Origin: Desulfovibrio sp.
Lineage (GTDB): Bacteria > Bacillota > Dethiobacteria > DTU022
DNA: 64,000 nucleotides
Assembly (NCBI GenBank): GCA_020060545.1
Contig: JAGUZX010000043.1
Coordinates: 21,020-85,019 of the forward strand
Direction: 5' to 3'
Numbering within the stretch: position 1 is the stretch's first letter; every line of letters starts with the position of its first letter. The position numbers and the translations under genes are program-made. Below are positions 1 through 64,000 of this stretch, in pieces. Under the pieces are notes generated by a model that was not told the DNA's origin, made no database searches, and was given only the letters and a program-made list of their open reading frames with translations.

Positions 1-2607
1 CGTACCGTCTTTCTTGACTTTTTTACTGGAAAGGGCCACCTGGTAATGCCGAGTTTTCCGCTCATCCCCCAGAACGACCCGACCCTGCTTTTAATCGGAG
101 CGGGGATGGCGCCCCTCAAACCTTTTTTTACCGGGGAGAAAAAACCGCCGCATACGCGCATCGCCACCTGCCAGAAGTGCGTGCGCACTCCCGACATAGA
201 CCGGGTGGGCCTGACGGGCCGCCATGCCACTTTTTTTGAAATGCTGGGCAATTTTTCTTTCGGTGATTATTTCAAGGAAGAGGCCATCGCCTGGGCCTGG
301 GAGCTGGTGCTGGAAGGTTACCGCCTCCCCCGGGAGAAGCTGTGGGTCAGCATATACGAGGAAGACGAGGAAGCCTTCACGATCTGGCACCGCCGGATCG
401 GTTTGCCTCCGGACCGGATCGTGCGGCTCGGTAAGAAAGATAATTTTTGGGAAATCGGCCTCGGCCCCTGCGGCCCCTGCTCCGAGATATACTATGACCT
501 GGGTCTGGAAGCGGGATGCGGGCGGGAGCAATGCGCCGTGGGCTGCGATTGCGACCGCTACCTGGAGATTTGGAATCTGGTTTTTACCCAATACAACCGC
601 GAACCCTCGGGTGAACTGACCGTCCTTAAACAGCAGAACATCGACACCGGGGCGGGGCTGGAGCGGCTGGCCATGGCGCTGCAGAATGTACCGTCTTTTT
701 ACGAGACCGACCTGATCCGTCCGGTTTACGAATATTTTGCCTCCCTTTCCGGAACAAGTGATAGGGGCGATAAACTCCCCTTGCGCATTATCACCGAGCA
801 CAGCCGCGGGATCACTTTCCTGGTGGCGGACGGAGTCGTCCCGGCCAACGAGGGCCGGGGGTATGTTCTGCGCCGCCTGCTGCGCCGGGCGTCCCGCTAC
901 GGCCGCCTCCTGGGTATTGAGGGAGGCTTCCTGGCCGGGGCGGTACCGCTGATCGGCACATTGATGGGTAGCACTTACCGCGAGTTAAAAGAACGGCAGG
1001 ATTACATCATGCAGGTGATTAAAACCGAGGAAAACCGTTTCCAGGAAACCCTCTCCCAGGGCATGGAAATCCTGGAGGGGTATATCGCGGCGCTGCGGGA
1101 GCAGGAGCGCCAGGCGCTTCCAGGCAACCTGGCCTTCAAGCTTTACGATACCTACGGTTTTCCCCTGGACTTGACGGAAGAAATCCTGGCCGAACAGGGT
1201 TTTACGATCGACAAGGAAGCATTTTCACAGAACCTGAACGAACAGCAAGCCCGGGCCCGGGCCGCCCGCCCCGCCTTCGAGCAGGCCGGGCGATCCGCCT
1301 ATGAAGCCGCCGAAAACCTGGAAACGATCTTTACCGGCTACGAAACGCTGCAGGAAGAGTCGCGCCTGATGCTGCTGCTGGTAGGCGGAGAACCCCGCTC
1401 TACAGCCGGTGAAGGGGAAGAGGTTGAGCTTTTTCTCGACCGCACCCCGTTTTACGCCGAGGCGGGAGGCCAGACCGGCGATACGGGGGTGGTTTTTACC
1501 GGCCGGGGGCGGGCCACCGTGCAAAACACCGTTTTCACACCCCGGGGGCGGATCGTACACCAGGCGCGAGTGGAAAGCGGCACCCTCTCCGTTGGCGAGC
1601 CGGTGAGTGCCCGGGTCGAGGAGGGCCGCCGCCGGGGGGTCTGCCGCAGCCATACCGCCACCCATCTCCTGCATCGCGCCTTGAAAGATAAACTGGGCGG
1701 TCAGGTCAACCAGGCCGGATCGCTGGTTACCGCGGACCGGCTGCGCTTTGATTTTACCCACTTTTCCGGGCTGACGCAGGACGAACTGCGGGAGGTCGAA
1801 GAAAAGATCAACCGGCGGGTCCTGCAAAACATGCCTGTCAACGCAGCCGCCACCACCCTGGAGGAGGCGCAGCGGATGGGCGCGACGGCACTGTTCATGG
1901 AAAAGTACGACCGTGAATTGGTCCGGGTGGTGAGCGCAGGCGATTACAGCAGGGAACTGTGCGGCGGCACCCATGTGGCCGCCACCGGTGAGATCGGCTT
2001 GGTCCGCCTGATCTCGGAGGAAGGAATCGGTTCAGGGTTGCGCCGGATCGAAGCGCTGACCGGCATGGAGGCATACCGTTATTCCGCCGCGGAGAGCGCC
2101 AGGCTAGCGCAGATGGCCAAGACTTTGCACACCGGCGCCAATCACCTGGAGCGAAGGGTGGAAGAGGTGCTGGAAGAAAACCGGCTTTTGCAGAAGGCCA
2201 ACCAGGAGTTAAAACAGCAGCTGGCCGGATTTGCCGTCAAGGAGCTGCTGGAACGGGTAAGAGATGTGGAGGGGGTTAAAGTGCTCAGCGCCGTGGTTTC
2301 AGCCGAAAGCCTGGAAACGCTGCGCTTGATGATCGACCAGGTCAAAAGCAACCTGTCTTCGGTGGTAGTAGTGCTGGGCGCGGTCAGCGACGGAAAAGTA
2401 ATCCTTGCCGGGGCCGTCAGCGGCGATTTAATCAAACAGGGCTTGAAGGCTAATAATATTATTACCACCGTAGCCAGGCAGGTTGGCGGGGGCGGGGGGG
2501 GGAGGCCGGAGCTGGCCCAGGCGGGCGGTAAAAACCCGGCCGGGCTCCCGGCTGCACTCCAGGCTGTTGAAGAGCTGGTCAGGCGGCAGGTAGCCGCCGG
2601 CCGGTGA
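1..2607 (+). CDS. alaS: Alanyl-tRNA synthetase, 5' end truncated by window start
   Basis: Reading frame is open from nt 1. [10 protein letters not shown]...[21 protein letters not shown] matches the AlaRS N-terminal region. Editing-domain HxxxH (HTATHLLH) and the C-terminal DHHA1-like region are present. 853+ aa. Confidence 0.95.
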
Positions 2608-2636
2608 AAAATTACCCAAACCGGGAGGCAAATAGC

Positions 2637-2909
2637 ATGGAAGAGCAATCCGAGAACACCGTTCTTTTTAAAGTAAGCGCGGATGAAGAAAACAAGGCCA
2701 AAAAAATACTGCTTGAGGTTTACAGGGCTTTAAAAGAGAAGGGGTATAATCCGCTGCATCAGCTGGTCGGCTACCTGCTCTCCGGGGATCCGGCCTATGT
2801 TACCAGCCACTTGAATGCACGCAGTTTAATCAGGCAGGTTGAACGGGATGAATTGCTGGAAGAACTGGTAGGAAGTTACCTGCAGAAAGCGGAGGCCGGT
2901 GAAGAATAA
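2637..2909 (+). CDS. IreB/YrzL family protein (UPF0297)
   Basis: ATG at 2637 lies 8 nt after GGGAGG. ~90 aa protein in the conserved Firmicute context between alaS and yqgF. The [10 protein letters not shown] motif is typical of UPF0297. Confidence 0.8.
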
Positions 2910-2947
2910 AGAAAATCGGGAGATAGAGCCGCGGAAGGAGCCGTTAC

Positions 2948-3367
2948 TTGCGGATATTGGGTTTGGACCTGGGCCAAAAAAGAATTGGAGTGGCGCTGTC
3001 CGATCCCCTGGGCTTGACCGCTCAGGGGCTTGCTGTAATTTCCTATAACCGGGACGAAGAGGCCCTGGAAAGGATCGCCGCTCTCTGCCGTGAATATGCG
3101 GTGGAACAAATTGTGGCCGGCCTGCCGCTCAATATGAACGGCTCGAGGGGCCCCGCGGTTCGTGAAGTGGAGCGCTTTGCTGCTTTGCTGAAGAAGCGGA
3201 CCGGCCTGCCGCTTACTTTAATCGACGAACGGTTGACTTCACAGGCCGCCGAAAGGGCTTTAATCGAGGGGAAGATGCGCCGGCAGAAACGAAAGGCGGT
3301 TAGAAACAGGCTTGCAGCCGTTTTAATCCTGCAGTCTTACCTGGCCGCTTTGCCCAAGACGGAGTAG
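2948..3367 (+). CDS. ruvX: Holliday-junction resolvase-like pre-16S rRNA nuclease RuvX/YqgF
   Basis: TTG start 8 nt after GGAAGGAG. N-terminal LGLDLGQKRIGVALSD is the RNase H-like YqgF signature. 139 aa. Confidence 0.9.
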   Translation: MRILGLDLGQKRIGVALSDPLGLTAQGLAVISYNRDEEALERIAALCREYAVEQIVAGLPLNMNGSRGPAVREVERFAALLKKRTGLPLTLIDERLTSQAAERALIEGKMRRQKRKAVRNRLAAVLILQSYLAALPKTE

Positions 3368-3439
3368 ATCGCTTGCTCCGGGAATAACCCAACCGCTGGA
3401 CGGGTAGATTCAACATTAACGGGAAAAGAGGTGTTAGAT

Positions 3440-3766
3440 ATGACTAAGAACGGTGAAGAAAGAACTGACCTGGTAACCCTGGTCGATGAGGAAGGCAACG
3501 AACATGAATTTGCCGTGGTCGATATTTTTCCGGTTAAATTAAAGCAATACGCGATCCTGGTCCCGGTCAGTTATGACGAGGAAGAGGAAGAAGAAGATCT
3601 TGATTTGGCCGACGACGCCTATATCTTCCGGATCGATCTCAACGAGGAAAGCGGGGAGGAAACGCTGGTCGAAGTAGAGGATGAAGCGGAATGGAACGAA
3701 GTCGCCGCCGAATGGGAAAGCCGGATCCAGGTTCTTGAAGAAGAAGACGAGAAAGAAATATTCTAA
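3440..3766 (+). CDS. DUF1292 family protein (YrzB-like), acidic
   Basis: ATG 7 nt after AAGAGGTG. Conserved position after yqgF. Acidic C-terminus, ~108 aa. Confidence 0.75.
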   Translation: MTKNGEERTDLVTLVDEEGNEHEFAVVDIFPVKLKQYAILVPVSYDEEEEEEDLDLADDAYIFRIDLNEESGEETLVEVEDEAEWNEVAAEWESRIQVLEEEDEKEIF

Positions 3767-3829
3767 TTGCAGGCAAAACGTTTAACGGGCAGGTGATCCT
3801 TTGGTCCTGCCCATGTTGCTTAATTAAGC

Positions 3830-4936
3830 GTGATACTATATAATCCAGGGGAGAACGGGGGTGCGCCGGTGCTGCCGAAGCGAGCTGTAACGGTATGGGG
3901 GGCTTTGCTGGCAGTCCTGCTTTTTTGTACGGCTGGACTGGCGATCAGTTTAAACAGGTTGCTGCTGCCGGTTGATTCCGGCGCCGTAGATGAAGCGGTC
4001 ATGGTCGAGATCCCCTCCGGGGCGAGCACTGAAAGGATCGCCCTGATCCTGGCGGAGGAGGGGATTATCCGAAGCGCCCTGGTCTTTCGCCTTTATGCCC
4101 GCTGGACCGGCCAGGATACCAGGTTTATCGCTGGCATCCATCTGCTCAGCCCGTCCATGGGATTAAAGGAGGTGGTTGCCAGGCTTATCAGCGAAGACGT
4201 CTATCGCGAGACCGCCTGGTTTACCATACCGGAAGGGTTTACCGTGGAGCAGATCGCGGATCGCCTTGCCGCGCTGGGATTGGTTGAACGGAAACGCTTC
4301 CTGGAGCTGGCATTGCAACCACCGGATAGCTTTTTTGAGCGGTTTCCGTATATCGGTGAGATCGAAAGAGCGCAGGTAAAATACCTCCTGGAAGGATACC
4401 TGTTCCCCGATACCTATGAAATAGCGTCCGGTGCGGCGGAAGAGGAGATCATGGCGATTATGCTCGCCCGCATGGAGTTTGTGTATAAAGACGCGGCAGC
4501 GGATAGCGGCCGCCATCCGGCGATGACCATGCACCAGGTCCTTACCCTGGCCGCCATCGTAGAAAAAGAAGCGGGCGTAGTGCAGGACCAGCGGCTAATC
4601 GCCGGCATCTTTTTTAACAGGCTGGCCGTAAACCATGCCCTTGACTCCTGCGCTACCGTCAACTATGTCCTGGGGGAAGCAAAAGAGGTTCTTTCAGGGC
4701 TGGATACGAAGATAGAGTCGCCATATAATACTTATAAATACCCGGGGTTGCCTCCCGGGCCGATCGGCGCTCCCGGCGCAAGCGCGATCCGGGCGGTTTT
4801 TAACCCCGAAGAAACCGACTATTTCTACTTTAACTCCAAGAGAGACGGCTCGGGTGAAAGTTACTTTTCCCGTACTTTGGAGGAACACAACCTTAATACT
4901 CTCCGGGCCGAAGAAAACAGCAGAAAGAGAGGTTAA
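3830..4936 (+). CDS. mltG: Endolytic murein transglycosylase MltG (YceG-like)
   Basis: N-terminal TM helix and YceG-domain motifs (…DTYE…, …YNTYKYPGLPPGPI…). A GTG at 3872 is an alternative start. Confidence 0.88.
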   Translation: MILYNPGENGGAPVLPKRAVTVWGALLAVLLFCTAGLAISLNRLLLPVDSGAVDEAVMVEIPSGASTERIALILAEEGIIRSALVFRLYARWTGQDTRFIAGIHLLSPSMGLKEVVARLISEDVYRETAWFTIPEGFTVEQIADRLAALGLVERKRFLELALQPPDSFFERFPYIGEIERAQVKYLLEGYLFPDTYEIASGAAEEEIMAIMLARMEFVYKDAAADSGRHPAMTMHQVLTLAAIVEKEAGVVQDQRLIAGIFFNRLAVNHALDSCATVNYVLGEAKEVLSGLDTKIESPYNTYKYPGLPPGPIGAPGASAIRAVFNPEETDYFYFNSKRDGSGESYFSRTLEEHNLNTLRAEENSRKRG

Positions 4937-4985
4937 CCGGTTCGTTTGTGGATTTTTAAACCGATCTGTTTTTGTTCGTAATTCA

Positions 4986-5012
4986 AGTGGGGACACTCCC
5001 ACTTTTTATTTT
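4986..5012 (+). terminator. Rho-independent terminator after mltG
   Basis: AGTGGG-gacact-CCCACT hairpin followed by TTTTTATTTT. Confidence 0.6.
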
Positions 5013-5232
5013 CCATCATCGATGAGAAGGCATTGCCAATGGCGGATTTTTGATTAAAGAGCAGGAATATCTAACTTTTTGTCCAATTTTTACTTTATAC
5101 AGCTTGTATACTGACCGCGGCAGGGTGGGTTTTGCGCACCGGGCGGCCGTCCTGCAGGCGGGTGCGGTTTTCGGCTTAACAGCGGCCCTTTTTTGGATCA
5201 TGGATCATGGATTATGGAGATGAACACGGTTC

Positions 5233-6465
5233 ATGGAGTCTGAAGCTGCCGATACCATCGAAACAAACCGCGGGCAGGTGGAGATATTTACCTTTGGCCG
5301 GTTTTTAATCAGGCGCAACGCCAAAAACCTGCCGGAAGGGCAAAGCCGTTCCAAAAAAGTTTGGGCGCTTTTTCAATATTTACTGGCGCAGCGCGGTAAA
5401 GCCATTTCTCCGGAAACGATCTTGGAAGCTTTATGGCCGGGACAAAACTATACGGATCCCAATTTGGCGCTGCGTTCTTTAGTCCATCGCCTGCGCCGGC
5501 TTCTCGCGGAAGGTCTTGATGAACCTGAACTTGCCCTGAACATTGTATTTTCTCAGGGAGGCTATAAATGGGACAGTAAAGTCGACTGCTGGCTCGATAC
5601 TGATGAGTTTGACCGGTTATGCCGGGAAGCTTATTTATGGAGCGATGAACAGCCCGCGCGCGCTATCGATACTTACCAAAAAGCGATCGCTTTATATGAA
5701 GGGCCTTTCCTCCCGGAGTGCTCCTACCATGAATGGGCTATCGCCAGGCAGAACTATTATCACCGTGCTTTTTTGGATAGTGTTTACAGGCTGGCGGAGC
5801 TTTTAAAGAGAGCGCACCGCTTTTCCGAAATAATCGAGGTTTGCCAAAAAGCCTTAAACCTGGAATATTTTGAAGAAGAGTTGCATATTCTTTTTCTTGA
5901 GGCGTTACTGGAAGAAGGGAAAATTAAGCAGGCCAGGGCGCATTACGACGAGGTTACTTCTACTTTTTACAGGGAACTCGGCACCAAGCCCTCGGAGGCG
6001 ATGCGGAATATTTACCGCCTGATCAAGATGGACAAGGACAACTTTGACCTGGATTTGACATATATCCAGGAGGGATTACGGTGCCGGCAGGAAAACCGGG
6101 GGGCTTTACTGTGCGACCCGGATGTCTTTCGTTATTTCTATAAACTGGAACGCTCCAGGAGAGAAAGAACGGGCCAGGCGGTATTCCTGGGCCTGCTGAC
6201 GATAACGCTGCCCGATTACCGGTTGCCCGCGCCTCAAATTTTGAAGGAAGCGATGCTTCACTTGGAAGCGGTTTTGGAAAAAACACTGCGCAAAGGGGAT
6301 GTCATATCCCGCTGGAATGAAGCGCAATTTTTGTTGATCCTGCCCGGTTTGAACCTGGAACAGGCCGAGCGGGTACTGAAGCGGGTCAATGCCGCGTTCA
6401 AGAGCCGTTACAATCTTGGCAGCCTGGTGCTGCATCGCAAGCAGCAGCCTCTGCTGCCTTTATAA
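5233..6465 (+). CDS. SARP/BTAD-type transcriptional regulator with C-terminal degenerate GGDEF domain (putative c-di-GMP effector)
   Basis: N-terminal OmpR/PhoB-type winged helix (VEIFTFGRFLIRRN…LRSLVHRLRRLL), a central TPR-like BTAD domain and a C-terminal GGDEF-like domain. The active site is degenerate (NEAQF instead of GG[DE]EF). An RxxD I-site (RKGD) sits 5 residues upstream. Confidence 0.8.
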   Translation: MESEAADTIETNRGQVEIFTFGRFLIRRNAKNLPEGQSRSKKVWALFQYLLAQRGKAISPETILEALWPGQNYTDPNLALRSLVHRLRRLLAEGLDEPELALNIVFSQGGYKWDSKVDCWLDTDEFDRLCREAYLWSDEQPARAIDTYQKAIALYEGPFLPECSYHEWAIARQNYYHRAFLDSVYRLAELLKRAHRFSEIIEVCQKALNLEYFEEELHILFLEALLEEGKIKQARAHYDEVTSTFYRELGTKPSEAMRNIYRLIKMDKDNFDLDLTYIQEGLRCRQENRGALLCDPDVFRYFYKLERSRRERTGQAVFLGLLTITLPDYRLPAPQILKEAMLHLEAVLEKTLRKGDVISRWNEAQFLLILPGLNLEQAERVLKRVNAAFKSRYNLGSLVLHRKQQPLLPL

Positions 6466-6502
6466 ACACCAAATCACTGGGCCGGACATCTCATAATGCA
6501 CC

Positions 6503-6536
6503 AACCGCGGTTAAGTCGCAAGAGCGCGGTTTTTTG
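6503..6536 (+). terminator. Putative terminator after regulator gene
   Basis: CCGCG...CGCGG stem followed by TTTTTTG. The loop is long, so confidence is low. Confidence 0.35.
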
Positions 6537-6659
6537 TTACAGGGACCGGAAAAAATAAATTGCGATTGGGTCAATGATGTTGTTGCAACTGAAATATAAC
6601 TGGCGCGTGTTAGTTTAAGATCACAGTTGTTGTAGAATTTAGTGAGGAGCCGCAGTATT

Positions 6660-6902
6660 ATGGCTGAGAACCCAAAAAATGCCTGGTCCCGCCGCAACAG
6701 TTCGGCCGATTTTGTGATCCGGTTTTATCCCGGCGGGGCTGCAAATTACCGGGGGAAAATTGAACACGTGCAATCGGGGCAAGTCCAGCAGTTTTGTGAT
6801 TTTACGGAAATGATGCTCCTGATCCAGGAAAAACTCGATCAAACGGGTTTTCCTCAATCGGATACCGAAATGCGTTCCTGGCCCGATAGTCCATCGAAGT
6901 GA
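6660..6902 (+). CDS. Small hypothetical protein, paralog 1 of a tandem pair (~80 aa)
   Basis: ATG 10 nt after GAGGAG. Shares FxIRF…Y/W-xG-xI…F…E(M/L)(M/I)(L/M)L…E(K/A)L…SW(P/D)D with the downstream ORF. Confidence 0.6.
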   Translation: MAENPKNAWSRRNSSADFVIRFYPGGAANYRGKIEHVQSGQVQQFCDFTEMMLLIQEKLDQTGFPQSDTEMRSWPDSPSK

Positions 6903-6916
6903 TAAAGGAAAAAAAG

Positions 6917-7056
6917 ATGATGTTTCAAAACGCTACGGGGAACAGTAAAGGATCGGATGGAAGCGCCGCCTTTTATGTGCGGATTCATTTCCGCCAAAAT
7001 GCCAGCTGGCAGGGGACAATCCAGTGGTTGGACGAAAAAAAGACGGTTTCTTTCCG
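6917..7056 (+). pseudogene. 5' part of small-protein paralog 2, interrupted by IS insertion
   Basis: The ORF runs into the IS left end and terminates inside the IS (…SFRRADA*). The original frame resumes after the right target-site duplication. Confidence 0.7.
7048..7056. repeat. Target-site duplication TTCTTTCCG (left copy)
   Basis: A 9-bp direct repeat that abuts the IS left terminal inverted repeat. An identical copy lies at 9872-9880. Confidence 0.8.
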
Positions 7057-7200
7057 CAGAGCTGACGCATGATCATAAACATCCATGCAGGGCGGGGGCT
7101 TGCGGGACCGGCGGAAAAAATTTTATCGCAAAATAGTACTGGACAATTTTAAACAGGTATGAAACAATAGTGTGGGAAACCATGGAAGGGGGCCTACACT

Positions 7201-8100
7201 ATGGCAAAACAGTACGATACGCCAGTCCTGCTATGCGGAAGATATTTTACCTTACAGGAGTTGCTGGAGATCCGGGAAACGGCGCGCATGTTCCCGAAAC
7301 TGAGCCGCGCTGAGCTGGCGAATACACTCTGTGAGAACTTGGATTGGGTAACGCCGACCGGTAAGTACAAGACAGCCTCATGTCTACAGCTTTTAGAAAA
7401 ACTTGAAGGGCAAGGCTTGATTGACCTGCCGGCTAAGCTGGAGTACAAGAGCGGCGATAAAAATGGGATCGGCTTTGGGCCGCAGACGGCGCCTGCTTCG
7501 CTGCTTGAAGGCCGGGTAGCCGACCTTGAGCCCATCGCCCTTGAGCCGGTGAGAGACCGAAGTGAACTTCGGCTCTGGAACGAGTATGTGCATCGCTACC
7601 ATGAGTTGGGCTACAAGCGGCCCTTTGGGGCCCATCAGCGCTACTTCATCGTTTCTGCTGCCGGGTCTTTAGGATGCCTTCTGTTTGCTGCTGCCGCCTG
7701 GGCGCTTCAAGCCCGCGACGAGTGGATTGGGTGGAGCGAAGTTGACCGCAGCCTGCGCCTGAACTTAATTGTAAACAACACCCGCCTGCTGATCTTTCCC
7801 TGGGTTAGGGTAAAAAACCTGGCCAGTAAAACCTTATCCCTGGCGGCAAAACGCATCAGTTCTGACTGGCAGGAGCGCTACGGTTACAGCCCGGTATTAC
7901 TGGAGACCTTTGTCGACCCGGAGAAACACCGGGGCACCTGTTACCGGGCGGCCAACTGGATCTTTTTAGGCCAAACCAAAGGGCGCGGCCGCACAGAAAT
8001 GCATAACAAAAGGCCCTTTACGCGCAAATATATTTATGTTTACCCGCTTTGTTGTGACTTCCGCTTTATTCTTTGCGGGAAAGGCGGGGATGTCAGGTGA
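7201..8100 (+). CDS. IS-associated accessory protein (DUF4338-like), orfA of the IS
   Basis: 299 aa. Its stop overlaps the transposase start (GTGA). This family is recurrently found next to DDE transposases. Confidence 0.6.
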   Translation: MAKQYDTPVLLCGRYFTLQELLEIRETARMFPKLSRAELANTLCENLDWVTPTGKYKTASCLQLLEKLEGQGLIDLPAKLEYKSGDKNGIGFGPQTAPASLLEGRVADLEPIALEPVRDRSELRLWNEYVHRYHELGYKRPFGAHQRYFIVSAAGSLGCLLFAAAAWALQARDEWIGWSEVDRSLRLNLIVNNTRLLIFPWVRVKNLASKTLSLAAKRISSDWQERYGYSPVLLETFVDPEKHRGTCYRAANWIFLGQTKGRGRTEMHNKRPFTRKYIYVYPLCCDFRFILCGKGGDVR

Positions 8101-9659
8101 ATGCATCGTTGCCGAAGGTTGTAAAGCGCCATGAACGCAGACAAAAACAGCGTGAGCAGAAGGAGCGGCAAAAAAGGCAGCCGGCTCAGTATCCTTTTGT
8201 TACTGCGTTTGCGAACCGCAAAAGTGACTGCAAAACAGTAGATGAAGAAAAAGAAGCCATCCAGCACACAACGGAGGCCGTACTTGATGTATACATACAG
8301 CTGCTGCCGGGGCTTTTGAAAAAGCTGTCCCTGATACCCGACCCGCGGAACCCCAAGAAAATTAAGCATCAGATAACTGTGCTGATGATCTACGGGATCC
8401 TGATGTTTGTCTTTCAAATCCCCTCCCGGCGCCAGACAAACCGGGAGATGACCACGCCGCAGCTTCATAAAAACCTTAAAGCCGTCTTCGGCGAACTTAA
8501 GGAGATGCCGCATCAGGATACCCTGTACCGCCTGTTGGCAGAGATAGATGTGGATCAGCTCGAGAACATCTACCTAGACATCCTAAGAAGCTTAATCCGC
8601 AAGAAAAAGTTCAAAAACCTGCTTTTAAGTAAGCGCTATCTCGTGGCAGTGGACGGCACACAAAAATACGTCATGAAAGAATGTTGGGACAAACGTTATC
8701 TTAGGCGAAAATTTCGCGGCAAAGACGGCAAATACCAGTATTATGCATACGTTTTAGAAGCGGTTTTAATCTTTTCAAACGGCATGGTGCTGCCTTTGAT
8801 GAGCGAATTTCTGGAGAACACCAAGGCGCTGGAAAGAATCGAGGACGACTTGGAATGGAAACAAGATTGCGAGTTGAAAGCATTCCACCGGCTGGCCAAA
8901 CGGCTGAAGAAAGAGTTTCCGAAACTGCCGCTCACCCTGCTTTTAGACGGGTTGTATGCGAACGGTCCCGTTATGAAAGTTTGCTTAAAGAATAAGTGGG
9001 ACTATATGATCGTTTTAAAAGACGGCTCCCTTGCCTGCGTTTGGCAGGAAGTCAAAGGACTGATGCGCCTAGATACCAAAGGAGAACACCGCTGTAAAAA
9101 AGTATGGCAGGGCCGTAGGCAAATCTTTAGATGGGTAAACGGCATCGAATATGAATATGGTCTGGGCAGAGGTAAAAAAGTGCTGACCATCAATGTGGTG
9201 ATCTGTAACGAAAGCTGGAAAGAAACCGATAGAAAGGGCAATATGGTGGGAAAAACCGGCCATCACGCCTGGATTTCCAGCGTGCCGCTGAACCACAAAA
9301 ATGTCTATGAACGCTGCAATCTGGCGGCCCGGAAACGCTGGTCGCACGAGAACAATATTCTAAAAGAAAAGCATCATGGTTACCACTATGAACACATCTT
9401 TGCCTATGACTTCGATGCGATGCGGGGTTATCACTACCTTATGCATATAGCCCGCATGTTAAATGAACTGATGCTTCATTCAATTAACCTGATCGAAGAG
9501 GTCAAGACAGTCGGCATCCAGGCATTCCTGCGTAAATTTCGCGAAGTTATGATCCACAGGGAGCTCGATACAAAGCAGCTTCGCCTGTTGTCAGAATCCC
9601 CGGGACAGTTGCGGCTGGTGCAGGAAGAAAACTGGCAAACGAACTGGCCGGCGGCATAA
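8097..9659 (+). CDS. DDE transposase, IS4-like
   Basis: LVAVDGTQ (first Asp) and a C-terminal R-x3-E-x6-K (RKRWSHENNILKEK) resembling the IS4 Y(2)R(3)E(6)K motif. ~520 aa. GTG start is coupled to the upstream ORF. Confidence 0.75.
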   Translation: MNASLPKVVKRHERRQKQREQKERQKRQPAQYPFVTAFANRKSDCKTVDEEKEAIQHTTEAVLDVYIQLLPGLLKKLSLIPDPRNPKKIKHQITVLMIYGILMFVFQIPSRRQTNREMTTPQLHKNLKAVFGELKEMPHQDTLYRLLAEIDVDQLENIYLDILRSLIRKKKFKNLLLSKRYLVAVDGTQKYVMKECWDKRYLRRKFRGKDGKYQYYAYVLEAVLIFSNGMVLPLMSEFLENTKALERIEDDLEWKQDCELKAFHRLAKRLKKEFPKLPLTLLLDGLYANGPVMKVCLKNKWDYMIVLKDGSLACVWQEVKGLMRLDTKGEHRCKKVWQGRRQIFRWVNGIEYEYGLGRGKKVLTINVVICNESWKETDRKGNMVGKTGHHAWISSVPLNHKNVYERCNLAARKRWSHENNILKEKHHGYHYEHIFAYDFDAMRGYHYLMHIARMLNELMLHSINLIEEVKTVGIQAFLRKFREVMIHRELDTKQLRLLSESPGQLRLVQEENWQTNWPAA

Positions 9660-9871
9660 TGGCCAAGTTATAAGGTAGAAGCCCGCCTGAGCCACACTAC
9701 CCGTCTGTCCTTTGGTTGGCACCTGGCAGGCCAAAGTGCGCAAAACGATTCACCAAAAAGCGCTGTTGGGGACTAAACAACAAGTTTCTGGAAATAATCG
9801 TCAGTTGACTTGTGCAAAAAAGCTGATTTCGGGCCTCGCAAGATTTTTAAGAATTTCATGCGTCAGCTCTG

Positions 9872-9880
9872 TTCTTTCCG
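9872..9880. repeat. Target-site duplication TTCTTTCCG (right copy)
   Basis: Identical to 7048-7056. Confidence 0.8.
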
Positions 9881-9989
9881 CAGTTTTCTTGAATTAATCA
9901 TGCTCATGACGGAAGCCCTGGGCAAAGTAAAAGGCCGGGAGGCGGCAGCTAATTTACTCTCCTGGGACGATAAAGAAGAGGTTTCGTAG
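9872..9989 (+). pseudogene. 3' part of small-protein paralog 2 (continues the frame interrupted at 7056)
   Basis: After excision of the IS plus one TSD copy in silico, the frame continues …SFRSFLELIMLMTEALGKVKG…LSWDDKEEVS*. This aligns with the C-terminus of paralog 1 (QQFCDFTEMMLLIQEKL…RSWPDSPSK). Confidence 0.7.
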
Positions 9990-10107
9990 TTCAAGGTTCA
10001 TATTTGGCGCAGGTGATAGACGGACGGTTGCGGCTTGAGGCTTAAATGAAAGGCATAGTGCCGGGCGTTTTAGTACAGGCAGTTAAGACTGGCGGGGTGA
10101 AAAGCTT

Positions 10108-12186
10108 TTGAATATTCTAGTTGTTGACCGCAATGAAATATTCCCGGATCTTCTCAAAAAGGTCCTGGTTGAAGACAAAAAATGGAACATTATTACCTGC
10201 TCCTCGGGGCTGGTAACGCTGAAGCTCATTCAAAAATTCACTCCCGATATGCTGATCATGGATCTCAACCTGCCCGATATCGACAGCTTTGAAATGCTAA
10301 GCAAGCTGAAAAGCTTCAGCCGGGAGATCTATACGCTGGTTTTAATCGACAAACTGGAGTACGGGAAGCTTGAGCAGGCGCTTTTAGTCGGCATTGACGA
10401 CTATGTGGTGAAACCGATCGAACAAAAAGAGATGATCGCGCGGATCAAGAAAGCGATCTGGTCCAGTTCCCGGAGAAGCGCCCCGGGGATGGACAGGGAG
10501 GCGGGCATCCCTAAGCCCTGGGCGCTGGACGAAGAGCTGCCGGGGGTCAACCATATCATCATCTATCCCAATACCGCCTCCAAAATCCAAGAAACACGGG
10601 GGGAAGCTGCGGCAACCGGGCTGGAAAACGCCGGCGGGACGGATTTTCTAAAAACGGCGCGCGCTGCCGCAGCTGAAATAAACCCTGACGCGGCCGGGCA
10701 TGTGCAAAAGGACAATCCGCCGGTGAAGAGCGCTTCAACCTATACCTTCGGGTTAGTTAAACCGGTTGGTTTAAGCGGAGCGGATGCCGGCCAAACAGCA
10801 GTTTGCGATCCCCCGCCGGAAATCGCCGGCTTAACCCGCTCCGCGATAACTAATGCTCCTGTAGAAACGGATTCTTTTAGCGGCCCGGGTAGCCGGGGTG
10901 AAGCGGCGCCGGCTGAAGCTGAGCCCAAAAGCTGCGGCCGTAATTTGGCCGAAGAAGAAAAGGCCGATCCGCCAGGGTATCTTGAGTGGCCCGGCGAGGA
11001 CGAGTTCAATACCCGCCTGAACACAGGCGGCGGTACGGGGGGCGCGGCGGCCGGAACCGAAAACGCCGGCGGTATTCCTTTTCGAAAAGAGGCCGCGTTT
11101 TTTTCGGCGGGAGCAGCGCCTGCCGCAAGCCGGGATCGTGAAGGCGGCGCGGCGCCGGAGCGTGACCCGTCATATTTCTTTGGTAAACCGGTACGGATGG
11201 ACAGGGCAGGTGAGCCGGCAGAACCGGGACCGGATCGCCTGGAACCTCCCGATGCGTTAAAAGTGGAAGCCGATTTATTACAGCCGGGAGAGTCGAGCGC
11301 TCAGGAAAAACCAAAACCTTGGCGAAGCGCCGGCAGCGTCACGGGAGAGGCAGGCGCAGGAAAGCAAAGCGCCGGGCCCCTTTCTGCCGGCAAAGAGAGC
11401 GGCGCTTATACGGCGGAAGATAAACCCGGCGAAGAGCGATCCAGTGATCGCGGTTTTGCGGCAGAGGGCCTTGCAACCTATTCCTTTGGGTTAAAGCAGG
11501 CGGGAAAATCCAGTCAAGCCGAGGACTGGCCGGCGGTCTCTAAAAGCCGGGCCTACGCCAGGCCTCCGCTGGGCGGCAAAGAGAAAAAGAAGAAACAACC
11601 GGCCGTCGTGAGGATTTTGGGCAACATTTTTTTTGCCGGCTTGATGGTGATGATGGTGACCCTGGCTTTTTTCCTGGTCCAAAGCAGAATGGCCGGAGGC
11701 CCGCCGTCGGTGTTTGGCCACCAGTTGTATGTGGTGCTCAGCGGCAGCATGAACCCCGCTTTTAGCACGGGGAGCCTGGCTTTCGTCTGCCCGATTGAGC
11801 CCGAAAATGTTAAAGTAGGCGATATTATTACTTTTAAAAGCTCGCCGGTCGGCAAAACCCTTACCACTCACCGCGTAGTGGAAATCGACGGCGAAGACGG
11901 GCTTAGTTTTGTGACACGGGGTGACGCAAACCGGGTCAACGACCCCAACCCGGTTCCGGCGGAAAATGTGATCGGAAAGGTAAACGGTGCCATCCCTTAC
12001 CTGGGGTATCTGCTGGATTTCGCCAAAACCAGAAACGGGCTGCTTTTCCTGGTGGTGGTGCCGGGACTGCTGGTGATTGCCTTCGAGTTGCGCAGCCTGT
12101 TCCGGTATGCGGTTGAAAACCAAAAGCAGAAAGAGCTGCAAAAGGGAGGCGGTTTATATGCCGGACGGGTGGTGGATCAGCAATGA
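10108..12186 (+). CDS. Response-regulator receiver domain fused through a ~380-aa low-complexity linker and a TM helix to a SipW-type (archaeal/ER-type) signal peptidase I
   Basis: N-terminal REC domain (phospho-acceptor D in LIMDLNLPD, K in DYVVKP). An Ala/Gly/Pro/Glu-rich linker spans ~aa 120-500. TM segment VVRILGNIFFAGLMVMMVTLAFF. C-terminal S26 domain with catalytic SGSMNP (Ser), TTHRV (His) and a GDAN box. TTG start. Confidence 0.85.
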   Translation: MNILVVDRNEIFPDLLKKVLVEDKKWNIITCSSGLVTLKLIQKFTPDMLIMDLNLPDIDSFEMLSKLKSFSREIYTLVLIDKLEYGKLEQALLVGIDDYVVKPIEQKEMIARIKKAIWSSSRRSAPGMDREAGIPKPWALDEELPGVNHIIIYPNTASKIQETRGEAAATGLENAGGTDFLKTARAAAAEINPDAAGHVQKDNPPVKSASTYTFGLVKPVGLSGADAGQTAVCDPPPEIAGLTRSAITNAPVETDSFSGPGSRGEAAPAEAEPKSCGRNLAEEEKADPPGYLEWPGEDEFNTRLNTGGGTGGAAAGTENAGGIPFRKEAAFFSAGAAPAASRDREGGAAPERDPSYFFGKPVRMDRAGEPAEPGPDRLEPPDALKVEADLLQPGESSAQEKPKPWRSAGSVTGEAGAGKQSAGPLSAGKESGAYTAEDKPGEERSSDRGFAAEGLATYSFGLKQAGKSSQAEDWPAVSKSRAYARPPLGGKEKKKKQPAVVRILGNIFFAGLMVMMVTLAFFLVQSRMAGGPPSVFGHQLYVVLSGSMNPAFSTGSLAFVCPIEPENVKVGDIITFKSSPVGKTLTTHRVVEIDGEDGLSFVTRGDANRVNDPNPVPAENVIGKVNGAIPYLGYLLDFAKTRNGLLFLVVVPGLLVIAFELRSLFRYAVENQKQKELQKGGGLYAGRVVDQQ

Positions 12187-12761
12187 GGTATAAGCTAATT
12201 CTAAGCATCGTCGTTTTGCTGCTGGCCGTTTCCCTTGTCAGCGGCGCCACCACCGCCTGGTTCTCCGACCAGGCGGTTATAGATCCCAATATATTTACCG
12301 TTACTGTCAGCTCGCAAAAAGACAGCGCCTGGGGCGACGGGACAGTCTATCATGCCACGAATCACCGCTATTTTGAATTTACCAAAAGCCAGCTCCTGGA
12401 GACCGGCGGGCGGCAGGCCGACCTTGTGCAGGGGCCGGACGGCAATAAAAAGGTGCTGGGCAAAGTCACGGTTTGGATTGAAACGGTCAGCGGCGTGCAA
12501 ACTTTGTGTGTCAAGTTTGACACCACCGGATACGGCTTGATCGAAAAAACCGATGTTTATGCGGGGCTGCCTTCGGCGGGCAATCCGCCCAACAGCCCCG
12601 GGAAGTATGGGTCGCACCGCACGTATTACGGCAACACGGTAACGATATCCCTGCATCACGATATCACCAGGATCAATGACGGCGGCGCGGGGGTGAGCAT
12701 TTCCCAACTGGGCGGCAGCACCTTAATCCGCATCGCCGCCCATGCCGATGTTTATCACTAG
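12183..12761 (+). CDS. TasA/camelysin (peptidase M73)-like secreted protein with SipW-cognate signal peptide
   Basis: Signal peptide followed by ATTAWFSD (the AxFxD SipW-cognate motif). ATGA overlap with the sipW-fusion stop indicates translational coupling. 192 aa. Confidence 0.8.
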   Translation: MRYKLILSIVVLLLAVSLVSGATTAWFSDQAVIDPNIFTVTVSSQKDSAWGDGTVYHATNHRYFEFTKSQLLETGGRQADLVQGPDGNKKVLGKVTVWIETVSGVQTLCVKFDTTGYGLIEKTDVYAGLPSAGNPPNSPGKYGSHRTYYGNTVTISLHHDITRINDGGAGVSISQLGGSTLIRIAAHADVYH

Positions 12762-12877
12762 GTGCCAAAACTGATCGCATCACGCCAAGACCGGCGATGT
12801 GATCGTTTGCGAGATTTTCGAGAGGGGGGAATAAAGCAACGCAGCATGATCTTGCCCTAAAACTCGCCTAAATTAAC

Positions 12878-12960
12878 GATAATGGCAAACCTGCCGCAAG
12901 GCGGGGACGCAAAGCCAAGGGCCTTTCGCAAGGATGGCAGCCTGGCCGCCGGGGGAAAAA
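12878..12960 (+). ncRNA. c-di-GMP-I (GEMM) riboswitch, copy 1
   Basis: GGCAAACC-UGCC-GCAA(tetraloop)-GGCGGGGACGCAAAGCC followed by a P2 region. It matches the invariant GEMM core (…GGCAAACC…GNRA…GGGACGCAAAGCC…) of the V. cholerae Vc2 aptamer. It lies 25 nt upstream of the RBS of the second TasA-like gene. Confidence 0.8.
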
Positions 12961-12986
12961 GATAAGTGTAAATGGAGGGAGCAAAA

Positions 12987-13604
12987 ATGAATCGAAAAGT
13001 AATGATGAGCGTCCTGGTGATCCTGATGGCCACGGCGGCCGTGGCCGGCGCCACCATGGCCTGGTTTACCGACACGGCAACAGTTGAACCCAACACTTTC
13101 GTGGCGGGGACATTGAAAATCAGGGCCAACGAGGTGTTCAATTGGGCGGATCAAACCAGGCCCAATTGGAACCCCGGGGACTGTGACCAAAAGGAAATTA
13201 CCCTTGAAGTGACGGGGACCAAGTCGGTCTATCTCCGGGCCCGGATTACGGAAACATGGACCATGGTCGGTGCAAGCACGGTAACTTACACCAGGCGGAA
13301 TGCGCCGAACATCACCTGGAAAGTGAACGGACAACCCTGGAACCATGACGGCGCCTGGCAGTTGATCACCATCGACGGCGTTGATTACTGGTTCTATAAA
13401 GGCCCCGTTGACGCCAAACTGGCCTCGGGAGCGCAATTGCTGGTTCTTTCGGAGGTCTGCCTGGATGGAGCGGCCACGGGCAACGACTACCAGGGGGCTA
13501 CGTATACGCTGGCCATTTCTTTTGAAGCGGTTCAGACCACGAACCAGGCGGTAAACGATGTATGGGGATACAAGTTCGAAGGCGGTTCATGGGTGCCCAG
13601 ATAG
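12987..13604 (+). CDS. TasA/camelysin-like secreted protein 2 with SipW-cognate signal peptide
   Basis: ATG 6 nt after GGAGGGAG. Signal peptide followed by ATMAWFTD. 205 aa. Paralogous to 12183..12761. Confidence 0.8.
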   Translation: MNRKVMMSVLVILMATAAVAGATMAWFTDTATVEPNTFVAGTLKIRANEVFNWADQTRPNWNPGDCDQKEITLEVTGTKSVYLRARITETWTMVGASTVTYTRRNAPNITWKVNGQPWNHDGAWQLITIDGVDYWFYKGPVDAKLASGAQLLVLSEVCLDGAATGNDYQGATYTLAISFEAVQTTNQAVNDVWGYKFEGGSWVPR

Positions 13605-13741
13605 AACAGAAAAGGAAAAAGGCAGTTGTTTTTTTCGTGTAATCCGAAACTTGACCCGCTCAATCTTTCCCATGGAAAGGGAAGGATTGGGCGGGGATCG
13701 CAGCGAGGCGGCATCATTTTGTTCAAAAGAGTTGGTGTCTG

Positions 13742-14407
13742 ATGCAAATGCAAAAATTCGTTCCGGCGATCATCAGTTTAGGGATAATGCTGGCTCTGGC
13801 CGGCCTGGTCCTGCTCATCCAACCTTACTATACGCTTGCCCAGGAAGACCATCCGTGCCGGATCACGGTTACCCCGCCGGAGGGCCGTTTTGCGATTGGG
13901 AATATGAATCCGGGTGACACGGCAAGTAAAAGCTTCACCGTGACCAAGGTCGGAGAGGCTCCTGCCTATCTTTACCTGAGGCAGGAATGGCTGCAGGGAA
14001 ACCCCCTCCCGGGTATGCCGGGAGATCTTTACAGCCAGCTCGTCATGGTAATCAGTTACCAGGGACGCCAGATTTACCGGGGCAAGATGAGCGCCCTGCC
14101 GAACCCGGTTAACGTTACCTTAATGACGCTGGGCCGCCCGATCCTGGTCGGCGAGTCGATCCGGCTCGACTGCAGCGTCCACCTTCCGGGGCCGGAGACC
14201 GGCAACGAGTTTCAGGGTTCGAGCGTGGTCACAAGGCTTGTTTTTTATACCGCCTGTTTCGAAGATGAGGAAGTTCCACCGGAGCCTCCGGAGATTGATC
14301 CTCCGGAGCTCCCGCCGACAAACGGCGTATTGCCGATGCTCCTGCTTGCCGCCGGGGTTTCAGTGATTTTCGCGGGGATTGTGCTCAGGAAAAAGGCGGA
14401 GGCGTAA
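13742..14407 (+). CDS. Secreted beta-rich protein with C-terminal LPPTNG-type cell-wall sorting signal (putative fibre anchor)
   Basis: N-terminal signal/TM. Pro-rich stalk (EEVPPEPPEIDPPE) followed by LPPTNG, a hydrophobic stretch and RKKAEA. This is the tripartite architecture of sortase substrates. Confidence 0.65.
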   Translation: MQMQKFVPAIISLGIMLALAGLVLLIQPYYTLAQEDHPCRITVTPPEGRFAIGNMNPGDTASKSFTVTKVGEAPAYLYLRQEWLQGNPLPGMPGDLYSQLVMVISYQGRQIYRGKMSALPNPVNVTLMTLGRPILVGESIRLDCSVHLPGPETGNEFQGSSVVTRLVFYTACFEDEEVPPEPPEIDPPELPPTNGVLPMLLLAAGVSVIFAGIVLRKKAEA

Positions 14408-14468
14408 GCGGCCGCCCGAGACCCTTCCGGTTACAGGCTGCCTGGCCGCCGCCAAAGGAGAGATCTTG

Positions 14469-14714
14469 ATGAACTGGAATTACCGGGTTTTGAAAGTGTA
14501 TGATCGCGAGCATGACAGCTATTATTACACGATTATCGAAGTTTTTTACGATCAAGCCGGCCGGATCGAGGGTTGGGTCAAAAACACTCAGCCCACGCGA
14601 TGGGAAGACTATGAGGGTTTAAGGCAAACGATCCTGGAACATCTGCCTGTTGCGTTTCAACAACCGGTGTTAATCGAGGTTGAAAATGAAAAATTGGTAG
14701 AATGCGCGGATTAA
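14469..14714 (+). CDS. Small hypothetical protein
   Basis: ATG 8 nt after AAGGAGAG. 81 aa with no recognisable domain. Confidence 0.45.
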   Translation: MNWNYRVLKVYDREHDSYYYTIIEVFYDQAGRIEGWVKNTQPTRWEDYEGLRQTILEHLPVAFQQPVLIEVENEKLVECAD

Positions 14715-14911
14715 GTTAGTAATCGATCCTATGCGGATGTATCATCCCAAAAAAAACTTGTGACTGGTAATATTTGTTGCAGGAATTTAAGGTTTATTGG
14801 CCAAAATAAGTATATGGATGTTTGGATTGGATGAGCTGTTAATTGAGACCTTAAAGGAGATGATGGCCGGCAAGATCCTGACTGCGAATTCAAGCAAGTA
14901 AAAATCCTGAC

Positions 14912-15000
14912 CGACAAGGCAAACCCGTCGAGAGGCGGGGACGCAAAGCCAAGGGTCTAAAGCCCGATTGACGGGCCATGATCGCCAGGCTACCGAAACA
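14912..15000 (+). ncRNA. c-di-GMP-I (GEMM) riboswitch, copy 2
   Basis: GGCAAACCCGUCGAGAGGCGGGGACGCAAAGCCAAGGGUCUAAAGCC…GGCUACCGAAACAGG. Same core as copies 1 and 3. The downstream GGTCCCTC…GAGGGAC hairpin (15020-15042) can sequester the RBS. Confidence 0.8.
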
Positions 15001-15048
15001 GGTTTTATTATTTCGGCTGTCGGTCCCTCACAAAGGAGGGACTTTATT

Positions 15049-16140
15049 TTGAGCAAAATAAGGTTTATTAATAGCATCGTGATCAGCGTTGTGATCGCCC
15101 TGATCCTTTCACTGCCGGGGATTTCAAAAATTACTGCCAGGGAAGATCTGACAATTTCGACTGTGGGCGCCGCGTCAAACGAAGCGGGAGCAGAAGAAGG
15201 CCCGGTGTTGCGGGAAGCAACGGCCGGCCTGCCTGGCGGCCCCGATCAGATTGGCCAGGCGGAAGCGGAAATAAACGGTGGTGCCGGAAACGCACCGGAA
15301 CAAAGTTCAACGCCGGGTTCCAGCCCGGAGCAGGGCGCTGTGCCAAAGCAGGAACTGGCTGCCGGGGAACAGTTGACGGAGAAGTCAACAGGCGCGCCGC
15401 CGCAGGAAGCGGTGAAAAATGAACCGGTCCAGGAGACGGTAAAAAGCGAGCCGGCCCCGCCCCCAACCAAGAGTGAAACGCCGCCGCCTGCCGCGCCGGT
15501 CAGCTTCAGTTGGGGCGCCGCGCAAACCTATCGTTACCGCACGGAGATAGTGTTAACCAACAGCGGAGCGGAAGTTTCACAGGGCGTACTGGTCAGGCTG
15601 CCCCTGCTGGAAAACAGCTCGCCGTATCAAAACACCACCCTCACTTCCATTAACTATGAACCTCTTGAGACCACGGGAAGGACAAGCTCTTTTCATCTCG
15701 GAGACATGCAGCCGGGTGAAACGAAAACGCTAATCGTGGATTATACCATTACGGTGCGCCCCGTTTGGCTCAATTCAACCAATGCGACCGTGGAAAAAGC
15801 AAGGCAGGCTTACCGGGAGTACGCCGGGAGCGGCAACTGCTTTGTTCTGGCGGCCGGTTTTGTAAACCGCAGCCGGGAATTGGGTCTTACCGCGCGGGTG
15901 GTCAACGGGATTGCCAACCCGCAAAGAGGGATATTCGCGCCGGGCTATATCCAAAACCGTCACAGCTGGGCCGAGTTTTATGTCGAAGGGCCGGGTTGGG
16001 TTCCGGTTGACCTTACTTTTCAATATTTCGGGCAGCTGCCCCAGGCTTCCCATATCGTCGAGAACTACGCCGACCAATCGCTGAAGCTCAACTATTTCGG
16101 GGGCAGAGTAAGCGCAGTTTGGCACACCAGAATCCTGTAA
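15049..16140 (+). CDS. Secreted transglutaminase-like cysteine protease superfamily protein with Pro/Glu-rich spacer
   Basis: TTG start 8 nt after GGAGGG, downstream of the riboswitch. Signal/TM MSKIRFINSIVISVVIALILSL. C-terminal transglutaminase-like core (Cys in GNCFVLAAGF, His in HSWAEFY, Asp in VPVDLT). Confidence 0.7.
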   Translation: MSKIRFINSIVISVVIALILSLPGISKITAREDLTISTVGAASNEAGAEEGPVLREATAGLPGGPDQIGQAEAEINGGAGNAPEQSSTPGSSPEQGAVPKQELAAGEQLTEKSTGAPPQEAVKNEPVQETVKSEPAPPPTKSETPPPAAPVSFSWGAAQTYRYRTEIVLTNSGAEVSQGVLVRLPLLENSSPYQNTTLTSINYEPLETTGRTSSFHLGDMQPGETKTLIVDYTITVRPVWLNSTNATVEKARQAYREYAGSGNCFVLAAGFVNRSRELGLTARVVNGIANPQRGIFAPGYIQNRHSWAEFYVEGPGWVPVDLTFQYFGQLPQASHIVENYADQSLKLNYFGGRVSAVWHTRIL

Positions 16141-16292
16141 AAGGATCCGGGGTGGGAAAATACGCCGTGAAAAAAAGAGAACAGTACCCGTCCGCTTTTA
16201 AGCGCAAATGGTTTGATCGGGTTTCCGAAGCAGCCATAAATTAAAGGTATAAATTAGCTTCCCCTGGAGGAGAATGATTCAGGGGGATTTTT

Positions 16293-17924
16293 TTGGAACG
16301 TTTTTTCCGCCAGAAACGGATCCTGTGGCTGCTGATCGGCCTGAGCGGCATCGTGTTTTTTCTGGCCGGCAAATTATTTTACCTGCAGCTGGTGCAGGGG
16401 CCTTCACTGACCCGGAGCGCCGTGCAGCAGCGCTTCCAAAGCATCATCCTGCTGGAAGGCCGCGGCGATATTCAGGATCGCCACGGGCGCTCTCTGCTGG
16501 ACGGGCGGCGCTCGATCGGGTTGCTCGCTTTCCCGGCCCAGTACCGCGGCAGTGAAGAAGAGATTATCCACCGCCTCTCTTCAGTAAACGGTATTGAAAA
16601 AATATCTTCCCCCCCGTATGGCCCCCTCCCTTTTTGGGTTACGCCCACCCTGAAACAGGATGTGCACACGCCACTTCCTACATTGCCGGGATTGATCCTC
16701 GCGTCCAGGGTGCAGCGCTACGGGCCTGACGCCCTCGCCAGGCATGCCGTGGGCTACCTCAAGGAAAGCGACGGCAGGGGAGTAAGCGGGATCGAGCTGT
16801 CTTTCGATCGCGAGCTGTCGGCGGGCCAAAAAACGGTCCTGGCGGCGCTGGTGGACGGGCGGAGCAGGCTGATCCCGGGCCTGGGTTACCGGATGCGCAA
16901 AGAAGAACCCGAAGCAAAAAACGTGGTCCTGGCCATCGATGGAGATCTGCAGCGCGAGGTGGAGCGGATCATGAACCGGCGGATCCGGCAGGGAGCGGTC
17001 GTGGTGATGGATCCCTGGAACGGGGATATCCTGGCCATGGCGAGCAGGCCTGATTTCAACCCGGGTGACCTGGGCGGGTCCTTGCTGCAGGAGTACGAAT
17101 CTTTTCTCAACCGGGCGCTCTGGGAATTCCAGCCCGGCTCGGTGTTCAAGGTGGTGGCCGCCGCCGCCGCGCTGAAAGAAGGCAAAGCCGGGCTATTTCA
17201 GACCTACCGCTGCCCGGGCGGTATTACTGTGGGCGGCCTTTTCTTCGCCTGCTCCAACCTGCACCAGAAGCAGGAGATCACCATGGTCGAGGCTTTCGCC
17301 CACTCCTGCAACAGCTATTTTATCAACCTGGCGCTTGAACTGGGCCCGGAGACGGTGGCCGCGTACGCGCGGCGTTTCGGTTTCGGTGAGGTTACGGGCC
17401 TGCCCGTGGGGGAGAAGCCCGGTTCCCTGCCCGCCGCGGCGGATCTGTCCAACCCGCGCGCCCAGGCCAACACCGCCATCGGCCAGGGCGCGGTACTGGC
17501 GACGCCGCTCCAGGTAGCGGCGATGTTCTCTGTAATAGCCAACGGCGGACACAAAATTCAGCCCCGCCTGGTACTGGCGCTGACGGACCGCTACGGGCGC
17601 GAATTCAGGCGCTTTTTGCCGCGGCGCGGTCAGGTGCTCCTCAGCCCGGTGACGGTAAGTCAGCTTAAATACCTGCTCATGGCGGTAATGGAGGAGGGGA
17701 CCGGGCGGCGGGGTAATACAACCGCCGCGCCGGCGGGGGCCAAGACCGGCACCGCCGAAAGCGGCCGCCGCCGGGACGGGCGGGAGGTGCTCAATCACTG
17801 GATCGCCGGCTTTTATCCGATTGAGCAGGCCGGGGCGGTAATCGCGGTATTTGCCGATGACCTCCTGGAGGGGACGGTGAGCGACGTATTCGGAGAGATC
17901 ACGAGATACCTGGAACGAAGGTGA
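16293..17924 (+). CDS. Class B penicillin-binding protein (FtsI/SpoVD-type transpeptidase)
   Basis: N-terminal TM. SVFK (SxxK), HSCNSYF (SxN) and AKTGTAE (KTG) motifs. 543 aa. Confidence 0.88.
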   Translation: MERFFRQKRILWLLIGLSGIVFFLAGKLFYLQLVQGPSLTRSAVQQRFQSIILLEGRGDIQDRHGRSLLDGRRSIGLLAFPAQYRGSEEEIIHRLSSVNGIEKISSPPYGPLPFWVTPTLKQDVHTPLPTLPGLILASRVQRYGPDALARHAVGYLKESDGRGVSGIELSFDRELSAGQKTVLAALVDGRSRLIPGLGYRMRKEEPEAKNVVLAIDGDLQREVERIMNRRIRQGAVVVMDPWNGDILAMASRPDFNPGDLGGSLLQEYESFLNRALWEFQPGSVFKVVAAAAALKEGKAGLFQTYRCPGGITVGGLFFACSNLHQKQEITMVEAFAHSCNSYFINLALELGPETVAAYARRFGFGEVTGLPVGEKPGSLPAAADLSNPRAQANTAIGQGAVLATPLQVAAMFSVIANGGHKIQPRLVLALTDRYGREFRRFLPRRGQVLLSPVTVSQLKYLLMAVMEEGTGRRGNTTAAPAGAKTGTAESGRRRDGREVLNHWIAGFYPIEQAGAVIAVFADDLLEGTVSDVFGEITRYLERR

Positions 17925-17948
17925 GGGTGGGAGAATTCTAATAACCTT

Positions 17949-17974
17949 GAATTAAGTATGGTGTCCCCCGAATT
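17949..17974. repeat. 26-bp repeat GAATTAAGTA(T/C)GGTGTCCCCCGAATT (copy A)
   Basis: 25/26 identical to 35620-35645. The reverse strand encodes ...IRGTPYLI..., the same peptide as the 5' end of the thiolase-like fragment gene. Confidence 0.6.
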
Positions 17975-18007
17975 TTAAGTCGGCAAACGAGCAACCGGCT
18001 ACTTTAC

Positions 18008-18250
18008 CTATTCCCGGGTTGATTCGCTCTTGTTAACCCAGAGAGCAAAAACCATGGCCAGGACGACTACCTCCCGCACCGGCTTGAAGATGTAATCCCA
18101 GATATGGGCGGCGGTGCTGATGCGCGGGTCGGGGATCAGGCCGTACTTTTCGGGACTGTCTTCCAGGACATACATCATCCCCAGCCCGTTCAACTCTTCA
18201 ATCCCGTATACGGTCGCCGCCGACCGGCCCGCGCGTTGCAGCTCCTTCAA
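18008..18250 (-). pseudogene. C-terminal fragment of a HybA-like Fe-S protein paralog
   Basis: 80-aa ORF homologous to only the last ~80 aa (including the C-terminal TM anchor …FKPVR…ALWVNKSES…) of the intact gene at 27411..28292. The N-terminal 4Fe-4S domains are absent. Confidence 0.7.
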
Positions 18251-18259
18251 CGACTCCTA

Positions 18260-18370
18260 GGTCATCGCTAGCTCCCGGGATACATCCATGATCTTCCGTC
18301 CACCCTCTTTCACCAAGCGTACCGCTTCTAACCTGAACTCCGGAGGGTACGGTGGTTTCGACTTCGGCAT
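18260..18370 (-). pseudogene. N-terminal fragment of an IS3-family transposase OrfA
   Basis: The reverse strand encodes MPKSKPPYPPEFRLEAVRLVKEGGRKIMDVSRELAMT with its own RBS (GGAGAGG). This is the typical IS3 OrfA HTH start. It ends at a TAG directly abutting the hybA-like fragment. Confidence 0.6.
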
Positions 18371-18450
18371 TAGTGAACCTCTCCTTTCAGGGATTAACCC
18401 AAGTATAAGAGTGTCCACTAAACCGGGTCAAGTCGTACCGCCCCGGTTTA

Positions 18451-19473
18451 TCAGCAAATCCTCGGCAGCGGCGTGCCGGCCAACATGCGCAGCTGCCTGG
18501 TGCCGCCCAGGCTGGTTCGCAGGTAAACGTTGCCTTTTCCCGGCTCGGCCACCCCGATAACGGCGCTCTCTTCCCCCTGGGGGTGTTCTCTTAACAGGCG
18601 TAAAACCGCATCGGCCGCTTCTTGCTTGACCACCAGCAGCGCCTTCCCTTCCGAAGCCAGGTAGTACGGGTCCACCCCCAACAGGTCGGCTACCGCTTTA
18701 ACTTTCGGCTTGATCGGGATGCTGCTTTCTTCCAAAACCAGATCTACTTTTCCGCTTGAGGCGAGCTCAATCAAAGTGGTGGCGATGCCGCCCCTGGTCG
18801 GGTCGCGCATTACCTTGATCTCCGGAAAAAGGGGTTGCAGTTTAGTAAATACGAAATTTAAGGGGGCACAGTCGCTGGTGGGGGAGTCCTGGGGGGCCAG
18901 CCCCAACCTCGCCGACAGGATCGCCGCCCCGTGGTCACCGATAGTCCCGCTGACAATCACCACGTCGGAAGGTTCGATATTCCCGGGGTGAAGATCTGCG
19001 CCGGTATGGACCAAGCCGATCCCGGTAGTGCTGATAAACAAGTTTTCGGGGCCGCCGTTGTCGGCCACCTTTGTATCCCCGGTAATGATCGGCAAACGGA
19101 GGCCGCGGGCGGTATCGGCCATGGATTGGACGACGGCCTCCAGCATCCGCCGGGGCATCCCCTCGGGCAGAATAAAGGCCGCAGAGAGCCATAGCGGTTG
19201 TGCGCCGCTGACAATAAGGTCGTTGACGGTGCCGCAAACGGCGAGCTTCCCGATATCGCCTCCCGGGAAAAAGAGGGGGGAGACGACGAACGAGTCGGTG
19301 GTCATGGCTAAACGCTGGTTATCTAAGGTCAGCACGGCTGCGTCACCGGCCTGATCAAGCCACTGATTGCTGAAAGCGGGGAAAAAAATTCTTTGCAGCA
19401 GCTCGTGGGTTAGTAAGCCGCCGTCCCCGTGGCTGGAGACGATTACTTCTTGCCTGGTGTTGCTGGTGCTCAT
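18451..19473 (-). CDS. hypE: Hydrogenase maturation factor HypE
   Basis: AIR-synthase-like fold. The C-terminus ends …PRIC (the carbamoyl/cyano-carrying Cys). ATG at MSTSN follows GGAGGAG. Confidence 0.9.
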   Translation of the reverse strand: MSTSNTRQEVIVSSHGDGGLLTHELLQRIFFPAFSNQWLDQAGDAAVLTLDNQRLAMTTDSFVVSPLFFPGGDIGKLAVCGTVNDLIVSGAQPLWLSAAFILPEGMPRRMLEAVVQSMADTARGLRLPIITGDTKVADNGGPENLFISTTGIGLVHTGADLHPGNIEPSDVVIVSGTIGDHGAAILSARLGLAPQDSPTSDCAPLNFVFTKLQPLFPEIKVMRDPTRGGIATTLIELASSGKVDLVLEESSIPIKPKVKAVADLLGVDPYYLASEGKALLVVKQEAADAVLRLLREHPQGEESAVIGVAEPGKGNVYLRTSLGGTRQLRMLAGTPLPRIC

Positions 19474-19487
19474 GGCGCTCCTCCGTG

Positions 19488-20585
19488 TTATCGCAGCATG
19501 TATTGGTAATAAGCGCTGCACGCTCCTTCCGACGAAACCATGCAGGGGCCTGCCGGGTCAGAAGGGGTGCAGCCTTTGTTGAACAGGGGGCACTCGAAGG
19601 GGGAAATTTTACCGGTTATAATATCCCCGCAGCGGCAGCGCGGGCGCGCTTCCACCGGCGGAGTGTGCAGTTCGTACCTTGTCCGCACATCGAAGGCGGC
19701 GTATCGCTCTGCCAGCCGGTAACCGCTGCTGGGGATAGGCCCCAGCCCTCTCCAGTGGGTTACCGGCTCTTCTTCAAAGCATAGATTAATTAAACGCTGG
19801 GCCGAAAGGTTGCCTTTGGCACGGACCACGTGAGAATAGGCGTTTTCCACGGCGGCCCTTTCTTCGTTAATCATCCTCAATAGCACATAGAGCCCCATTA
19901 GCAGCTCCAGGGGTTCAAACCCGGCGACAACTGCTGGAATACCGAACCGGCCGACAAAGTGAAACGCTTCGCTACCCAGCACCGTTGAAACATGGCCGGG
20001 CAGAATTAGTCCGTCCAGGTCACACCCTCCGTCTTGTAATAAGGCGAGCAGGGCCGGGGGGACCATTTTCAAGGCGGGGTATAGGTAAAAGTTGCTCAAC
20101 CCTGCTTCCGCCGCCTGTAGTAGGGTCGCGGCGATAGTGGGGGCCGTGGTTTCGAAGCCGATAGACAACAAGATTACGTTGTAACTTGGGTTTTGAGCTG
20201 CCAGGTCGACCGCTTCCAGCGGTGAATAGCATATGTGAACCTTGGCCCCCCTGGCTTTTTCCGTTTCCAAGGTGGTGAAAGTGCCGGGCACCCTCAACAT
20301 GTCGCCAAACGTAACGATGAGGGTGTCTTTCAGCTTAGCCAGGGCGAACATCCGGTCAAGGTCTTGTTGGTGGGTTACGCAAACCGGGCAGCCGGGGCCG
20401 CTTCTTAAATCCAAGTAGCTTCCGACCAGGCTGGTAATCCCTGAGCGGGCAAAAGAGACGGTGTGGGTGCCGCACACTTCCATGATCTTAACTTTGCGGC
20501 GTTTTTGTTCTTGTGCCCTTTGCCCGAGGGAATCTACTTTTCTTAACAGCGCTTTTAACAACCCGTCGTCTATTCTGTCCATCAA
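19488..20585 (-). CDS. hypD: Hydrogenase maturation factor HypD
   Basis: CGTH and GPGCPVC motifs. 365 aa. Confidence 0.9.
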   Translation of the reverse strand: MMDRIDDGLLKALLRKVDSLGQRAQEQKRRKVKIMEVCGTHTVSFARSGITSLVGSYLDLRSGPGCPVCVTHQQDLDRMFALAKLKDTLIVTFGDMLRVPGTFTTLETEKARGAKVHICYSPLEAVDLAAQNPSYNVILLSIGFETTAPTIAATLLQAAEAGLSNFYLYPALKMVPPALLALLQDGGCDLDGLILPGHVSTVLGSEAFHFVGRFGIPAVVAGFEPLELLMGLYVLLRMINEERAAVENAYSHVVRAKGNLSAQRLINLCFEEEPVTHWRGLGPIPSSGYRLAERYAAFDVRTRYELHTPPVEARPRCRCGDIITGKISPFECPLFNKGCTPSDPAGPCMVSSEGACSAYYQYMLR

Positions 20586-20806
20586 GCCGGCTCCTCCAGG
20601 ATGCTTTTCAGCAGCCGAATGCGCGCTTCTGCTTCCGAAGGGTCGATTATCTCCATGGCGAACCCTGCGTGCACCAAAACATAATCTCCCTCTTTTGCCT
20701 CGGGAACCAACCGGAGGTTAATGGCGCGCTCTACGCCCATGGTTTCGGCATAGGCTTTAAACCCGCCTTCGATTTTATTGATCTTCATCAAAACTCCCAG
20801 GCACAT
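20582..20806 (-). CDS. hypC: Hydrogenase maturation factor HypC
   Basis: N-terminal MCL…, 74 aa. Confidence 0.85.
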   Translation of the reverse strand: MCLGVLMKINKIEGGFKAYAETMGVERAINLRLVPEAKEGDYVLVHAGFAMEIIDPSEAEARIRLLKSILEEPA

Positions 20807-23111
20807 CTTCTTTCCACCTCTTGTACGCGATAAGCGCTTGACCGAGAGATACCCCCCCGTCGTTGGTAGGCACCTGCCGGTGCAGCAGCACCTTCATTTT
20901 TTGCTCCCCCAAAATGCGCTTTACTTTCAGGGTTAAGTAGGGATTAAGCCACGTTCCGCCGGACAAGGCGACGGTATTTAACCCCGTCCGTTCAGAGGCC
21001 GCTTTAATTGCTTCGGTGATCGCCTTGATCATTGTATCATGGAACCGGCGGGCCACCAAGGCTAGCTCCTTCCCTTGGGCGGCCTCTTCGAGCATGGCCG
21101 GGAACACGGGCGAAAAATCGATTTCTTTTCCGTGGATGGTGAAAGGGTATGGGTCAAGGGGCTTGCTTACGTCGTTTAAATCGATCATTTCTCCCAGCTC
21201 AATGGCGGCCTGCCCCTCGTAGGTATTTTGATAACATACACCTACGGCTGCCGCCGCAGCATCGAACAGGCGTCCGCAGCTGGAAGTTGGCACAACATTA
21301 ATACCCGCCGCAAGTTGCCTGCAGACGATATCGACCTCATGGCGGAAGTGCGTTTCTAAAAGGCTTCTGCCGGCGGACAGCCCGGCCTCGCCGGAACATT
21401 GATAGAGGTAGCTGAGGGCCATGCGCCAAGGCCACCTTACCGCAGCTTCCCCCCCCGGCATAGGAGTGTATTTTTGGTGGAAGTGCCGGGTAAAGGAAAG
21501 GGCATCGCCGCTGATTATTTCGAACCCCCAGACGGCGCCGTCAAGCCCGTAACCTGTCCCGTCGAGGACGGCGCCGATAGCCTTGCCGCGGTAGCCGTTG
21601 TCTCCCAGGCAGGAGGCAAAATGGGCGTGATGGTGGGAAACACCGTAGCGTTTGACGGCTGGAAGGCTCTTCGCTATGGATGAAACATGGTAGTCAGGGT
21701 GCAGGTCGTAACCGATAACCTCTACCTTAAGATCAAACAGGTGTTTAAAGGAAGTCAGGCTTTCGAAGTAAAACCGCTCGGCTTCAAGGGTGCCCATTTC
21801 TCCCAGGTGCTGACTTAAATAAGCTTTGTTCCCTTTAATGAGGCAGAAGGTGCTTTTCATTTCGGCTCCCGCGCCCAGTACGGTGAGCTGGGCCTGGAAC
21901 GGCAGATCAATCGGCTGGGGGGCAAAACCGCGCGAGCGGCGGTAGAGCTGGGTTTCCCCCTCCAACACCCTGGCCACCGAATCGTCGCACCTTTGGACTA
22001 TTGGCCGGTTGTGCACCAGGTAATAGTCGGCGACATCATTTAACCGATCTAACGCTTCCCCGTTGTCTTTAATAATCGGCAGGTCCGTGGGGTTGGCGCT
22101 GGTCAGGATCATCACATCAAAAGGCCCTTGCAACAGCATGTGGTGCAGCGGTGTATACGGGAGCATTACACCCAGGGTTGAAAGGTGCGGGTTGATGTTT
22201 TTCGGCAAAGGAGCCCCGGGTTTAACCTCCAGCAGCACGATGGGGGAGGAGGGGGAAGCGAGCAAAGCGGCCTCTTGATCGTTTACCCGGCAGTACCGGG
22301 CCGCTGTTTCCAAGTCTCGGCACATTACGGCGAAAGGTTTGTACGGCCTGTTTTTTTTGGCCCTGATCATTTCAACTACCTTCTCTGACGCAATACAAGC
22401 GAGGTGGTAGCCGCCCAGGCCCTTTACAGCAAAAATGTGGCCGCGGCGCATTTTGTCGTAGAAGAAGCTCAACCAGCTTTTTTCGCCGGCTTTAACTGCA
22501 CCGCTGGAGTCAGTAATTTGAACACGAGGCCCGCACGAAGGGCAGGCGATAGGTTGGGCATGAAAGCGGCGGTCGGCCGGGTCGTTATATTCCGCCAGGC
22601 ACGCTGGGCACGGCGGGAATGCTTTCATCGATGTACTGGAGCGGTCGTAAGGGATATCTTCGATAATGGTGAAACGGGGGCCGCAATTAGTGCAGTTGGT
22701 AAACGGGTACATATAATAACGGTGGCCGGGGGAGCGGACCTCGGCCAAGCAGCCGTTACAGGTAGCGATGTCCGGAGGCACCAGGACCCCTTTTTCCTGG
22801 CGGCTTCTGCTTAGGTCAATGTTAAACTGGCTGTAATTACGCACCGGTTGAGGGGTTTGAAGGACCGAATCTATTTTGGCTAAGGGGGGCGGGTTTTGCA
22901 CCAGGCGGCGGCAAAACAGGTTGATTTGGTCCGGCTCCCCTTCTATTTCCAGCACTACGCCGTCACCCTCGTTCCTTACCCAACCGTAAAGGGCGCACTC
23001 CTGGGCCAGCTTGTACACATAAGGCCTGAACCCGACCCCCTGAACGACCCCTTTAATCTTTAAGGCTAGGCAGATCTTTTTCTCTGTAGTAGCTTTTCCA
23101 GCCATTTGCAC
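20775..23111 (-). CDS. hypF: Carbamoyltransferase HypF
   Basis: Acylphosphatase domain (VQGVGFRP), two Zn-finger pairs (CxxC), YrdC-like and Kae1-like domains. 778 aa. Confidence 0.9.
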   Translation of the reverse strand: MQMAGKATTEKKICLALKIKGVVQGVGFRPYVYKLAQECALYGWVRNEGDGVVLEIEGEPDQINLFCRRLVQNPPPLAKIDSVLQTPQPVRNYSQFNIDLSRSRQEKGVLVPPDIATCNGCLAEVRSPGHRYYMYPFTNCTNCGPRFTIIEDIPYDRSSTSMKAFPPCPACLAEYNDPADRRFHAQPIACPSCGPRVQITDSSGAVKAGEKSWLSFFYDKMRRGHIFAVKGLGGYHLACIASEKVVEMIRAKKNRPYKPFAVMCRDLETAARYCRVNDQEAALLASPSSPIVLLEVKPGAPLPKNINPHLSTLGVMLPYTPLHHMLLQGPFDVMILTSANPTDLPIIKDNGEALDRLNDVADYYLVHNRPIVQRCDDSVARVLEGETQLYRRSRGFAPQPIDLPFQAQLTVLGAGAEMKSTFCLIKGNKAYLSQHLGEMGTLEAERFYFESLTSFKHLFDLKVEVIGYDLHPDYHVSSIAKSLPAVKRYGVSHHHAHFASCLGDNGYRGKAIGAVLDGTGYGLDGAVWGFEIISGDALSFTRHFHQKYTPMPGGEAAVRWPWRMALSYLYQCSGEAGLSAGRSLLETHFRHEVDIVCRQLAAGINVVPTSSCGRLFDAAAAAVGVCYQNTYEGQAAIELGEMIDLNDVSKPLDPYPFTIHGKEIDFSPVFPAMLEEAAQGKELALVARRFHDTMIKAITEAIKAASERTGLNTVALSGGTWLNPYLTLKVKRILGEQKMKVLLHRQVPTNDGGVSLGQALIAYKRWKEDVPGSFDEDQ

Positions 23112-23722
23112 CAGTCGCCGAGCCCCTCCCCGGTTTTAGTGGAGACAGTAAATAAGGCGAGGTTTTCGTTAATTTTTCTGAGGTCTTCGTTCAATTGATT
23201 CAAATTAAAGTCACAGTACGGCAGAAGGTCCGTTTTGGTGACTACCGCTGCGTCGGCGACCTTAAACGCCAGAGGGTATTTTCTCGGCTTATCGTTGCCC
23301 TCGGTTACGCTGAGCAGAACTACCCGAATATCTTCGCCCAGGTCAAATTCGGCGGGGCATACCAGGTTGCCGATGTTTTCAATAAACAGTAGTTCAGCGG
23401 AGAGTAAATTTTCCTGCGCCAGCAGATGGCCGATATATCCCGCCTCCAGGTGACAAGATCCCTCTGTGTTAATTTGCACAATTTGGTTACACCATGAAGA
23501 CAATCTGCGGGCGTCTTCGTCGGTGTAAAGGTCGCCTTCGATTACCGCAGTACGGTACCCTGATAGTTTTTTTAGGGTGTGCTCCAAAAGGGCTGTTTTC
23601 CCCGAACCGGGCGAGCCGATTAGGTTGACCATTAGGACTCCGCTTGCTCTTAACAGGCTGCGGTTTTCACCGGCGTTGTTTTGGTTAGCTTCAAGCAGCT
23701 CTTTGGCCAAATATACTCTCAT
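23066..23722 (-). CDS. hypB: Hydrogenase nickel-incorporation GTPase HypB
   Basis: P-loop GSPGSGKT and CH motif. Confidence 0.9.
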   Translation of the reverse strand: MRVYLAKELLEANQNNAGENRSLLRASGVLMVNLIGSPGSGKTALLEHTLKKLSGYRTAVIEGDLYTDEDARRLSSWCNQIVQINTEGSCHLEAGYIGHLLAQENLLSAELLFIENIGNLVCPAEFDLGEDIRVVLLSVTEGNDKPRKYPLAFKVADAAVVTKTDLLPYCDFNLNQLNEDLRKINENLALFTVSTKTGEGLGDWCKWLEKLLQRKRSA

Positions 23723-23726
23723 ATGG

Positions 23727-24068
23727 CTATTCTCCCTCGTAGTAGTCGATATAAACCTTTCTCCCCTCTTCTATACTGGAGGCAGGCTTGCCGCAAGCGG
23801 GGCAGCAGAAAAAAGGAGGGGCGAGGCGAAATTCCCGGGAGCAGGCCCGGCATTTTTCTCGTGCTTCCCGGACAGACACTTCAAAATTCGCCTCCGAAAG
23901 TACGGTCCCCTTAACCAGGTTTCCCAGGGCGAACATAAGGGCGCGGTTGCTAGCCGAAGACAGTTCGCCGGCAATCAAACGTACTCGTGTAATCTTTTTA
24001 ATGTTTTTTTGCCGTGCGTCTTCCAATATAATTTGGACGATTGAATAAGCTAAAGACAGTTCATGCAT
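23727..24068 (-). CDS. hypA: Hydrogenase nickel-incorporation protein HypA
   Basis: MHE start and two CxxC pairs. 113 aa. Confidence 0.9.
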   Translation of the reverse strand: MHELSLAYSIVQIILEDARQKNIKKITRVRLIAGELSSASNRALMFALGNLVKGTVLSEANFEVSVREAREKCRACSREFRLAPPFFCCPACGKPASSIEEGRKVYIDYYEGE

Positions 24069-24562
24069 GTTTTTAAATATAAACCAATTTCCTCTTTAAG
24101 CCTACTTTCGATAAATCCCAGCTGTTCCGAGAGCTCTTCGCTCAAGCCGATCCCCGCGTCAATCCTTTTGATCTGGATTCCGATAATGACCACGTTTTCC
24201 GGCAAAGTGCCCAGCAAATCGGCATGCTGCAGAAGCTGTAACGGGCCTGCTTGGTGACCGGAAAGGTTCTTTCTTAAGTGAAATCTCTCCAGGTCCTCCA
24301 GGGAAAATTTAAAGATACTGCCGGGCGCAGACGCCAGATCTACGGAGTCCAGGATCATCAAATCGGAGTAATCCTGGAACAAGTAGAGCAGCCCCAGCCC
24401 GATGGTCCCTCCGTTAATGATATCGGCATGATTACTTTGATAGCTAGACGCCAGCCTTTCCGCCATCACGGCCCCGATCCCGTCATCGCCGCACAGCCAG
24501 TTTCCGATACCGAGTACGAGCAGTTTTCTGTTAGAGCATGGTTTAAGCTGTCGCAACAGCAT
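24050..24562 (-). CDS. Hydrogenase maturation endopeptidase (HybD/HyaD family)
   Basis: LVLGIGNWLCGDDGIG signature. Confidence 0.85.
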   Translation of the reverse strand: MLLRQLKPCSNRKLLVLGIGNWLCGDDGIGAVMAERLASSYQSNHADIINGGTIGLGLLYLFQDYSDLMILDSVDLASAPGSIFKFSLEDLERFHLRKNLSGHQAGPLQLLQHADLLGTLPENVVIIGIQIKRIDAGIGLSEELSEQLGFIESRLKEEIGLYLKTCMNCL

Positions 24563-24637
24563 TCCTCCTGTTAAAGGGGATCCAAAAGTAGATGGTAGGC
24601 TGCCCCGGTTTCTTCATCCGGGGCAGCCCGATCCCTT

Positions 24638-26230
24638 TTAAAAAACAGGGTAAAGCGGTACAAATTTCTTGCCTTTGGGGTGGATGATGTGAATGGCGCA
24701 AGCCAGGCACGGATCGAAAGAGCGGATTATCCGCACGATATTGAGCGGGTTGTCCAGGTCGGGCACCGGAGCGCCGATCAAGGCTTCTTCGATGGGACCG
24801 CGCTGCCCCTGCTTGTCTTGCGGCGAGGCGTTCCACGTCGTGGGCACGACCATCTGGTACTGTTTGACTTTCTTTCCCGAGATGCGGATCCAATGGCCCA
24901 GGGCTCCCCGAGGCGCTTCGTTAAGCCCAGCTCCGGCCCCTTCGAAGGGAGGCTCCCAGTGATCGGTGTCGTGGATTAACGCGTTACCCGCGGAGCCGTA
25001 CACGCCTGTTTCCCCTATTAACTGGGTAAGCTCATTTGCCCACTTCGTTACCGCAGCGGCCATTGCCAGGGCGTCTACCGCCCTGGCAGCGTGGCGCATG
25101 ACCACTCCGGGGCGCTTGATATTATATTCTCTCATCAGCCTCATGAAGGTTTCATTTTTCATAATCAGCACTCTGGCCAGGGGGCCTACCTCCATCGGCT
25201 TACCCTGGTAGCGGGGCGCCTTAACGAAACTATAACCCTCTTTTTTGTCCAGGTCGACGACCGTTTCTCTTTCGGAGGGGTGGCCGGGCCGCGGTTCGTT
25301 TTTATACCATGAAAAGTCAACCTGCTCCCTGATTTCCGCCGGGTTAAACGGCTGGATGTGGTCAAAGTCATTATCGAAGATGACCCCGCTGGGGAAAAGG
25401 TAATTGGTGCCGCTGCCGTCCAGCGGGTACCCGCCGTAGCTCAGGTAATGGCCGGCGGTTGCGCCGACGGACGCTTTTTCCAGGGGAAGCAGCGGTCCGG
25501 TGGCCAGCAGCAGGGCGTCGGGAATATAAACGTTTCTTACAAAATCTATTACTTCGTTGATAATGCGTATAAACTGCTGAACCTGCCCCAAGGTAGGGTA
25601 ACAGGTCACCCCCCCTACAACCATACTGGAGTGGTGGGGCTGCTTGCCGGCAAATATGGCCGAAGCTTTTCTACCTTTGGCTTGGATTTCCAGAGCACGG
25701 AGGTAGTGATATACTAGTTCTGTTACCAGTTCAGGATCTTTAACGCAAAAATCATCGGGCTTGTAGCTGGGCAAGACAGGGTACAGGTCGCCGGCGTCGG
25801 CTAGAGCTTTAATTTTATCCTTGACCGCAACCAGTTCAGAGACGCTGCCTTGATAATTGAGCACCGCCGTAGGGTCAATGTAGTCCAGGGCGGCGAGGTG
25901 ATAAAAGTGCAGCACATGGTCATGCAGCCACATGGCGCCCATCATCAAGTTCCGCAGCACCCGGCCCATTTCGGGGACGGTAGCCCCGTGGGCTTCTTCA
26001 ATGGCCAGGCAAGAGGCCCAGCCGTGCACGCCGGCGCACACGCCGCAGACCCGTTCGGTGACGTAAGGCACATCCCTGGGGTCCTTGCCCAATACGATCT
26101 GCTCTAAGCCGCGAAACATGGTTCCGATGCACCTGGCGTCGAACGCTACCCCGTTTTCCACGGTGACTTCGACTTTTAAATGCCCCTCGATCCTGGTTAC
26201 GGGGTCGACGACAATTTTATTCGCCATCAT
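24638..26230 (-). CDS. [NiFe] hydrogenase large subunit
   Basis: N-terminal RIEGH…RVCGVCAGVHG (L1 CxxC) and C-terminal DPCLACAIH with the protease-cleaved extension. 530 aa. Confidence 0.92.
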   Translation of the reverse strand: MMANKIVVDPVTRIEGHLKVEVTVENGVAFDARCIGTMFRGLEQIVLGKDPRDVPYVTERVCGVCAGVHGWASCLAIEEAHGATVPEMGRVLRNLMMGAMWLHDHVLHFYHLAALDYIDPTAVLNYQGSVSELVAVKDKIKALADAGDLYPVLPSYKPDDFCVKDPELVTELVYHYLRALEIQAKGRKASAIFAGKQPHHSSMVVGGVTCYPTLGQVQQFIRIINEVIDFVRNVYIPDALLLATGPLLPLEKASVGATAGHYLSYGGYPLDGSGTNYLFPSGVIFDNDFDHIQPFNPAEIREQVDFSWYKNEPRPGHPSERETVVDLDKKEGYSFVKAPRYQGKPMEVGPLARVLIMKNETFMRLMREYNIKRPGVVMRHAARAVDALAMAAAVTKWANELTQLIGETGVYGSAGNALIHDTDHWEPPFEGAGAGLNEAPRGALGHWIRISGKKVKQYQMVVPTTWNASPQDKQGQRGPIEEALIGAPVPDLDNPLNIVRIIRSFDPCLACAIHIIHPKGKKFVPLYPVF

Positions 26231-27326
26231 GCGACACTCCTTCCTTTTTCTTCTTTAGCAAATCTGCTACTTTGTTTATTACAAAAGGTGCTGCGGCAAT
26301 TCCCGCCCCCAGGGCCACAGATCCGGCGTGAATTCCTCTCGCTCTTTGGGCAACAGGCATCGCCTCATCTTCTCGGCCGGGGGGAAGCGGCGACACGTAG
26401 AGAGGAGCCAGATCTTTGTAGAACTGGGGCTGTGTGCACCCGGCACACGGTGAGCCCGCCCTGATGCAGGTGCTGACTCCGTCGTTCCACCAGATGCGGT
26501 TGCAATCGGCGTAGGTTACCGGGCCTTTGCAGCCCATCTTGAGCAGGCACCAGTCCACTGTAGCGGGGTTGTTCCAGTCCTCCAAGAACTGGCCCCGCTC
26601 GAAGTAAGATGCCCGGGGGCAGGTATCGTGGACGAAGTGGCTGCCGAAATAGGCAAGAGGCCGGTTATCGCTGTCTAGCGGGGGCAGCTCGTTAAAGCTC
26701 AAGTAATACAGCAGGGTCCCGGCGAGCCAGTCCGGCTTTAACGGGCAGCCTGGGATGTTGACAACGGGCTTTCCGGACACGATTTCAGACACACCTTTCG
26801 CCCCGGTAAACCCGGCCCGGGGGATCCCTCCGTAGGCGGCGCAAGACCCTGCGGCGATTACCGCATCGGCGTTCTTCGAGGCTTTGAGGACTATTTCGTC
26901 AAACGGTAACCCCTCCACGACGCAGTAGCGGGGATCCCTGGTCGGGATCGACCCTTCCACGACCAGCAGGTAACCGCCTTCTTTCACCGTATCCTCCAAG
27001 GCTTTAATGCTAAGGTGCCCCGCTGCGTTCATTACCGTGCTGTTAAACCGCATCGACACCAAGTCTAACAGCACTTCGCCAGGACCAGGGTTCAGTGATG
27101 AAAGCAAGGAGCAGCTGCAACCGGTGCAGCCTTGCCCCTGGATCCAGATTACCGGCTTTTTGTTCAAGGCGGTCGTAGCTGCTTCCGCAAATAAGCCGCC
27201 GAAGTAGTAATCCAAGCCCAGCGCCACCGCTGTTGCGGCGCAGTACTTGATAAAGGTGCGCCTGGGGATACCCTTCAACTCCATTTTTAGCAGGCCTGTT
27301 TCCATGATTGAGTCCCGATCTTTCAT
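26217..27326 (-). CDS. [NiFe] hydrogenase small subunit with Tat signal
   Basis: Twin-arginine leader (GIPRRTFIKYCAATAVALG). Fe-S cluster Cys ligands (CTGCSCS, GCPL…). 369 aa. Confidence 0.9.
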   Translation of the reverse strand: MKDRDSIMETGLLKMELKGIPRRTFIKYCAATAVALGLDYYFGGLFAEAATTALNKKPVIWIQGQGCTGCSCSLLSSLNPGPGEVLLDLVSMRFNSTVMNAAGHLSIKALEDTVKEGGYLLVVEGSIPTRDPRYCVVEGLPFDEIVLKASKNADAVIAAGSCAAYGGIPRAGFTGAKGVSEIVSGKPVVNIPGCPLKPDWLAGTLLYYLSFNELPPLDSDNRPLAYFGSHFVHDTCPRASYFERGQFLEDWNNPATVDWCLLKMGCKGPVTYADCNRIWWNDGVSTCIRAGSPCAGCTQPQFYKDLAPLYVSPLPPGREDEAMPVAQRARGIHAGSVALGAGIAAAPFVINKVADLLKKKKEGVSHDGE

Positions 27327-27410
27327 CCTTTCTTTACCTCCTCCATTAATTCAAGGTGCTGTTGGCTCTGCTTCAGCCGCATTAATTATTAACAAGGCAA
27401 ATTAAGCATG

Positions 27411-28292
27411 TTATTCTGCATGTTTTGACTCCGATTTATTCACCCACAAGGCGAACGCCAGAACCATGACCAGAAAAGCGCGGACCGGTTTAAACACATA
27501 GCTCCATACCTGAGCTGAAGCAGGAACTCGCGGGTTTTCCGGCAGCCCGTACTTCGATTGGCTGTCTTCTTTCCCCTCACTAAGGACATAAACCATTTGG
27601 AGCCCTTCCAGTTCTGATAGCCCGTACAGCTCAACATTTTTATTTCCGTTCTTTTTTAGCTCCTCCACCCTGGCGCTGGCCAAGTTGAGAATATCGCTTC
27701 GGTCGCCGAACGTCAGCGCCCCGGTGGGGCAGCTGTGGGCGCACGCAGGGGCTAACCCTTTGGCGAGGCGGTCGGAGCATAGGGTGCACTTTCTGGCTAT
27801 GTTGCGCGAATGGTCAAAGCCGACCACATTGAAGGTGCAGTTGGCAATGCAGTAATTGCAGCCGATACATTTCTTCTCGTCAATGACCACAGCGCCGAAT
27901 ACATTATGAGTAATTGCGTTGGCCGGGCAGACAATAACACAGGCGGCGTTGCGGCAGTGCATGCAGCTTTGCCTGGTGTAGATCCATTTTTCGCTTTCAC
28001 TGCCTTCCGCACCGTTGATATATTGTTTAAAAACAATGTTTATCCAGTTAATAGCGGAAAAACGGGGGCTGCCGTTGTCTGTCTTGGAAAACTTGTATTC
28101 TTCTACCGGCAGCCGGTTCCACTGTTTGCAGGCTTGCACGCAAACCCGGCAGCCGGTGCATTTGGAAATATCAATCAGGATGGATTTTTCCTGGCCGGCT
28201 GATACAGCATTTACCACCCCGGCTCCTGAAATAGCTGCCGCAGCGGCTGCTGCACCGGTAAGCTTGATAAAAGTACGCCGTGGAAGCTTCAT
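27411..28292 (-). CDS. HybA/FdnH-like periplasmic 4x[4Fe-4S] electron-transfer subunit with Tat signal and C-terminal TM anchor
   Basis: MKLPRRTFIKL Tat motif. Four CxxCxxCxxxCP ferredoxin motifs. C-terminal helix FKPVRAFLVMVLAFALW. Confidence 0.85.
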   Translation of the reverse strand: MKLPRRTFIKLTGAAAAAAAISGAGVVNAVSAGQEKSILIDISKCTGCRVCVQACKQWNRLPVEEYKFSKTDNGSPRFSAINWINIVFKQYINGAEGSESEKWIYTRQSCMHCRNAACVIVCPANAITHNVFGAVVIDEKKCIGCNYCIANCTFNVVGFDHSRNIARKCTLCSDRLAKGLAPACAHSCPTGALTFGDRSDILNLASARVEELKKNGNKNVELYGLSELEGLQMVYVLSEGKEDSQSKYGLPENPRVPASAQVWSYVFKPVRAFLVMVLAFALWVNKSESKHAE

Positions 28293-28338
28293 AGTCTATA
28301 ATCACCCCCAAAATATTTACTGGGCATCCGGGTAATCA

Positions 28339-37546: not shown

Positions 37547-39676
37547 ATGGGTTTGACGGCTCAATCAACGGGAAGCGGCGCCCTGAAGAACGATTTGCAG
37601 CCGCGGGCGTTTGGTCCCGGCGAGCTGGTGGTCGCCCTGGCCGGAAACCCCAACACGGGAAAGAGCACCGTTTTTAACAGCCTGACAGGGCTCAGGCAGC
37701 ACACCGGGAATTGGCCCGGCAAAACGGTGGCCGGCGCCCGGGGAAAATACCAATTCCGCGGTAAAAACTTTATCCTGGTCGACTTGCCGGGGACCTATTC
37801 ACTGCTGGCCCATTCGGTTGAAGAAGAGGTAGCCCGGGATTTTATCTGTTTCGGGGGGGCCGGTGTGACGGTGGTGGTGACGGACGCCACCTGCCTTGAG
37901 CGCAACCTGAACCTCGTGCTGCAGATCCTGGAGATCACGCCCCGGGTCGTTGTTTGCGTCAATTTAATGGATGAGGCCGCGCGCAAAAAAATCGGCATCG
38001 ACCTGGACGGCCTCGGCGCCGTCCTCGGTGTGCCGGTGGTAGGGACCAACGCCCGCGAGGGGCGCGGGCTGGTGGAGCTCAAAGAGGCTGTTTTCCGTAT
38101 TGCCGTAGGGCTGGAGCAGCCGCAACCGTTTCCGGTCATTTATGAACCGGCAGTTGAAGAAGCAGTGCGGCTCCTGGCAGGCCCGGCCGGGGAGGTGTTA
38201 AAGCACCGGGTGAGCGGCCGCTGGTTGGCCCTGCGCTTACTCGAAAACGACAAGGGGATCGTTCACTCCCTGGAGGGGCACCTGGGCGTTGACCTTTCCA
38301 GGGATCCGGTGCTCAACATACTGTTGGAGAAGGCTGCCCGGAAGCTCGGATCCAATGTCCAGGACGTCATTGCCACGGCTGTCGTCCGCCGGGCGGAAGA
38401 GATCGCCGCCAAAGTGGTCTGCCCGGAGAACAGGCCTCTCAGCCGGTCGGATCGCGGCATTGACGACCTGGTCACCTCCCGGCGGTGGGGCGTGCCGATC
38501 ATGGTAGCCATGCTGGGCGTGGTTTTCTGGATTACTATTTCCGGCTCAAACTACCCGTCAAAAATGCTGGCTGCGGTTTTTTTCAGGGTGGAGGGCTGGC
38601 TGACCGCTCTTTTTGCCGCGGCCGGGTGGCCCGGCTGGCTGCACGGCCTCCTGGTCCTGGGGGTCTATCGCACCCTGGCCCGGGTGGTCTCGGTAATGCT
38701 GCCGCCGATGGCGATCTTCTTCCCCCTGTTTACCCTGCTGGAGGATCTGGGCTACCTGCCCCGGGTGGCGTTCAACCTGGATAACCTGTTTAAAAAAGCG
38801 CGCGCCCACGGCAAGCAGGCTCTGACCATGTGCATGGGCTTTGGCTGCAACGCCGCCGGGGTGATCAGCTGCCGGATCATCAACTCTCCCCGGGAAAGGC
38901 TCATAGCCGTGATCACCAATAACTTTGTTCCCTGCAATGGCCGCTTTCCAATCTTGATTACCCTTTCCGCCATCTTTATCGGCGGGGCTGCCGGCGGTTT
39001 TCACTCGCTCGCGGCGGCGGCCGCCGTTTTGGGCACCGTGATTTTCGGTGTCCTGATCACTCTGGGTGTTTCCAGGCTCTTGTCGGCGACAATATTGAAA
39101 GGGCTGACGTCTTCCTTTATCCTGGAAATGCCGCCTTACCGCAAGCCGCAGGTGGGGCGGGTCCTGGTCCGCTCATTACTGGACCGGACGCTTTTCGTCC
39201 TGGGCCGTGCCGTGGTGGTGGCGGCGCCGGCCGGGCTGGCGATCTGGCTGATGGCCAATATTCAGGCCGGCGGGATGAGCCTACTGGACCACGGCGCTGT
39301 TTTTTTACAGCCGTTTGCCGGGCGGATCGGCCTGGACGGTTATATTTTGATGGCTTTCATCCTGGGGTTGCCGGCCAACGAGATTGTCATCCCGATCCTG
39401 ATCATGAGTTACCTGTCAGGCGGGGCGATGCTGGAACCGGAGTCGCTGGAGGACCTGAGGCGGCTTTTCGCCGCCAACGGTTGGACCGGGCTGACGGCGG
39501 TGTGCGCCATGCTCTTTACCTTAAACCATTTCCCCTGCGGGACAACGCTTTTCACCATCCGCCGGGAAACCCAAAGCGCCAAATGGACCCTGGTATCCTT
39601 CCTGCTGCCGACACTGACCGGCATCACTGTCTGTTTTATCGTCGCCCAGGCCGCCCGCCTGCTGGGCCTGGTCTAA
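37547..39676 (+). CDS. feoB: Ferrous iron transporter FeoB
   Basis: N-terminal G-domain (GNPNTGKST…DLPG) and polytopic permease domain. 709 aa. Confidence 0.92.
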   Translation: MGLTAQSTGSGALKNDLQPRAFGPGELVVALAGNPNTGKSTVFNSLTGLRQHTGNWPGKTVAGARGKYQFRGKNFILVDLPGTYSLLAHSVEEEVARDFICFGGAGVTVVVTDATCLERNLNLVLQILEITPRVVVCVNLMDEAARKKIGIDLDGLGAVLGVPVVGTNAREGRGLVELKEAVFRIAVGLEQPQPFPVIYEPAVEEAVRLLAGPAGEVLKHRVSGRWLALRLLENDKGIVHSLEGHLGVDLSRDPVLNILLEKAARKLGSNVQDVIATAVVRRAEEIAAKVVCPENRPLSRSDRGIDDLVTSRRWGVPIMVAMLGVVFWITISGSNYPSKMLAAVFFRVEGWLTALFAAAGWPGWLHGLLVLGVYRTLARVVSVMLPPMAIFFPLFTLLEDLGYLPRVAFNLDNLFKKARAHGKQALTMCMGFGCNAAGVISCRIINSPRERLIAVITNNFVPCNGRFPILITLSAIFIGGAAGGFHSLAAAAAVLGTVIFGVLITLGVSRLLSATILKGLTSSFILEMPPYRKPQVGRVLVRSLLDRTLFVLGRAVVVAAPAGLAIWLMANIQAGGMSLLDHGAVFLQPFAGRIGLDGYILMAFILGLPANEIVIPILIMSYLSGGAMLEPESLEDLRRLFAANGWTGLTAVCAMLFTLNHFPCGTTLFTIRRETQSAKWTLVSFLLPTLTGITVCFIVAQAARLLGLV

Positions 39677-39778
39677 CGTGACAGTGGGGACGGGGCAATT
39701 TTGTCACAGTGCGGTTTCGCCGGCGCGCGTGTTTTTGTACAAGGGGCGTAGCATGCCCCGCCCACGGTACGTGCCTGC

Positions 39779-39808
39779 AAAAAACGCGGGCGCAGTGCGC
39801 TGCGCCCG
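39779..39808 (-). terminator. Rho-independent terminator (minus strand) after the IDH/IMDH-family gene
   Basis: Reverse complement reads GGGCGCAG-cgca-CTGCGCCC followed by GCGTTTTTT. Confidence 0.6.
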
Positions 39809-39865
39809 TACAGCGGGGGAAACGCGCACTTTGCCCGTGTCTAGATGTTTGACCGCGAAAAACGC

Positions 39866-40918
39866 TTATAAAACGTACTCCGCCACCAGGTCACCCACCT
39901 CGCCGGTGGAATAGCCCATCTCCCCGGCGTTGAGGCTGCGCAAGTGCTCCCGGCAGACGGTGGCAACGGCCTGCTCGACCGCTTTGGCCGCTTCTGCTTC
40001 CCCGAGATAATCGAGCATCATCGCCGCGGCGCAAACGGCCGCCAGCGGGTTAATCATGCCCCGCCCGGTGTACTTCGGCGCCGAGCCCCCGATCGGCTCA
40101 AACATGGAAACCCGCCCCGGGTGAAGGTTCGCCCCGGCGGCGATACCCATACCGCCCTGGATCATCGCGCCCAGGTCGGTGATGATATCGCCGAACATAT
40201 TGTCGGTAACGATGACATCAAACCACTCCGGGTTTTTAATCATCCACATGCAGATGGCGTCCACATGGGCGTAATCCCTTTGGATATCCGGGTACTCCGC
40301 CCCCACCTCGTGAAAAGCCCTCTCCCAGAGGTCGAAAGCGTAGGTCAATACGTTGGTCTTTCCGCAGAGCGTCAGTTTTTTCCGCCCCCTCCGGGTGCGG
40401 CAGTGGTCAAAGGCGTAGCGCAGGCAGCGTTCGACTCCGAAGCGGGTATTCACCGATTCCTGGACGGCGACCTCAAAAGGGGTGCCGCGGCGTAAAAAAC
40501 CGCCCGCGCCCGCGTAAAGGCCTTCGGTGTTTTCGCGGACCACTACAAAATCGATATCGGCGGGACCCTTGGATTTAAGCGGGCCCTCCACCCCCGGGTA
40601 GAGCTTGACCGGGCGCAGGTTTATGTAGAGATCCAGATCAAAACGGAGCTGCAGCAAAAGCCCTTTTTCCAGGATGCCCGGCTTGACATCGGGGTGTCCG
40701 ATAGCACCCAGGTAGAGGGCGTCGCAAAGTTTGATCTCTTCCAAAACAGAGGGAGGGAGCAGCTCCCCGGTGCGCAGGTAGCGTTCACCTCCGAGGTCAT
40801 ATTCCACCGTTTCCAGGGCAAGACCGAACCTGTCCCGGGCTGCGTCAAGCACTTTCAACCCTTCGCGGATCTGCTCCGGCCCGGTGCCGTCCCCTGGAAT
40901 GACCGCAATTTTATACAT
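39866..40918 (-). CDS. Isocitrate/3-isopropylmalate dehydrogenase family protein (LeuB-like)
   Basis: [13 protein letters not shown]-terminus, and the NMFGDIITD and GSAPKY motifs of beta-decarboxylating dehydrogenases. Start at MYKIAV lies 9 nt after GGAGGAGG. Confidence 0.8.
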
Positions 40919-41281
40919 CAGCCACAACCTCCTCCAATGCTGCAATCAAATCGCTGGTTAATCAATCATACCCTATTTTTGGCCTTGATAAAAGATCCCT
41001 TTTTAGCCGTTTTTCCGCAGGTATCAGCCAAATATACTGAAGCAGGCAGGACTTTCATTAAACCGGCGGCTGTGGTAAAGTAATAGCAGCAGCAGAACCG
41101 GTGCCGCCTCGGAACTGGGTCCCGGTGCAGAAAAGCCTTTGAGTTAAAAAAAAAGTGTTTTTTGGATACAACTATAAAAAAGTTTCCCGTTCCGCAAGCC
41201 GGCGGTCGCCCGCTTGCGGAGCGGTACGGACCTGTCCGCGGTAAATAACTTCAGTCTAATGGCAGGAGGGAGGAGCTTGCA

Positions 41282-41788
41282 TTGTTACGGCTGCTTTATC
41301 CAAAACAGCATCTAAACAGCATTTTCGAACTCGACCCGGATGAACTGCGCTCAATGGGGATCAGGGGGCTGATTGCAGACATGGATAACACCCTTGTTCC
41401 CTGGAACGACCGCTCGGTGCATCCCCGCCTGGCCCTGTGGCTGGCGGGGTTGAAGGAAAAAGGGTTCCGCCTCTGCATTGTTTCCAACAATACCGCCGAT
41501 CGGGGCGGCCAGCTGGCACTGGAGCTGGATATTCCCGCCATCTGGTACGCGGTAAAGCCCCGGCGGCGCGCTTTCCGGCTGGCCCTGCAGAAAATGGAAC
41601 TTTCCGCCCCGGAAGTGGCGGTAATCGGCGATCAAATTTTTACCGATGTTCTTGGCGGCAACCGCCTCGGGCTCTATACCATCCTGGTTACTCCCATTTC
41701 AGATAAGGAATTCATCTGGACCCGCCTGATGCGCCAGTTCGAACGCATGGTTTTAAACCGCTTAAAGAAAAAAAAGATCATCCGCTAG
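41282..41788 (+). CDS. yqeG: YqeG-family HAD-IIIA phosphatase
   Basis: Colinear with B. subtilis YqeG (…DMDNTLVPW…VSNN…GDQIFTDVLGGNR…). TTG start after GGAGGGAGGAG. Confidence 0.85.
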   Translation: MLRLLYPKQHLNSIFELDPDELRSMGIRGLIADMDNTLVPWNDRSVHPRLALWLAGLKEKGFRLCIVSNNTADRGGQLALELDIPAIWYAVKPRRRAFRLALQKMELSAPEVAVIGDQIFTDVLGGNRLGLYTILVTPISDKEFIWTRLMRQFERMVLNRLKKKKIIR

Positions 41789-41902
41789 CTGCCGCATACC
41801 GGCAAACCGCCCGCGCCTGGGGGCCTGCATGACGGTATGCGGCGGAGTTGCATTGATGATGGCTTTCCGGACCATAATAAGGGTTCAGGGAGGCCTGATC
41901 GC

Positions 41903-42127
41903 ATGAACATCCTTGTGGTACAGAAACGGCTGCCGTACCGCCCGCAGTGCCTGGGCGATCAGGCCGATGCTTTTTTAAAAGAGGTGCGGCAGCTGATCCG
42001 GGCCGCCGAAATCCAGCACGCCTCGTGCTCCCTGGAGCTGTCCGATATCGGCTTCGCCCCGGCCGGGGATTATATTGAAGTAAAGCTTTACTTCCGTGAG
42101 CATGCCCTTTTGAGCCGTGAGAAGTGA
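41903..42127 (+). CDS. Small hypothetical protein
   Basis: ATG 9 nt after GGGAGG. 74 aa. Unknown function. Confidence 0.4.
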   Translation: MNILVVQKRLPYRPQCLGDQADAFLKEVRQLIRAAEIQHASCSLELSDIGFAPAGDYIEVKLYFREHALLSREK

Positions 42128-42192
42128 GCGATCGGATGTGAGAAAAAACAAAAAAAACCATGAAAAATATTAGATTATTTGGAAATCAGTAT

Positions 42193-42220
42193 TGACTACT
42201 GGCAAAAAAACGTGTAATAT
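42193..42220 (+). promoter_or_regulatory. Sigma-A-type promoter driving the riboswitch leader (TTGACT-16-TAATAT)
   Basis: Near-consensus -35 and -10 hexamers ~40 nt upstream of the GEMM aptamer. Confidence 0.5.
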
Positions 42221-42254
42221 GTTTTTTGAAGTAAGTTGATAATGCGAATAAAAC

Positions 42255-42342
42255 TCGTTTCAGGGCAAACCCGTTGAAAAGCGGGGACGCAAAGCCGACA
42301 GGCCTAAAGCGCTACTGCCAGGGCGGCTGGGTTACCGGGCGG
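42255..42342 (+). ncRNA. c-di-GMP-I (GEMM) riboswitch, copy 3
   Basis: CAGGGCAAACCCGUUGAAAAGCGGGGACGCAAAGCCGACAGGCCUAAAGCGCUACUGCCAGGGCGGCUGGGUUACCGGGCGG. Near-identical to the Vc2 consensus (GGCAAACC…GAAA…GGGACGCAAAGCC…GGCCUAAA…GGGUUACCG). Confidence 0.88.
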
Positions 42343-42345
42343 ATC

Positions 42346-42382
42346 AAAAATCCCAAGGAAAACCCTGGGGATTTTTATGTTT
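42346..42382 (+). terminator. Intrinsic terminator forming the riboswitch expression platform
   Basis: AAAAAUCCCAAGG-aaaa-CCCUGGGGAUUUUU hairpin followed by AUGUUUU. Confidence 0.6.
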
Positions 42383-42456
42383 TAGCATCAAACAGGATTG
42401 AGTTTTTTCGAGGTAATTTAGGCTACACTTCTTTTTTCTATAATTTACGACAGTTA

Positions 42457-42485
42457 TTGACAAAATAATCTGTCTGGTTCATAAT
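42457..42485 (+). promoter_or_regulatory. Second sigma-A-type promoter (TTGACA-17-CATAAT) immediately upstream of pilB
   Basis: Consensus -35 and a good -10 hexamer, 40 nt upstream of the pilB RBS (AGGGAGGAG). Confidence 0.5.
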
Positions 42486-42525
42486 AAAAGAAAAAAATGC
42501 CTTTTTTATCAGGGAGGAGAAACTG

Positions 42526-45138
42526 ATGGTACGCTTTGTCCGCAAGCGATTGGGCGATATCCTTTTGGAAGCCGGCGTCATCACGGAACAGCAGCTGGAA
42601 GAAGTATTGCAGGAACAGGTCACCAGCCGCAAACGGATCGGGCGGCTGCTCATCGAAAAAGAGCTGATCACCGAGGAACACTTGATCGATATCCTCGAGC
42701 GGCAGCTGGGCATCTCCCAGGTCAATCTCTATAACTATAATATCGACCCGAAGGTCGCCTCGTTGATCCCCATGTCGCTGGCCCAACGCTACATGGTGAT
42801 TCCAATTGGCAGAAAAGAACAAAAGATAATCCTGGCCATGGCCGACCCGATGAATATTATCGCCCTCGATGATGTGGCTATGATTACCGGTTCAGAGATC
42901 ATCCCGGTAATCGCTTCGGAGAGTTCTGTCCAGCATGCCATCAACCAAATCTATGGCCTGCAGGAGTCCCTGGAGATGAGCCTGGAGGATAAGAAAGTCA
43001 AGACCAAAGAAGACGAGGAGGAGCTCGCACGGCTGCGCGCCCTGGTGGAAGACGCACCCATTGTCAAAGTAGTCAATTCGCTGATCCACCAGGCGGCCAG
43101 CGAAGGGGCCAGTGACATCCATATCGAGCCGTCGGGCAAAGGGGTCAGGGTGCGCATGCGCATCGACGGGATCCTGCATGACCTGATGTCGCCGCCGAAA
43201 GACACGCAACCCTTAATTGTTTCCCGGATCAAGATCATGGCCAACCTGGACATCGCAGAGCGAAGGCTTCCCCAGGACGGTCGGATCCAGATGCAGGTGG
43301 GCTTAAACGACATCAACCTCCGGGTCTCGACGATGCCCACCATTCACGGTGAGAAAGTAGTAATCCGGCTGCTGGAAAAAGACCGGGTGATCGTTTCCCT
43401 GGACAAGCTTGGTTTTAATGAGCACAATTTCGAACTTTACAAACAATTTTTATTAAACCACTCCGGCATGATCCTGGTCACCGGGCCAACCGGTTGCGGT
43501 AAAACCACGACCCTTTATTCAACCTTGAATTATCTCAACCGTCCGGAGGACAATATCATCTCCGTGGAAGACCCGGTGGAATACCGCCTGGACGGGGTCA
43601 ACCAGATCCAGGTCAACCCGCGCATCAATTTAAACTTTGCCAACGCCCTGCGTTCCATCCTCCGGCAGGATCCCAACATCATCATGATCGGTGAAATCAG
43701 GGATCTCGAGACGGCGGAAATCGCCACCCGCGCCGCGCTGACCGGGCACCTTGTCCTGAGCACCCTGCACACCAACGATGCCGTCCGGGCCATCTCCCGG
43801 CTGATCGATATGGGCGTGGAAAACTATTTGATTACCTCCTCCCTGGTCGGCGTGATCGCCCAGCGCCTGGTCAGGCTGATCTGCCCCCACTGCCGCGAGA
43901 GTTACGCGCTCCCGGACCGGGAAAAAATCTTATTTCAAAAGATTTTCCGAAAAGTACCTCTGCAAACGCTTTACCGGGGGGCGGGGTGCAAAAGCTGCAA
44001 CCAGACCGGCTACCGGGGCCGCATCGCCATCCACGAGGTGCTTTCGGTCAGCCCCGCGATCCGGCGCCTGGTCCTGGCGGGAGCGACAGTGGAGCAGCTG
44101 CAGCGGCAAGCCCTGGTGGAGGGGATGGTTACCCTTCTGGAGGATGGGCGCCGCCGGGTTGAAGAAGGAATTACTTCCCTGGAGGAAATCTTGCGGGTCG
44201 CTTTTAACAGCATGAATATCGACGGTGAAAGCAGGCATCTCGAACCGGCGGTTGAGGCGGTTGGAGCGGCTCAAACGGCTCCGGAGGCGCCGGCGGTCGG
44301 GCTTGTTCCGGAAAGCGGGCGCTTGACCGGCGCCGGGCCTGAAATAATGCCTGGACGCGCCGGCTTGCAGCAGCCTCCCGCCCGGGAAGAAAGCAGTTAT
44401 GTTTTTAACCAGCTTAAAAACATGAAAGGCGCGCCTGTAACGCCTGGTGTTACCGCCCGGGAAATGCAGCCGGAAAAAATAATCACGCCCGCCGTCGCCA
44501 TCAAATTAAAAGGCCCCGCCAGCGCCAAAGTCGGTGAAACCTATACCTGCCATTTCAGCGTGATCAATAAGGGGAATGTGCCTTTAACCGGGGTAACGGT
44601 AACGGATTCACTCTTCGGAGAGGATTGGAGTTACCCGATCGGAGAGCTTCCGCCTGGCGCCGAATCGGCGTTTGTGATGAACTTTACCACCGACAGGGGG
44701 CATGCCGGCAGCCTGGAGAATACGGCCACGGTTACGGGATTTTACCGGTCAACCCCTGTTACCGCCCAGGACAAGCAGATCATCGAGATTATCGATCTTG
44801 TCCAGCCCGGCCTGGCTATTGAAATCTCCGGTCCGGCCACAGCCATACCCGGGGAAACGGTAGTTTATAAATTCACGGTTACCAATTCTGGCAGTGTTCC
44901 CCTGAAAAGGGTCAAAGTCACGGATCCCCTTTTCGGCACCGGCTGGCGCAACTTCATCAACGCGATCGCGCCGGGACAATCGGTTAAATTCAACGTGGAG
45001 TATACCATTCCGGCAAGCGCCTATGCGCGGCTGAAGAATACGGCCACCGCCTCCGGATGGCATGAAGACGAGGTAACCGCGCAGGGGAGTCACACGATCG
45101 AGATTTTGTCCTGGCAAACCGGGACCGTGTCGAGGTGA
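42526..45138 (+). CDS. pilB: Type IV pilus assembly ATPase PilB/GspE with N-terminal MshEN-type c-di-GMP-binding motif and a C-terminal extension of two DUF11 repeat domains
   Basis: N-terminus KRLGDILLEAGVITEQQLEEVLQEQ fits the MshEN RLGxxLLxxGxIxxxxLxxxLxxQ motif, and a second partial copy follows. Walker A GPTGCGKTT, Asp and His boxes, and a tetracysteine Zn motif (CPHC…CKSC). The core ends …GITSLEEILRV and is followed by a ~300-aa in-frame extension with two ~100-aa DUF11-like repeats (…TVTNSGSVPL…V.VTD…). Confidence 0.85.
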   Translation: MVRFVRKRLGDILLEAGVITEQQLEEVLQEQVTSRKRIGRLLIEKELITEEHLIDILERQLGISQVNLYNYNIDPKVASLIPMSLAQRYMVIPIGRKEQKIILAMADPMNIIALDDVAMITGSEIIPVIASESSVQHAINQIYGLQESLEMSLEDKKVKTKEDEEELARLRALVEDAPIVKVVNSLIHQAASEGASDIHIEPSGKGVRVRMRIDGILHDLMSPPKDTQPLIVSRIKIMANLDIAERRLPQDGRIQMQVGLNDINLRVSTMPTIHGEKVVIRLLEKDRVIVSLDKLGFNEHNFELYKQFLLNHSGMILVTGPTGCGKTTTLYSTLNYLNRPEDNIISVEDPVEYRLDGVNQIQVNPRINLNFANALRSILRQDPNIIMIGEIRDLETAEIATRAALTGHLVLSTLHTNDAVRAISRLIDMGVENYLITSSLVGVIAQRLVRLICPHCRESYALPDREKILFQKIFRKVPLQTLYRGAGCKSCNQTGYRGRIAIHEVLSVSPAIRRLVLAGATVEQLQRQALVEGMVTLLEDGRRRVEEGITSLEEILRVAFNSMNIDGESRHLEPAVEAVGAAQTAPEAPAVGLVPESGRLTGAGPEIMPGRAGLQQPPAREESSYVFNQLKNMKGAPVTPGVTAREMQPEKIITPAVAIKLKGPASAKVGETYTCHFSVINKGNVPLTGVTVTDSLFGEDWSYPIGELPPGAESAFVMNFTTDRGHAGSLENTATVTGFYRSTPVTAQDKQIIEIIDLVQPGLAIEISGPATAIPGETVVYKFTVTNSGSVPLKRVKVTDPLFGTGWRNFINAIAPGQSVKFNVEYTIPASAYARLKNTATASGWHEDEVTAQGSHTIEILSWQTGTVSR

Positions 45139-45147
45139 CGCTCCCCG

Positions 45148-46233
45148 TTGACTTTAGAGATTAACGATCTTTTAATGGAAACGGTGGCACAGGGCGCTTC
45201 GGACCTGCACATCTCGGTGGGGATCCCGCCGCTGCTGCGGCTGCACGGTGAGCTAGTGCCGATGTCCAGGCCCCCTTTGCGCCCGGCGGACACGGCCGGC
45301 CTGGTCCGGCAGGTGCTGACCGAAGCCCAAGCGGAAACTTTTTTGGCCAGCGGTGAACTGGATTTTTCCTTTTCCGCTCCCGGCGTGGGGAGGTTCCGGG
45401 TCAATGTTTACCGCCAGCGCGGCACCGCGGCGATGGCCATGCGGGCGGTGACCGGGGAGATCCCCTCCCTGGAAAGTTTGGGCCTGCCCGCGGTAACGGC
45501 GCAGCTGGTAAAATATCACAAGGGGCTGGTCCTGGTCACCGGCCCGACCGGCAGCGGCAAATCGACCACCCTGGCGGCGATGATCGACCTGATTAACCAG
45601 CAGCGCCGCTGCCATATTCTGACGCTGGAGGACCCGATCGAATACCTGCACCAGCATAAAAAAAGCATGGTCAACCAGCGCGAGATCGGCCAGGACAGCG
45701 CCGGGTTCGCCCGGGCGTTGCGTTCGGCCCTGCGCCAGGATCCCGATGTAATCCTGGTCGGCGAGATGCGCGACCTGGAGACGATCGCCATCGCCATCAC
45801 CGCCGCCGAGACCGGGCACCTGGTGCTGGCGACCCTGCATACCGTGGACGCCCCCCAGACGATCGACAGGGTGATCGATGTTTTTCCCCCGCACCAGCAG
45901 CAGCAGATCCGGGTCCAGCTGGCCAATACCCTGGTCGGGGTGCTCTCCCAGCGCTTGCTCAAGCGTCAAGGCGGGAAGGGGCGGGTGGCGGCGGTTGAAA
46001 TCCTGCTCAACAACGCGGCGGTGCGCAACCTGATCCGTGAAGGAAAGGTTTACCAGCTCTATTCGGTGATGCAGACCGGCTCGCGCAGCGGGATGCAGCT
46101 GATGGATGCAAGCCTGGTCAAGCTCTACCAGCAGGGTGCGATCGATTACGATACCGCCCTGGAGCATGCCGCGAAGCCGGAAAACATGAAAAACGTTATC
46201 TCCGCTCCGGGCGGAAGAGAGTACAACCTTTAG
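45148..46233 (+). CDS. pilT: Twitching-motility retraction ATPase PilT
   Basis: Walker A GPTGSGKST and the PilT AIRNLIRE-like motif (AVRNLIREGK). 361 aa. TTG start after GAGGTGA. Confidence 0.9.
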   Translation: MTLEINDLLMETVAQGASDLHISVGIPPLLRLHGELVPMSRPPLRPADTAGLVRQVLTEAQAETFLASGELDFSFSAPGVGRFRVNVYRQRGTAAMAMRAVTGEIPSLESLGLPAVTAQLVKYHKGLVLVTGPTGSGKSTTLAAMIDLINQQRRCHILTLEDPIEYLHQHKKSMVNQREIGQDSAGFARALRSALRQDPDVILVGEMRDLETIAIAITAAETGHLVLATLHTVDAPQTIDRVIDVFPPHQQQQIRVQLANTLVGVLSQRLLKRQGGKGRVAAVEILLNNAAVRNLIREGKVYQLYSVMQTGSRSGMQLMDASLVKLYQQGAIDYDTALEHAAKPENMKNVISAPGGREYNL

Positions 46234-46246
46234 GAGGAGTCGCTTC

Positions 46247-47476
46247 TTGTCGCCGAACTACCACTACAGGGCCAAGGATTGGGGAGGCAAAACCGTGGAG
46301 GGCGTTTACTCGGCAGTGAATTTACGCGAGGCGCTTGATCACCTCCGCGCCCGGGACCTGTTCGTATTGGATCTGAAAGAGCAGGCCGCTACCGCCGGGC
46401 GGTCGTCCCGGCGGGGGAGACCGGCCGGTCTCCTGAGCAGAAAAAAGGTGAAGAGCCGCGATCTGATGGTTTTCTGCCGCCAGTTCCACACGATGATCCA
46501 GGCCGGCACTACCGCTTTGCAGGGCCTCAAAGTCCTGGCCCAGCAGGCGGAGCATCCCTTACTCGCGGAGAAGCTTGACGCGGTTGCCGTCAGCGTGGAA
46601 CGGGGCAGCACGCTGGCCGAGGCTTTCGGGCGGCACCCGGCGGTTTTCCCGAGCATCCTCGTCAACATGGTCAACGCCGGCGAGGAAGGAGGGGTGCTCG
46701 ATACGGTCATGGACCGCCTGGCCGACCACTTTGAGAAACAGCACGACCTGGAGATGAAAATCAGTTCCGCCACGACCTACCCAATCGTGATCACAGCGCT
46801 GGCTTTTGCGGTGATGGCACTGATGGTCCTCTTCGTCCTGCCGCAGTTCGCCGCGATTTTCGAAGGCCTGGGCATGCGGCTGCCCTGGATCACCCGGGCG
46901 CTGCTGGAGGTAAGCCACTTTGTGATCAAGTATTGGTACCTGGTGCTGGGGCTCCTGGCTGGACTGGTGGTCGCATTGGCGTATTACATTAAAACTGAAC
47001 GGGGCAGGCGGGCCTACGACCGCGCCCGCCTCAAGGTGCCTCTGTTCGGCCCGATCTACCGGAAAGCGGTGGTGGCCCGTTTTGCGCGCACCCTGGGCAC
47101 GCTCATCGCCAGCGGGGTGGACCTGATCAACGCCCTGGAGCTGGTCGAGCGCGTGATCGACAACCGTATTTACGCGGAAACGCTGGCCCGGACCCGGGAC
47201 GTGATCCGCCAGGGACAGGCCATAGCGCTGCCGCTGGCCGCCAGCGGCCTCTTCCCGCCGATGCTGGTGGAGATGGTCCACGTCGGCGAAGAAACGGGCG
47301 CCCTGGACAACATGCTCTCCCGCACCGCCGACTTTTACGAGCAGGAGGTCACCTTCTTCCTGGATCGGCTGGGCACGATCATCGAGCCTCTGCTTCTAAT
47401 CGGGATCGGCATATTCGTCGGGCTGCTCCTGGTTTCCATTGTCATGCCGATGTTCCAGATCTACGAGATGATTTAG
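46247..47476 (+). CDS. pilC: Type IV pilus platform protein PilC (GspF family)
   Basis: Two T2SSF domains. 409 aa. Confidence 0.9.
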   Translation: MSPNYHYRAKDWGGKTVEGVYSAVNLREALDHLRARDLFVLDLKEQAATAGRSSRRGRPAGLLSRKKVKSRDLMVFCRQFHTMIQAGTTALQGLKVLAQQAEHPLLAEKLDAVAVSVERGSTLAEAFGRHPAVFPSILVNMVNAGEEGGVLDTVMDRLADHFEKQHDLEMKISSATTYPIVITALAFAVMALMVLFVLPQFAAIFEGLGMRLPWITRALLEVSHFVIKYWYLVLGLLAGLVVALAYYIKTERGRRAYDRARLKVPLFGPIYRKAVVARFARTLGTLIASGVDLINALELVERVIDNRIYAETLARTRDVIRQGQAIALPLAASGLFPPMLVEMVHVGEETGALDNMLSRTADFYEQEVTFFLDRLGTIIEPLLLIGIGIFVGLLLVSIVMPMFQIYEMI

Positions 47477-47566
47477 CAGAAAAGACAGTTCAAGGTTAAA
47501 CCCTTCCAAGGGAAACCTTTTTACATAGAGAGAGAGAAATAATAGACGGGAAAGGAGGTGAAAATG

Positions 47567-47953
47567 ATGATTTTGAAGATAGCGCAGCTTTTGCGCTGCC
47601 TGCACAGGGAGGAGAAAGGTTTCACCTTAATCGAACTGCTTGTTGTTATCGCCATCCTCGGCGTCCTGGCCGCGATCGCCGTGCCGCTGGTGTCGGCCCG
47701 GATTGAAGAGGCAAGAGGAGCGGCCAATACGGCCAACCTGTCGCTGCTGCAGAAGGCGGTTGAGCTTTACCGGGCGGATACCGGCGTGCTGCCGGCTGTA
47801 GGCGCAGCTTTCCAGACCGACTTAGTCACCCAGCCTGCTAATGTTACCGGCTGGAAAGGCCCATATATAAGGGAGGCAGTTTCTCCACCTGCAGGTTACG
47901 GGGACTATACCATGAGTGATACTGGAGTTGTGTCTAATGCAGTTGCACCGTAA
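47567..47953 (+). CDS. pilA: Type IV major pilin (prepilin; class III signal peptide)
   Basis: Leader followed by G/FTLIELLVVIAILGVLAAIAVP, with E at +5. ATG 6 nt after GGAGGTG. Followed by a strong terminator. Confidence 0.85.
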   Translation: MILKIAQLLRCLHREEKGFTLIELLVVIAILGVLAAIAVPLVSARIEEARGAANTANLSLLQKAVELYRADTGVLPAVGAAFQTDLVTQPANVTGWKGPYIREAVSPPAGYGDYTMSDTGVVSNAVAP

Positions 47954-48000
47954 GAGTAGCTAAACAGCATGTGTACAGCTTGAGAGTAGAGATGATAAGA

Positions 48001-48033
48001 GCGGCGGCAGCGCTGCTGCCGCCGCTATATTTA
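48001..48033 (+). terminator. Rho-independent terminator/attenuator after pilA
   Basis: Perfect 11-bp stem GCGGCGGCAGC-gc-GCUGCCGCCGC followed by UAUAUUU. Confidence 0.75.
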
Positions 48034-48161
48034 AATCCGAAAATTGATTGCCGCGTAGCGGCCGCAATAATAGCTCTGGTGCATCATTGAGCCCATGTTT
48101 TTTGGCCGTGGTGCCGGTATTGAATCCTTTTCTCCCCCTTTATATGGAGAGGCAAATAAGG

Positions 48162-48623
48162 ATGGTGGTTGCGGTGCGCGAAAATAAAATCCTGTTGATG
48201 AAAAACGAGGGCGGATATACCTTTGTGGAACTGATCGTGAGCATCACCATCCTTGCCATCGTCACCGTCCCGATCCTTTCTCTCTTCGTCAGCGGATACA
48301 CCGTGCTGGCTTCGGCAGGGAGGCAGACGATCGCCGCCAACCTCTGCCGGGAGAAGATCGAGGCGGTCAAGGTGAACGGGTACGACTTCTACATGCAGTA
48401 TTTCGAGCAGCACGGGGCGAACCTTTACCGGGAAGAAGAGAACCCGGTGGAGGGGTTTCCCGTTTTCCGGCGCGTGACCAGGGTCTGGGAAGAAAATGTG
48501 TTGCCCGACCCTCTCACCCCGGATTTCCAGATCAGCCTGCTGAAAATCATTGTCCAGGTGTTCTGGGAGCATCAGGGCGCGGAGCGCGCGGTGCAGATGG
48601 AAACCAACCTGGCCAGAAGGTGA
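48162..48623 (+). CDS. Minor pilin/pseudopilin (prepilin-type N-terminus)
   Basis: …NEGG/YTFVELIVSITILAIV with Glu at +5. Confidence 0.7.
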   Translation: MVVAVRENKILLMKNEGGYTFVELIVSITILAIVTVPILSLFVSGYTVLASAGRQTIAANLCREKIEAVKVNGYDFYMQYFEQHGANLYREEENPVEGFPVFRRVTRVWEENVLPDPLTPDFQISLLKIIVQVFWEHQGAERAVQMETNLARR

Positions 48624-48627
48624 AACC

Positions 48628-49110
48628 GTGAAGAGAAGCAAGCAAGACAAAGGGTTTACCCTGGCTGAAGTCTTGATGGTTGTGGCTATTCTCGGCCTGG
48701 TCATAGCCGGCATTTACAGCTTTTACTTTTCCGGCCTGCGCAGCTGGCACAAAGGCGTGGACCGGATGGACTACCAGCAGAGCGCCCGCATCGCCATGGA
48801 TAAAATCGTCAAGGAGCTGCAGTTTGCCAACCAGGTTACCGTGGGCGGGGGCGGAACGGAACTCCGCTACAGCTTCGTTAACGACGAAAATAATTACGTC
48901 TTCAAACGGGTAGGGCCGGAGAACGAAGACCTGGTATTAATTTACGAGCGCGGCGACGGCTCTTCGACACAGCTTAAAATAGCCCTGGGCATCACCGGTC
49001 TCGACTTTTCCATCGATGCCCGGAACTATGTCCGGATTACCGTCAGCGCCGGCGCCGGCGCGGAGCGGGTGACCCTGCACAGCAGTGTTCGTCCCAGGAA
49101 TATACCTTGA
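48628..49110 (+). CDS. Minor pilin/pseudopilin (prepilin-type N-terminus)
   Basis: GTG start. KG/FTLAEVLMVVAILGLVIA. Confidence 0.7.
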   Translation: MKRSKQDKGFTLAEVLMVVAILGLVIAGIYSFYFSGLRSWHKGVDRMDYQQSARIAMDKIVKELQFANQVTVGGGGTELRYSFVNDENNYVFKRVGPENEDLVLIYERGDGSSTQLKIALGITGLDFSIDARNYVRITVSAGAGAERVTLHSSVRPRNIP

Positions 49111-49140
49111 TTTTCCGGCGGATCAAAGGAGATTGATGCA

Positions 49141-50298
49141 ATGGACCGGTTTTTCGGTGCGGAGCGGGGTTCGGTTCTGGTCATGGTGTTGGTATTTTCC
49201 GCCGCCCTGCTGATCCTCGGCGGAGCTCTGATCACCTACGCCGTGAACGACAACTTTATCGCGCGCCACCAGGAGCATGACACGCGGCTCTACTATATCG
49301 CCGAAGCCGGGATCGAAGCGGGCGTGGCAGCTTTACGCAAGAATTACTCCTTTCACCGCAATATCGAACAGGAAATCGGCGGTGGAAGCTACCACGCCAC
49401 CATTATCATTCCTCCCCACGCCGATTACCCGGAGCTGCCCGCGGGGCAGCGCATGGTTATCTCCACCGGCCGCCTGGAAGGCAAGGCGCTGACCCTAAAA
49501 GTGATCGTCTCGCTGAACGACCTCTATTCCAAGGCGCTGATGGTCTCCAGTAAGCTGCATCTTACGAATACTACGATCAACGGCAACCTGCATTACAACG
49601 AATTGCTGAAAGTGCTCCCCGGGACGACCGAGATCCGGGGAGACCTGAGCTACCCCCAGGGCAAGGCTCCGGAAATCGTCCCCCCGGCCGTACTGACCGT
49701 CACTGGGCAGACCAGCATCGCACCGCCCATCCCTATCCCTACCATTGATTTCGACAGCTTTATCAAGGACGTGGATATAACTTATACCGGCAGCCAGACT
49801 TGGACTACGGCGCCGCCGTTTAAGAAAATACTGGTTAAGGGCGACTTGACCGTCAGGCCTGGGAAAGATCAGACCTTCGACTTTAACGGGGTGATTATCG
49901 TCCAGGGCGATCTAACAATCAATCCCCAAAAGGGCGCCAATACTTTCCTCAACGGCTCTTTTGTCGCGGGCGGCGGGATCAAGGTCCAGCCCGATGCCGA
50001 CATAAACCCGGCAATGAATGAAAAGAAAGTAATTTTTGTCTCCAACCGGTATATCAACATCTCTACCACCGGCAGCACCGCCCCCGCCCTGTTCGGCGGG
50101 AGCGTGCTTCTTTTTTCCAAGGGGGATATCAATATCTCCGGAAAAACAGACGATAAGCTGCAGATATTCGGCACGATTATCGCGGAAGGCACCTTCTACC
50201 TGACAGACGCCGTGCTGACTTACGACCCCGATGTTTTCATCGATTCCGATTATATCCCCGGATTACAGGTGGTGATCAGGGAATGGCTGAAACTCTAG
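49141..50298 (+). CDS. PilX-N-domain minor pilin-like protein with large beta-rich C-terminal domain
   Basis: ERGSVLVMVLVFSAALLILG is a PilX_N-type hydrophobic N-terminus. 385 aa. Confidence 0.65.
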   Translation: MDRFFGAERGSVLVMVLVFSAALLILGGALITYAVNDNFIARHQEHDTRLYYIAEAGIEAGVAALRKNYSFHRNIEQEIGGGSYHATIIIPPHADYPELPAGQRMVISTGRLEGKALTLKVIVSLNDLYSKALMVSSKLHLTNTTINGNLHYNELLKVLPGTTEIRGDLSYPQGKAPEIVPPAVLTVTGQTSIAPPIPIPTIDFDSFIKDVDITYTGSQTWTTAPPFKKILVKGDLTVRPGKDQTFDFNGVIIVQGDLTINPQKGANTFLNGSFVAGGGIKVQPDADINPAMNEKKVIFVSNRYINISTTGSTAPALFGGSVLLFSKGDINISGKTDDKLQIFGTIIAEGTFYLTDAVLTYDPDVFIDSDYIPGLQVVIREWLKL

Positions 50299-50369
50299 CA
50301 GGCCCGGCGGAAGAAACCGGTGCAGCCACGGCGCATAATCTGCTTCTCCAGCAGGCGGCGCCGCGAAAA

Positions 50370-51440
50370 ATGCGGTTAAAAGGGCGTTACTCCAAGATCG
50401 GCCTTGACCTCGGCTCGTCCCAGATTAAGCTGGCCCAGTTAAAGCACAAAAACGGGCAAATCTACCTCTGGCAGTACGGGATTTATCCCCTGCCCGAAGG
50501 GGCGCTCGAAGGGGGTAAGGTGGAAGATCCGGGCTTGCTCGCCGAACGCTTGCAGTGGGTCCTCCAGAGGCGCCGCTTTCATAAACGGCGGGTGAACCTT
50601 TGCGTGGGCAGCCAGAACGTAGTCCTGCGCCAGGTGCTCCTGCCGGAGATGCACCCCAAGGAAATCCCCTCTGCCGTCCGCTGGGAGGCGGAGAAGCAGG
50701 TCATGATGCCCCTGGAGGAGACCGTGGTCGACTACCTTTACCTGGGCAGGCGGCTAGTCGATGATAAAATGATGATCGAGCTGGCGCTGGTCGCGGTGCC
50801 CAAGGAAGTGGTTAACGGGTATCTCGAGGCGGTTACCGGCGCCGGTTTTTACCCCGAGGCGATCGAAATAGAACCCCTGGCCCTGCAGCGGATGCTGAAC
50901 CTGGAACTGCCCGGCGGCGCTGCCGGGGATCCGGCCATCTCCATGCTGCTGGATTTGGGGGCGGAATACAGCAACCTTGTCCTCCTGAAGAACGGCCATT
51001 TCCGCTTTGCCCGCACCCTGAGCATCGGGGTGGATCATTTTTGCCGCCGTGTGGCCGAGGCGGGGCAGTTAAGCCTGGAAACAGCGCGGCGCCAAATTTT
51101 CAGCCGGGATCCTTTTTCCCTGGATGGTTTTCAGGATGTTGCCGATGACCTGGCCAACCAGGTCAGCCGTTCGATAGAATATTATGCCAATAATATTTGG
51201 GACGGCAAGCGACAAGGATCGGAGCAAGAGATGGAAATCAACCGGATGTTATTCTGCGGCGGAGGGGCCGCGATAGATCGGCTGGCTTCTTTCCTGGGTT
51301 TTGAGCTTAAGGTTGAACCGAAGCTGCTCAGCCCTCTGGAATTTATCCAGGCCGGTAAGAAGCTATACCAGCCGGACCTGGAGCAGGAGGAAAACATGCT
51401 TAACGTGGCGGTGGGCCTGGCCTTGCGGGGGTGGCGCTGA
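50370..51440 (+). CDS. pilM: Type IV pilus assembly protein PilM (actin-like ATPase fold)
   Basis: KIGLDLGSSQIKLAQL N-terminal motif. The start is chosen at the internal ATG; the upstream in-frame extension lacks an RBS. Confidence 0.75.
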   Translation: MRLKGRYSKIGLDLGSSQIKLAQLKHKNGQIYLWQYGIYPLPEGALEGGKVEDPGLLAERLQWVLQRRRFHKRRVNLCVGSQNVVLRQVLLPEMHPKEIPSAVRWEAEKQVMMPLEETVVDYLYLGRRLVDDKMMIELALVAVPKEVVNGYLEAVTGAGFYPEAIEIEPLALQRMLNLELPGGAAGDPAISMLLDLGAEYSNLVLLKNGHFRFARTLSIGVDHFCRRVAEAGQLSLETARRQIFSRDPFSLDGFQDVADDLANQVSRSIEYYANNIWDGKRQGSEQEMEINRMLFCGGGAAIDRLASFLGFELKVEPKLLSPLEFIQAGKKLYQPDLEQEENMLNVAVGLALRGWR

Positions 51441-51991
51441 TGAAAACCGAAATTAACCTGCGCCCGAGGGCGTTCGTCGTTTCCAGGGAGTTTTACTGGC
51501 CCAGGGTCCTGGGTACCCTTGCCGGCTTGCTGCTCATCCTGGCCGTGGCGGGAGGCTCTGTTTTACTCTATCTATACCAGGTTAACCTGGAAGCTGAAAC
51601 CGCCCTGCTCAGAGGAAATGTCGAGCAGCTCCGGGTTGAAGCGGCTCCGATCGCGGCCATAGAAGAGGAGCTCCGTTCGTTTAAAGACAGGGCGCAGCTG
51701 AAAGACAGGTTGATCGGGTCAAGTTCTTTATCCTGGTCCGGCATGCTGCAGGAGGTAGATGACCTGGCGGAGCGGGGCGCGATTGATCTGGAACATCTGG
51801 CCGGCAGCGCCGGCGGCGGGATAGTCATCCGGGGTAACGGCTTGACCATGCGCGGTGTGGCGGCTTTCCTGCAAGACCTGGAGAAGCTCAATTTTCTTCG
51901 TGATGTGGTCCACCTGTTCATCTCTCTAAATACAATGGACAGATTCGGCTTTGAAGCCAAAGCCAGTCTGACCGATGGGGGCTCGAAATAG
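51440..51991 (+). CDS. pilN: Type IV pilus assembly protein PilN
   Basis: ATGA overlap with the pilM stop. MKTEINLRP, a single TM helix and a coiled coil. Confidence 0.75.
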   Translation: MKTEINLRPRAFVVSREFYWPRVLGTLAGLLLILAVAGGSVLLYLYQVNLEAETALLRGNVEQLRVEAAPIAAIEEELRSFKDRAQLKDRLIGSSSLSWSGMLQEVDDLAERGAIDLEHLAGSAGGGIVIRGNGLTMRGVAAFLQDLEKLNFLRDVVHLFISLNTMDRFGFEAKASLTDGGSK

Positions 51992-51993
51992 TC

Positions 51994-52536
51994 TTGGTTC
52001 AACAAAAACAGCCTGTTTCCAAACAACTGAAAATACTGCTGCTGCTGGCCGTTGTTGCGGTTGGTTTTCTGGCCTGGCGCTATTATTGGAACCCTAAGCT
52101 CCAATTACTGGCCGGGTTAAGGCTGGAACAGGCGCAGCTGCGCGGCGAATACGCCCGTCTTGACGAAAAGATAAAGGTTCAAAAGCAAGTGGAGCAGGAA
52201 TGGCGGCGGTGGCGGGAAGAAGGAGAACAGTTGAAGGTTCTGCTCCCTTCGATACAGGAGCTGCCCCGGGTTTTGGGAAACCTGGAGGATATACTGGGGC
52301 GGTACCCGCTTTTGATTGAATCTTTCGCCTCCGGTGAATTGAGAAAAGACCCGGGTTATGTCGTAGTTCCCTTATCATTGCGTGTTTCGGGTCCTGACGC
52401 GGAACTGATGGCTCTTTTAGCGGAGTTGGAACAATTTCCTCACCTGCTCCTGATCGAGCAGGTTGCCTGGCAGAAGCAACCGGAGCAGTCAATCCTTAAT
52501 CTAAACTTTGCCCTTGTTTTACTACCGGAAGGGTAG
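51994..52536 (+). CDS. pilO: Type IV pilus assembly protein PilO-like
   Basis: TM helix plus coiled coil. Positionally and structurally PilO. Confidence 0.65.
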   Translation: MVQQKQPVSKQLKILLLLAVVAVGFLAWRYYWNPKLQLLAGLRLEQAQLRGEYARLDEKIKVQKQVEQEWRRWREEGEQLKVLLPSIQELPRVLGNLEDILGRYPLLIESFASGELRKDPGYVVVPLSLRVSGPDAELMALLAELEQFPHLLLIEQVAWQKQPEQSILNLNFALVLLPEG

Positions 52537-52559
52537 GTTAATGCATTAATGGGGCGGTA

Positions 52560-53033
52560 ATAAGGAAAAACGGCCAATGTGGCTTTTCTTATGTGGAATT
52601 GCTGTGCGTCATTGCCATCCTGACCGTGCTCTATCTGCTTGCTGTGCCGTACGTGTTTAATATCATACATAAGTCAAAGCTGGAGGCGGCGGCCTGGCGG
52701 TTGGTTTCAGACATGCGCCTGGCGCGCCAGGCGGCGATAACCACCGGCAAAACCACCCGGATCGAGTTCCGGGAAGCGGCCGGCGACTACCGGATTTTCC
52801 TCCCCGAGAAGACGGTCAGGGTGCGGCTGCCGGACAGTATAGTGTACGCCGGAAATAATTTTCCCCTCGTGCAGGGCGTAAGGAAGGTCAGTTTTACCCC
52901 CACCGGGGCTCCCAGCCAGGGAGGCACCGTCATTTTTAAAAACAGGCGGGGCGATAAGCTGTATGTGGTCATGACCCCGGCCACCGCCCGGATCAGGGTC
53001 TCCAAGGTCCCCCCCGCCCACTGGGATCAGTAA
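52560..53033 (+). CDS. GspH/FimT-like pseudopilin; prepilin N-terminus lacks a canonical start codon
   Basis: The in-frame sequence from 52560 reads (ATA)RKNGQCG/FSYVELLCVIAILTVL. The only canonical start, GTG at 52593, lies after the prepilin cleavage motif. Confidence 0.55.
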   Translation: MRKNGQCGFSYVELLCVIAILTVLYLLAVPYVFNIIHKSKLEAAAWRLVSDMRLARQAAITTGKTTRIEFREAAGDYRIFLPEKTVRVRLPDSIVYAGNNFPLVQGVRKVSFTPTGAPSQGGTVIFKNRRGDKLYVVMTPATARIRVSKVPPAHWDQ

Positions 53034-53106
53034 TAAGTTCATTTGGTGCCAGGCACCGAATGAACTTTTCAGTTCATTTTTGGTGCCTGGCACCAAATGA
53101 ACTAAA
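53034..53106 (+). terminator. Long inverted-repeat terminator closing the pilus operon
   Basis: Two ~30-nt mutually complementary arms, GTTCATTTGGTGCCAGGCACCGAATGAAC and GTTCATTTTTGGTGCCTGGCACCAAATGAAC. Each arm is itself palindromic. Confidence 0.65.
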
Positions 53107-53214
53107 TTTAGCCACGGAAGAGGCAGGAATTTTGCCCGTTACAGGGGAATGTTATGAAGAAAGGCGGAGTTGGGATCCGTAAAAAAATAGTGGGTAACGA
53201 CAGGAGGAAGTAAG

Positions 53215-54279
53215 TTGAACGATCGTCTGCGGCAATTGCAGGAAAAGCTCGCGGCGGAGGATATCGACGCACTGCTGGTCACCCAACCTGCCAACCGGCG
53301 TTATTTGAGCGGTTTCGATGGGACCAGCGGCGTGCTTCTGGTCGGCCGGGAGAAAGCTTTTTTAGTCACCGATTTTCGCTATCTGGAACAGGCCGAAAAG
53401 CAGGCGCCGCACTGCAAGCTGTGTCCATGGAAAGATGATTTGCCAAAAAGCCTGGCGCCGCTGGTGGAGGCGGAAAGGTGGCAAAAAATCGGCTTCGAGG
53501 AGAAGCACCTTACCTGTGCTGCCTACCGCGAATTGGCGGCAGGCATTTCTACTGAACTGGTTGGCCGGGATGGCCTGGTCGAGGATCTGCGGCTGATCAA
53601 GAGCGAATCGGAACTCGCCATTTTACGCCGCGGCGCCGCCTGCCTGGACCGGGCTTTCGAGCATATCTGTAAGTTTATCAGGCCCGGCCTGACGGAGCAG
53701 GCGGTTTCCCTGGAGCTTGAATACCGGCTGCGGTGTCTCGGAGCCGAAGGCATTTCCTTCCGCTATATCGTTGCCTCGGGTGAGCGGGGGGCGATGCCCC
53801 ACGGCGTGGCTTCACCGAAGACGCTATCCGCAGGGGAGCTGGTCACCATGGATTTCGGCGCCGTGTTCGACGGCTACAACACCGATATGACCCGCACCGT
53901 GGCCTTGGGCGAACCTGACGCCCGGCAGCGCCAGATTTACGAAACAGTCCGGGCGGCCCAACAAAAGGCGCTCCTAGGGATCAAACCCGGTATGACGGGA
54001 AAAGAAGCGGACGCGCTGGCCCGGGAGCCGATTAAAGAAGCCGGATTTGGAGAATACTTTGGGCATGGGCTGGGTCACGGGGTCGGCCTGGATTACCACG
54101 AACAGCCGGTCCTGTCACCGCGCAGCGAGACAATCCTGGCCCCGGGCATGGTTGTCACCGTAGAACCGGGCATCTATATCCCCGGTTGGGGAGGGGTCCG
54201 CATCGAAGAGATGGTGCTGATTACGGCGCAAGGGGCGGAAATGCTGACTCTCAGCACCCGGGAGTTGGCGGTAATCTAA
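53215..54279 (+). CDS. Xaa-Pro aminopeptidase (M24B family)
   Basis: Creatinase-N fold plus M24 metal ligands (…[13 protein letters not shown]…). TTG start after GGAGGAAG. Confidence 0.88.
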
Positions 54280-54302
54280 ATACAAGGGAGCGGCAGCAAC
54301 CG

Positions 54303-54860
54303 ATGATTTCTACGAACGATTTTCATACCGGTCTTACCGTTGAACTGGACGGTGAACTCTATGTCGTTGTTGAATTCCAGCATGTCAAGCCGGGCAAGGG
54401 ATCCGCTTTTGTCCGCTCCCGGCTGAAAAATTTACGCACCGGCGCGGTTACCGAACGGACCTTCCGCGCCGGGGAGAAAGTTTCCAGGGCCCACCTGGAA
54501 CGCAGGCTTATGGAATATCTCTATAGCAGCGCAGATGAGTTTTTCCTGATGGACCTGGAAACCTACGAGCAGATCACCTTGAACCGGGCGCAGGTGGGCG
54601 ACGGGGTTAAATATTTAAAAGAAAACGAAAAACTGAACGTGGTCATGCACGGTGAAAAGGTAGTCGGAGTGGAACTGCCCAACACCGTGGAGTTAAAGGT
54701 AGTCAAGACGGATCCGGGAGTGAAGGGCGATACCGCCTCCGGCGGATCCAAGCCGGCAGTTCTGGAAACAGGCCTGGTAGTGCAGGTGCCCTTTTTTATC
54801 AACGCCGGTGATATTTTAAGGATTGACACCCGCAGCGGTGCATATATCGAGCGGGTTTAG
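54303..54860 (+). CDS. efp: Elongation factor P
   Basis: [43 protein letters not shown] matches the EF-P N-terminus; the conserved Lys loop is present. 185 aa. Confidence 0.95.
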
Positions 54861-54896
54861 CGGAATAATATGGTATGTATTTTGAAGGGAGGCATT

Positions 54897-55379
54897 ATGG
54901 TGGCGGAAGATTTAAAGGAAAGGGTGGCCTACCTGCGCGGGCTGGCCGAGGGCTTGGGGATTGGTGAAGGGAGCAAGGAAGAAAAAGTTCTCCAAAAAGT
55001 AATCGATATCCTGGAAAAGACCGCGGCGGAAATCGACCAGCTTAGAACCGATTTTGAAGAGTTGTTCGAGTATACCGAAGCCATCGACGAGGACCTGACG
55101 GAGCTGGAAGAGGATTTCTACGAGGAAGAAGACGACGACTTCGACGATGATGACGAGGAAGAAGACGATTTTGACGGGGGCTTTTCCGTGGAATGCCCCA
55201 ATTGCCGGGAAGTGGTCGTGGTGAGCGACGACCTCCTGAACCAGGATTCGGCCATTGAAGTAACCTGCCCCGGCTGCGGGGAGGTCGTCCTGGTTGACGA
55301 CGAGAAGTGGGAAGAGGAGGATTTGGAAGAGCTTTTGGACGAAGAGGAGAAAGACGCGGGAGAAAAAAAAGACGGGTAG
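54897..55379 (+). CDS. Acidic protein with C-terminal CxxC…CxxC zinc ribbon
   Basis: Glu/Asp-rich. CPNC…CPGC. Sits between efp and spoIIIAA. Confidence 0.6.
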   Translation: MVAEDLKERVAYLRGLAEGLGIGEGSKEEKVLQKVIDILEKTAAEIDQLRTDFEELFEYTEAIDEDLTELEEDFYEEEDDDFDDDDEEEDDFDGGFSVECPNCREVVVVSDDLLNQDSAIEVTCPGCGEVVLVDDEKWEEEDLEELLDEEEKDAGEKKDG

Positions 55380-55409
55380 GGTTTTAAATCACGACGGCTG
55401 GCTGATCAT

Positions 55410-55448
55410 CCCCCTCTTCCATCGCGGCGGAGGGGGATTTTTTTTATT
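55410..55448 (+). terminator. Rho-independent terminator
   Basis: CCCCCTC-ttccatcgcggcg-GAGGGGG followed by ATTTTTTTTATTT. Confidence 0.7.
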
Positions 55449-55451
55449 TCA

Positions 55452-55483
55452 TAAATATCGGAAGGCGGCAGGTCATATACATT
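55452..55483 (+). promoter_or_regulatory. Candidate sigma-E-type promoter for the spoIIIA operon
   Basis: AAATAT (-35-like) then 15 nt then CATATACAT, which resembles the sigma-E -10 consensus CATACAnT. Confidence 0.3.
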
Positions 55484-55542
55484 AATACAGGCCGGGGTAG
55501 AAGGCAAGCTTTGACGAGCTTTCAGGGGGTCGTGAAAAGACT

Positions 55543-56523
55543 GTGGAATCCGGCAGCGCTTCTACCAGGGAACAGGTGAGCCATTTTCTGCCGAAAGTGA
55601 TCCGGGATATTCTGGACCGCTCTTCCCTGCCCCTGTGGGAAGATCTGGAGGAAATCAGGTTAAGGCTGGGGCGTCCCCTGGCCCTGCACCGCCGGGAAGG
55701 GGATTTTTACTTAAACGAAAGAGGCGAACCAGCGCTCCCCGGCCAGGCTTACCGGCCCGGCCGGCAGGACCTGGATCGGGCGCTGGAGTTGATCAGCGAT
55801 TCATCTCTTTACGCTTTCGAGCAGGAACTGCGCTGCGGCTATATTACGCTGCCCGGCGGGCACAGGGTAGGGTTATGCGGCCAGGCGGTGTTGGAGGCGG
55901 GACGGTTGATCCGCTTAAAACATATCACCGGGTTCAACTACCGCATCGCCCGGGAAATAATCGGCACGGCCCTGCCCTATGTGCGCTATTTTATTGACTA
56001 CCGCCAGGCCCGGGTGAAACACAGCTTAATCCTGTCACTGCCCCGGGGCGGTAAAACGACCTTCCTGCGGGACTTGACGCGGCTGCTTGGGGACGGCGTC
56101 CCCGAGCTCGGGTTCAGGGGGTTTAAGGTGGCCGTGGTCGACGAGCGCTCGGAAATCGCCGGTTCTTTTCAGGGCATGCCGCAACTGCAGGTAGGCAGCT
56201 GCACTGATGTCCTCGATGCCTGCCCGAAAGCGGAAGGGATGATGATGCTGCTCCGGTCCATGGGGCCACAGGTGATTGTAACCGACGAAATCGGCAGCGT
56301 TGAGGATACCAAAGCCGTTGAAGAGGTAATCCATGCCGGGGTTGCAGTGGTCACCACCGCTCACGGCGGCAGCCTGGCTGAGCTGCGCGGCCGTCCCGGA
56401 TTGCGCAGGCTCCTGGAGCAGCGGATCTTTGAACGGGTTCTCTTTCTCGGGCGCAGCCGGGGTGTAGGGACGGTGGAACAGATTATCGATCCACGGGATG
56501 GGAAGGTCTTCCTCGGAAAATAA
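55543..56523 (+). CDS. spoIIIAA: Stage III sporulation protein AA (AAA+ ATPase)
   Basis: Walker A LPRGGKTTFLRD. Colinear with B. subtilis SpoIIIAA. GTG start. Confidence 0.88.
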   Translation: MESGSASTREQVSHFLPKVIRDILDRSSLPLWEDLEEIRLRLGRPLALHRREGDFYLNERGEPALPGQAYRPGRQDLDRALELISDSSLYAFEQELRCGYITLPGGHRVGLCGQAVLEAGRLIRLKHITGFNYRIAREIIGTALPYVRYFIDYRQARVKHSLILSLPRGGKTTFLRDLTRLLGDGVPELGFRGFKVAVVDERSEIAGSFQGMPQLQVGSCTDVLDACPKAEGMMMLLRSMGPQVIVTDEIGSVEDTKAVEEVIHAGVAVVTTAHGGSLAELRGRPGLRRLLEQRIFERVLFLGRSRGVGTVEQIIDPRDGKVFLGK

Positions 56524-56551
56524 GGGCTAACAGAAGGGGAGGCTTGGGGAA

Positions 56552-57082
56552 GTGGGGCAACTAATCTTGAAAGTGGTCGGGGCCGTCATTGTGATCGCCG
56601 CCGCATCGGCCTGCGGCGAACAGAAGGCCCGCGCGCTCGCCCTGCGGGTGCAGCATCTCCAGCAGTTCCGGCGCGCGCTGGCACTTCTGGCCGCGGAAAT
56701 ATCCTTTACCCGCCCGGTGCTGCCCTATGCCTTTAAAACTGCGGCGGAGCGATCCTCTTTTCCAGCCCGTGAGCTCCTCCTTGAGGCCGCCGTCATGCTC
56801 CTGGCCGGAGGCGAACTGACCGCCCGGGAGATCTGGAAAAAGGCGGTGGACCGCGTTTTGCCCGAGACCTGCTGTACCGCGGCGGACCGGGAGATCATCG
56901 AGAGCCTTGGAGCGTCCCTCGGCGTATGCGAGCAGGAAGGCCAGTTGAACCAGATCCGGTTAACCATGTCGCAACTGGATTGCGCCCTGGAAGAGGCTCT
57001 CGGTCAGAAGCACCGCAGCGAAAAGATGTGGCGTTACCTCGGTTTTGCCGGTGGAGCGGCGCTGGTCATTTTTTTCTTGTAA
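56552..57082 (+). CDS. spoIIIAB: Stage III sporulation protein AB
   Basis: Position in operon and family similarity. 176 aa. Confidence 0.8.
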   Translation: MGQLILKVVGAVIVIAAASACGEQKARALALRVQHLQQFRRALALLAAEISFTRPVLPYAFKTAAERSSFPARELLLEAAVMLLAGGELTAREIWKKAVDRVLPETCCTAADREIIESLGASLGVCEQEGQLNQIRLTMSQLDCALEEALGQKHRSEKMWRYLGFAGGAALVIFFL

Positions 57083-57097
57083 AGCGGGGGAGAGCAC

Positions 57098-57304
57098 ATG
57101 AACGCGGTAAATATTGACCTTCTGTTCAAGATTGCAGGCATCGGTATCTTTATCTCGGTCTTGAACCTGGTGCTGAAACAGGCCGATAAACAGGAACAGG
57201 CCCAGATGTTGACCCTGGTCGGGGTAGTGATCGTCCTGTTGATGGTACTCCAGCTGATCAGCGAGCTTTTTACCAGTATCAAAACTATTTTCAACCTCTT
57301 CTGA
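57098..57304 (+). CDS. spoIIIAC: Stage III sporulation protein AC
   Basis: 68-aa two-TM protein with the conserved AGIGIFISVLN motif. Confidence 0.85.
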   Translation: MNAVNIDLLFKIAGIGIFISVLNLVLKQADKQEQAQMLTLVGVVIVLLMVLQLISELFTSIKTIFNLF

Positions 57305-57417
57305 GCTGTGTTCCGGTTTGCCGGCGCAGCGCCGCACAAGCCGCCCGGCGCCTGGTGCGGCGAAATGGAAAAAGATCAAAATTAGCAGGTCAATCATACG
57401 GGGTTGAGTCTTGTAGG

Positions 57418-57804
57418 ATGGAAATTGTGCAGGTTGTGGGCCTGGGTTTAATCGCCACACTGCTGGTTGTAATTTTGCGGGAATACCGCCCTGAACTGGC
57501 GATGCAGGTCTCCCTGGTGGCGGGTCTCATCGTGATGCTCCTGGTGGTGAACCGGATCGCGGGAGCGGTGCAGGTCATCACGGAAACGGCGGTAGGAGCG
57601 GGGATAAACCTGGTTTACCTGCAGACTTTGCTCAGGATCATCGGCATCGCCTACCTGGCAGAATTTGGCGCCCAAGCCTGCCGTGACGCCGGTGAAGGCA
57701 GTATTGCTTCGCGGGTTGAACTTGCCGCCAAGGTGATTATTCTGGTAATGGCGGTGCCGATTATCGTCGAGATTATGGAAAGCATCCTGCGCCTGATTCC
57801 CTAG
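57418..57804 (+). CDS. spoIIIAD: Stage III sporulation protein AD
   Basis: MEIVQVVGLGLIAT…IGIAYLAEFGAQ…AVPII is colinear with B. subtilis SpoIIIAD. Confidence 0.85.
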   Translation: MEIVQVVGLGLIATLLVVILREYRPELAMQVSLVAGLIVMLLVVNRIAGAVQVITETAVGAGINLVYLQTLLRIIGIAYLAEFGAQACRDAGEGSIASRVELAAKVIILVMAVPIIVEIMESILRLIP

Positions 57805-57815
57805 GAGAGGTAACG

Positions 57816-59009
57816 ATGAAGATGAAGCCACGCCCGGGCCATCGCCGATATTTCCATGCGGTTATAACGGCTGCCGGCATCCTGCTAATCCTGATGACGG
57901 CTGTTCCGGCCGCCGCCCAGCCGCCGCCCGGCTTGCAGCTGCGCGACGAGATCGATTTAAGTTTTTTTGAACGTTACTGGTTGGAGCTGGAACGGGAGGT
58001 CCAGGAATATCTACCCGGCCTGAGCTGGCGGAAGATTTTGGACAGCCTGCAATCCGGGGAGCCGGCCCTGGATCCCGGACGGATTATCAGAGGCCTGGGA
58101 CGCTTCTTGGCCGGCGAGGTGCTCCTGAACCTGAAACTGACGGGGCAGCTGCTGCTGCTGGTTGTGGCGGCGGCTTTTTTAAAAAACCTCGAGACCGCCT
58201 TTGAACGGGAGCAGGTGGCCGCCTTAACGCAAGTAATCGTTTTTATCGTCCTGGTCGGGATCTGCCTGCAAAGCTTCAGAGCGGCCTTAAGCCTGGCCGG
58301 AAACGCGATTAACAACATGGTCGATTTCACCCTGGCCATGCTGCCGACGCTGCTTGCCTTGCTGGCCGCTCAAGGCAGCCTGGCATCATCGGCGATGCTG
58401 CATCCGATGGTTGTATTCGGGATCAGTTTTTTCGCCGTGGCGATCCGGTCGGTTATTTTCCCCCTGCTCTTTTTTAGCGCCGTCCTGGGGCTGGCCAACC
58501 ATTTCTCTCCCCACTTTAAGGTAGGTAAGCTTTCCGACTTCACGAAGGATTTAAGTGTATGGGGTATGGGCATCAGTATGACCGTCTTTGTCGGGATCCT
58601 GGCCGTCCAGGGAGCGGCAGGCACGGTAGCCGACTCGGTAAGCCTCAGGACGGCCAAATATATGGCCGGTACATTTATTCCCGTCGTCGGGAAAATGCTA
58701 TCCGACGCGGTGGAAACTGTCGCGGGAGCCTCAATGATCCTGAAAAACGGGATCTACCTGGCCGGTGTCGTGGTGCTGCTGTTGCTGACGGTCTTCCCCT
58801 TGTTAAAAATCGCGGCGATGACTCTCGTGTTCAAGCTCAGCGCGGCCCTGGTTCAACCCCTTGGGGAAACGAACCTGTCGGATTGCATCAATACGATGGG
58901 GAATTGCCTGGCAATGCTTATGGGCGCTTTGGCCGCCGCGGCATTATTATTCTTTCTGGCCGTAACGGTGGTGGTCGGCGCGGGCAATGTGGCGATTATG
59001 TTCCGCTAA
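57816..59009 (+). CDS. spoIIIAE: Stage III sporulation protein AE
   Basis: Signal peptide plus polytopic membrane protein. 397 aa. Confidence 0.85.
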   Translation: MKMKPRPGHRRYFHAVITAAGILLILMTAVPAAAQPPPGLQLRDEIDLSFFERYWLELEREVQEYLPGLSWRKILDSLQSGEPALDPGRIIRGLGRFLAGEVLLNLKLTGQLLLLVVAAAFLKNLETAFEREQVAALTQVIVFIVLVGICLQSFRAALSLAGNAINNMVDFTLAMLPTLLALLAAQGSLASSAMLHPMVVFGISFFAVAIRSVIFPLLFFSAVLGLANHFSPHFKVGKLSDFTKDLSVWGMGISMTVFVGILAVQGAAGTVADSVSLRTAKYMAGTFIPVVGKMLSDAVETVAGASMILKNGIYLAGVVVLLLLTVFPLLKIAAMTLVFKLSAALVQPLGETNLSDCINTMGNCLAMLMGALAAAALLFFLAVTVVVGAGNVAIMFR

Positions 59010-59021
59010 AGGAGGAACCCG

Positions 59022-59630
59022 ATGATCGCGGTCCTGGGCAATCTGGTCCGAAACCTGGTTGTGATTATATTTGTAAACACCCTGCTGGAAATGCTTCTGC
59101 CGCGGGGGCAGTTTCACCGGTATATCCGCCTGGTGACGGGGCTGATCGTGATCATGATGGTGGTAAACGCCTTCACCGCGCTCTTGGTCAGGGTCCCCGA
59201 AACCTATTTCTCGATGCCGCCGGCGTCCTCTGCGATCGCCGGGGTTGACGAAAAAGGCACCTCGTTGTGGCTGCAAAGCAGGCGAAAAGCTTTGGCCCTC
59301 TTCAAAGATACATTGACGCAACTGATCCGCAAAGAAGTGGAGGCGGCAGGCTGGCGCTTCGTGGAAGCCCGGTTTACCCTGGAGGATGACCCGGCGCGAG
59401 ATAACTTCGGGATGCTTTACGCGGTGGAAGTGCAAGTTAGGGCGCTTGCCGGCGAATCCGGCAGACCAATCGAGGCGGTTTTAATCAACACGGTAGAAGT
59501 GGGTGCCGGAGCGGCGGGCACTGAAAGAAGCGAACGCTTCGATGCCGGCCGGGTGCCTGAACTGGAAGAGGTCCTGGCCCGGCGGCTCCAGGTTTCCGGC
59601 GGAATCATTAGCGTCGTGCGGCTGAATTAA
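59022..59630 (+). CDS. spoIIIAF: Stage III sporulation protein AF
   Basis: Two N-terminal TM helices. 202 aa. Confidence 0.8.
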   Translation: MIAVLGNLVRNLVVIIFVNTLLEMLLPRGQFHRYIRLVTGLIVIMMVVNAFTALLVRVPETYFSMPPASSAIAGVDEKGTSLWLQSRRKALALFKDTLTQLIRKEVEAAGWRFVEARFTLEDDPARDNFGMLYAVEVQVRALAGESGRPIEAVLINTVEVGAGAAGTERSERFDAGRVPELEEVLARRLQVSGGIISVVRLN

Positions 59631-59687
59631 AAGGTTTCGATCCGGGAACGGGCGCTTTTTTGATTAATTTTTGGGGAGGCAATCAGG

Positions 59688-60278
59688 TTGGAGCTCTTTG
59701 ATCGGGTCCGTAATTTATTCCACCGGCCCGGCCGGGACGGCGCCCGCCGGAAGACAGGTTCCCGTCTCCTGATCTTGCTGGTGGTTGGGGTTGGTTTGCT
59801 GGTTTTCAACTCTGTTTGCAGTCCGGGTGGGAAAAACGGTGCTTCAACCCGCTACGAAATAGCGCAGCCGGAAACAGGGTACCGGGAGGAACAGCAGGTT
59901 ATAGCGGAACTGGCGGCGGTGCTTAACCAGATCCGGGGGGTGAGCAACGTCCGGATTTATTTGACCGTGGAATCATCGGGGCTGGCGGAGGCGGTGGCGG
60001 ACCAGGAAAAAACTCGCCGGTTGACCGAGGAAAGCGACAGCGGAGGTGGGAGACGGGTCGTCGATGAAGAAACGCTGCGCCTGACGTATGTGAAGTTAAG
60101 GGATGCTCAAGGCAGGGAGGCGCCTTTGATCATCCGGCAGGCTCAGCCCCGCTACCGGGGGGTCCTTGTCGTTGCTGACGGTGTCGGCGATCCCGCGGTC
60201 AAGGCGCGGGTGGTGGAGGCGCTGCAGGCGGTCCTGAACCTGCCCTCCCACCGGATTACGGTCCTCCCGCGCGGTTAG
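59688..60278 (+). CDS. spoIIIAG: Stage III sporulation protein AG
   Basis: TM helix plus ring-forming domain. TTG start after GGGGAGG. Confidence 0.8.
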   Translation: MELFDRVRNLFHRPGRDGARRKTGSRLLILLVVGVGLLVFNSVCSPGGKNGASTRYEIAQPETGYREEQQVIAELAAVLNQIRGVSNVRIYLTVESSGLAEAVADQEKTRRLTEESDSGGGRRVVDEETLRLTYVKLRDAQGREAPLIIRQAQPRYRGVLVVADGVGDPAVKARVVEALQAVLNLPSHRITVLPRG

Positions 60279-60349
60279 AGGTAAGCAGTCTGAAGCCGGA
60301 GGCCGGAAAAACCGGGTTTTCCAAATTAAACGACAGGGGGAGGATGATC

Positions 60350-60874
60350 ATGAAGAAATACAAAAAATTGGTTTGGATGGTTTTTATCGCGGTCCTGGCC
60401 GGAGCGACGTGGTGGGTAATCGGCGGCCTGGACGTGGAGATGCAGAGCAGTTACGACGTGATCCCGGATGATGCGCTGGTGCTCGCAAATGTTGCCGAAA
60501 AAGACGACTGGGGTTTTGATCAGAGCGGCGCTTTTTTTGTGGAGTACCGCCTGCAGAGGCAAAGGATCAGGGACCAGGAAGTGGAGATGCTGCAGGAAGT
60601 TCTCAACAACCCCAATTCCAGCCAGGAGGGGAAGGAAGAGGCCGAGCACCTTCTCTTCGAAATTATCAAACTGATGGAACAGGAGCTGCTCGTAGAAAAT
60701 ATGATCAAGGCCCAGGGATACGAGGACGCCATCTTTTTTTACCGGAACCGGGTCGCTACCGTGATGATAAAGCAAAAAGAGCTCAGCGAAAGGCAATTCC
60801 TGCAAATTGCAGAGAGTGTGGCGGGGCTGCTGGGGATAGAGCGTGAATCGGTTCAGGTAATTACCAGATCTTGA
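60350..60874 (+). CDS. spoIIIAH: Stage III sporulation protein AH
   Basis: TM helix plus YscJ/FliF-like domain. ATG 6 nt after GGGGGAGG. Confidence 0.8.
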   Translation: MKKYKKLVWMVFIAVLAGATWWVIGGLDVEMQSSYDVIPDDALVLANVAEKDDWGFDQSGAFFVEYRLQRQRIRDQEVEMLQEVLNNPNSSQEGKEEAEHLLFEIIKLMEQELLVENMIKAQGYEDAIFFYRNRVATVMIKQKELSERQFLQIAESVAGLLGIERESVQVITRS

Positions 60875-60883
60875 GGCGATAAA

Positions 60884-60912
60884 TTGAACAAATAGTTACC
60901 CTTTGGTATAAT
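60884..60912 (+). promoter_or_regulatory. Consensus sigma-A promoter (TTGAAC-17-TATAAT) for the asp23 operon
   Basis: Perfect -10 and near-perfect -35 hexamers at optimal spacing. ~150-nt leader before the asp23 ATG. Confidence 0.6.
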
Positions 60913-61070
60913 AGAGCACAAGGGCATGGCCAATGTAGCTGAACTTAACAGAGAATTCCTGACCTCCGGTTTTGCTCAGGAGGGCCGGGGGATTAACTTT
61001 TTAGGGATCATTGCCCGCAGGGTCAGCTTCTACTGCGGCGTTGATGATCATAAGAACAGGAGGTTAAATT

Positions 61071-61481
61071 ATGTTTACCGAAGAAGGAAGGGCGATGCCC
61101 TCCGACTTGGGGACAATCCGTATCGCCGATGAAGTTGTTTCCGTTATTGCCGGCCTGGCGGCTATGGAAGTCGAAGGCGTGGCGGCTATGAGCGGCGGGA
61201 TCGCCGGCGGAATTGCCGAGGTTCTGGGACGGCGCAACCTGTCCAAAGGAATCAAAGTTGAAGTCGGCACCGAAGAAGCAAAGGCGGATATTTATATTAT
61301 TGTTAAATATGGAGTCAGGATCCCCGATGTGGCCTGGGAGATTCAAGAGAGTGTCAAAAAAGCGGTTGAAGGGATGACCGGGCTGCGGGTGCTGCAGGTA
61401 AATGTACATATTCAGGGAGTAAATTTCCCGTACAAGGACAAAGACGGCGGTGACAGGGAAGCTGAAGTTACGGTCAAATAG
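61071..61481 (+). CDS. asp23: Asp23/Gls24 family alkaline-shock protein
   Basis: DUF322/Asp23 domain. 136 aa. Confidence 0.85.
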   Translation: MFTEEGRAMPSDLGTIRIADEVVSVIAGLAAMEVEGVAAMSGGIAGGIAEVLGRRNLSKGIKVEVGTEEAKADIYIIVKYGVRIPDVAWEIQESVKKAVEGMTGLRVLQVNVHIQGVNFPYKDKDGGDREAEVTVK

Positions 61482-61512
61482 CTTGTAAACCAGTCAGGGG
61501 GGGGATTGGCAG

Positions 61513-62046
61513 GTGAAAGTATTGGCTCGTTTGGTCCTTGTTCTGTTGGGACTGCTATTGATTGGAACGGGTTTGTATATTCTGGCGGTAAGTGCGGATC
61601 TCGATCTCGCCGGCGGCGCCGCCCTGGCCGGGTTGGCTGACAAACCGGTCCTTGCCGCCATAGGCGCAGGCTTTCTGCTGGCGGGGCTGATCTTGATCTC
61701 TTTGGGTTTCCGCTCCCCGAAGAAAACGCCGGGAACGGTCCTCCAGGTCAGCGAGTTCGGGGAGATCCGGATTGCCATCGTTGCGATCGAGAACATGGTC
61801 CTGCGGGTGGTTCAACAAAACAAGGGTGTGAGGGATATCAGCCGGCGGGTGTTCGCTACGCCCCAGGGGTTGGTGATCAACATGCGCCTCCGGGTGGTCC
61901 CCGATCTCCAGCTGCCGGATTTAATCAGTGAACTGCAGGGCAAGGTTAAGAGCCATATCGAGGAGATTACCGGTATATTTGTGCAAGAAGTCAAAGTGAT
62001 GGTTGAGAATATCGTCCTGGATCAGGTGCCTGTAAAAGTGAAATAA
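61513..62046 (+). CDS. amaP: Asp23 membrane-anchor protein AmaP-like
   Basis: N-terminal TM helices and a C-terminal Asp23-like domain directly after asp23. Confidence 0.7.
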   Translation: MKVLARLVLVLLGLLLIGTGLYILAVSADLDLAGGAALAGLADKPVLAAIGAGFLLAGLILISLGFRSPKKTPGTVLQVSEFGEIRIAIVAIENMVLRVVQQNKGVRDISRRVFATPQGLVINMRLRVVPDLQLPDLISELQGKVKSHIEEITGIFVQEVKVMVENIVLDQVPVKVK

Positions 62047-62063
62047 CCGAGGAGGGAAGCGCT

Positions 62064-62291
62064 ATGCCGGATTTAAACTGGTGGAACCTGATGAGCAGGC
62101 ACTGGGGCAAGCTGCTTGGAGGACTCCTGGGCCTGATCTTTGCCCTGCTGGTCCTGAAATACGGGTGGTGGGGGGCGCTTTTTATCATTGCCTGTACCGC
62201 CGTCGGGATCTTTGCCGGCTGGCGCATTGATGTTTTCGGCGGGTTGCGAAACTTAATCGAGCGCTTCTTTTCGTCCCGCGAGAGCTATTAG
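62064..62291 (+). CDS. DUF2273 small membrane protein
   Basis: 75-aa two-TM protein, conserved partner in asp23 operons. Confidence 0.7.
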   Translation: MPDLNWWNLMSRHWGKLLGGLLGLIFALLVLKYGWWGALFIIACTAVGIFAGWRIDVFGGLRNLIERFFSSRESY

Positions 62292-62455
62292 CGGCCCGGC
62301 CCGGGGTTGATGAGCTTAACCGGCCTTACGTTGTTGTGCGTGTCAGCCGCCTCCCGGCTCCCTGTTGCAATCCCTCAACACGCTGCAGTCGTCTTTTTCC
62401 GGAGCGGGTGGAGGGTGAATACCGGATTGAAAAAATATACGGAGGGACACACTAA

Positions 62456-62872
62456 TTGAGCCGTCGTCTATCCCGAGAAGTAGCTTTCAGGGCCCTGTTC
62501 CAGGTCGATGTCGGCAAGTGCAGTCCGGCCCTGGCCCTGCGCCATTCCCTGGAAGGGTTTAGTTTTGCGCCCGCGGAAGAACAGTTTATCCGGGAATTGG
62601 TGGAAGGGACCCTCGAGCATCGTCCTTTTTTGGACGATTTAATCAGCAAGCACCTGGTCAGGTGGGAACTGAACCGCCTTTCAGCGGTAGACCGCAACCT
62701 GTTGCGGTTGGCCCTGCACGAAATCCTTCACCGGCCCGATATACCCAGCGCTGTTTCGATTAATGAAGCCCTTGAACTGGCCAAAAAATATGGCAGCAGC
62801 GGGGAGACGGTCGGTTTCATTAACGGTGTGCTCGACCGGGTGGTTGGAGAAGCGCTTCACCGGGAGAGCTGA
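62456..62872 (+). CDS. nusB: Transcription antitermination factor NusB
   Basis: SRRLSREVAFRALFQVDV N-terminal signature. TTG start after GGAGGGA. 138 aa. Confidence 0.9.
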   Translation: MSRRLSREVAFRALFQVDVGKCSPALALRHSLEGFSFAPAEEQFIRELVEGTLEHRPFLDDLISKHLVRWELNRLSAVDRNLLRLALHEILHRPDIPSAVSINEALELAKKYGSSGETVGFINGVLDRVVGEALHRES

Positions 62873-62877
62873 CGGTA

Positions 62878-63822
62878 ATGTTCCTGGGCCTTGATACCTC
62901 CGCTTATACCACCTCCCTGGCCCTGGTGGACCGGGAGGAGCGGTTAATCTGGGAAAGCCGCCTGCCCCTGCCGGTACGGGAGGGCGGGCTGGGGCTGCGC
63001 CCCTCCGAAGCCGTTTTTCATCACCTGTTAAACTTGCCCCGCCTTTGGGCCGCAGGCGCCGCTCATCTTGAAGCAGCTTCCCTGGCGGCGGTGGCCGCCT
63101 CGGCCAGGCCGCGGCCATGGCCAAGTTCCTACATGCCGGTCTTTAAAGTCGGCGAAGCCTTTGGCGCTTTTACCGCGCAAACCTCCGGCCTTATTTTTTT
63201 GCCTTCAACGCACCAGGAAGGACATATCATGGCCGGTCTCTGGTCGGCCGGGTTGCCTCCGGGCCGCTACCTGGTCCTGCATCTTTCCGGCGGCACGACC
63301 GAGCTTCTGGCTGCAGAAGAAAGTACGCCGGGTAATCTGGCGATCACCCTGCAGGGCGGCGCCGCGGATTTGAATGCCGGACAGTTTATCGACCGGATTG
63401 GAGTGGCCATGGGCCTCAAGTTTCCCGCCGGGCCCGCCCTGGAACGGTTGGCCCGCGGCGGCAACACCGGGGCGGTCGTCCTGCCCGTAGCGCAGAAAGG
63501 GACGGCGTTCAGTTTTTCGGGGCCCGCCAGCCACGCCCGGCGCCTTCTGGAGCGAGGCTGCCCGCGGGCGGACCTGGCCCGGGCTGTCGAAGTCTGCGTC
63601 GCCGATTCCCTGGTCAGGGCGATCAAATCATTGGACGGAGCGGCCGGCTTCCGGGCCCTGCTCCTCGTGGGAGGGGTGGCGGCCAACCTTTTTATCCGGG
63701 AATACATCAGGCAGGGGCTTCCGGAGCTGCCCTTGCATTGTGCTGCAGCTGAATTTTCCGGGGACAATGCGGTGGGGTTGGCCGTATTGGCCGCGCGTAA
63801 ATTCAACTTTCACCGGCTTTGA
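62878..63822 (+). CDS. Divergent Kae1/TsaD (peptidase M22) family protein
   Basis: LGLDTSAYTTSLALVD N-terminus, H-x-E-G-H metal motif (THQEGH), SGG and GGVAAN motifs. It is shorter (314 aa) than canonical TsaD and has substituted loop regions. Confidence 0.65.
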   Translation: MFLGLDTSAYTTSLALVDREERLIWESRLPLPVREGGLGLRPSEAVFHHLLNLPRLWAAGAAHLEAASLAAVAASARPRPWPSSYMPVFKVGEAFGAFTAQTSGLIFLPSTHQEGHIMAGLWSAGLPPGRYLVLHLSGGTTELLAAEESTPGNLAITLQGGAADLNAGQFIDRIGVAMGLKFPAGPALERLARGGNTGAVVLPVAQKGTAFSFSGPASHARRLLERGCPRADLARAVEVCVADSLVRAIKSLDGAAGFRALLLVGGVAANLFIREYIRQGLPELPLHCAAAEFSGDNAVGLAVLAARKFNFHRL

Positions 63823-64000
63823 AAAAGATGAAATATTAAGAGGGAAACCCCAAAAATGCGGCGAATAAAACATGGGTTGTGCATTTTACAACGAACATCT
63901 AAACGCGCGCGATGCATCACTATTAAAGGAGGAAAGGATATTGTACAGGCTTATAACAAAAAAAGTACTCTCAAGCGTCCATAAGTTGTTTGAAGTGGAT

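What the first reader, a model, noticed from the sequence alone, without database searches (positions are those of the whole stretch)
42526..45138. PilB ATPase with MshEN-type c-di-GMP-binding N-terminus and an unexpected C-terminal pair of DUF11 repeat domains
The N-terminal 24-mer RLGDILLEAGVITEQQLEEVLQEQ matches the MshEN c-di-GMP-binding motif. A second degenerate copy follows (RIGRLLIEKELITEEHLIDILERQ). After the normal end of the secretion-ATPase fold, the same frame continues for ~300 aa through a Pro/Ala linker into two ~100-aa DUF11-type domains. These are normally found on surface proteins and have no obvious role on a cytoplasmic motor.
Basis: partly seen in the sequence, partly recalled or inferred. 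Interest (0 to 1): 0.65.

Follow-up and report, generated by a model that had tools for sequence, protein, structure and literature searches.

The report
Pilus motor ATPase with surface-protein tail
A real, lineage-conserved type IV pilus assembly motor (PilB) carries on its cytoplasmic C-terminus two Ig-like domains borrowed from cell-surface adhesin stalks, and its operon also sits behind a c-di-GMP riboswitch; the fusion is genuine and unusual, but what the tail does is still unknown.

Summary
Window 42526-45138 (+) is one uninterrupted 870-codon ORF. It encodes an MshEN-type c-di-GMP motif (residues 8-60), a GSPII/MshEN domain, a complete PilB/GspE ATPase, a ~95-residue disordered acidic linker and two Ig-like CLIPPER_2 (DUF7507/DUF11) domains.

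The fusion is not a frameshift. The same architecture occurs in 13 other protein clusters and 9 species-representative genomes (anaerobic Bacillota MAGs), always in one frame and in the same pilB-pilT-pilC-pilin...pilM locus. The tail evolves under purifying selection (omega about 0.1-0.3, against 0.04-0.09 for the ATPase core).

The tail has no signal peptide, TM segment or sorting signal, so it should stay cytoplasmic. Its closest free-standing relative is a sortase-anchored (LPxTG) two-domain surface protein. The isopeptide lysine typical of that domain family has been lost. Domain number varies (1, 2 or 3), and a sister lineage has lost the tail, so it is accessory.

The tail's function is inferred only: a tethered cytoplasmic interaction module. 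I rate this a new variant of a known kind, of moderate interest.

The parts
42192..42220 (+). promoter-like site (TTGACT-17-TAATAT) about 34 nt upstream of the riboswitch aptamer
   Evidence: a consensus match only (9/12)
42254..42339 (+). c-di-GMP-I riboswitch aptamer (RF01051)
   Evidence: 67.6 bits against a gathering score of 35, full model 1-87. The same element lies upstream of pilB in L005, L007, L009, L013 and L016.
42345..42384 (+). intrinsic terminator hairpin (AAAAAUCCCAAGG/CCUGGGGAUUUUU) plus U-tract; the riboswitch expression platform
   Evidence: sequence; the hairpin is present in both the MFE and centroid folds
42457..42485 (+). second promoter-like site (TTGACA-17-CATAAT, 11/12) downstream of the terminator
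   Evidence: a consensus match only, function untested
42526..45138 (+). pilB-CLIPPER fusion gene, 870 aa
42547..42705 (+). residues 8-60: MshEN_N c-di-GMP-binding module (two 24-mers plus a 5-residue spacer)
   Evidence: NF053729 60.5 bits; motif definition; four helices predicted
42706..42969 (+). residues 61-148: MshEN/GSPII domain (PF05157)
   Evidence: PDB homologues PilF and Geobacter PilB
43045..44196 (+). residues 174-557: T2SSE ATPase (N2D plus CTD) with Walker A GPTGCGKT, Asp box, Walker B, His box and tetracysteine C453/C456/C488/C491
   Evidence: invariant columns
44206..44481 (+). residues 561-652: acidic Pro/Ala-rich disordered linker
   Evidence: pLDDT 30-49; no hydrophobic segment; no detectable Ig1 remnant
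44482..44793 (+). residues 653-756: CLIPPER_2 Ig-like domain A (equivalent to Ig2 of relatives); triad L/D/N
44800..45108 (+). residues 759-861: CLIPPER_2 Ig-like domain B (equivalent to Ig3 of relatives); triad I/D/N
45148..46233 (+). pilT-like retraction ATPase
   Evidence: T2SSE, 361 aa; syntenic in L001-L009
46247..47476 (+). pilC platform protein (T2SSF x2)
47558..47953 (+). major pilin candidate (N_methyl + T2SSG)
48048..50298 (+). two N_methyl minor-pilin-like genes and one gene with a sub-threshold PilX_N match (19.9 bits against a cutoff of 25.5)
50283..53033 (+). pilM, a pilN-position gene, pilO and a GspH-like pseudopilin

Best explanation
The gene encodes a genuine type IV pilus extension ATPase (PilB/GspE superfamily) of a spore-forming anaerobic Bacillota lineage. 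It heads a pilB-pilT-pilC-pilin-...-pilMNO operon.

Shown:
- The ATPase has all catalytic and zinc motifs.
- Its first 60 residues carry the tandem MshEN c-di-GMP motif.
- A c-di-GMP-I riboswitch with an intrinsic terminator lies in the leader. The pilus is therefore probably controlled by c-di-GMP twice, at transcript elongation and at the motor.
- After the ATPase fold comes a ~95-residue acidic disordered linker and two Ig-like CLIPPER_2 (DUF7507/DUF11) beta-sandwich domains.
- The closest free-standing relative of this two-domain unit is a sortase-anchored surface protein.
- In PilB the unit has no signal peptide, membrane segment or sorting signal, and it has lost the isopeptide lysine.
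- The fusion is conserved, under purifying selection, variable in domain number, and lost in a sister lineage.

Inferred:
- The tail stays in the cytoplasm, with six copies per hexamer hanging from the motor on long flexible tethers.
- It is an accessory, tethered protein-binding or scaffolding module. For example, it could hold the extension motor at or near the pilus base or a partner, or bias exchange with PilT. It is not part of catalysis.

My confidence that this is a real cytoplasmic PilB fusion built from surface-protein domains is about 0.9. My confidence in the tether/adaptor mechanism specifically is about 0.35.
For: - Single ORF and domain content.
- Fusion conserved: 13 other clusters of 914-939 aa with the same Pfam architecture and 9 GTDB genomes with core and tail in one frame. 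Fragments from independent assemblies span the junction.
- Synteny: pilT, pilC, pilin and pilM downstream and a HAD gene upstream.
- Catalytic and Zn motifs invariant.
- No TM-like segment (maximum 19-residue hydropathy in any tail 1.59) and tail pI 4.1-5.5.
- AF2 of the tail: disordered linker plus two confident beta-sandwiches. Foldseek returns only generic Ig-like tandems.
- dN/dS: core 0.04-0.09; Ig domains 0.08-0.41.
- Nearest stand-alone relative P0001 has a signal peptide, two CLIPPER_2 domains and LPHTG plus an anchor; 38% identity over 208 aa, E 5e-39, collinear.
- The CLIPPER family is described as an extracellular adhesin stalk with a K/D/N isopeptide triad (PMC12617251). In 4,336 adhesin repeats K, D and N occur at 67%, 96% and 96%, but the window domains have L/D/N and I/D/N.
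- Riboswitch. Terminator.
- MshEN motif rules and the tolerance to deviation seen in PilF GSPII-B.
Against: - No partner for the tail was identified. No gene co-varies with the tail in fused versus unfused loci.
- The full-length AF2 model was too poor to show docking.
- No single Ig domain is kept by all fused proteins: the window lacks Ig1, and P0056, P0060 and P0063 keep only Ig1. This argues against one specific binding surface.
- Fused P0053 is sister to unfused P0064 with 100% bootstrap, so the tail is dispensable.
- omega is 2-4 times higher than in the core, and the tail's GC3 is lower.
- For c-di-GMP: motif 2 has E46 at the conserved turn-glycine position, which fails the relaxed pattern [GAS]. 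Binding is untested.
- PilB TIGR02538 scores 622.6, below its equivalog cutoff of 675.65.
Confidence: 0.6

Rival explanations
1. Neutral or near-neutral passenger. An old in-frame fusion between pilB and a surface-protein gene fragment persists because it is harmless. The tail has no specific function.
For: The tail has been lost cleanly in sister lineages (P0053 and P0064 group with 100% bootstrap; no tail gene in L013, L015 or L016). Domain number is 1, 2 or 3, with no domain universally retained. The isopeptide triad has decayed. omega is several-fold higher than in the core, and GC3 is lower. No co-varying partner gene was found.
Against: The ORF has been kept open and foldable across proteins whose tails are only 35-42% identical. 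omega is 0.08-0.41, well below 1, at dS of about 0.5-1.5. AF2 gives pLDDT above 90 for both domains. The one-domain variants P0056 and P0063 end in acidic-aromatic peptides (...EDRF...EDDRL) of the kind seen at the end of most three-domain tails, which suggests selection on tail features.
Confidence: 0.22
2. Cis-regulatory or auto-inhibitory appendage. The Ig domains or the acidic linker fold back onto the ATPase ring or the MshEN domain and gate ATPase activity or PilC/PilM docking, possibly in a c-di-GMP-dependent way.
For: The long flexible linker allows the tail to reach any face of the hexamer. PilB activity is known to depend on N-terminal c-di-GMP sensing and on external partners (PMC5013675).
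Against: There is no predicted ordered contact, since the linker stays below pLDDT 50 in the full-length model, although that model is poor. The modular gain and loss of individual Ig domains is hard to reconcile with a precise intramolecular docking site.
Confidence: 0.13
3. Assembly or sequencing artefact. A frameshift or a missed stop near 44200 has fused pilB to a separate secreted DUF11 gene.
For: Only the a priori oddity of surface-type domains on a cytoplasmic motor. A few database gene calls show the tail alone.
Against: Those short calls start inside the ATPase C-terminal domain and are truncations at contig ends or at alternative starts. The same frame is seen in 9 genomes and in 13 other clusters. 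There is no signal peptide or hydrophobic segment after any internal Met. No Ig-like coding sequence exists in other frames. Purifying selection acts across the junction.
Confidence: 0.01
4. The tail is exported or surface-exposed, for example by cleavage and release or by moonlighting of PilB, and acts as an adhesin stalk like its relatives.
For: The domain family is otherwise extracellular (PMC12617251). The closest relative is a cell-wall-anchored protein.
Against: The tail has no signal peptide, TM segment, LPxTG motif or anchor. It is C-terminal to a soluble hexameric ATPase. The isopeptide lysine, which is useful for mechanical and proteolytic stress outside the cell, has been lost.
Confidence: 0.02

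Closest known systems
MshE/PilB-type type IV pilus assembly ATPases with an MshEN c-di-GMP-binding N-terminus (V. cholerae MshE, PDB 5HTL; Geobacter PilB 5TSG/5ZFR; Thermus PilF 6F8L)
   Same: Same order of N-terminal c-di-GMP four-helix module, GSPII domain, N2D and CTD. Walker A/B, Asp box, His box and tetracysteine motifs are present. The N-terminal 157 residues hit these PDB chains at E 1e-17 to 1e-44. The gene sits in a pilT/pilC/pilin/pilMNO context.
   Different: This protein has a 310-residue C-terminal extension (disordered linker plus two Ig-like domains) that none of the PilB/PilF/MshE chains matched in the PDB search carries (chain lengths 566-588 aa for the PilBs; PilF is long because of extra N-terminal GSPII domains). 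Motif 2 has Glu at the turn-glycine position. Its score is below the TIGR02538 equivalog cutoff.
CLIPPER / CLIPPER_2 (DUF11 / DUF7507) isopeptide stalk domains of surface fibrillar adhesins (PMC12617251; PDB 9IFR)
   Same: Significant Pfam and NCBIfam matches (84.5 and 52.3 bits). Seven-to-nine-strand Ig-like sandwich. The TNxGN and VTD...NTAT signature is present. Tandem arrangement. 38% identity to an LPxTG-anchored two-domain protein.
   Different: There is no signal peptide or sorting signal, and the domains are fused to a cytoplasmic ATPase. The isopeptide Lys is replaced by Leu or Ile, so the cross-link cannot form at the canonical site.
Thermus thermophilus PilF (lineage-specific domain accretion on a PilB motor)
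   Same: A clade-restricted addition of extra non-catalytic domains to the extension ATPase, with individually dispensable modules (PMC11731258).
   Different: PilF adds GSPII domains at the N-terminus, and these bind c-di-GMP. Here unrelated Ig-like domains are added at the C-terminus, with no known ligand.
c-di-GMP riboswitch-controlled type IV pilus genes of Clostridioides difficile
   Same: A c-di-GMP riboswitch in the leader of a Gram-positive type IV pilus operon. Papers retrieved (e.g. PMC6200980, PMC6366702) deal with c-di-GMP riboswitches in C. difficile and contain the terms 'type IV pili' and 'pilA1'. That the C. difficile pilA1 switch is a class II ON switch is from my own knowledge; I did not read it in those papers.
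   Different: Here the riboswitch is class I (RF01051). It precedes pilB rather than the pilin gene, its sign (ON or OFF) is undetermined, and it is combined with an MshEN motif on the motor itself.
C-terminal beta-barrel tandem of transglutaminases and protein 4.2 (best Foldseek PDB hits)
   Same: Two consecutive Ig-like beta-sandwich domains at the C-terminus of an intracellular enzyme (E 2e-11 to 1e-8). That these proteins are intracellular is from my own knowledge.
   Different: Only 12-15% identity and low TM-scores (0.25-0.29). This is fold-level resemblance, not homology that can be asserted.

Membership tests
PilB/GspE-type type IV pilus extension ATPase | T2SSE ATPase fold with Walker A, Asp box, Walker B and His box | tested here: met
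   PF00437 465 bits, res 174-557. GPTGCGKT, EDPVEY, DPNIIMIGEIRD and TGHLVLSTLHT fall in invariant columns.
PilB/GspE-type type IV pilus extension ATPase | Tetracysteine zinc motif in the CTD | tested here: met
   C453, C456, C488 and C491 are invariant in 16 sequences.
PilB/GspE-type type IV pilus extension ATPase | Score above the NCBIfam equivalog cutoff for PilB (TIGR02538) | tested here: not met
   622.6 bits against a cutoff of 675.65. GspE TIGR02533 scores 612.8 against 630.25. PilB is the best hit, but the protein is a divergent Firmicute-type member.
PilB/GspE-type type IV pilus extension ATPase | Genomic context with pilT, pilC, pilin and pilM/N/O | tested here: met
   conserved in L001-L009, L016 and L018.
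MshEN c-di-GMP receptor module | [quoted passage not shown] | tested here: inconclusive
   Motif 1 is an exact match and the spacer is exactly 5 residues. Motif 2 matches 9 of 11 specified positions (L to I at position 2, G to E at position 10). NF053729 scores 60.5 bits, above its cutoff of 38. E46 fails the relaxed [GAS] rule, and it fails the four-glycine filter used for the published logo.
MshEN c-di-GMP receptor module | Physical binding of c-di-GMP | not testable with these tools
   Needs ITC or DRaCALA on residues 1-150. Supporting context: three c-di-GMP riboswitches in the window show that the organism uses the messenger.
CLIPPER_2 / CLIPPER (DUF7507 / DUF11) | Sequence match above the Pfam gathering score | tested here: met
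   PF24346 84.5 bits against 27; PF01345 41.5 against 24.6; TIGR01451 52.3 against 24.
CLIPPER_2 / CLIPPER (DUF7507 / DUF11) | Ig-like CnaA-type beta-sandwich fold | tested here: met
CLIPPER_2 / CLIPPER (DUF7507 / DUF11) | Lys/Asp/Asn intramolecular isopeptide triad | tested here: not met
   Window domains are L/D/N and I/D/N, against K 67%, D 96% and N 96% in 4,336 adhesin repeats. Among all fused tails only P0053 Ig3 keeps K/D/N. The family is known to include members without the bond.
CLIPPER_2 / CLIPPER (DUF7507 / DUF11) | Extracellular location (signal peptide plus a sorting or anchor signal) | tested here: not met
   No N-terminal signal peptide, no hydrophobic segment, and no LPxTG. Compare P0001, which has all three.
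c-di-GMP-I riboswitch (RF01051) | Covariance-model score above gathering, full-length aptamer, located in a 5' leader with an expression platform | tested here: met
   67.6 bits against 35, model positions 1-87. The terminator hairpin and U-tract start 6 nt after the aptamer. The element is conserved upstream of pilB in 5 related loci.

The most novel reading that the evidence does not exclude
[quoted passage not shown] It has shed its isopeptide cross-link and forms six flexible arms on the type IV pilus extension motor. These arms act as a built-in adaptor that positions the motor or governs PilB/PilT exchange at the pilus base. That would be a previously unrecognised structural and regulatory element of Gram-positive pilus machines, layered on dual c-di-GMP control (riboswitch plus MshEN).
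Probability: 0.3. Interest if true: 0.65.

Novelty: new variant of a known kind. Interest (0 to 1): 0.45.

Why it matters
PilB motors are among the best-studied secretion ATPases, and their known accessory domains are N-terminal. A conserved C-terminal appendage made from adhesin-stalk Ig domains shows that a module regarded as strictly extracellular can be reused in the cytoplasm. It also gives a concrete handle (tail deletion, pull-downs, cryo-ET) on how extension motors are positioned or exchanged in monoderm pilus machines, which are poorly understood. The carriers are mostly uncultured anaerobic Bacillota; one cluster includes a protein from 'Candidatus Darwinibacter acetoxidans', whose species name points to acetate oxidation. 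In such organisms pili may matter for aggregation, though that is my inference and not something tested here. Combining a c-di-GMP riboswitch with an MshEN-bearing motor also provides a compact natural example of two-level control by one second messenger.

Tried and rejected
1. 'Remnant of a deleted first Ig domain' in the window's linker. MAFFT suggested it, but an Ig1-specific HMM scores the linker -1.4 bits, rank 423 of 1,000 against shuffles. Rejected.
2. Hidden Ig1 in another frame, or other CLIPPER copies elsewhere in the window. None found.
3. Tail-only word-index search. It returned only stand-alone DUF11 proteins and missed both the self-hit and the fused relatives, so it could not be used to argue absence. 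The full-length search found them.
4. Exhaustive profile search with the tail. The list was swamped by giant multi-repeat adhesins. It is useful only for showing family size and that the fusion is rare.
5. Full-length AF2. pLDDT 56.6 with the ATPase core unresolved, so there is no information on tail docking.
7. Search for a partner gene by comparing fused and unfused loci. There is no consistent difference, apart from a prepilin peptidase gene inside the unfused L016 cluster.
8. Monophyly of fused PilBs. Rejected (0 of 100 bootstraps). The window protein's own placement is unresolved (48%).
9. Sign of the riboswitch (ON or OFF). I could not decide it from alternative pairings by eye. Left open.
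10. Literature. No paper in the searchable library describes a PilB-DUF11/CLIPPER fusion.
Full report
OBSERVATION

Window 42526-45138 (+) is a single 870-codon ORF with an ATG start and no interruption. A strong Shine-Dalgarno sequence (AGGGAGGAG) precedes it.

Pfam finds T2SSE (465 bits, res 174-557), MshEN (70.5 bits, res 61-148), two DUF7507 stretches (84.5 bits, E 5.9e-24), DUF11 (41.5 bits) and CARDB. NCBIfam gives PilB (TIGR02538) as the best whole-protein match, at 622.6 bits against a cutoff of 675.65. It also finds the dedicated MshE-type c-di-GMP motif model NF053729 at 60.5 bits against 38, over residues 8-60, and the DUF11-type repeat TIGR01451 at 52.3 against 24.

IS THE FUSION REAL?

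A full-length search returned the protein itself (P0040) and 13 further 90%-identity clusters of 914-939 aa (P0041-P0053). All have the same precomputed architecture of MshEN + T2SSE + CARDB/DUF7507, most of them with DUF11 as well. They are 52-55% identical over the full length and about 64-71% identical in the ATPase core. Sources label them as Dethiobacteria, Firmicutes or Bacillota MAGs.

Shorter cluster members annotated as separate 'membrane' or 'DUF7507' proteins begin inside the ATPase C-terminal domain and read straight through the linker. They are truncated gene calls, and they independently confirm the reading frame.

A scan of one genome per species found nine genomes (L001-L009) in which core and tail lie in the same frame. 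Where the contig extends far enough, pilT, pilC, a pilin gene and pilM follow. L004 and L009 also have the same upstream HAD-phosphatase gene as the window.

Nei-Gojobori estimates among the less saturated pairs give omega of 0.04-0.09 for the core, 0.08-0.41 for the Ig domains, and 0.11-0.64 for the linker. The frameshift explanation is excluded. The tail is a translated, selected part of the protein.

ANATOMY

Walker A, the Asp box, Walker B, the His box and the tetracysteine motif fall in invariant alignment columns.

The tail has no hydrophobic segment. The maximum 19-residue Kyte-Doolittle mean in any tail is 1.59, always in beta-strand-like sequence. The tails are acidic, pI 4.1-5.5.

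AlphaFold2 of the tail with a 14-sequence alignment gives about 86 disordered residues and then two beta-sandwich domains at pLDDT mostly above 90. Foldseek against the PDB returns only generic tandem Ig-like domains: transglutaminase and protein 4.2 C-terminal barrels, integrin alpha legs, ciliary central-apparatus chains, and RbmA.

Relatives have three Ig domains. The window protein has the equivalents of Ig2 and Ig3 behind a longer linker. An apparent Ig1 remnant in the linker is not statistically supported. P0056, P0060 and P0063 are complete proteins that keep only Ig1.

ORIGIN OF THE TAIL

DUF11 and DUF7507 were recently renamed CLIPPER and CLIPPER_2. They are described as CnaA-like stalk domains of surface fibrillar adhesins carrying a Lys/Asp/Asn intramolecular isopeptide bond (PMC12617251).

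An exhaustive profile search shows how large and surface-oriented the family is. There are 26,279 representatives at E <= 0.001, and the top hits are proteins of 1,000-7,000 aa with up to 36 repeats. Only one fused PilB representative appears in the best 150.

The nearest free-standing relative of the tail, P0001, has a signal peptide, a poly-Pro spacer, two CLIPPER_2 domains, an LPHTG motif, a hydrophobic anchor and a basic tail. That makes it a sortase substrate. It aligns collinearly with the window's two domains at 38% identity over 208 aa, E 5e-39.

I mapped the triad through an HMM of 4,336 adhesin repeats, in which K, D and N occur at 67%, 96% and 96%. The window domains are L/D/N and I/D/N. 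Main-clade domains are S/A/x, K/D/x and L/A/N. Only P0053 Ig3 retains K/D/N.

The tail is therefore a descendant of surface-protein stalk domains that has lost its secretion signals, its anchoring signals and its cross-link. That is consistent with cytoplasmic residence.

EVOLUTION

On a neighbour-joining tree of the ATPase core, the main fused clade has 98% support. Fused P0053 groups with unfused P0064 at 100%. The window protein's position near unfused P0054, P0058 and P0062 is unresolved at 48%.

Unfused relatives have no separate tail gene. In L013, L015 and L016 the next gene starts 28-80 nt after the pilB stop; in L015 and L016 it is a PilT-like T2SSE ATPase. Fused and unfused genes occupy the same chromosomal slot: Iso_dh and HAD upstream in L016 and the window, HAD upstream and pepQ and efp downstream in L018 and the window.

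Because the tails are homologous and similarly organised, the simplest history is one gain followed by at least one loss. The tail is accessory.

c-di-GMP

The published site is two 24-residue motifs joined by a 5-residue spacer (PMC5013675). Motif 1 (R8-Q31) is an exact match, and the spacer (VTSRK) has the right length. Motif 2 (R37-Q60) keeps the ligand-contacting Arg, Gly, Leu, Leu and Gln. It has Ile for Leu at position 2, and Glu46 at the turn-glycine position (VcMshE G47).

G47 is described as structural, required for the alpha3-alpha4 turn. It was also one of four glycines used to filter the published logo. All solved homologues aligned here keep a glycine there.

For comparison, Thermus PilF GSPII-B binds c-di-GMP at 6 nM despite non-consensus first residues. 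GSPII-A, which matches only 45% of key positions in motif II, does not bind (PMC11731258). The window's motif 2 matches 9 of 11 specified positions. The full-length AF2 model still predicts four helices with E46 in the turn.

Binding is likely but unproven.

Independently of the protein motif, Rfam finds a full-length c-di-GMP-I aptamer at 42254-42339 (67.6 bits against a gathering score of 35). A canonical terminator hairpin and U-tract follow immediately at about 42345-42384. The same aptamer precedes pilB in the fused loci L005, L007 and L009 and in the unfused loci L013 and L016. It is a clade trait and is independent of the tail.

Whether the switch is ON or OFF could not be determined. 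A near-consensus promoter-like site downstream of the terminator (42457-42485) might allow riboswitch-independent expression.

MECHANISM

Shown: this is a PilB-type motor in a complete pilus operon, with a probable c-di-GMP sensor on the protein and a c-di-GMP riboswitch in the leader. It carries a conserved, selected, signal-less C-terminal appendage made of a disordered acidic tether and Ig-like domains.

Inferred: six such tails per hexamer remain in the cytoplasm and act as tethered interaction or scaffolding modules.

No partner was identified. Synteny gives no candidate, and the full-length model is uninformative. The modular variation (Ig1 only, Ig2+Ig3, or all three) argues for a generic or redundant role rather than a unique docking surface.

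Two rivals stay open: a nearly neutral passenger, and a cis-regulatory appendage. Artefact and export are effectively excluded.

NOVELTY

No paper in the searchable library describes this architecture. Database records simply call these proteins PilB, GspE or TadA-family ATPases.

It is a new variant of a well-known motor, not a new kind of system. Interest is moderate: the topology is surprising and the fusion is robust, but it is dispensable and no function can yet be demonstrated.

Noticed in passing
window 42254-42384 (+): A c-di-GMP-I riboswitch aptamer followed directly by an intrinsic terminator lies in the pilB leader, about 190 nt upstream of the start codon. It is conserved upstream of both fused and unfused pilB in related loci (L005, L007, L009, L013, L016). 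The ON/OFF sign is undetermined.
   Followed up: partly
window 12875-12954 (+) and 14908-14997 (+): There are two more c-di-GMP riboswitches (RF03167, 70.5 bits; RF01051, 79.4 bits). The first precedes a camelysin/TasA-like Peptidase_M73 gene (12972-13604). The second overlaps the listed start of a transglutaminase-like gene (14968-16140). Both hint at a c-di-GMP regulon of surface or matrix proteins.
   Followed up: partly
relatives P0043-P0047, P0050-P0052, P0056, P0063 (C-termini): Many fused PilBs end in a short acidic-aromatic peptide after the last Ig strand (...EDSF, ...GDYL, ...EDRF, ...EDRY, ...EGLF, ...EDDRL). The one-domain variants P0056 and P0063 end the same way, so it may be a C-terminal docking motif. 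The window protein (...SWQTGTVSR) lacks it.
   Followed up: no
P0056, P0060, P0063 (683-708 aa): These are complete PilB variants that carry only the first Ig domain, the one missing from the window protein. Across the family the tail therefore exists as Ig1 alone, Ig2+Ig3, or Ig1+Ig2+Ig3.
   Followed up: partly
L013 1599-7536: In the genome with the closest unfused PilB (P0054), a sortase-pilus-like cluster sits just upstream of the riboswitch and pilB. It contains a 753-aa VWA + CLIPPER + GBS104-like Ig protein, two Peptidase_M73 genes and a sortase. So surface CLIPPER genes can lie within a few kb of pilB, which makes them a plausible source for the fusion.
   Followed up: no
window 47558-53033; L016 14824-15585: Among the ten ORFs scanned across window 45148-53033, none matched a prepilin peptidase (Peptidase_A24). 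The unfused relative L016 has one directly after the pilin gene. In the window's genome the peptidase must be encoded elsewhere.
   Followed up: no
window 44206-45138 compared with 42526-44205, 45148-47476: Third-position GC is lower in the tail (0.64) than in the ATPase core (0.74), pilT (0.81) or pilC (0.82). This fits weaker codon selection or a different origin for the tail.
   Followed up: no
window 53215-63822: pepQ (M24 peptidase), efp and a spoIIIAA-AB-AE-AF sporulation operon lie downstream of the pilus cluster. alaS, hypF and feoB lie upstream. The window is chromosomal DNA of an endospore-forming Firmicute with 56% GC.
   Followed up: partly
window 8073-9659 (+): A 528-aa ORF has a DDE_Tnp_1-associated domain (44 bits), which suggests a transposase-related gene between housekeeping genes.
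   Followed up: no
L018 4831-6556: A group II intron (RF02001, 151 bits; RF01998) with its reverse-transcriptase/maturase ORF is inserted a few kb upstream of the fused pilB of P0050.
   Followed up: no
tool behaviour: The word-indexed protein search with the tail alone returned neither the query's own protein (P0040) nor any fused relative. The full-length query found them all. Negative results from that tool with repeat-rich queries should not be read as absence.
   Followed up: yes
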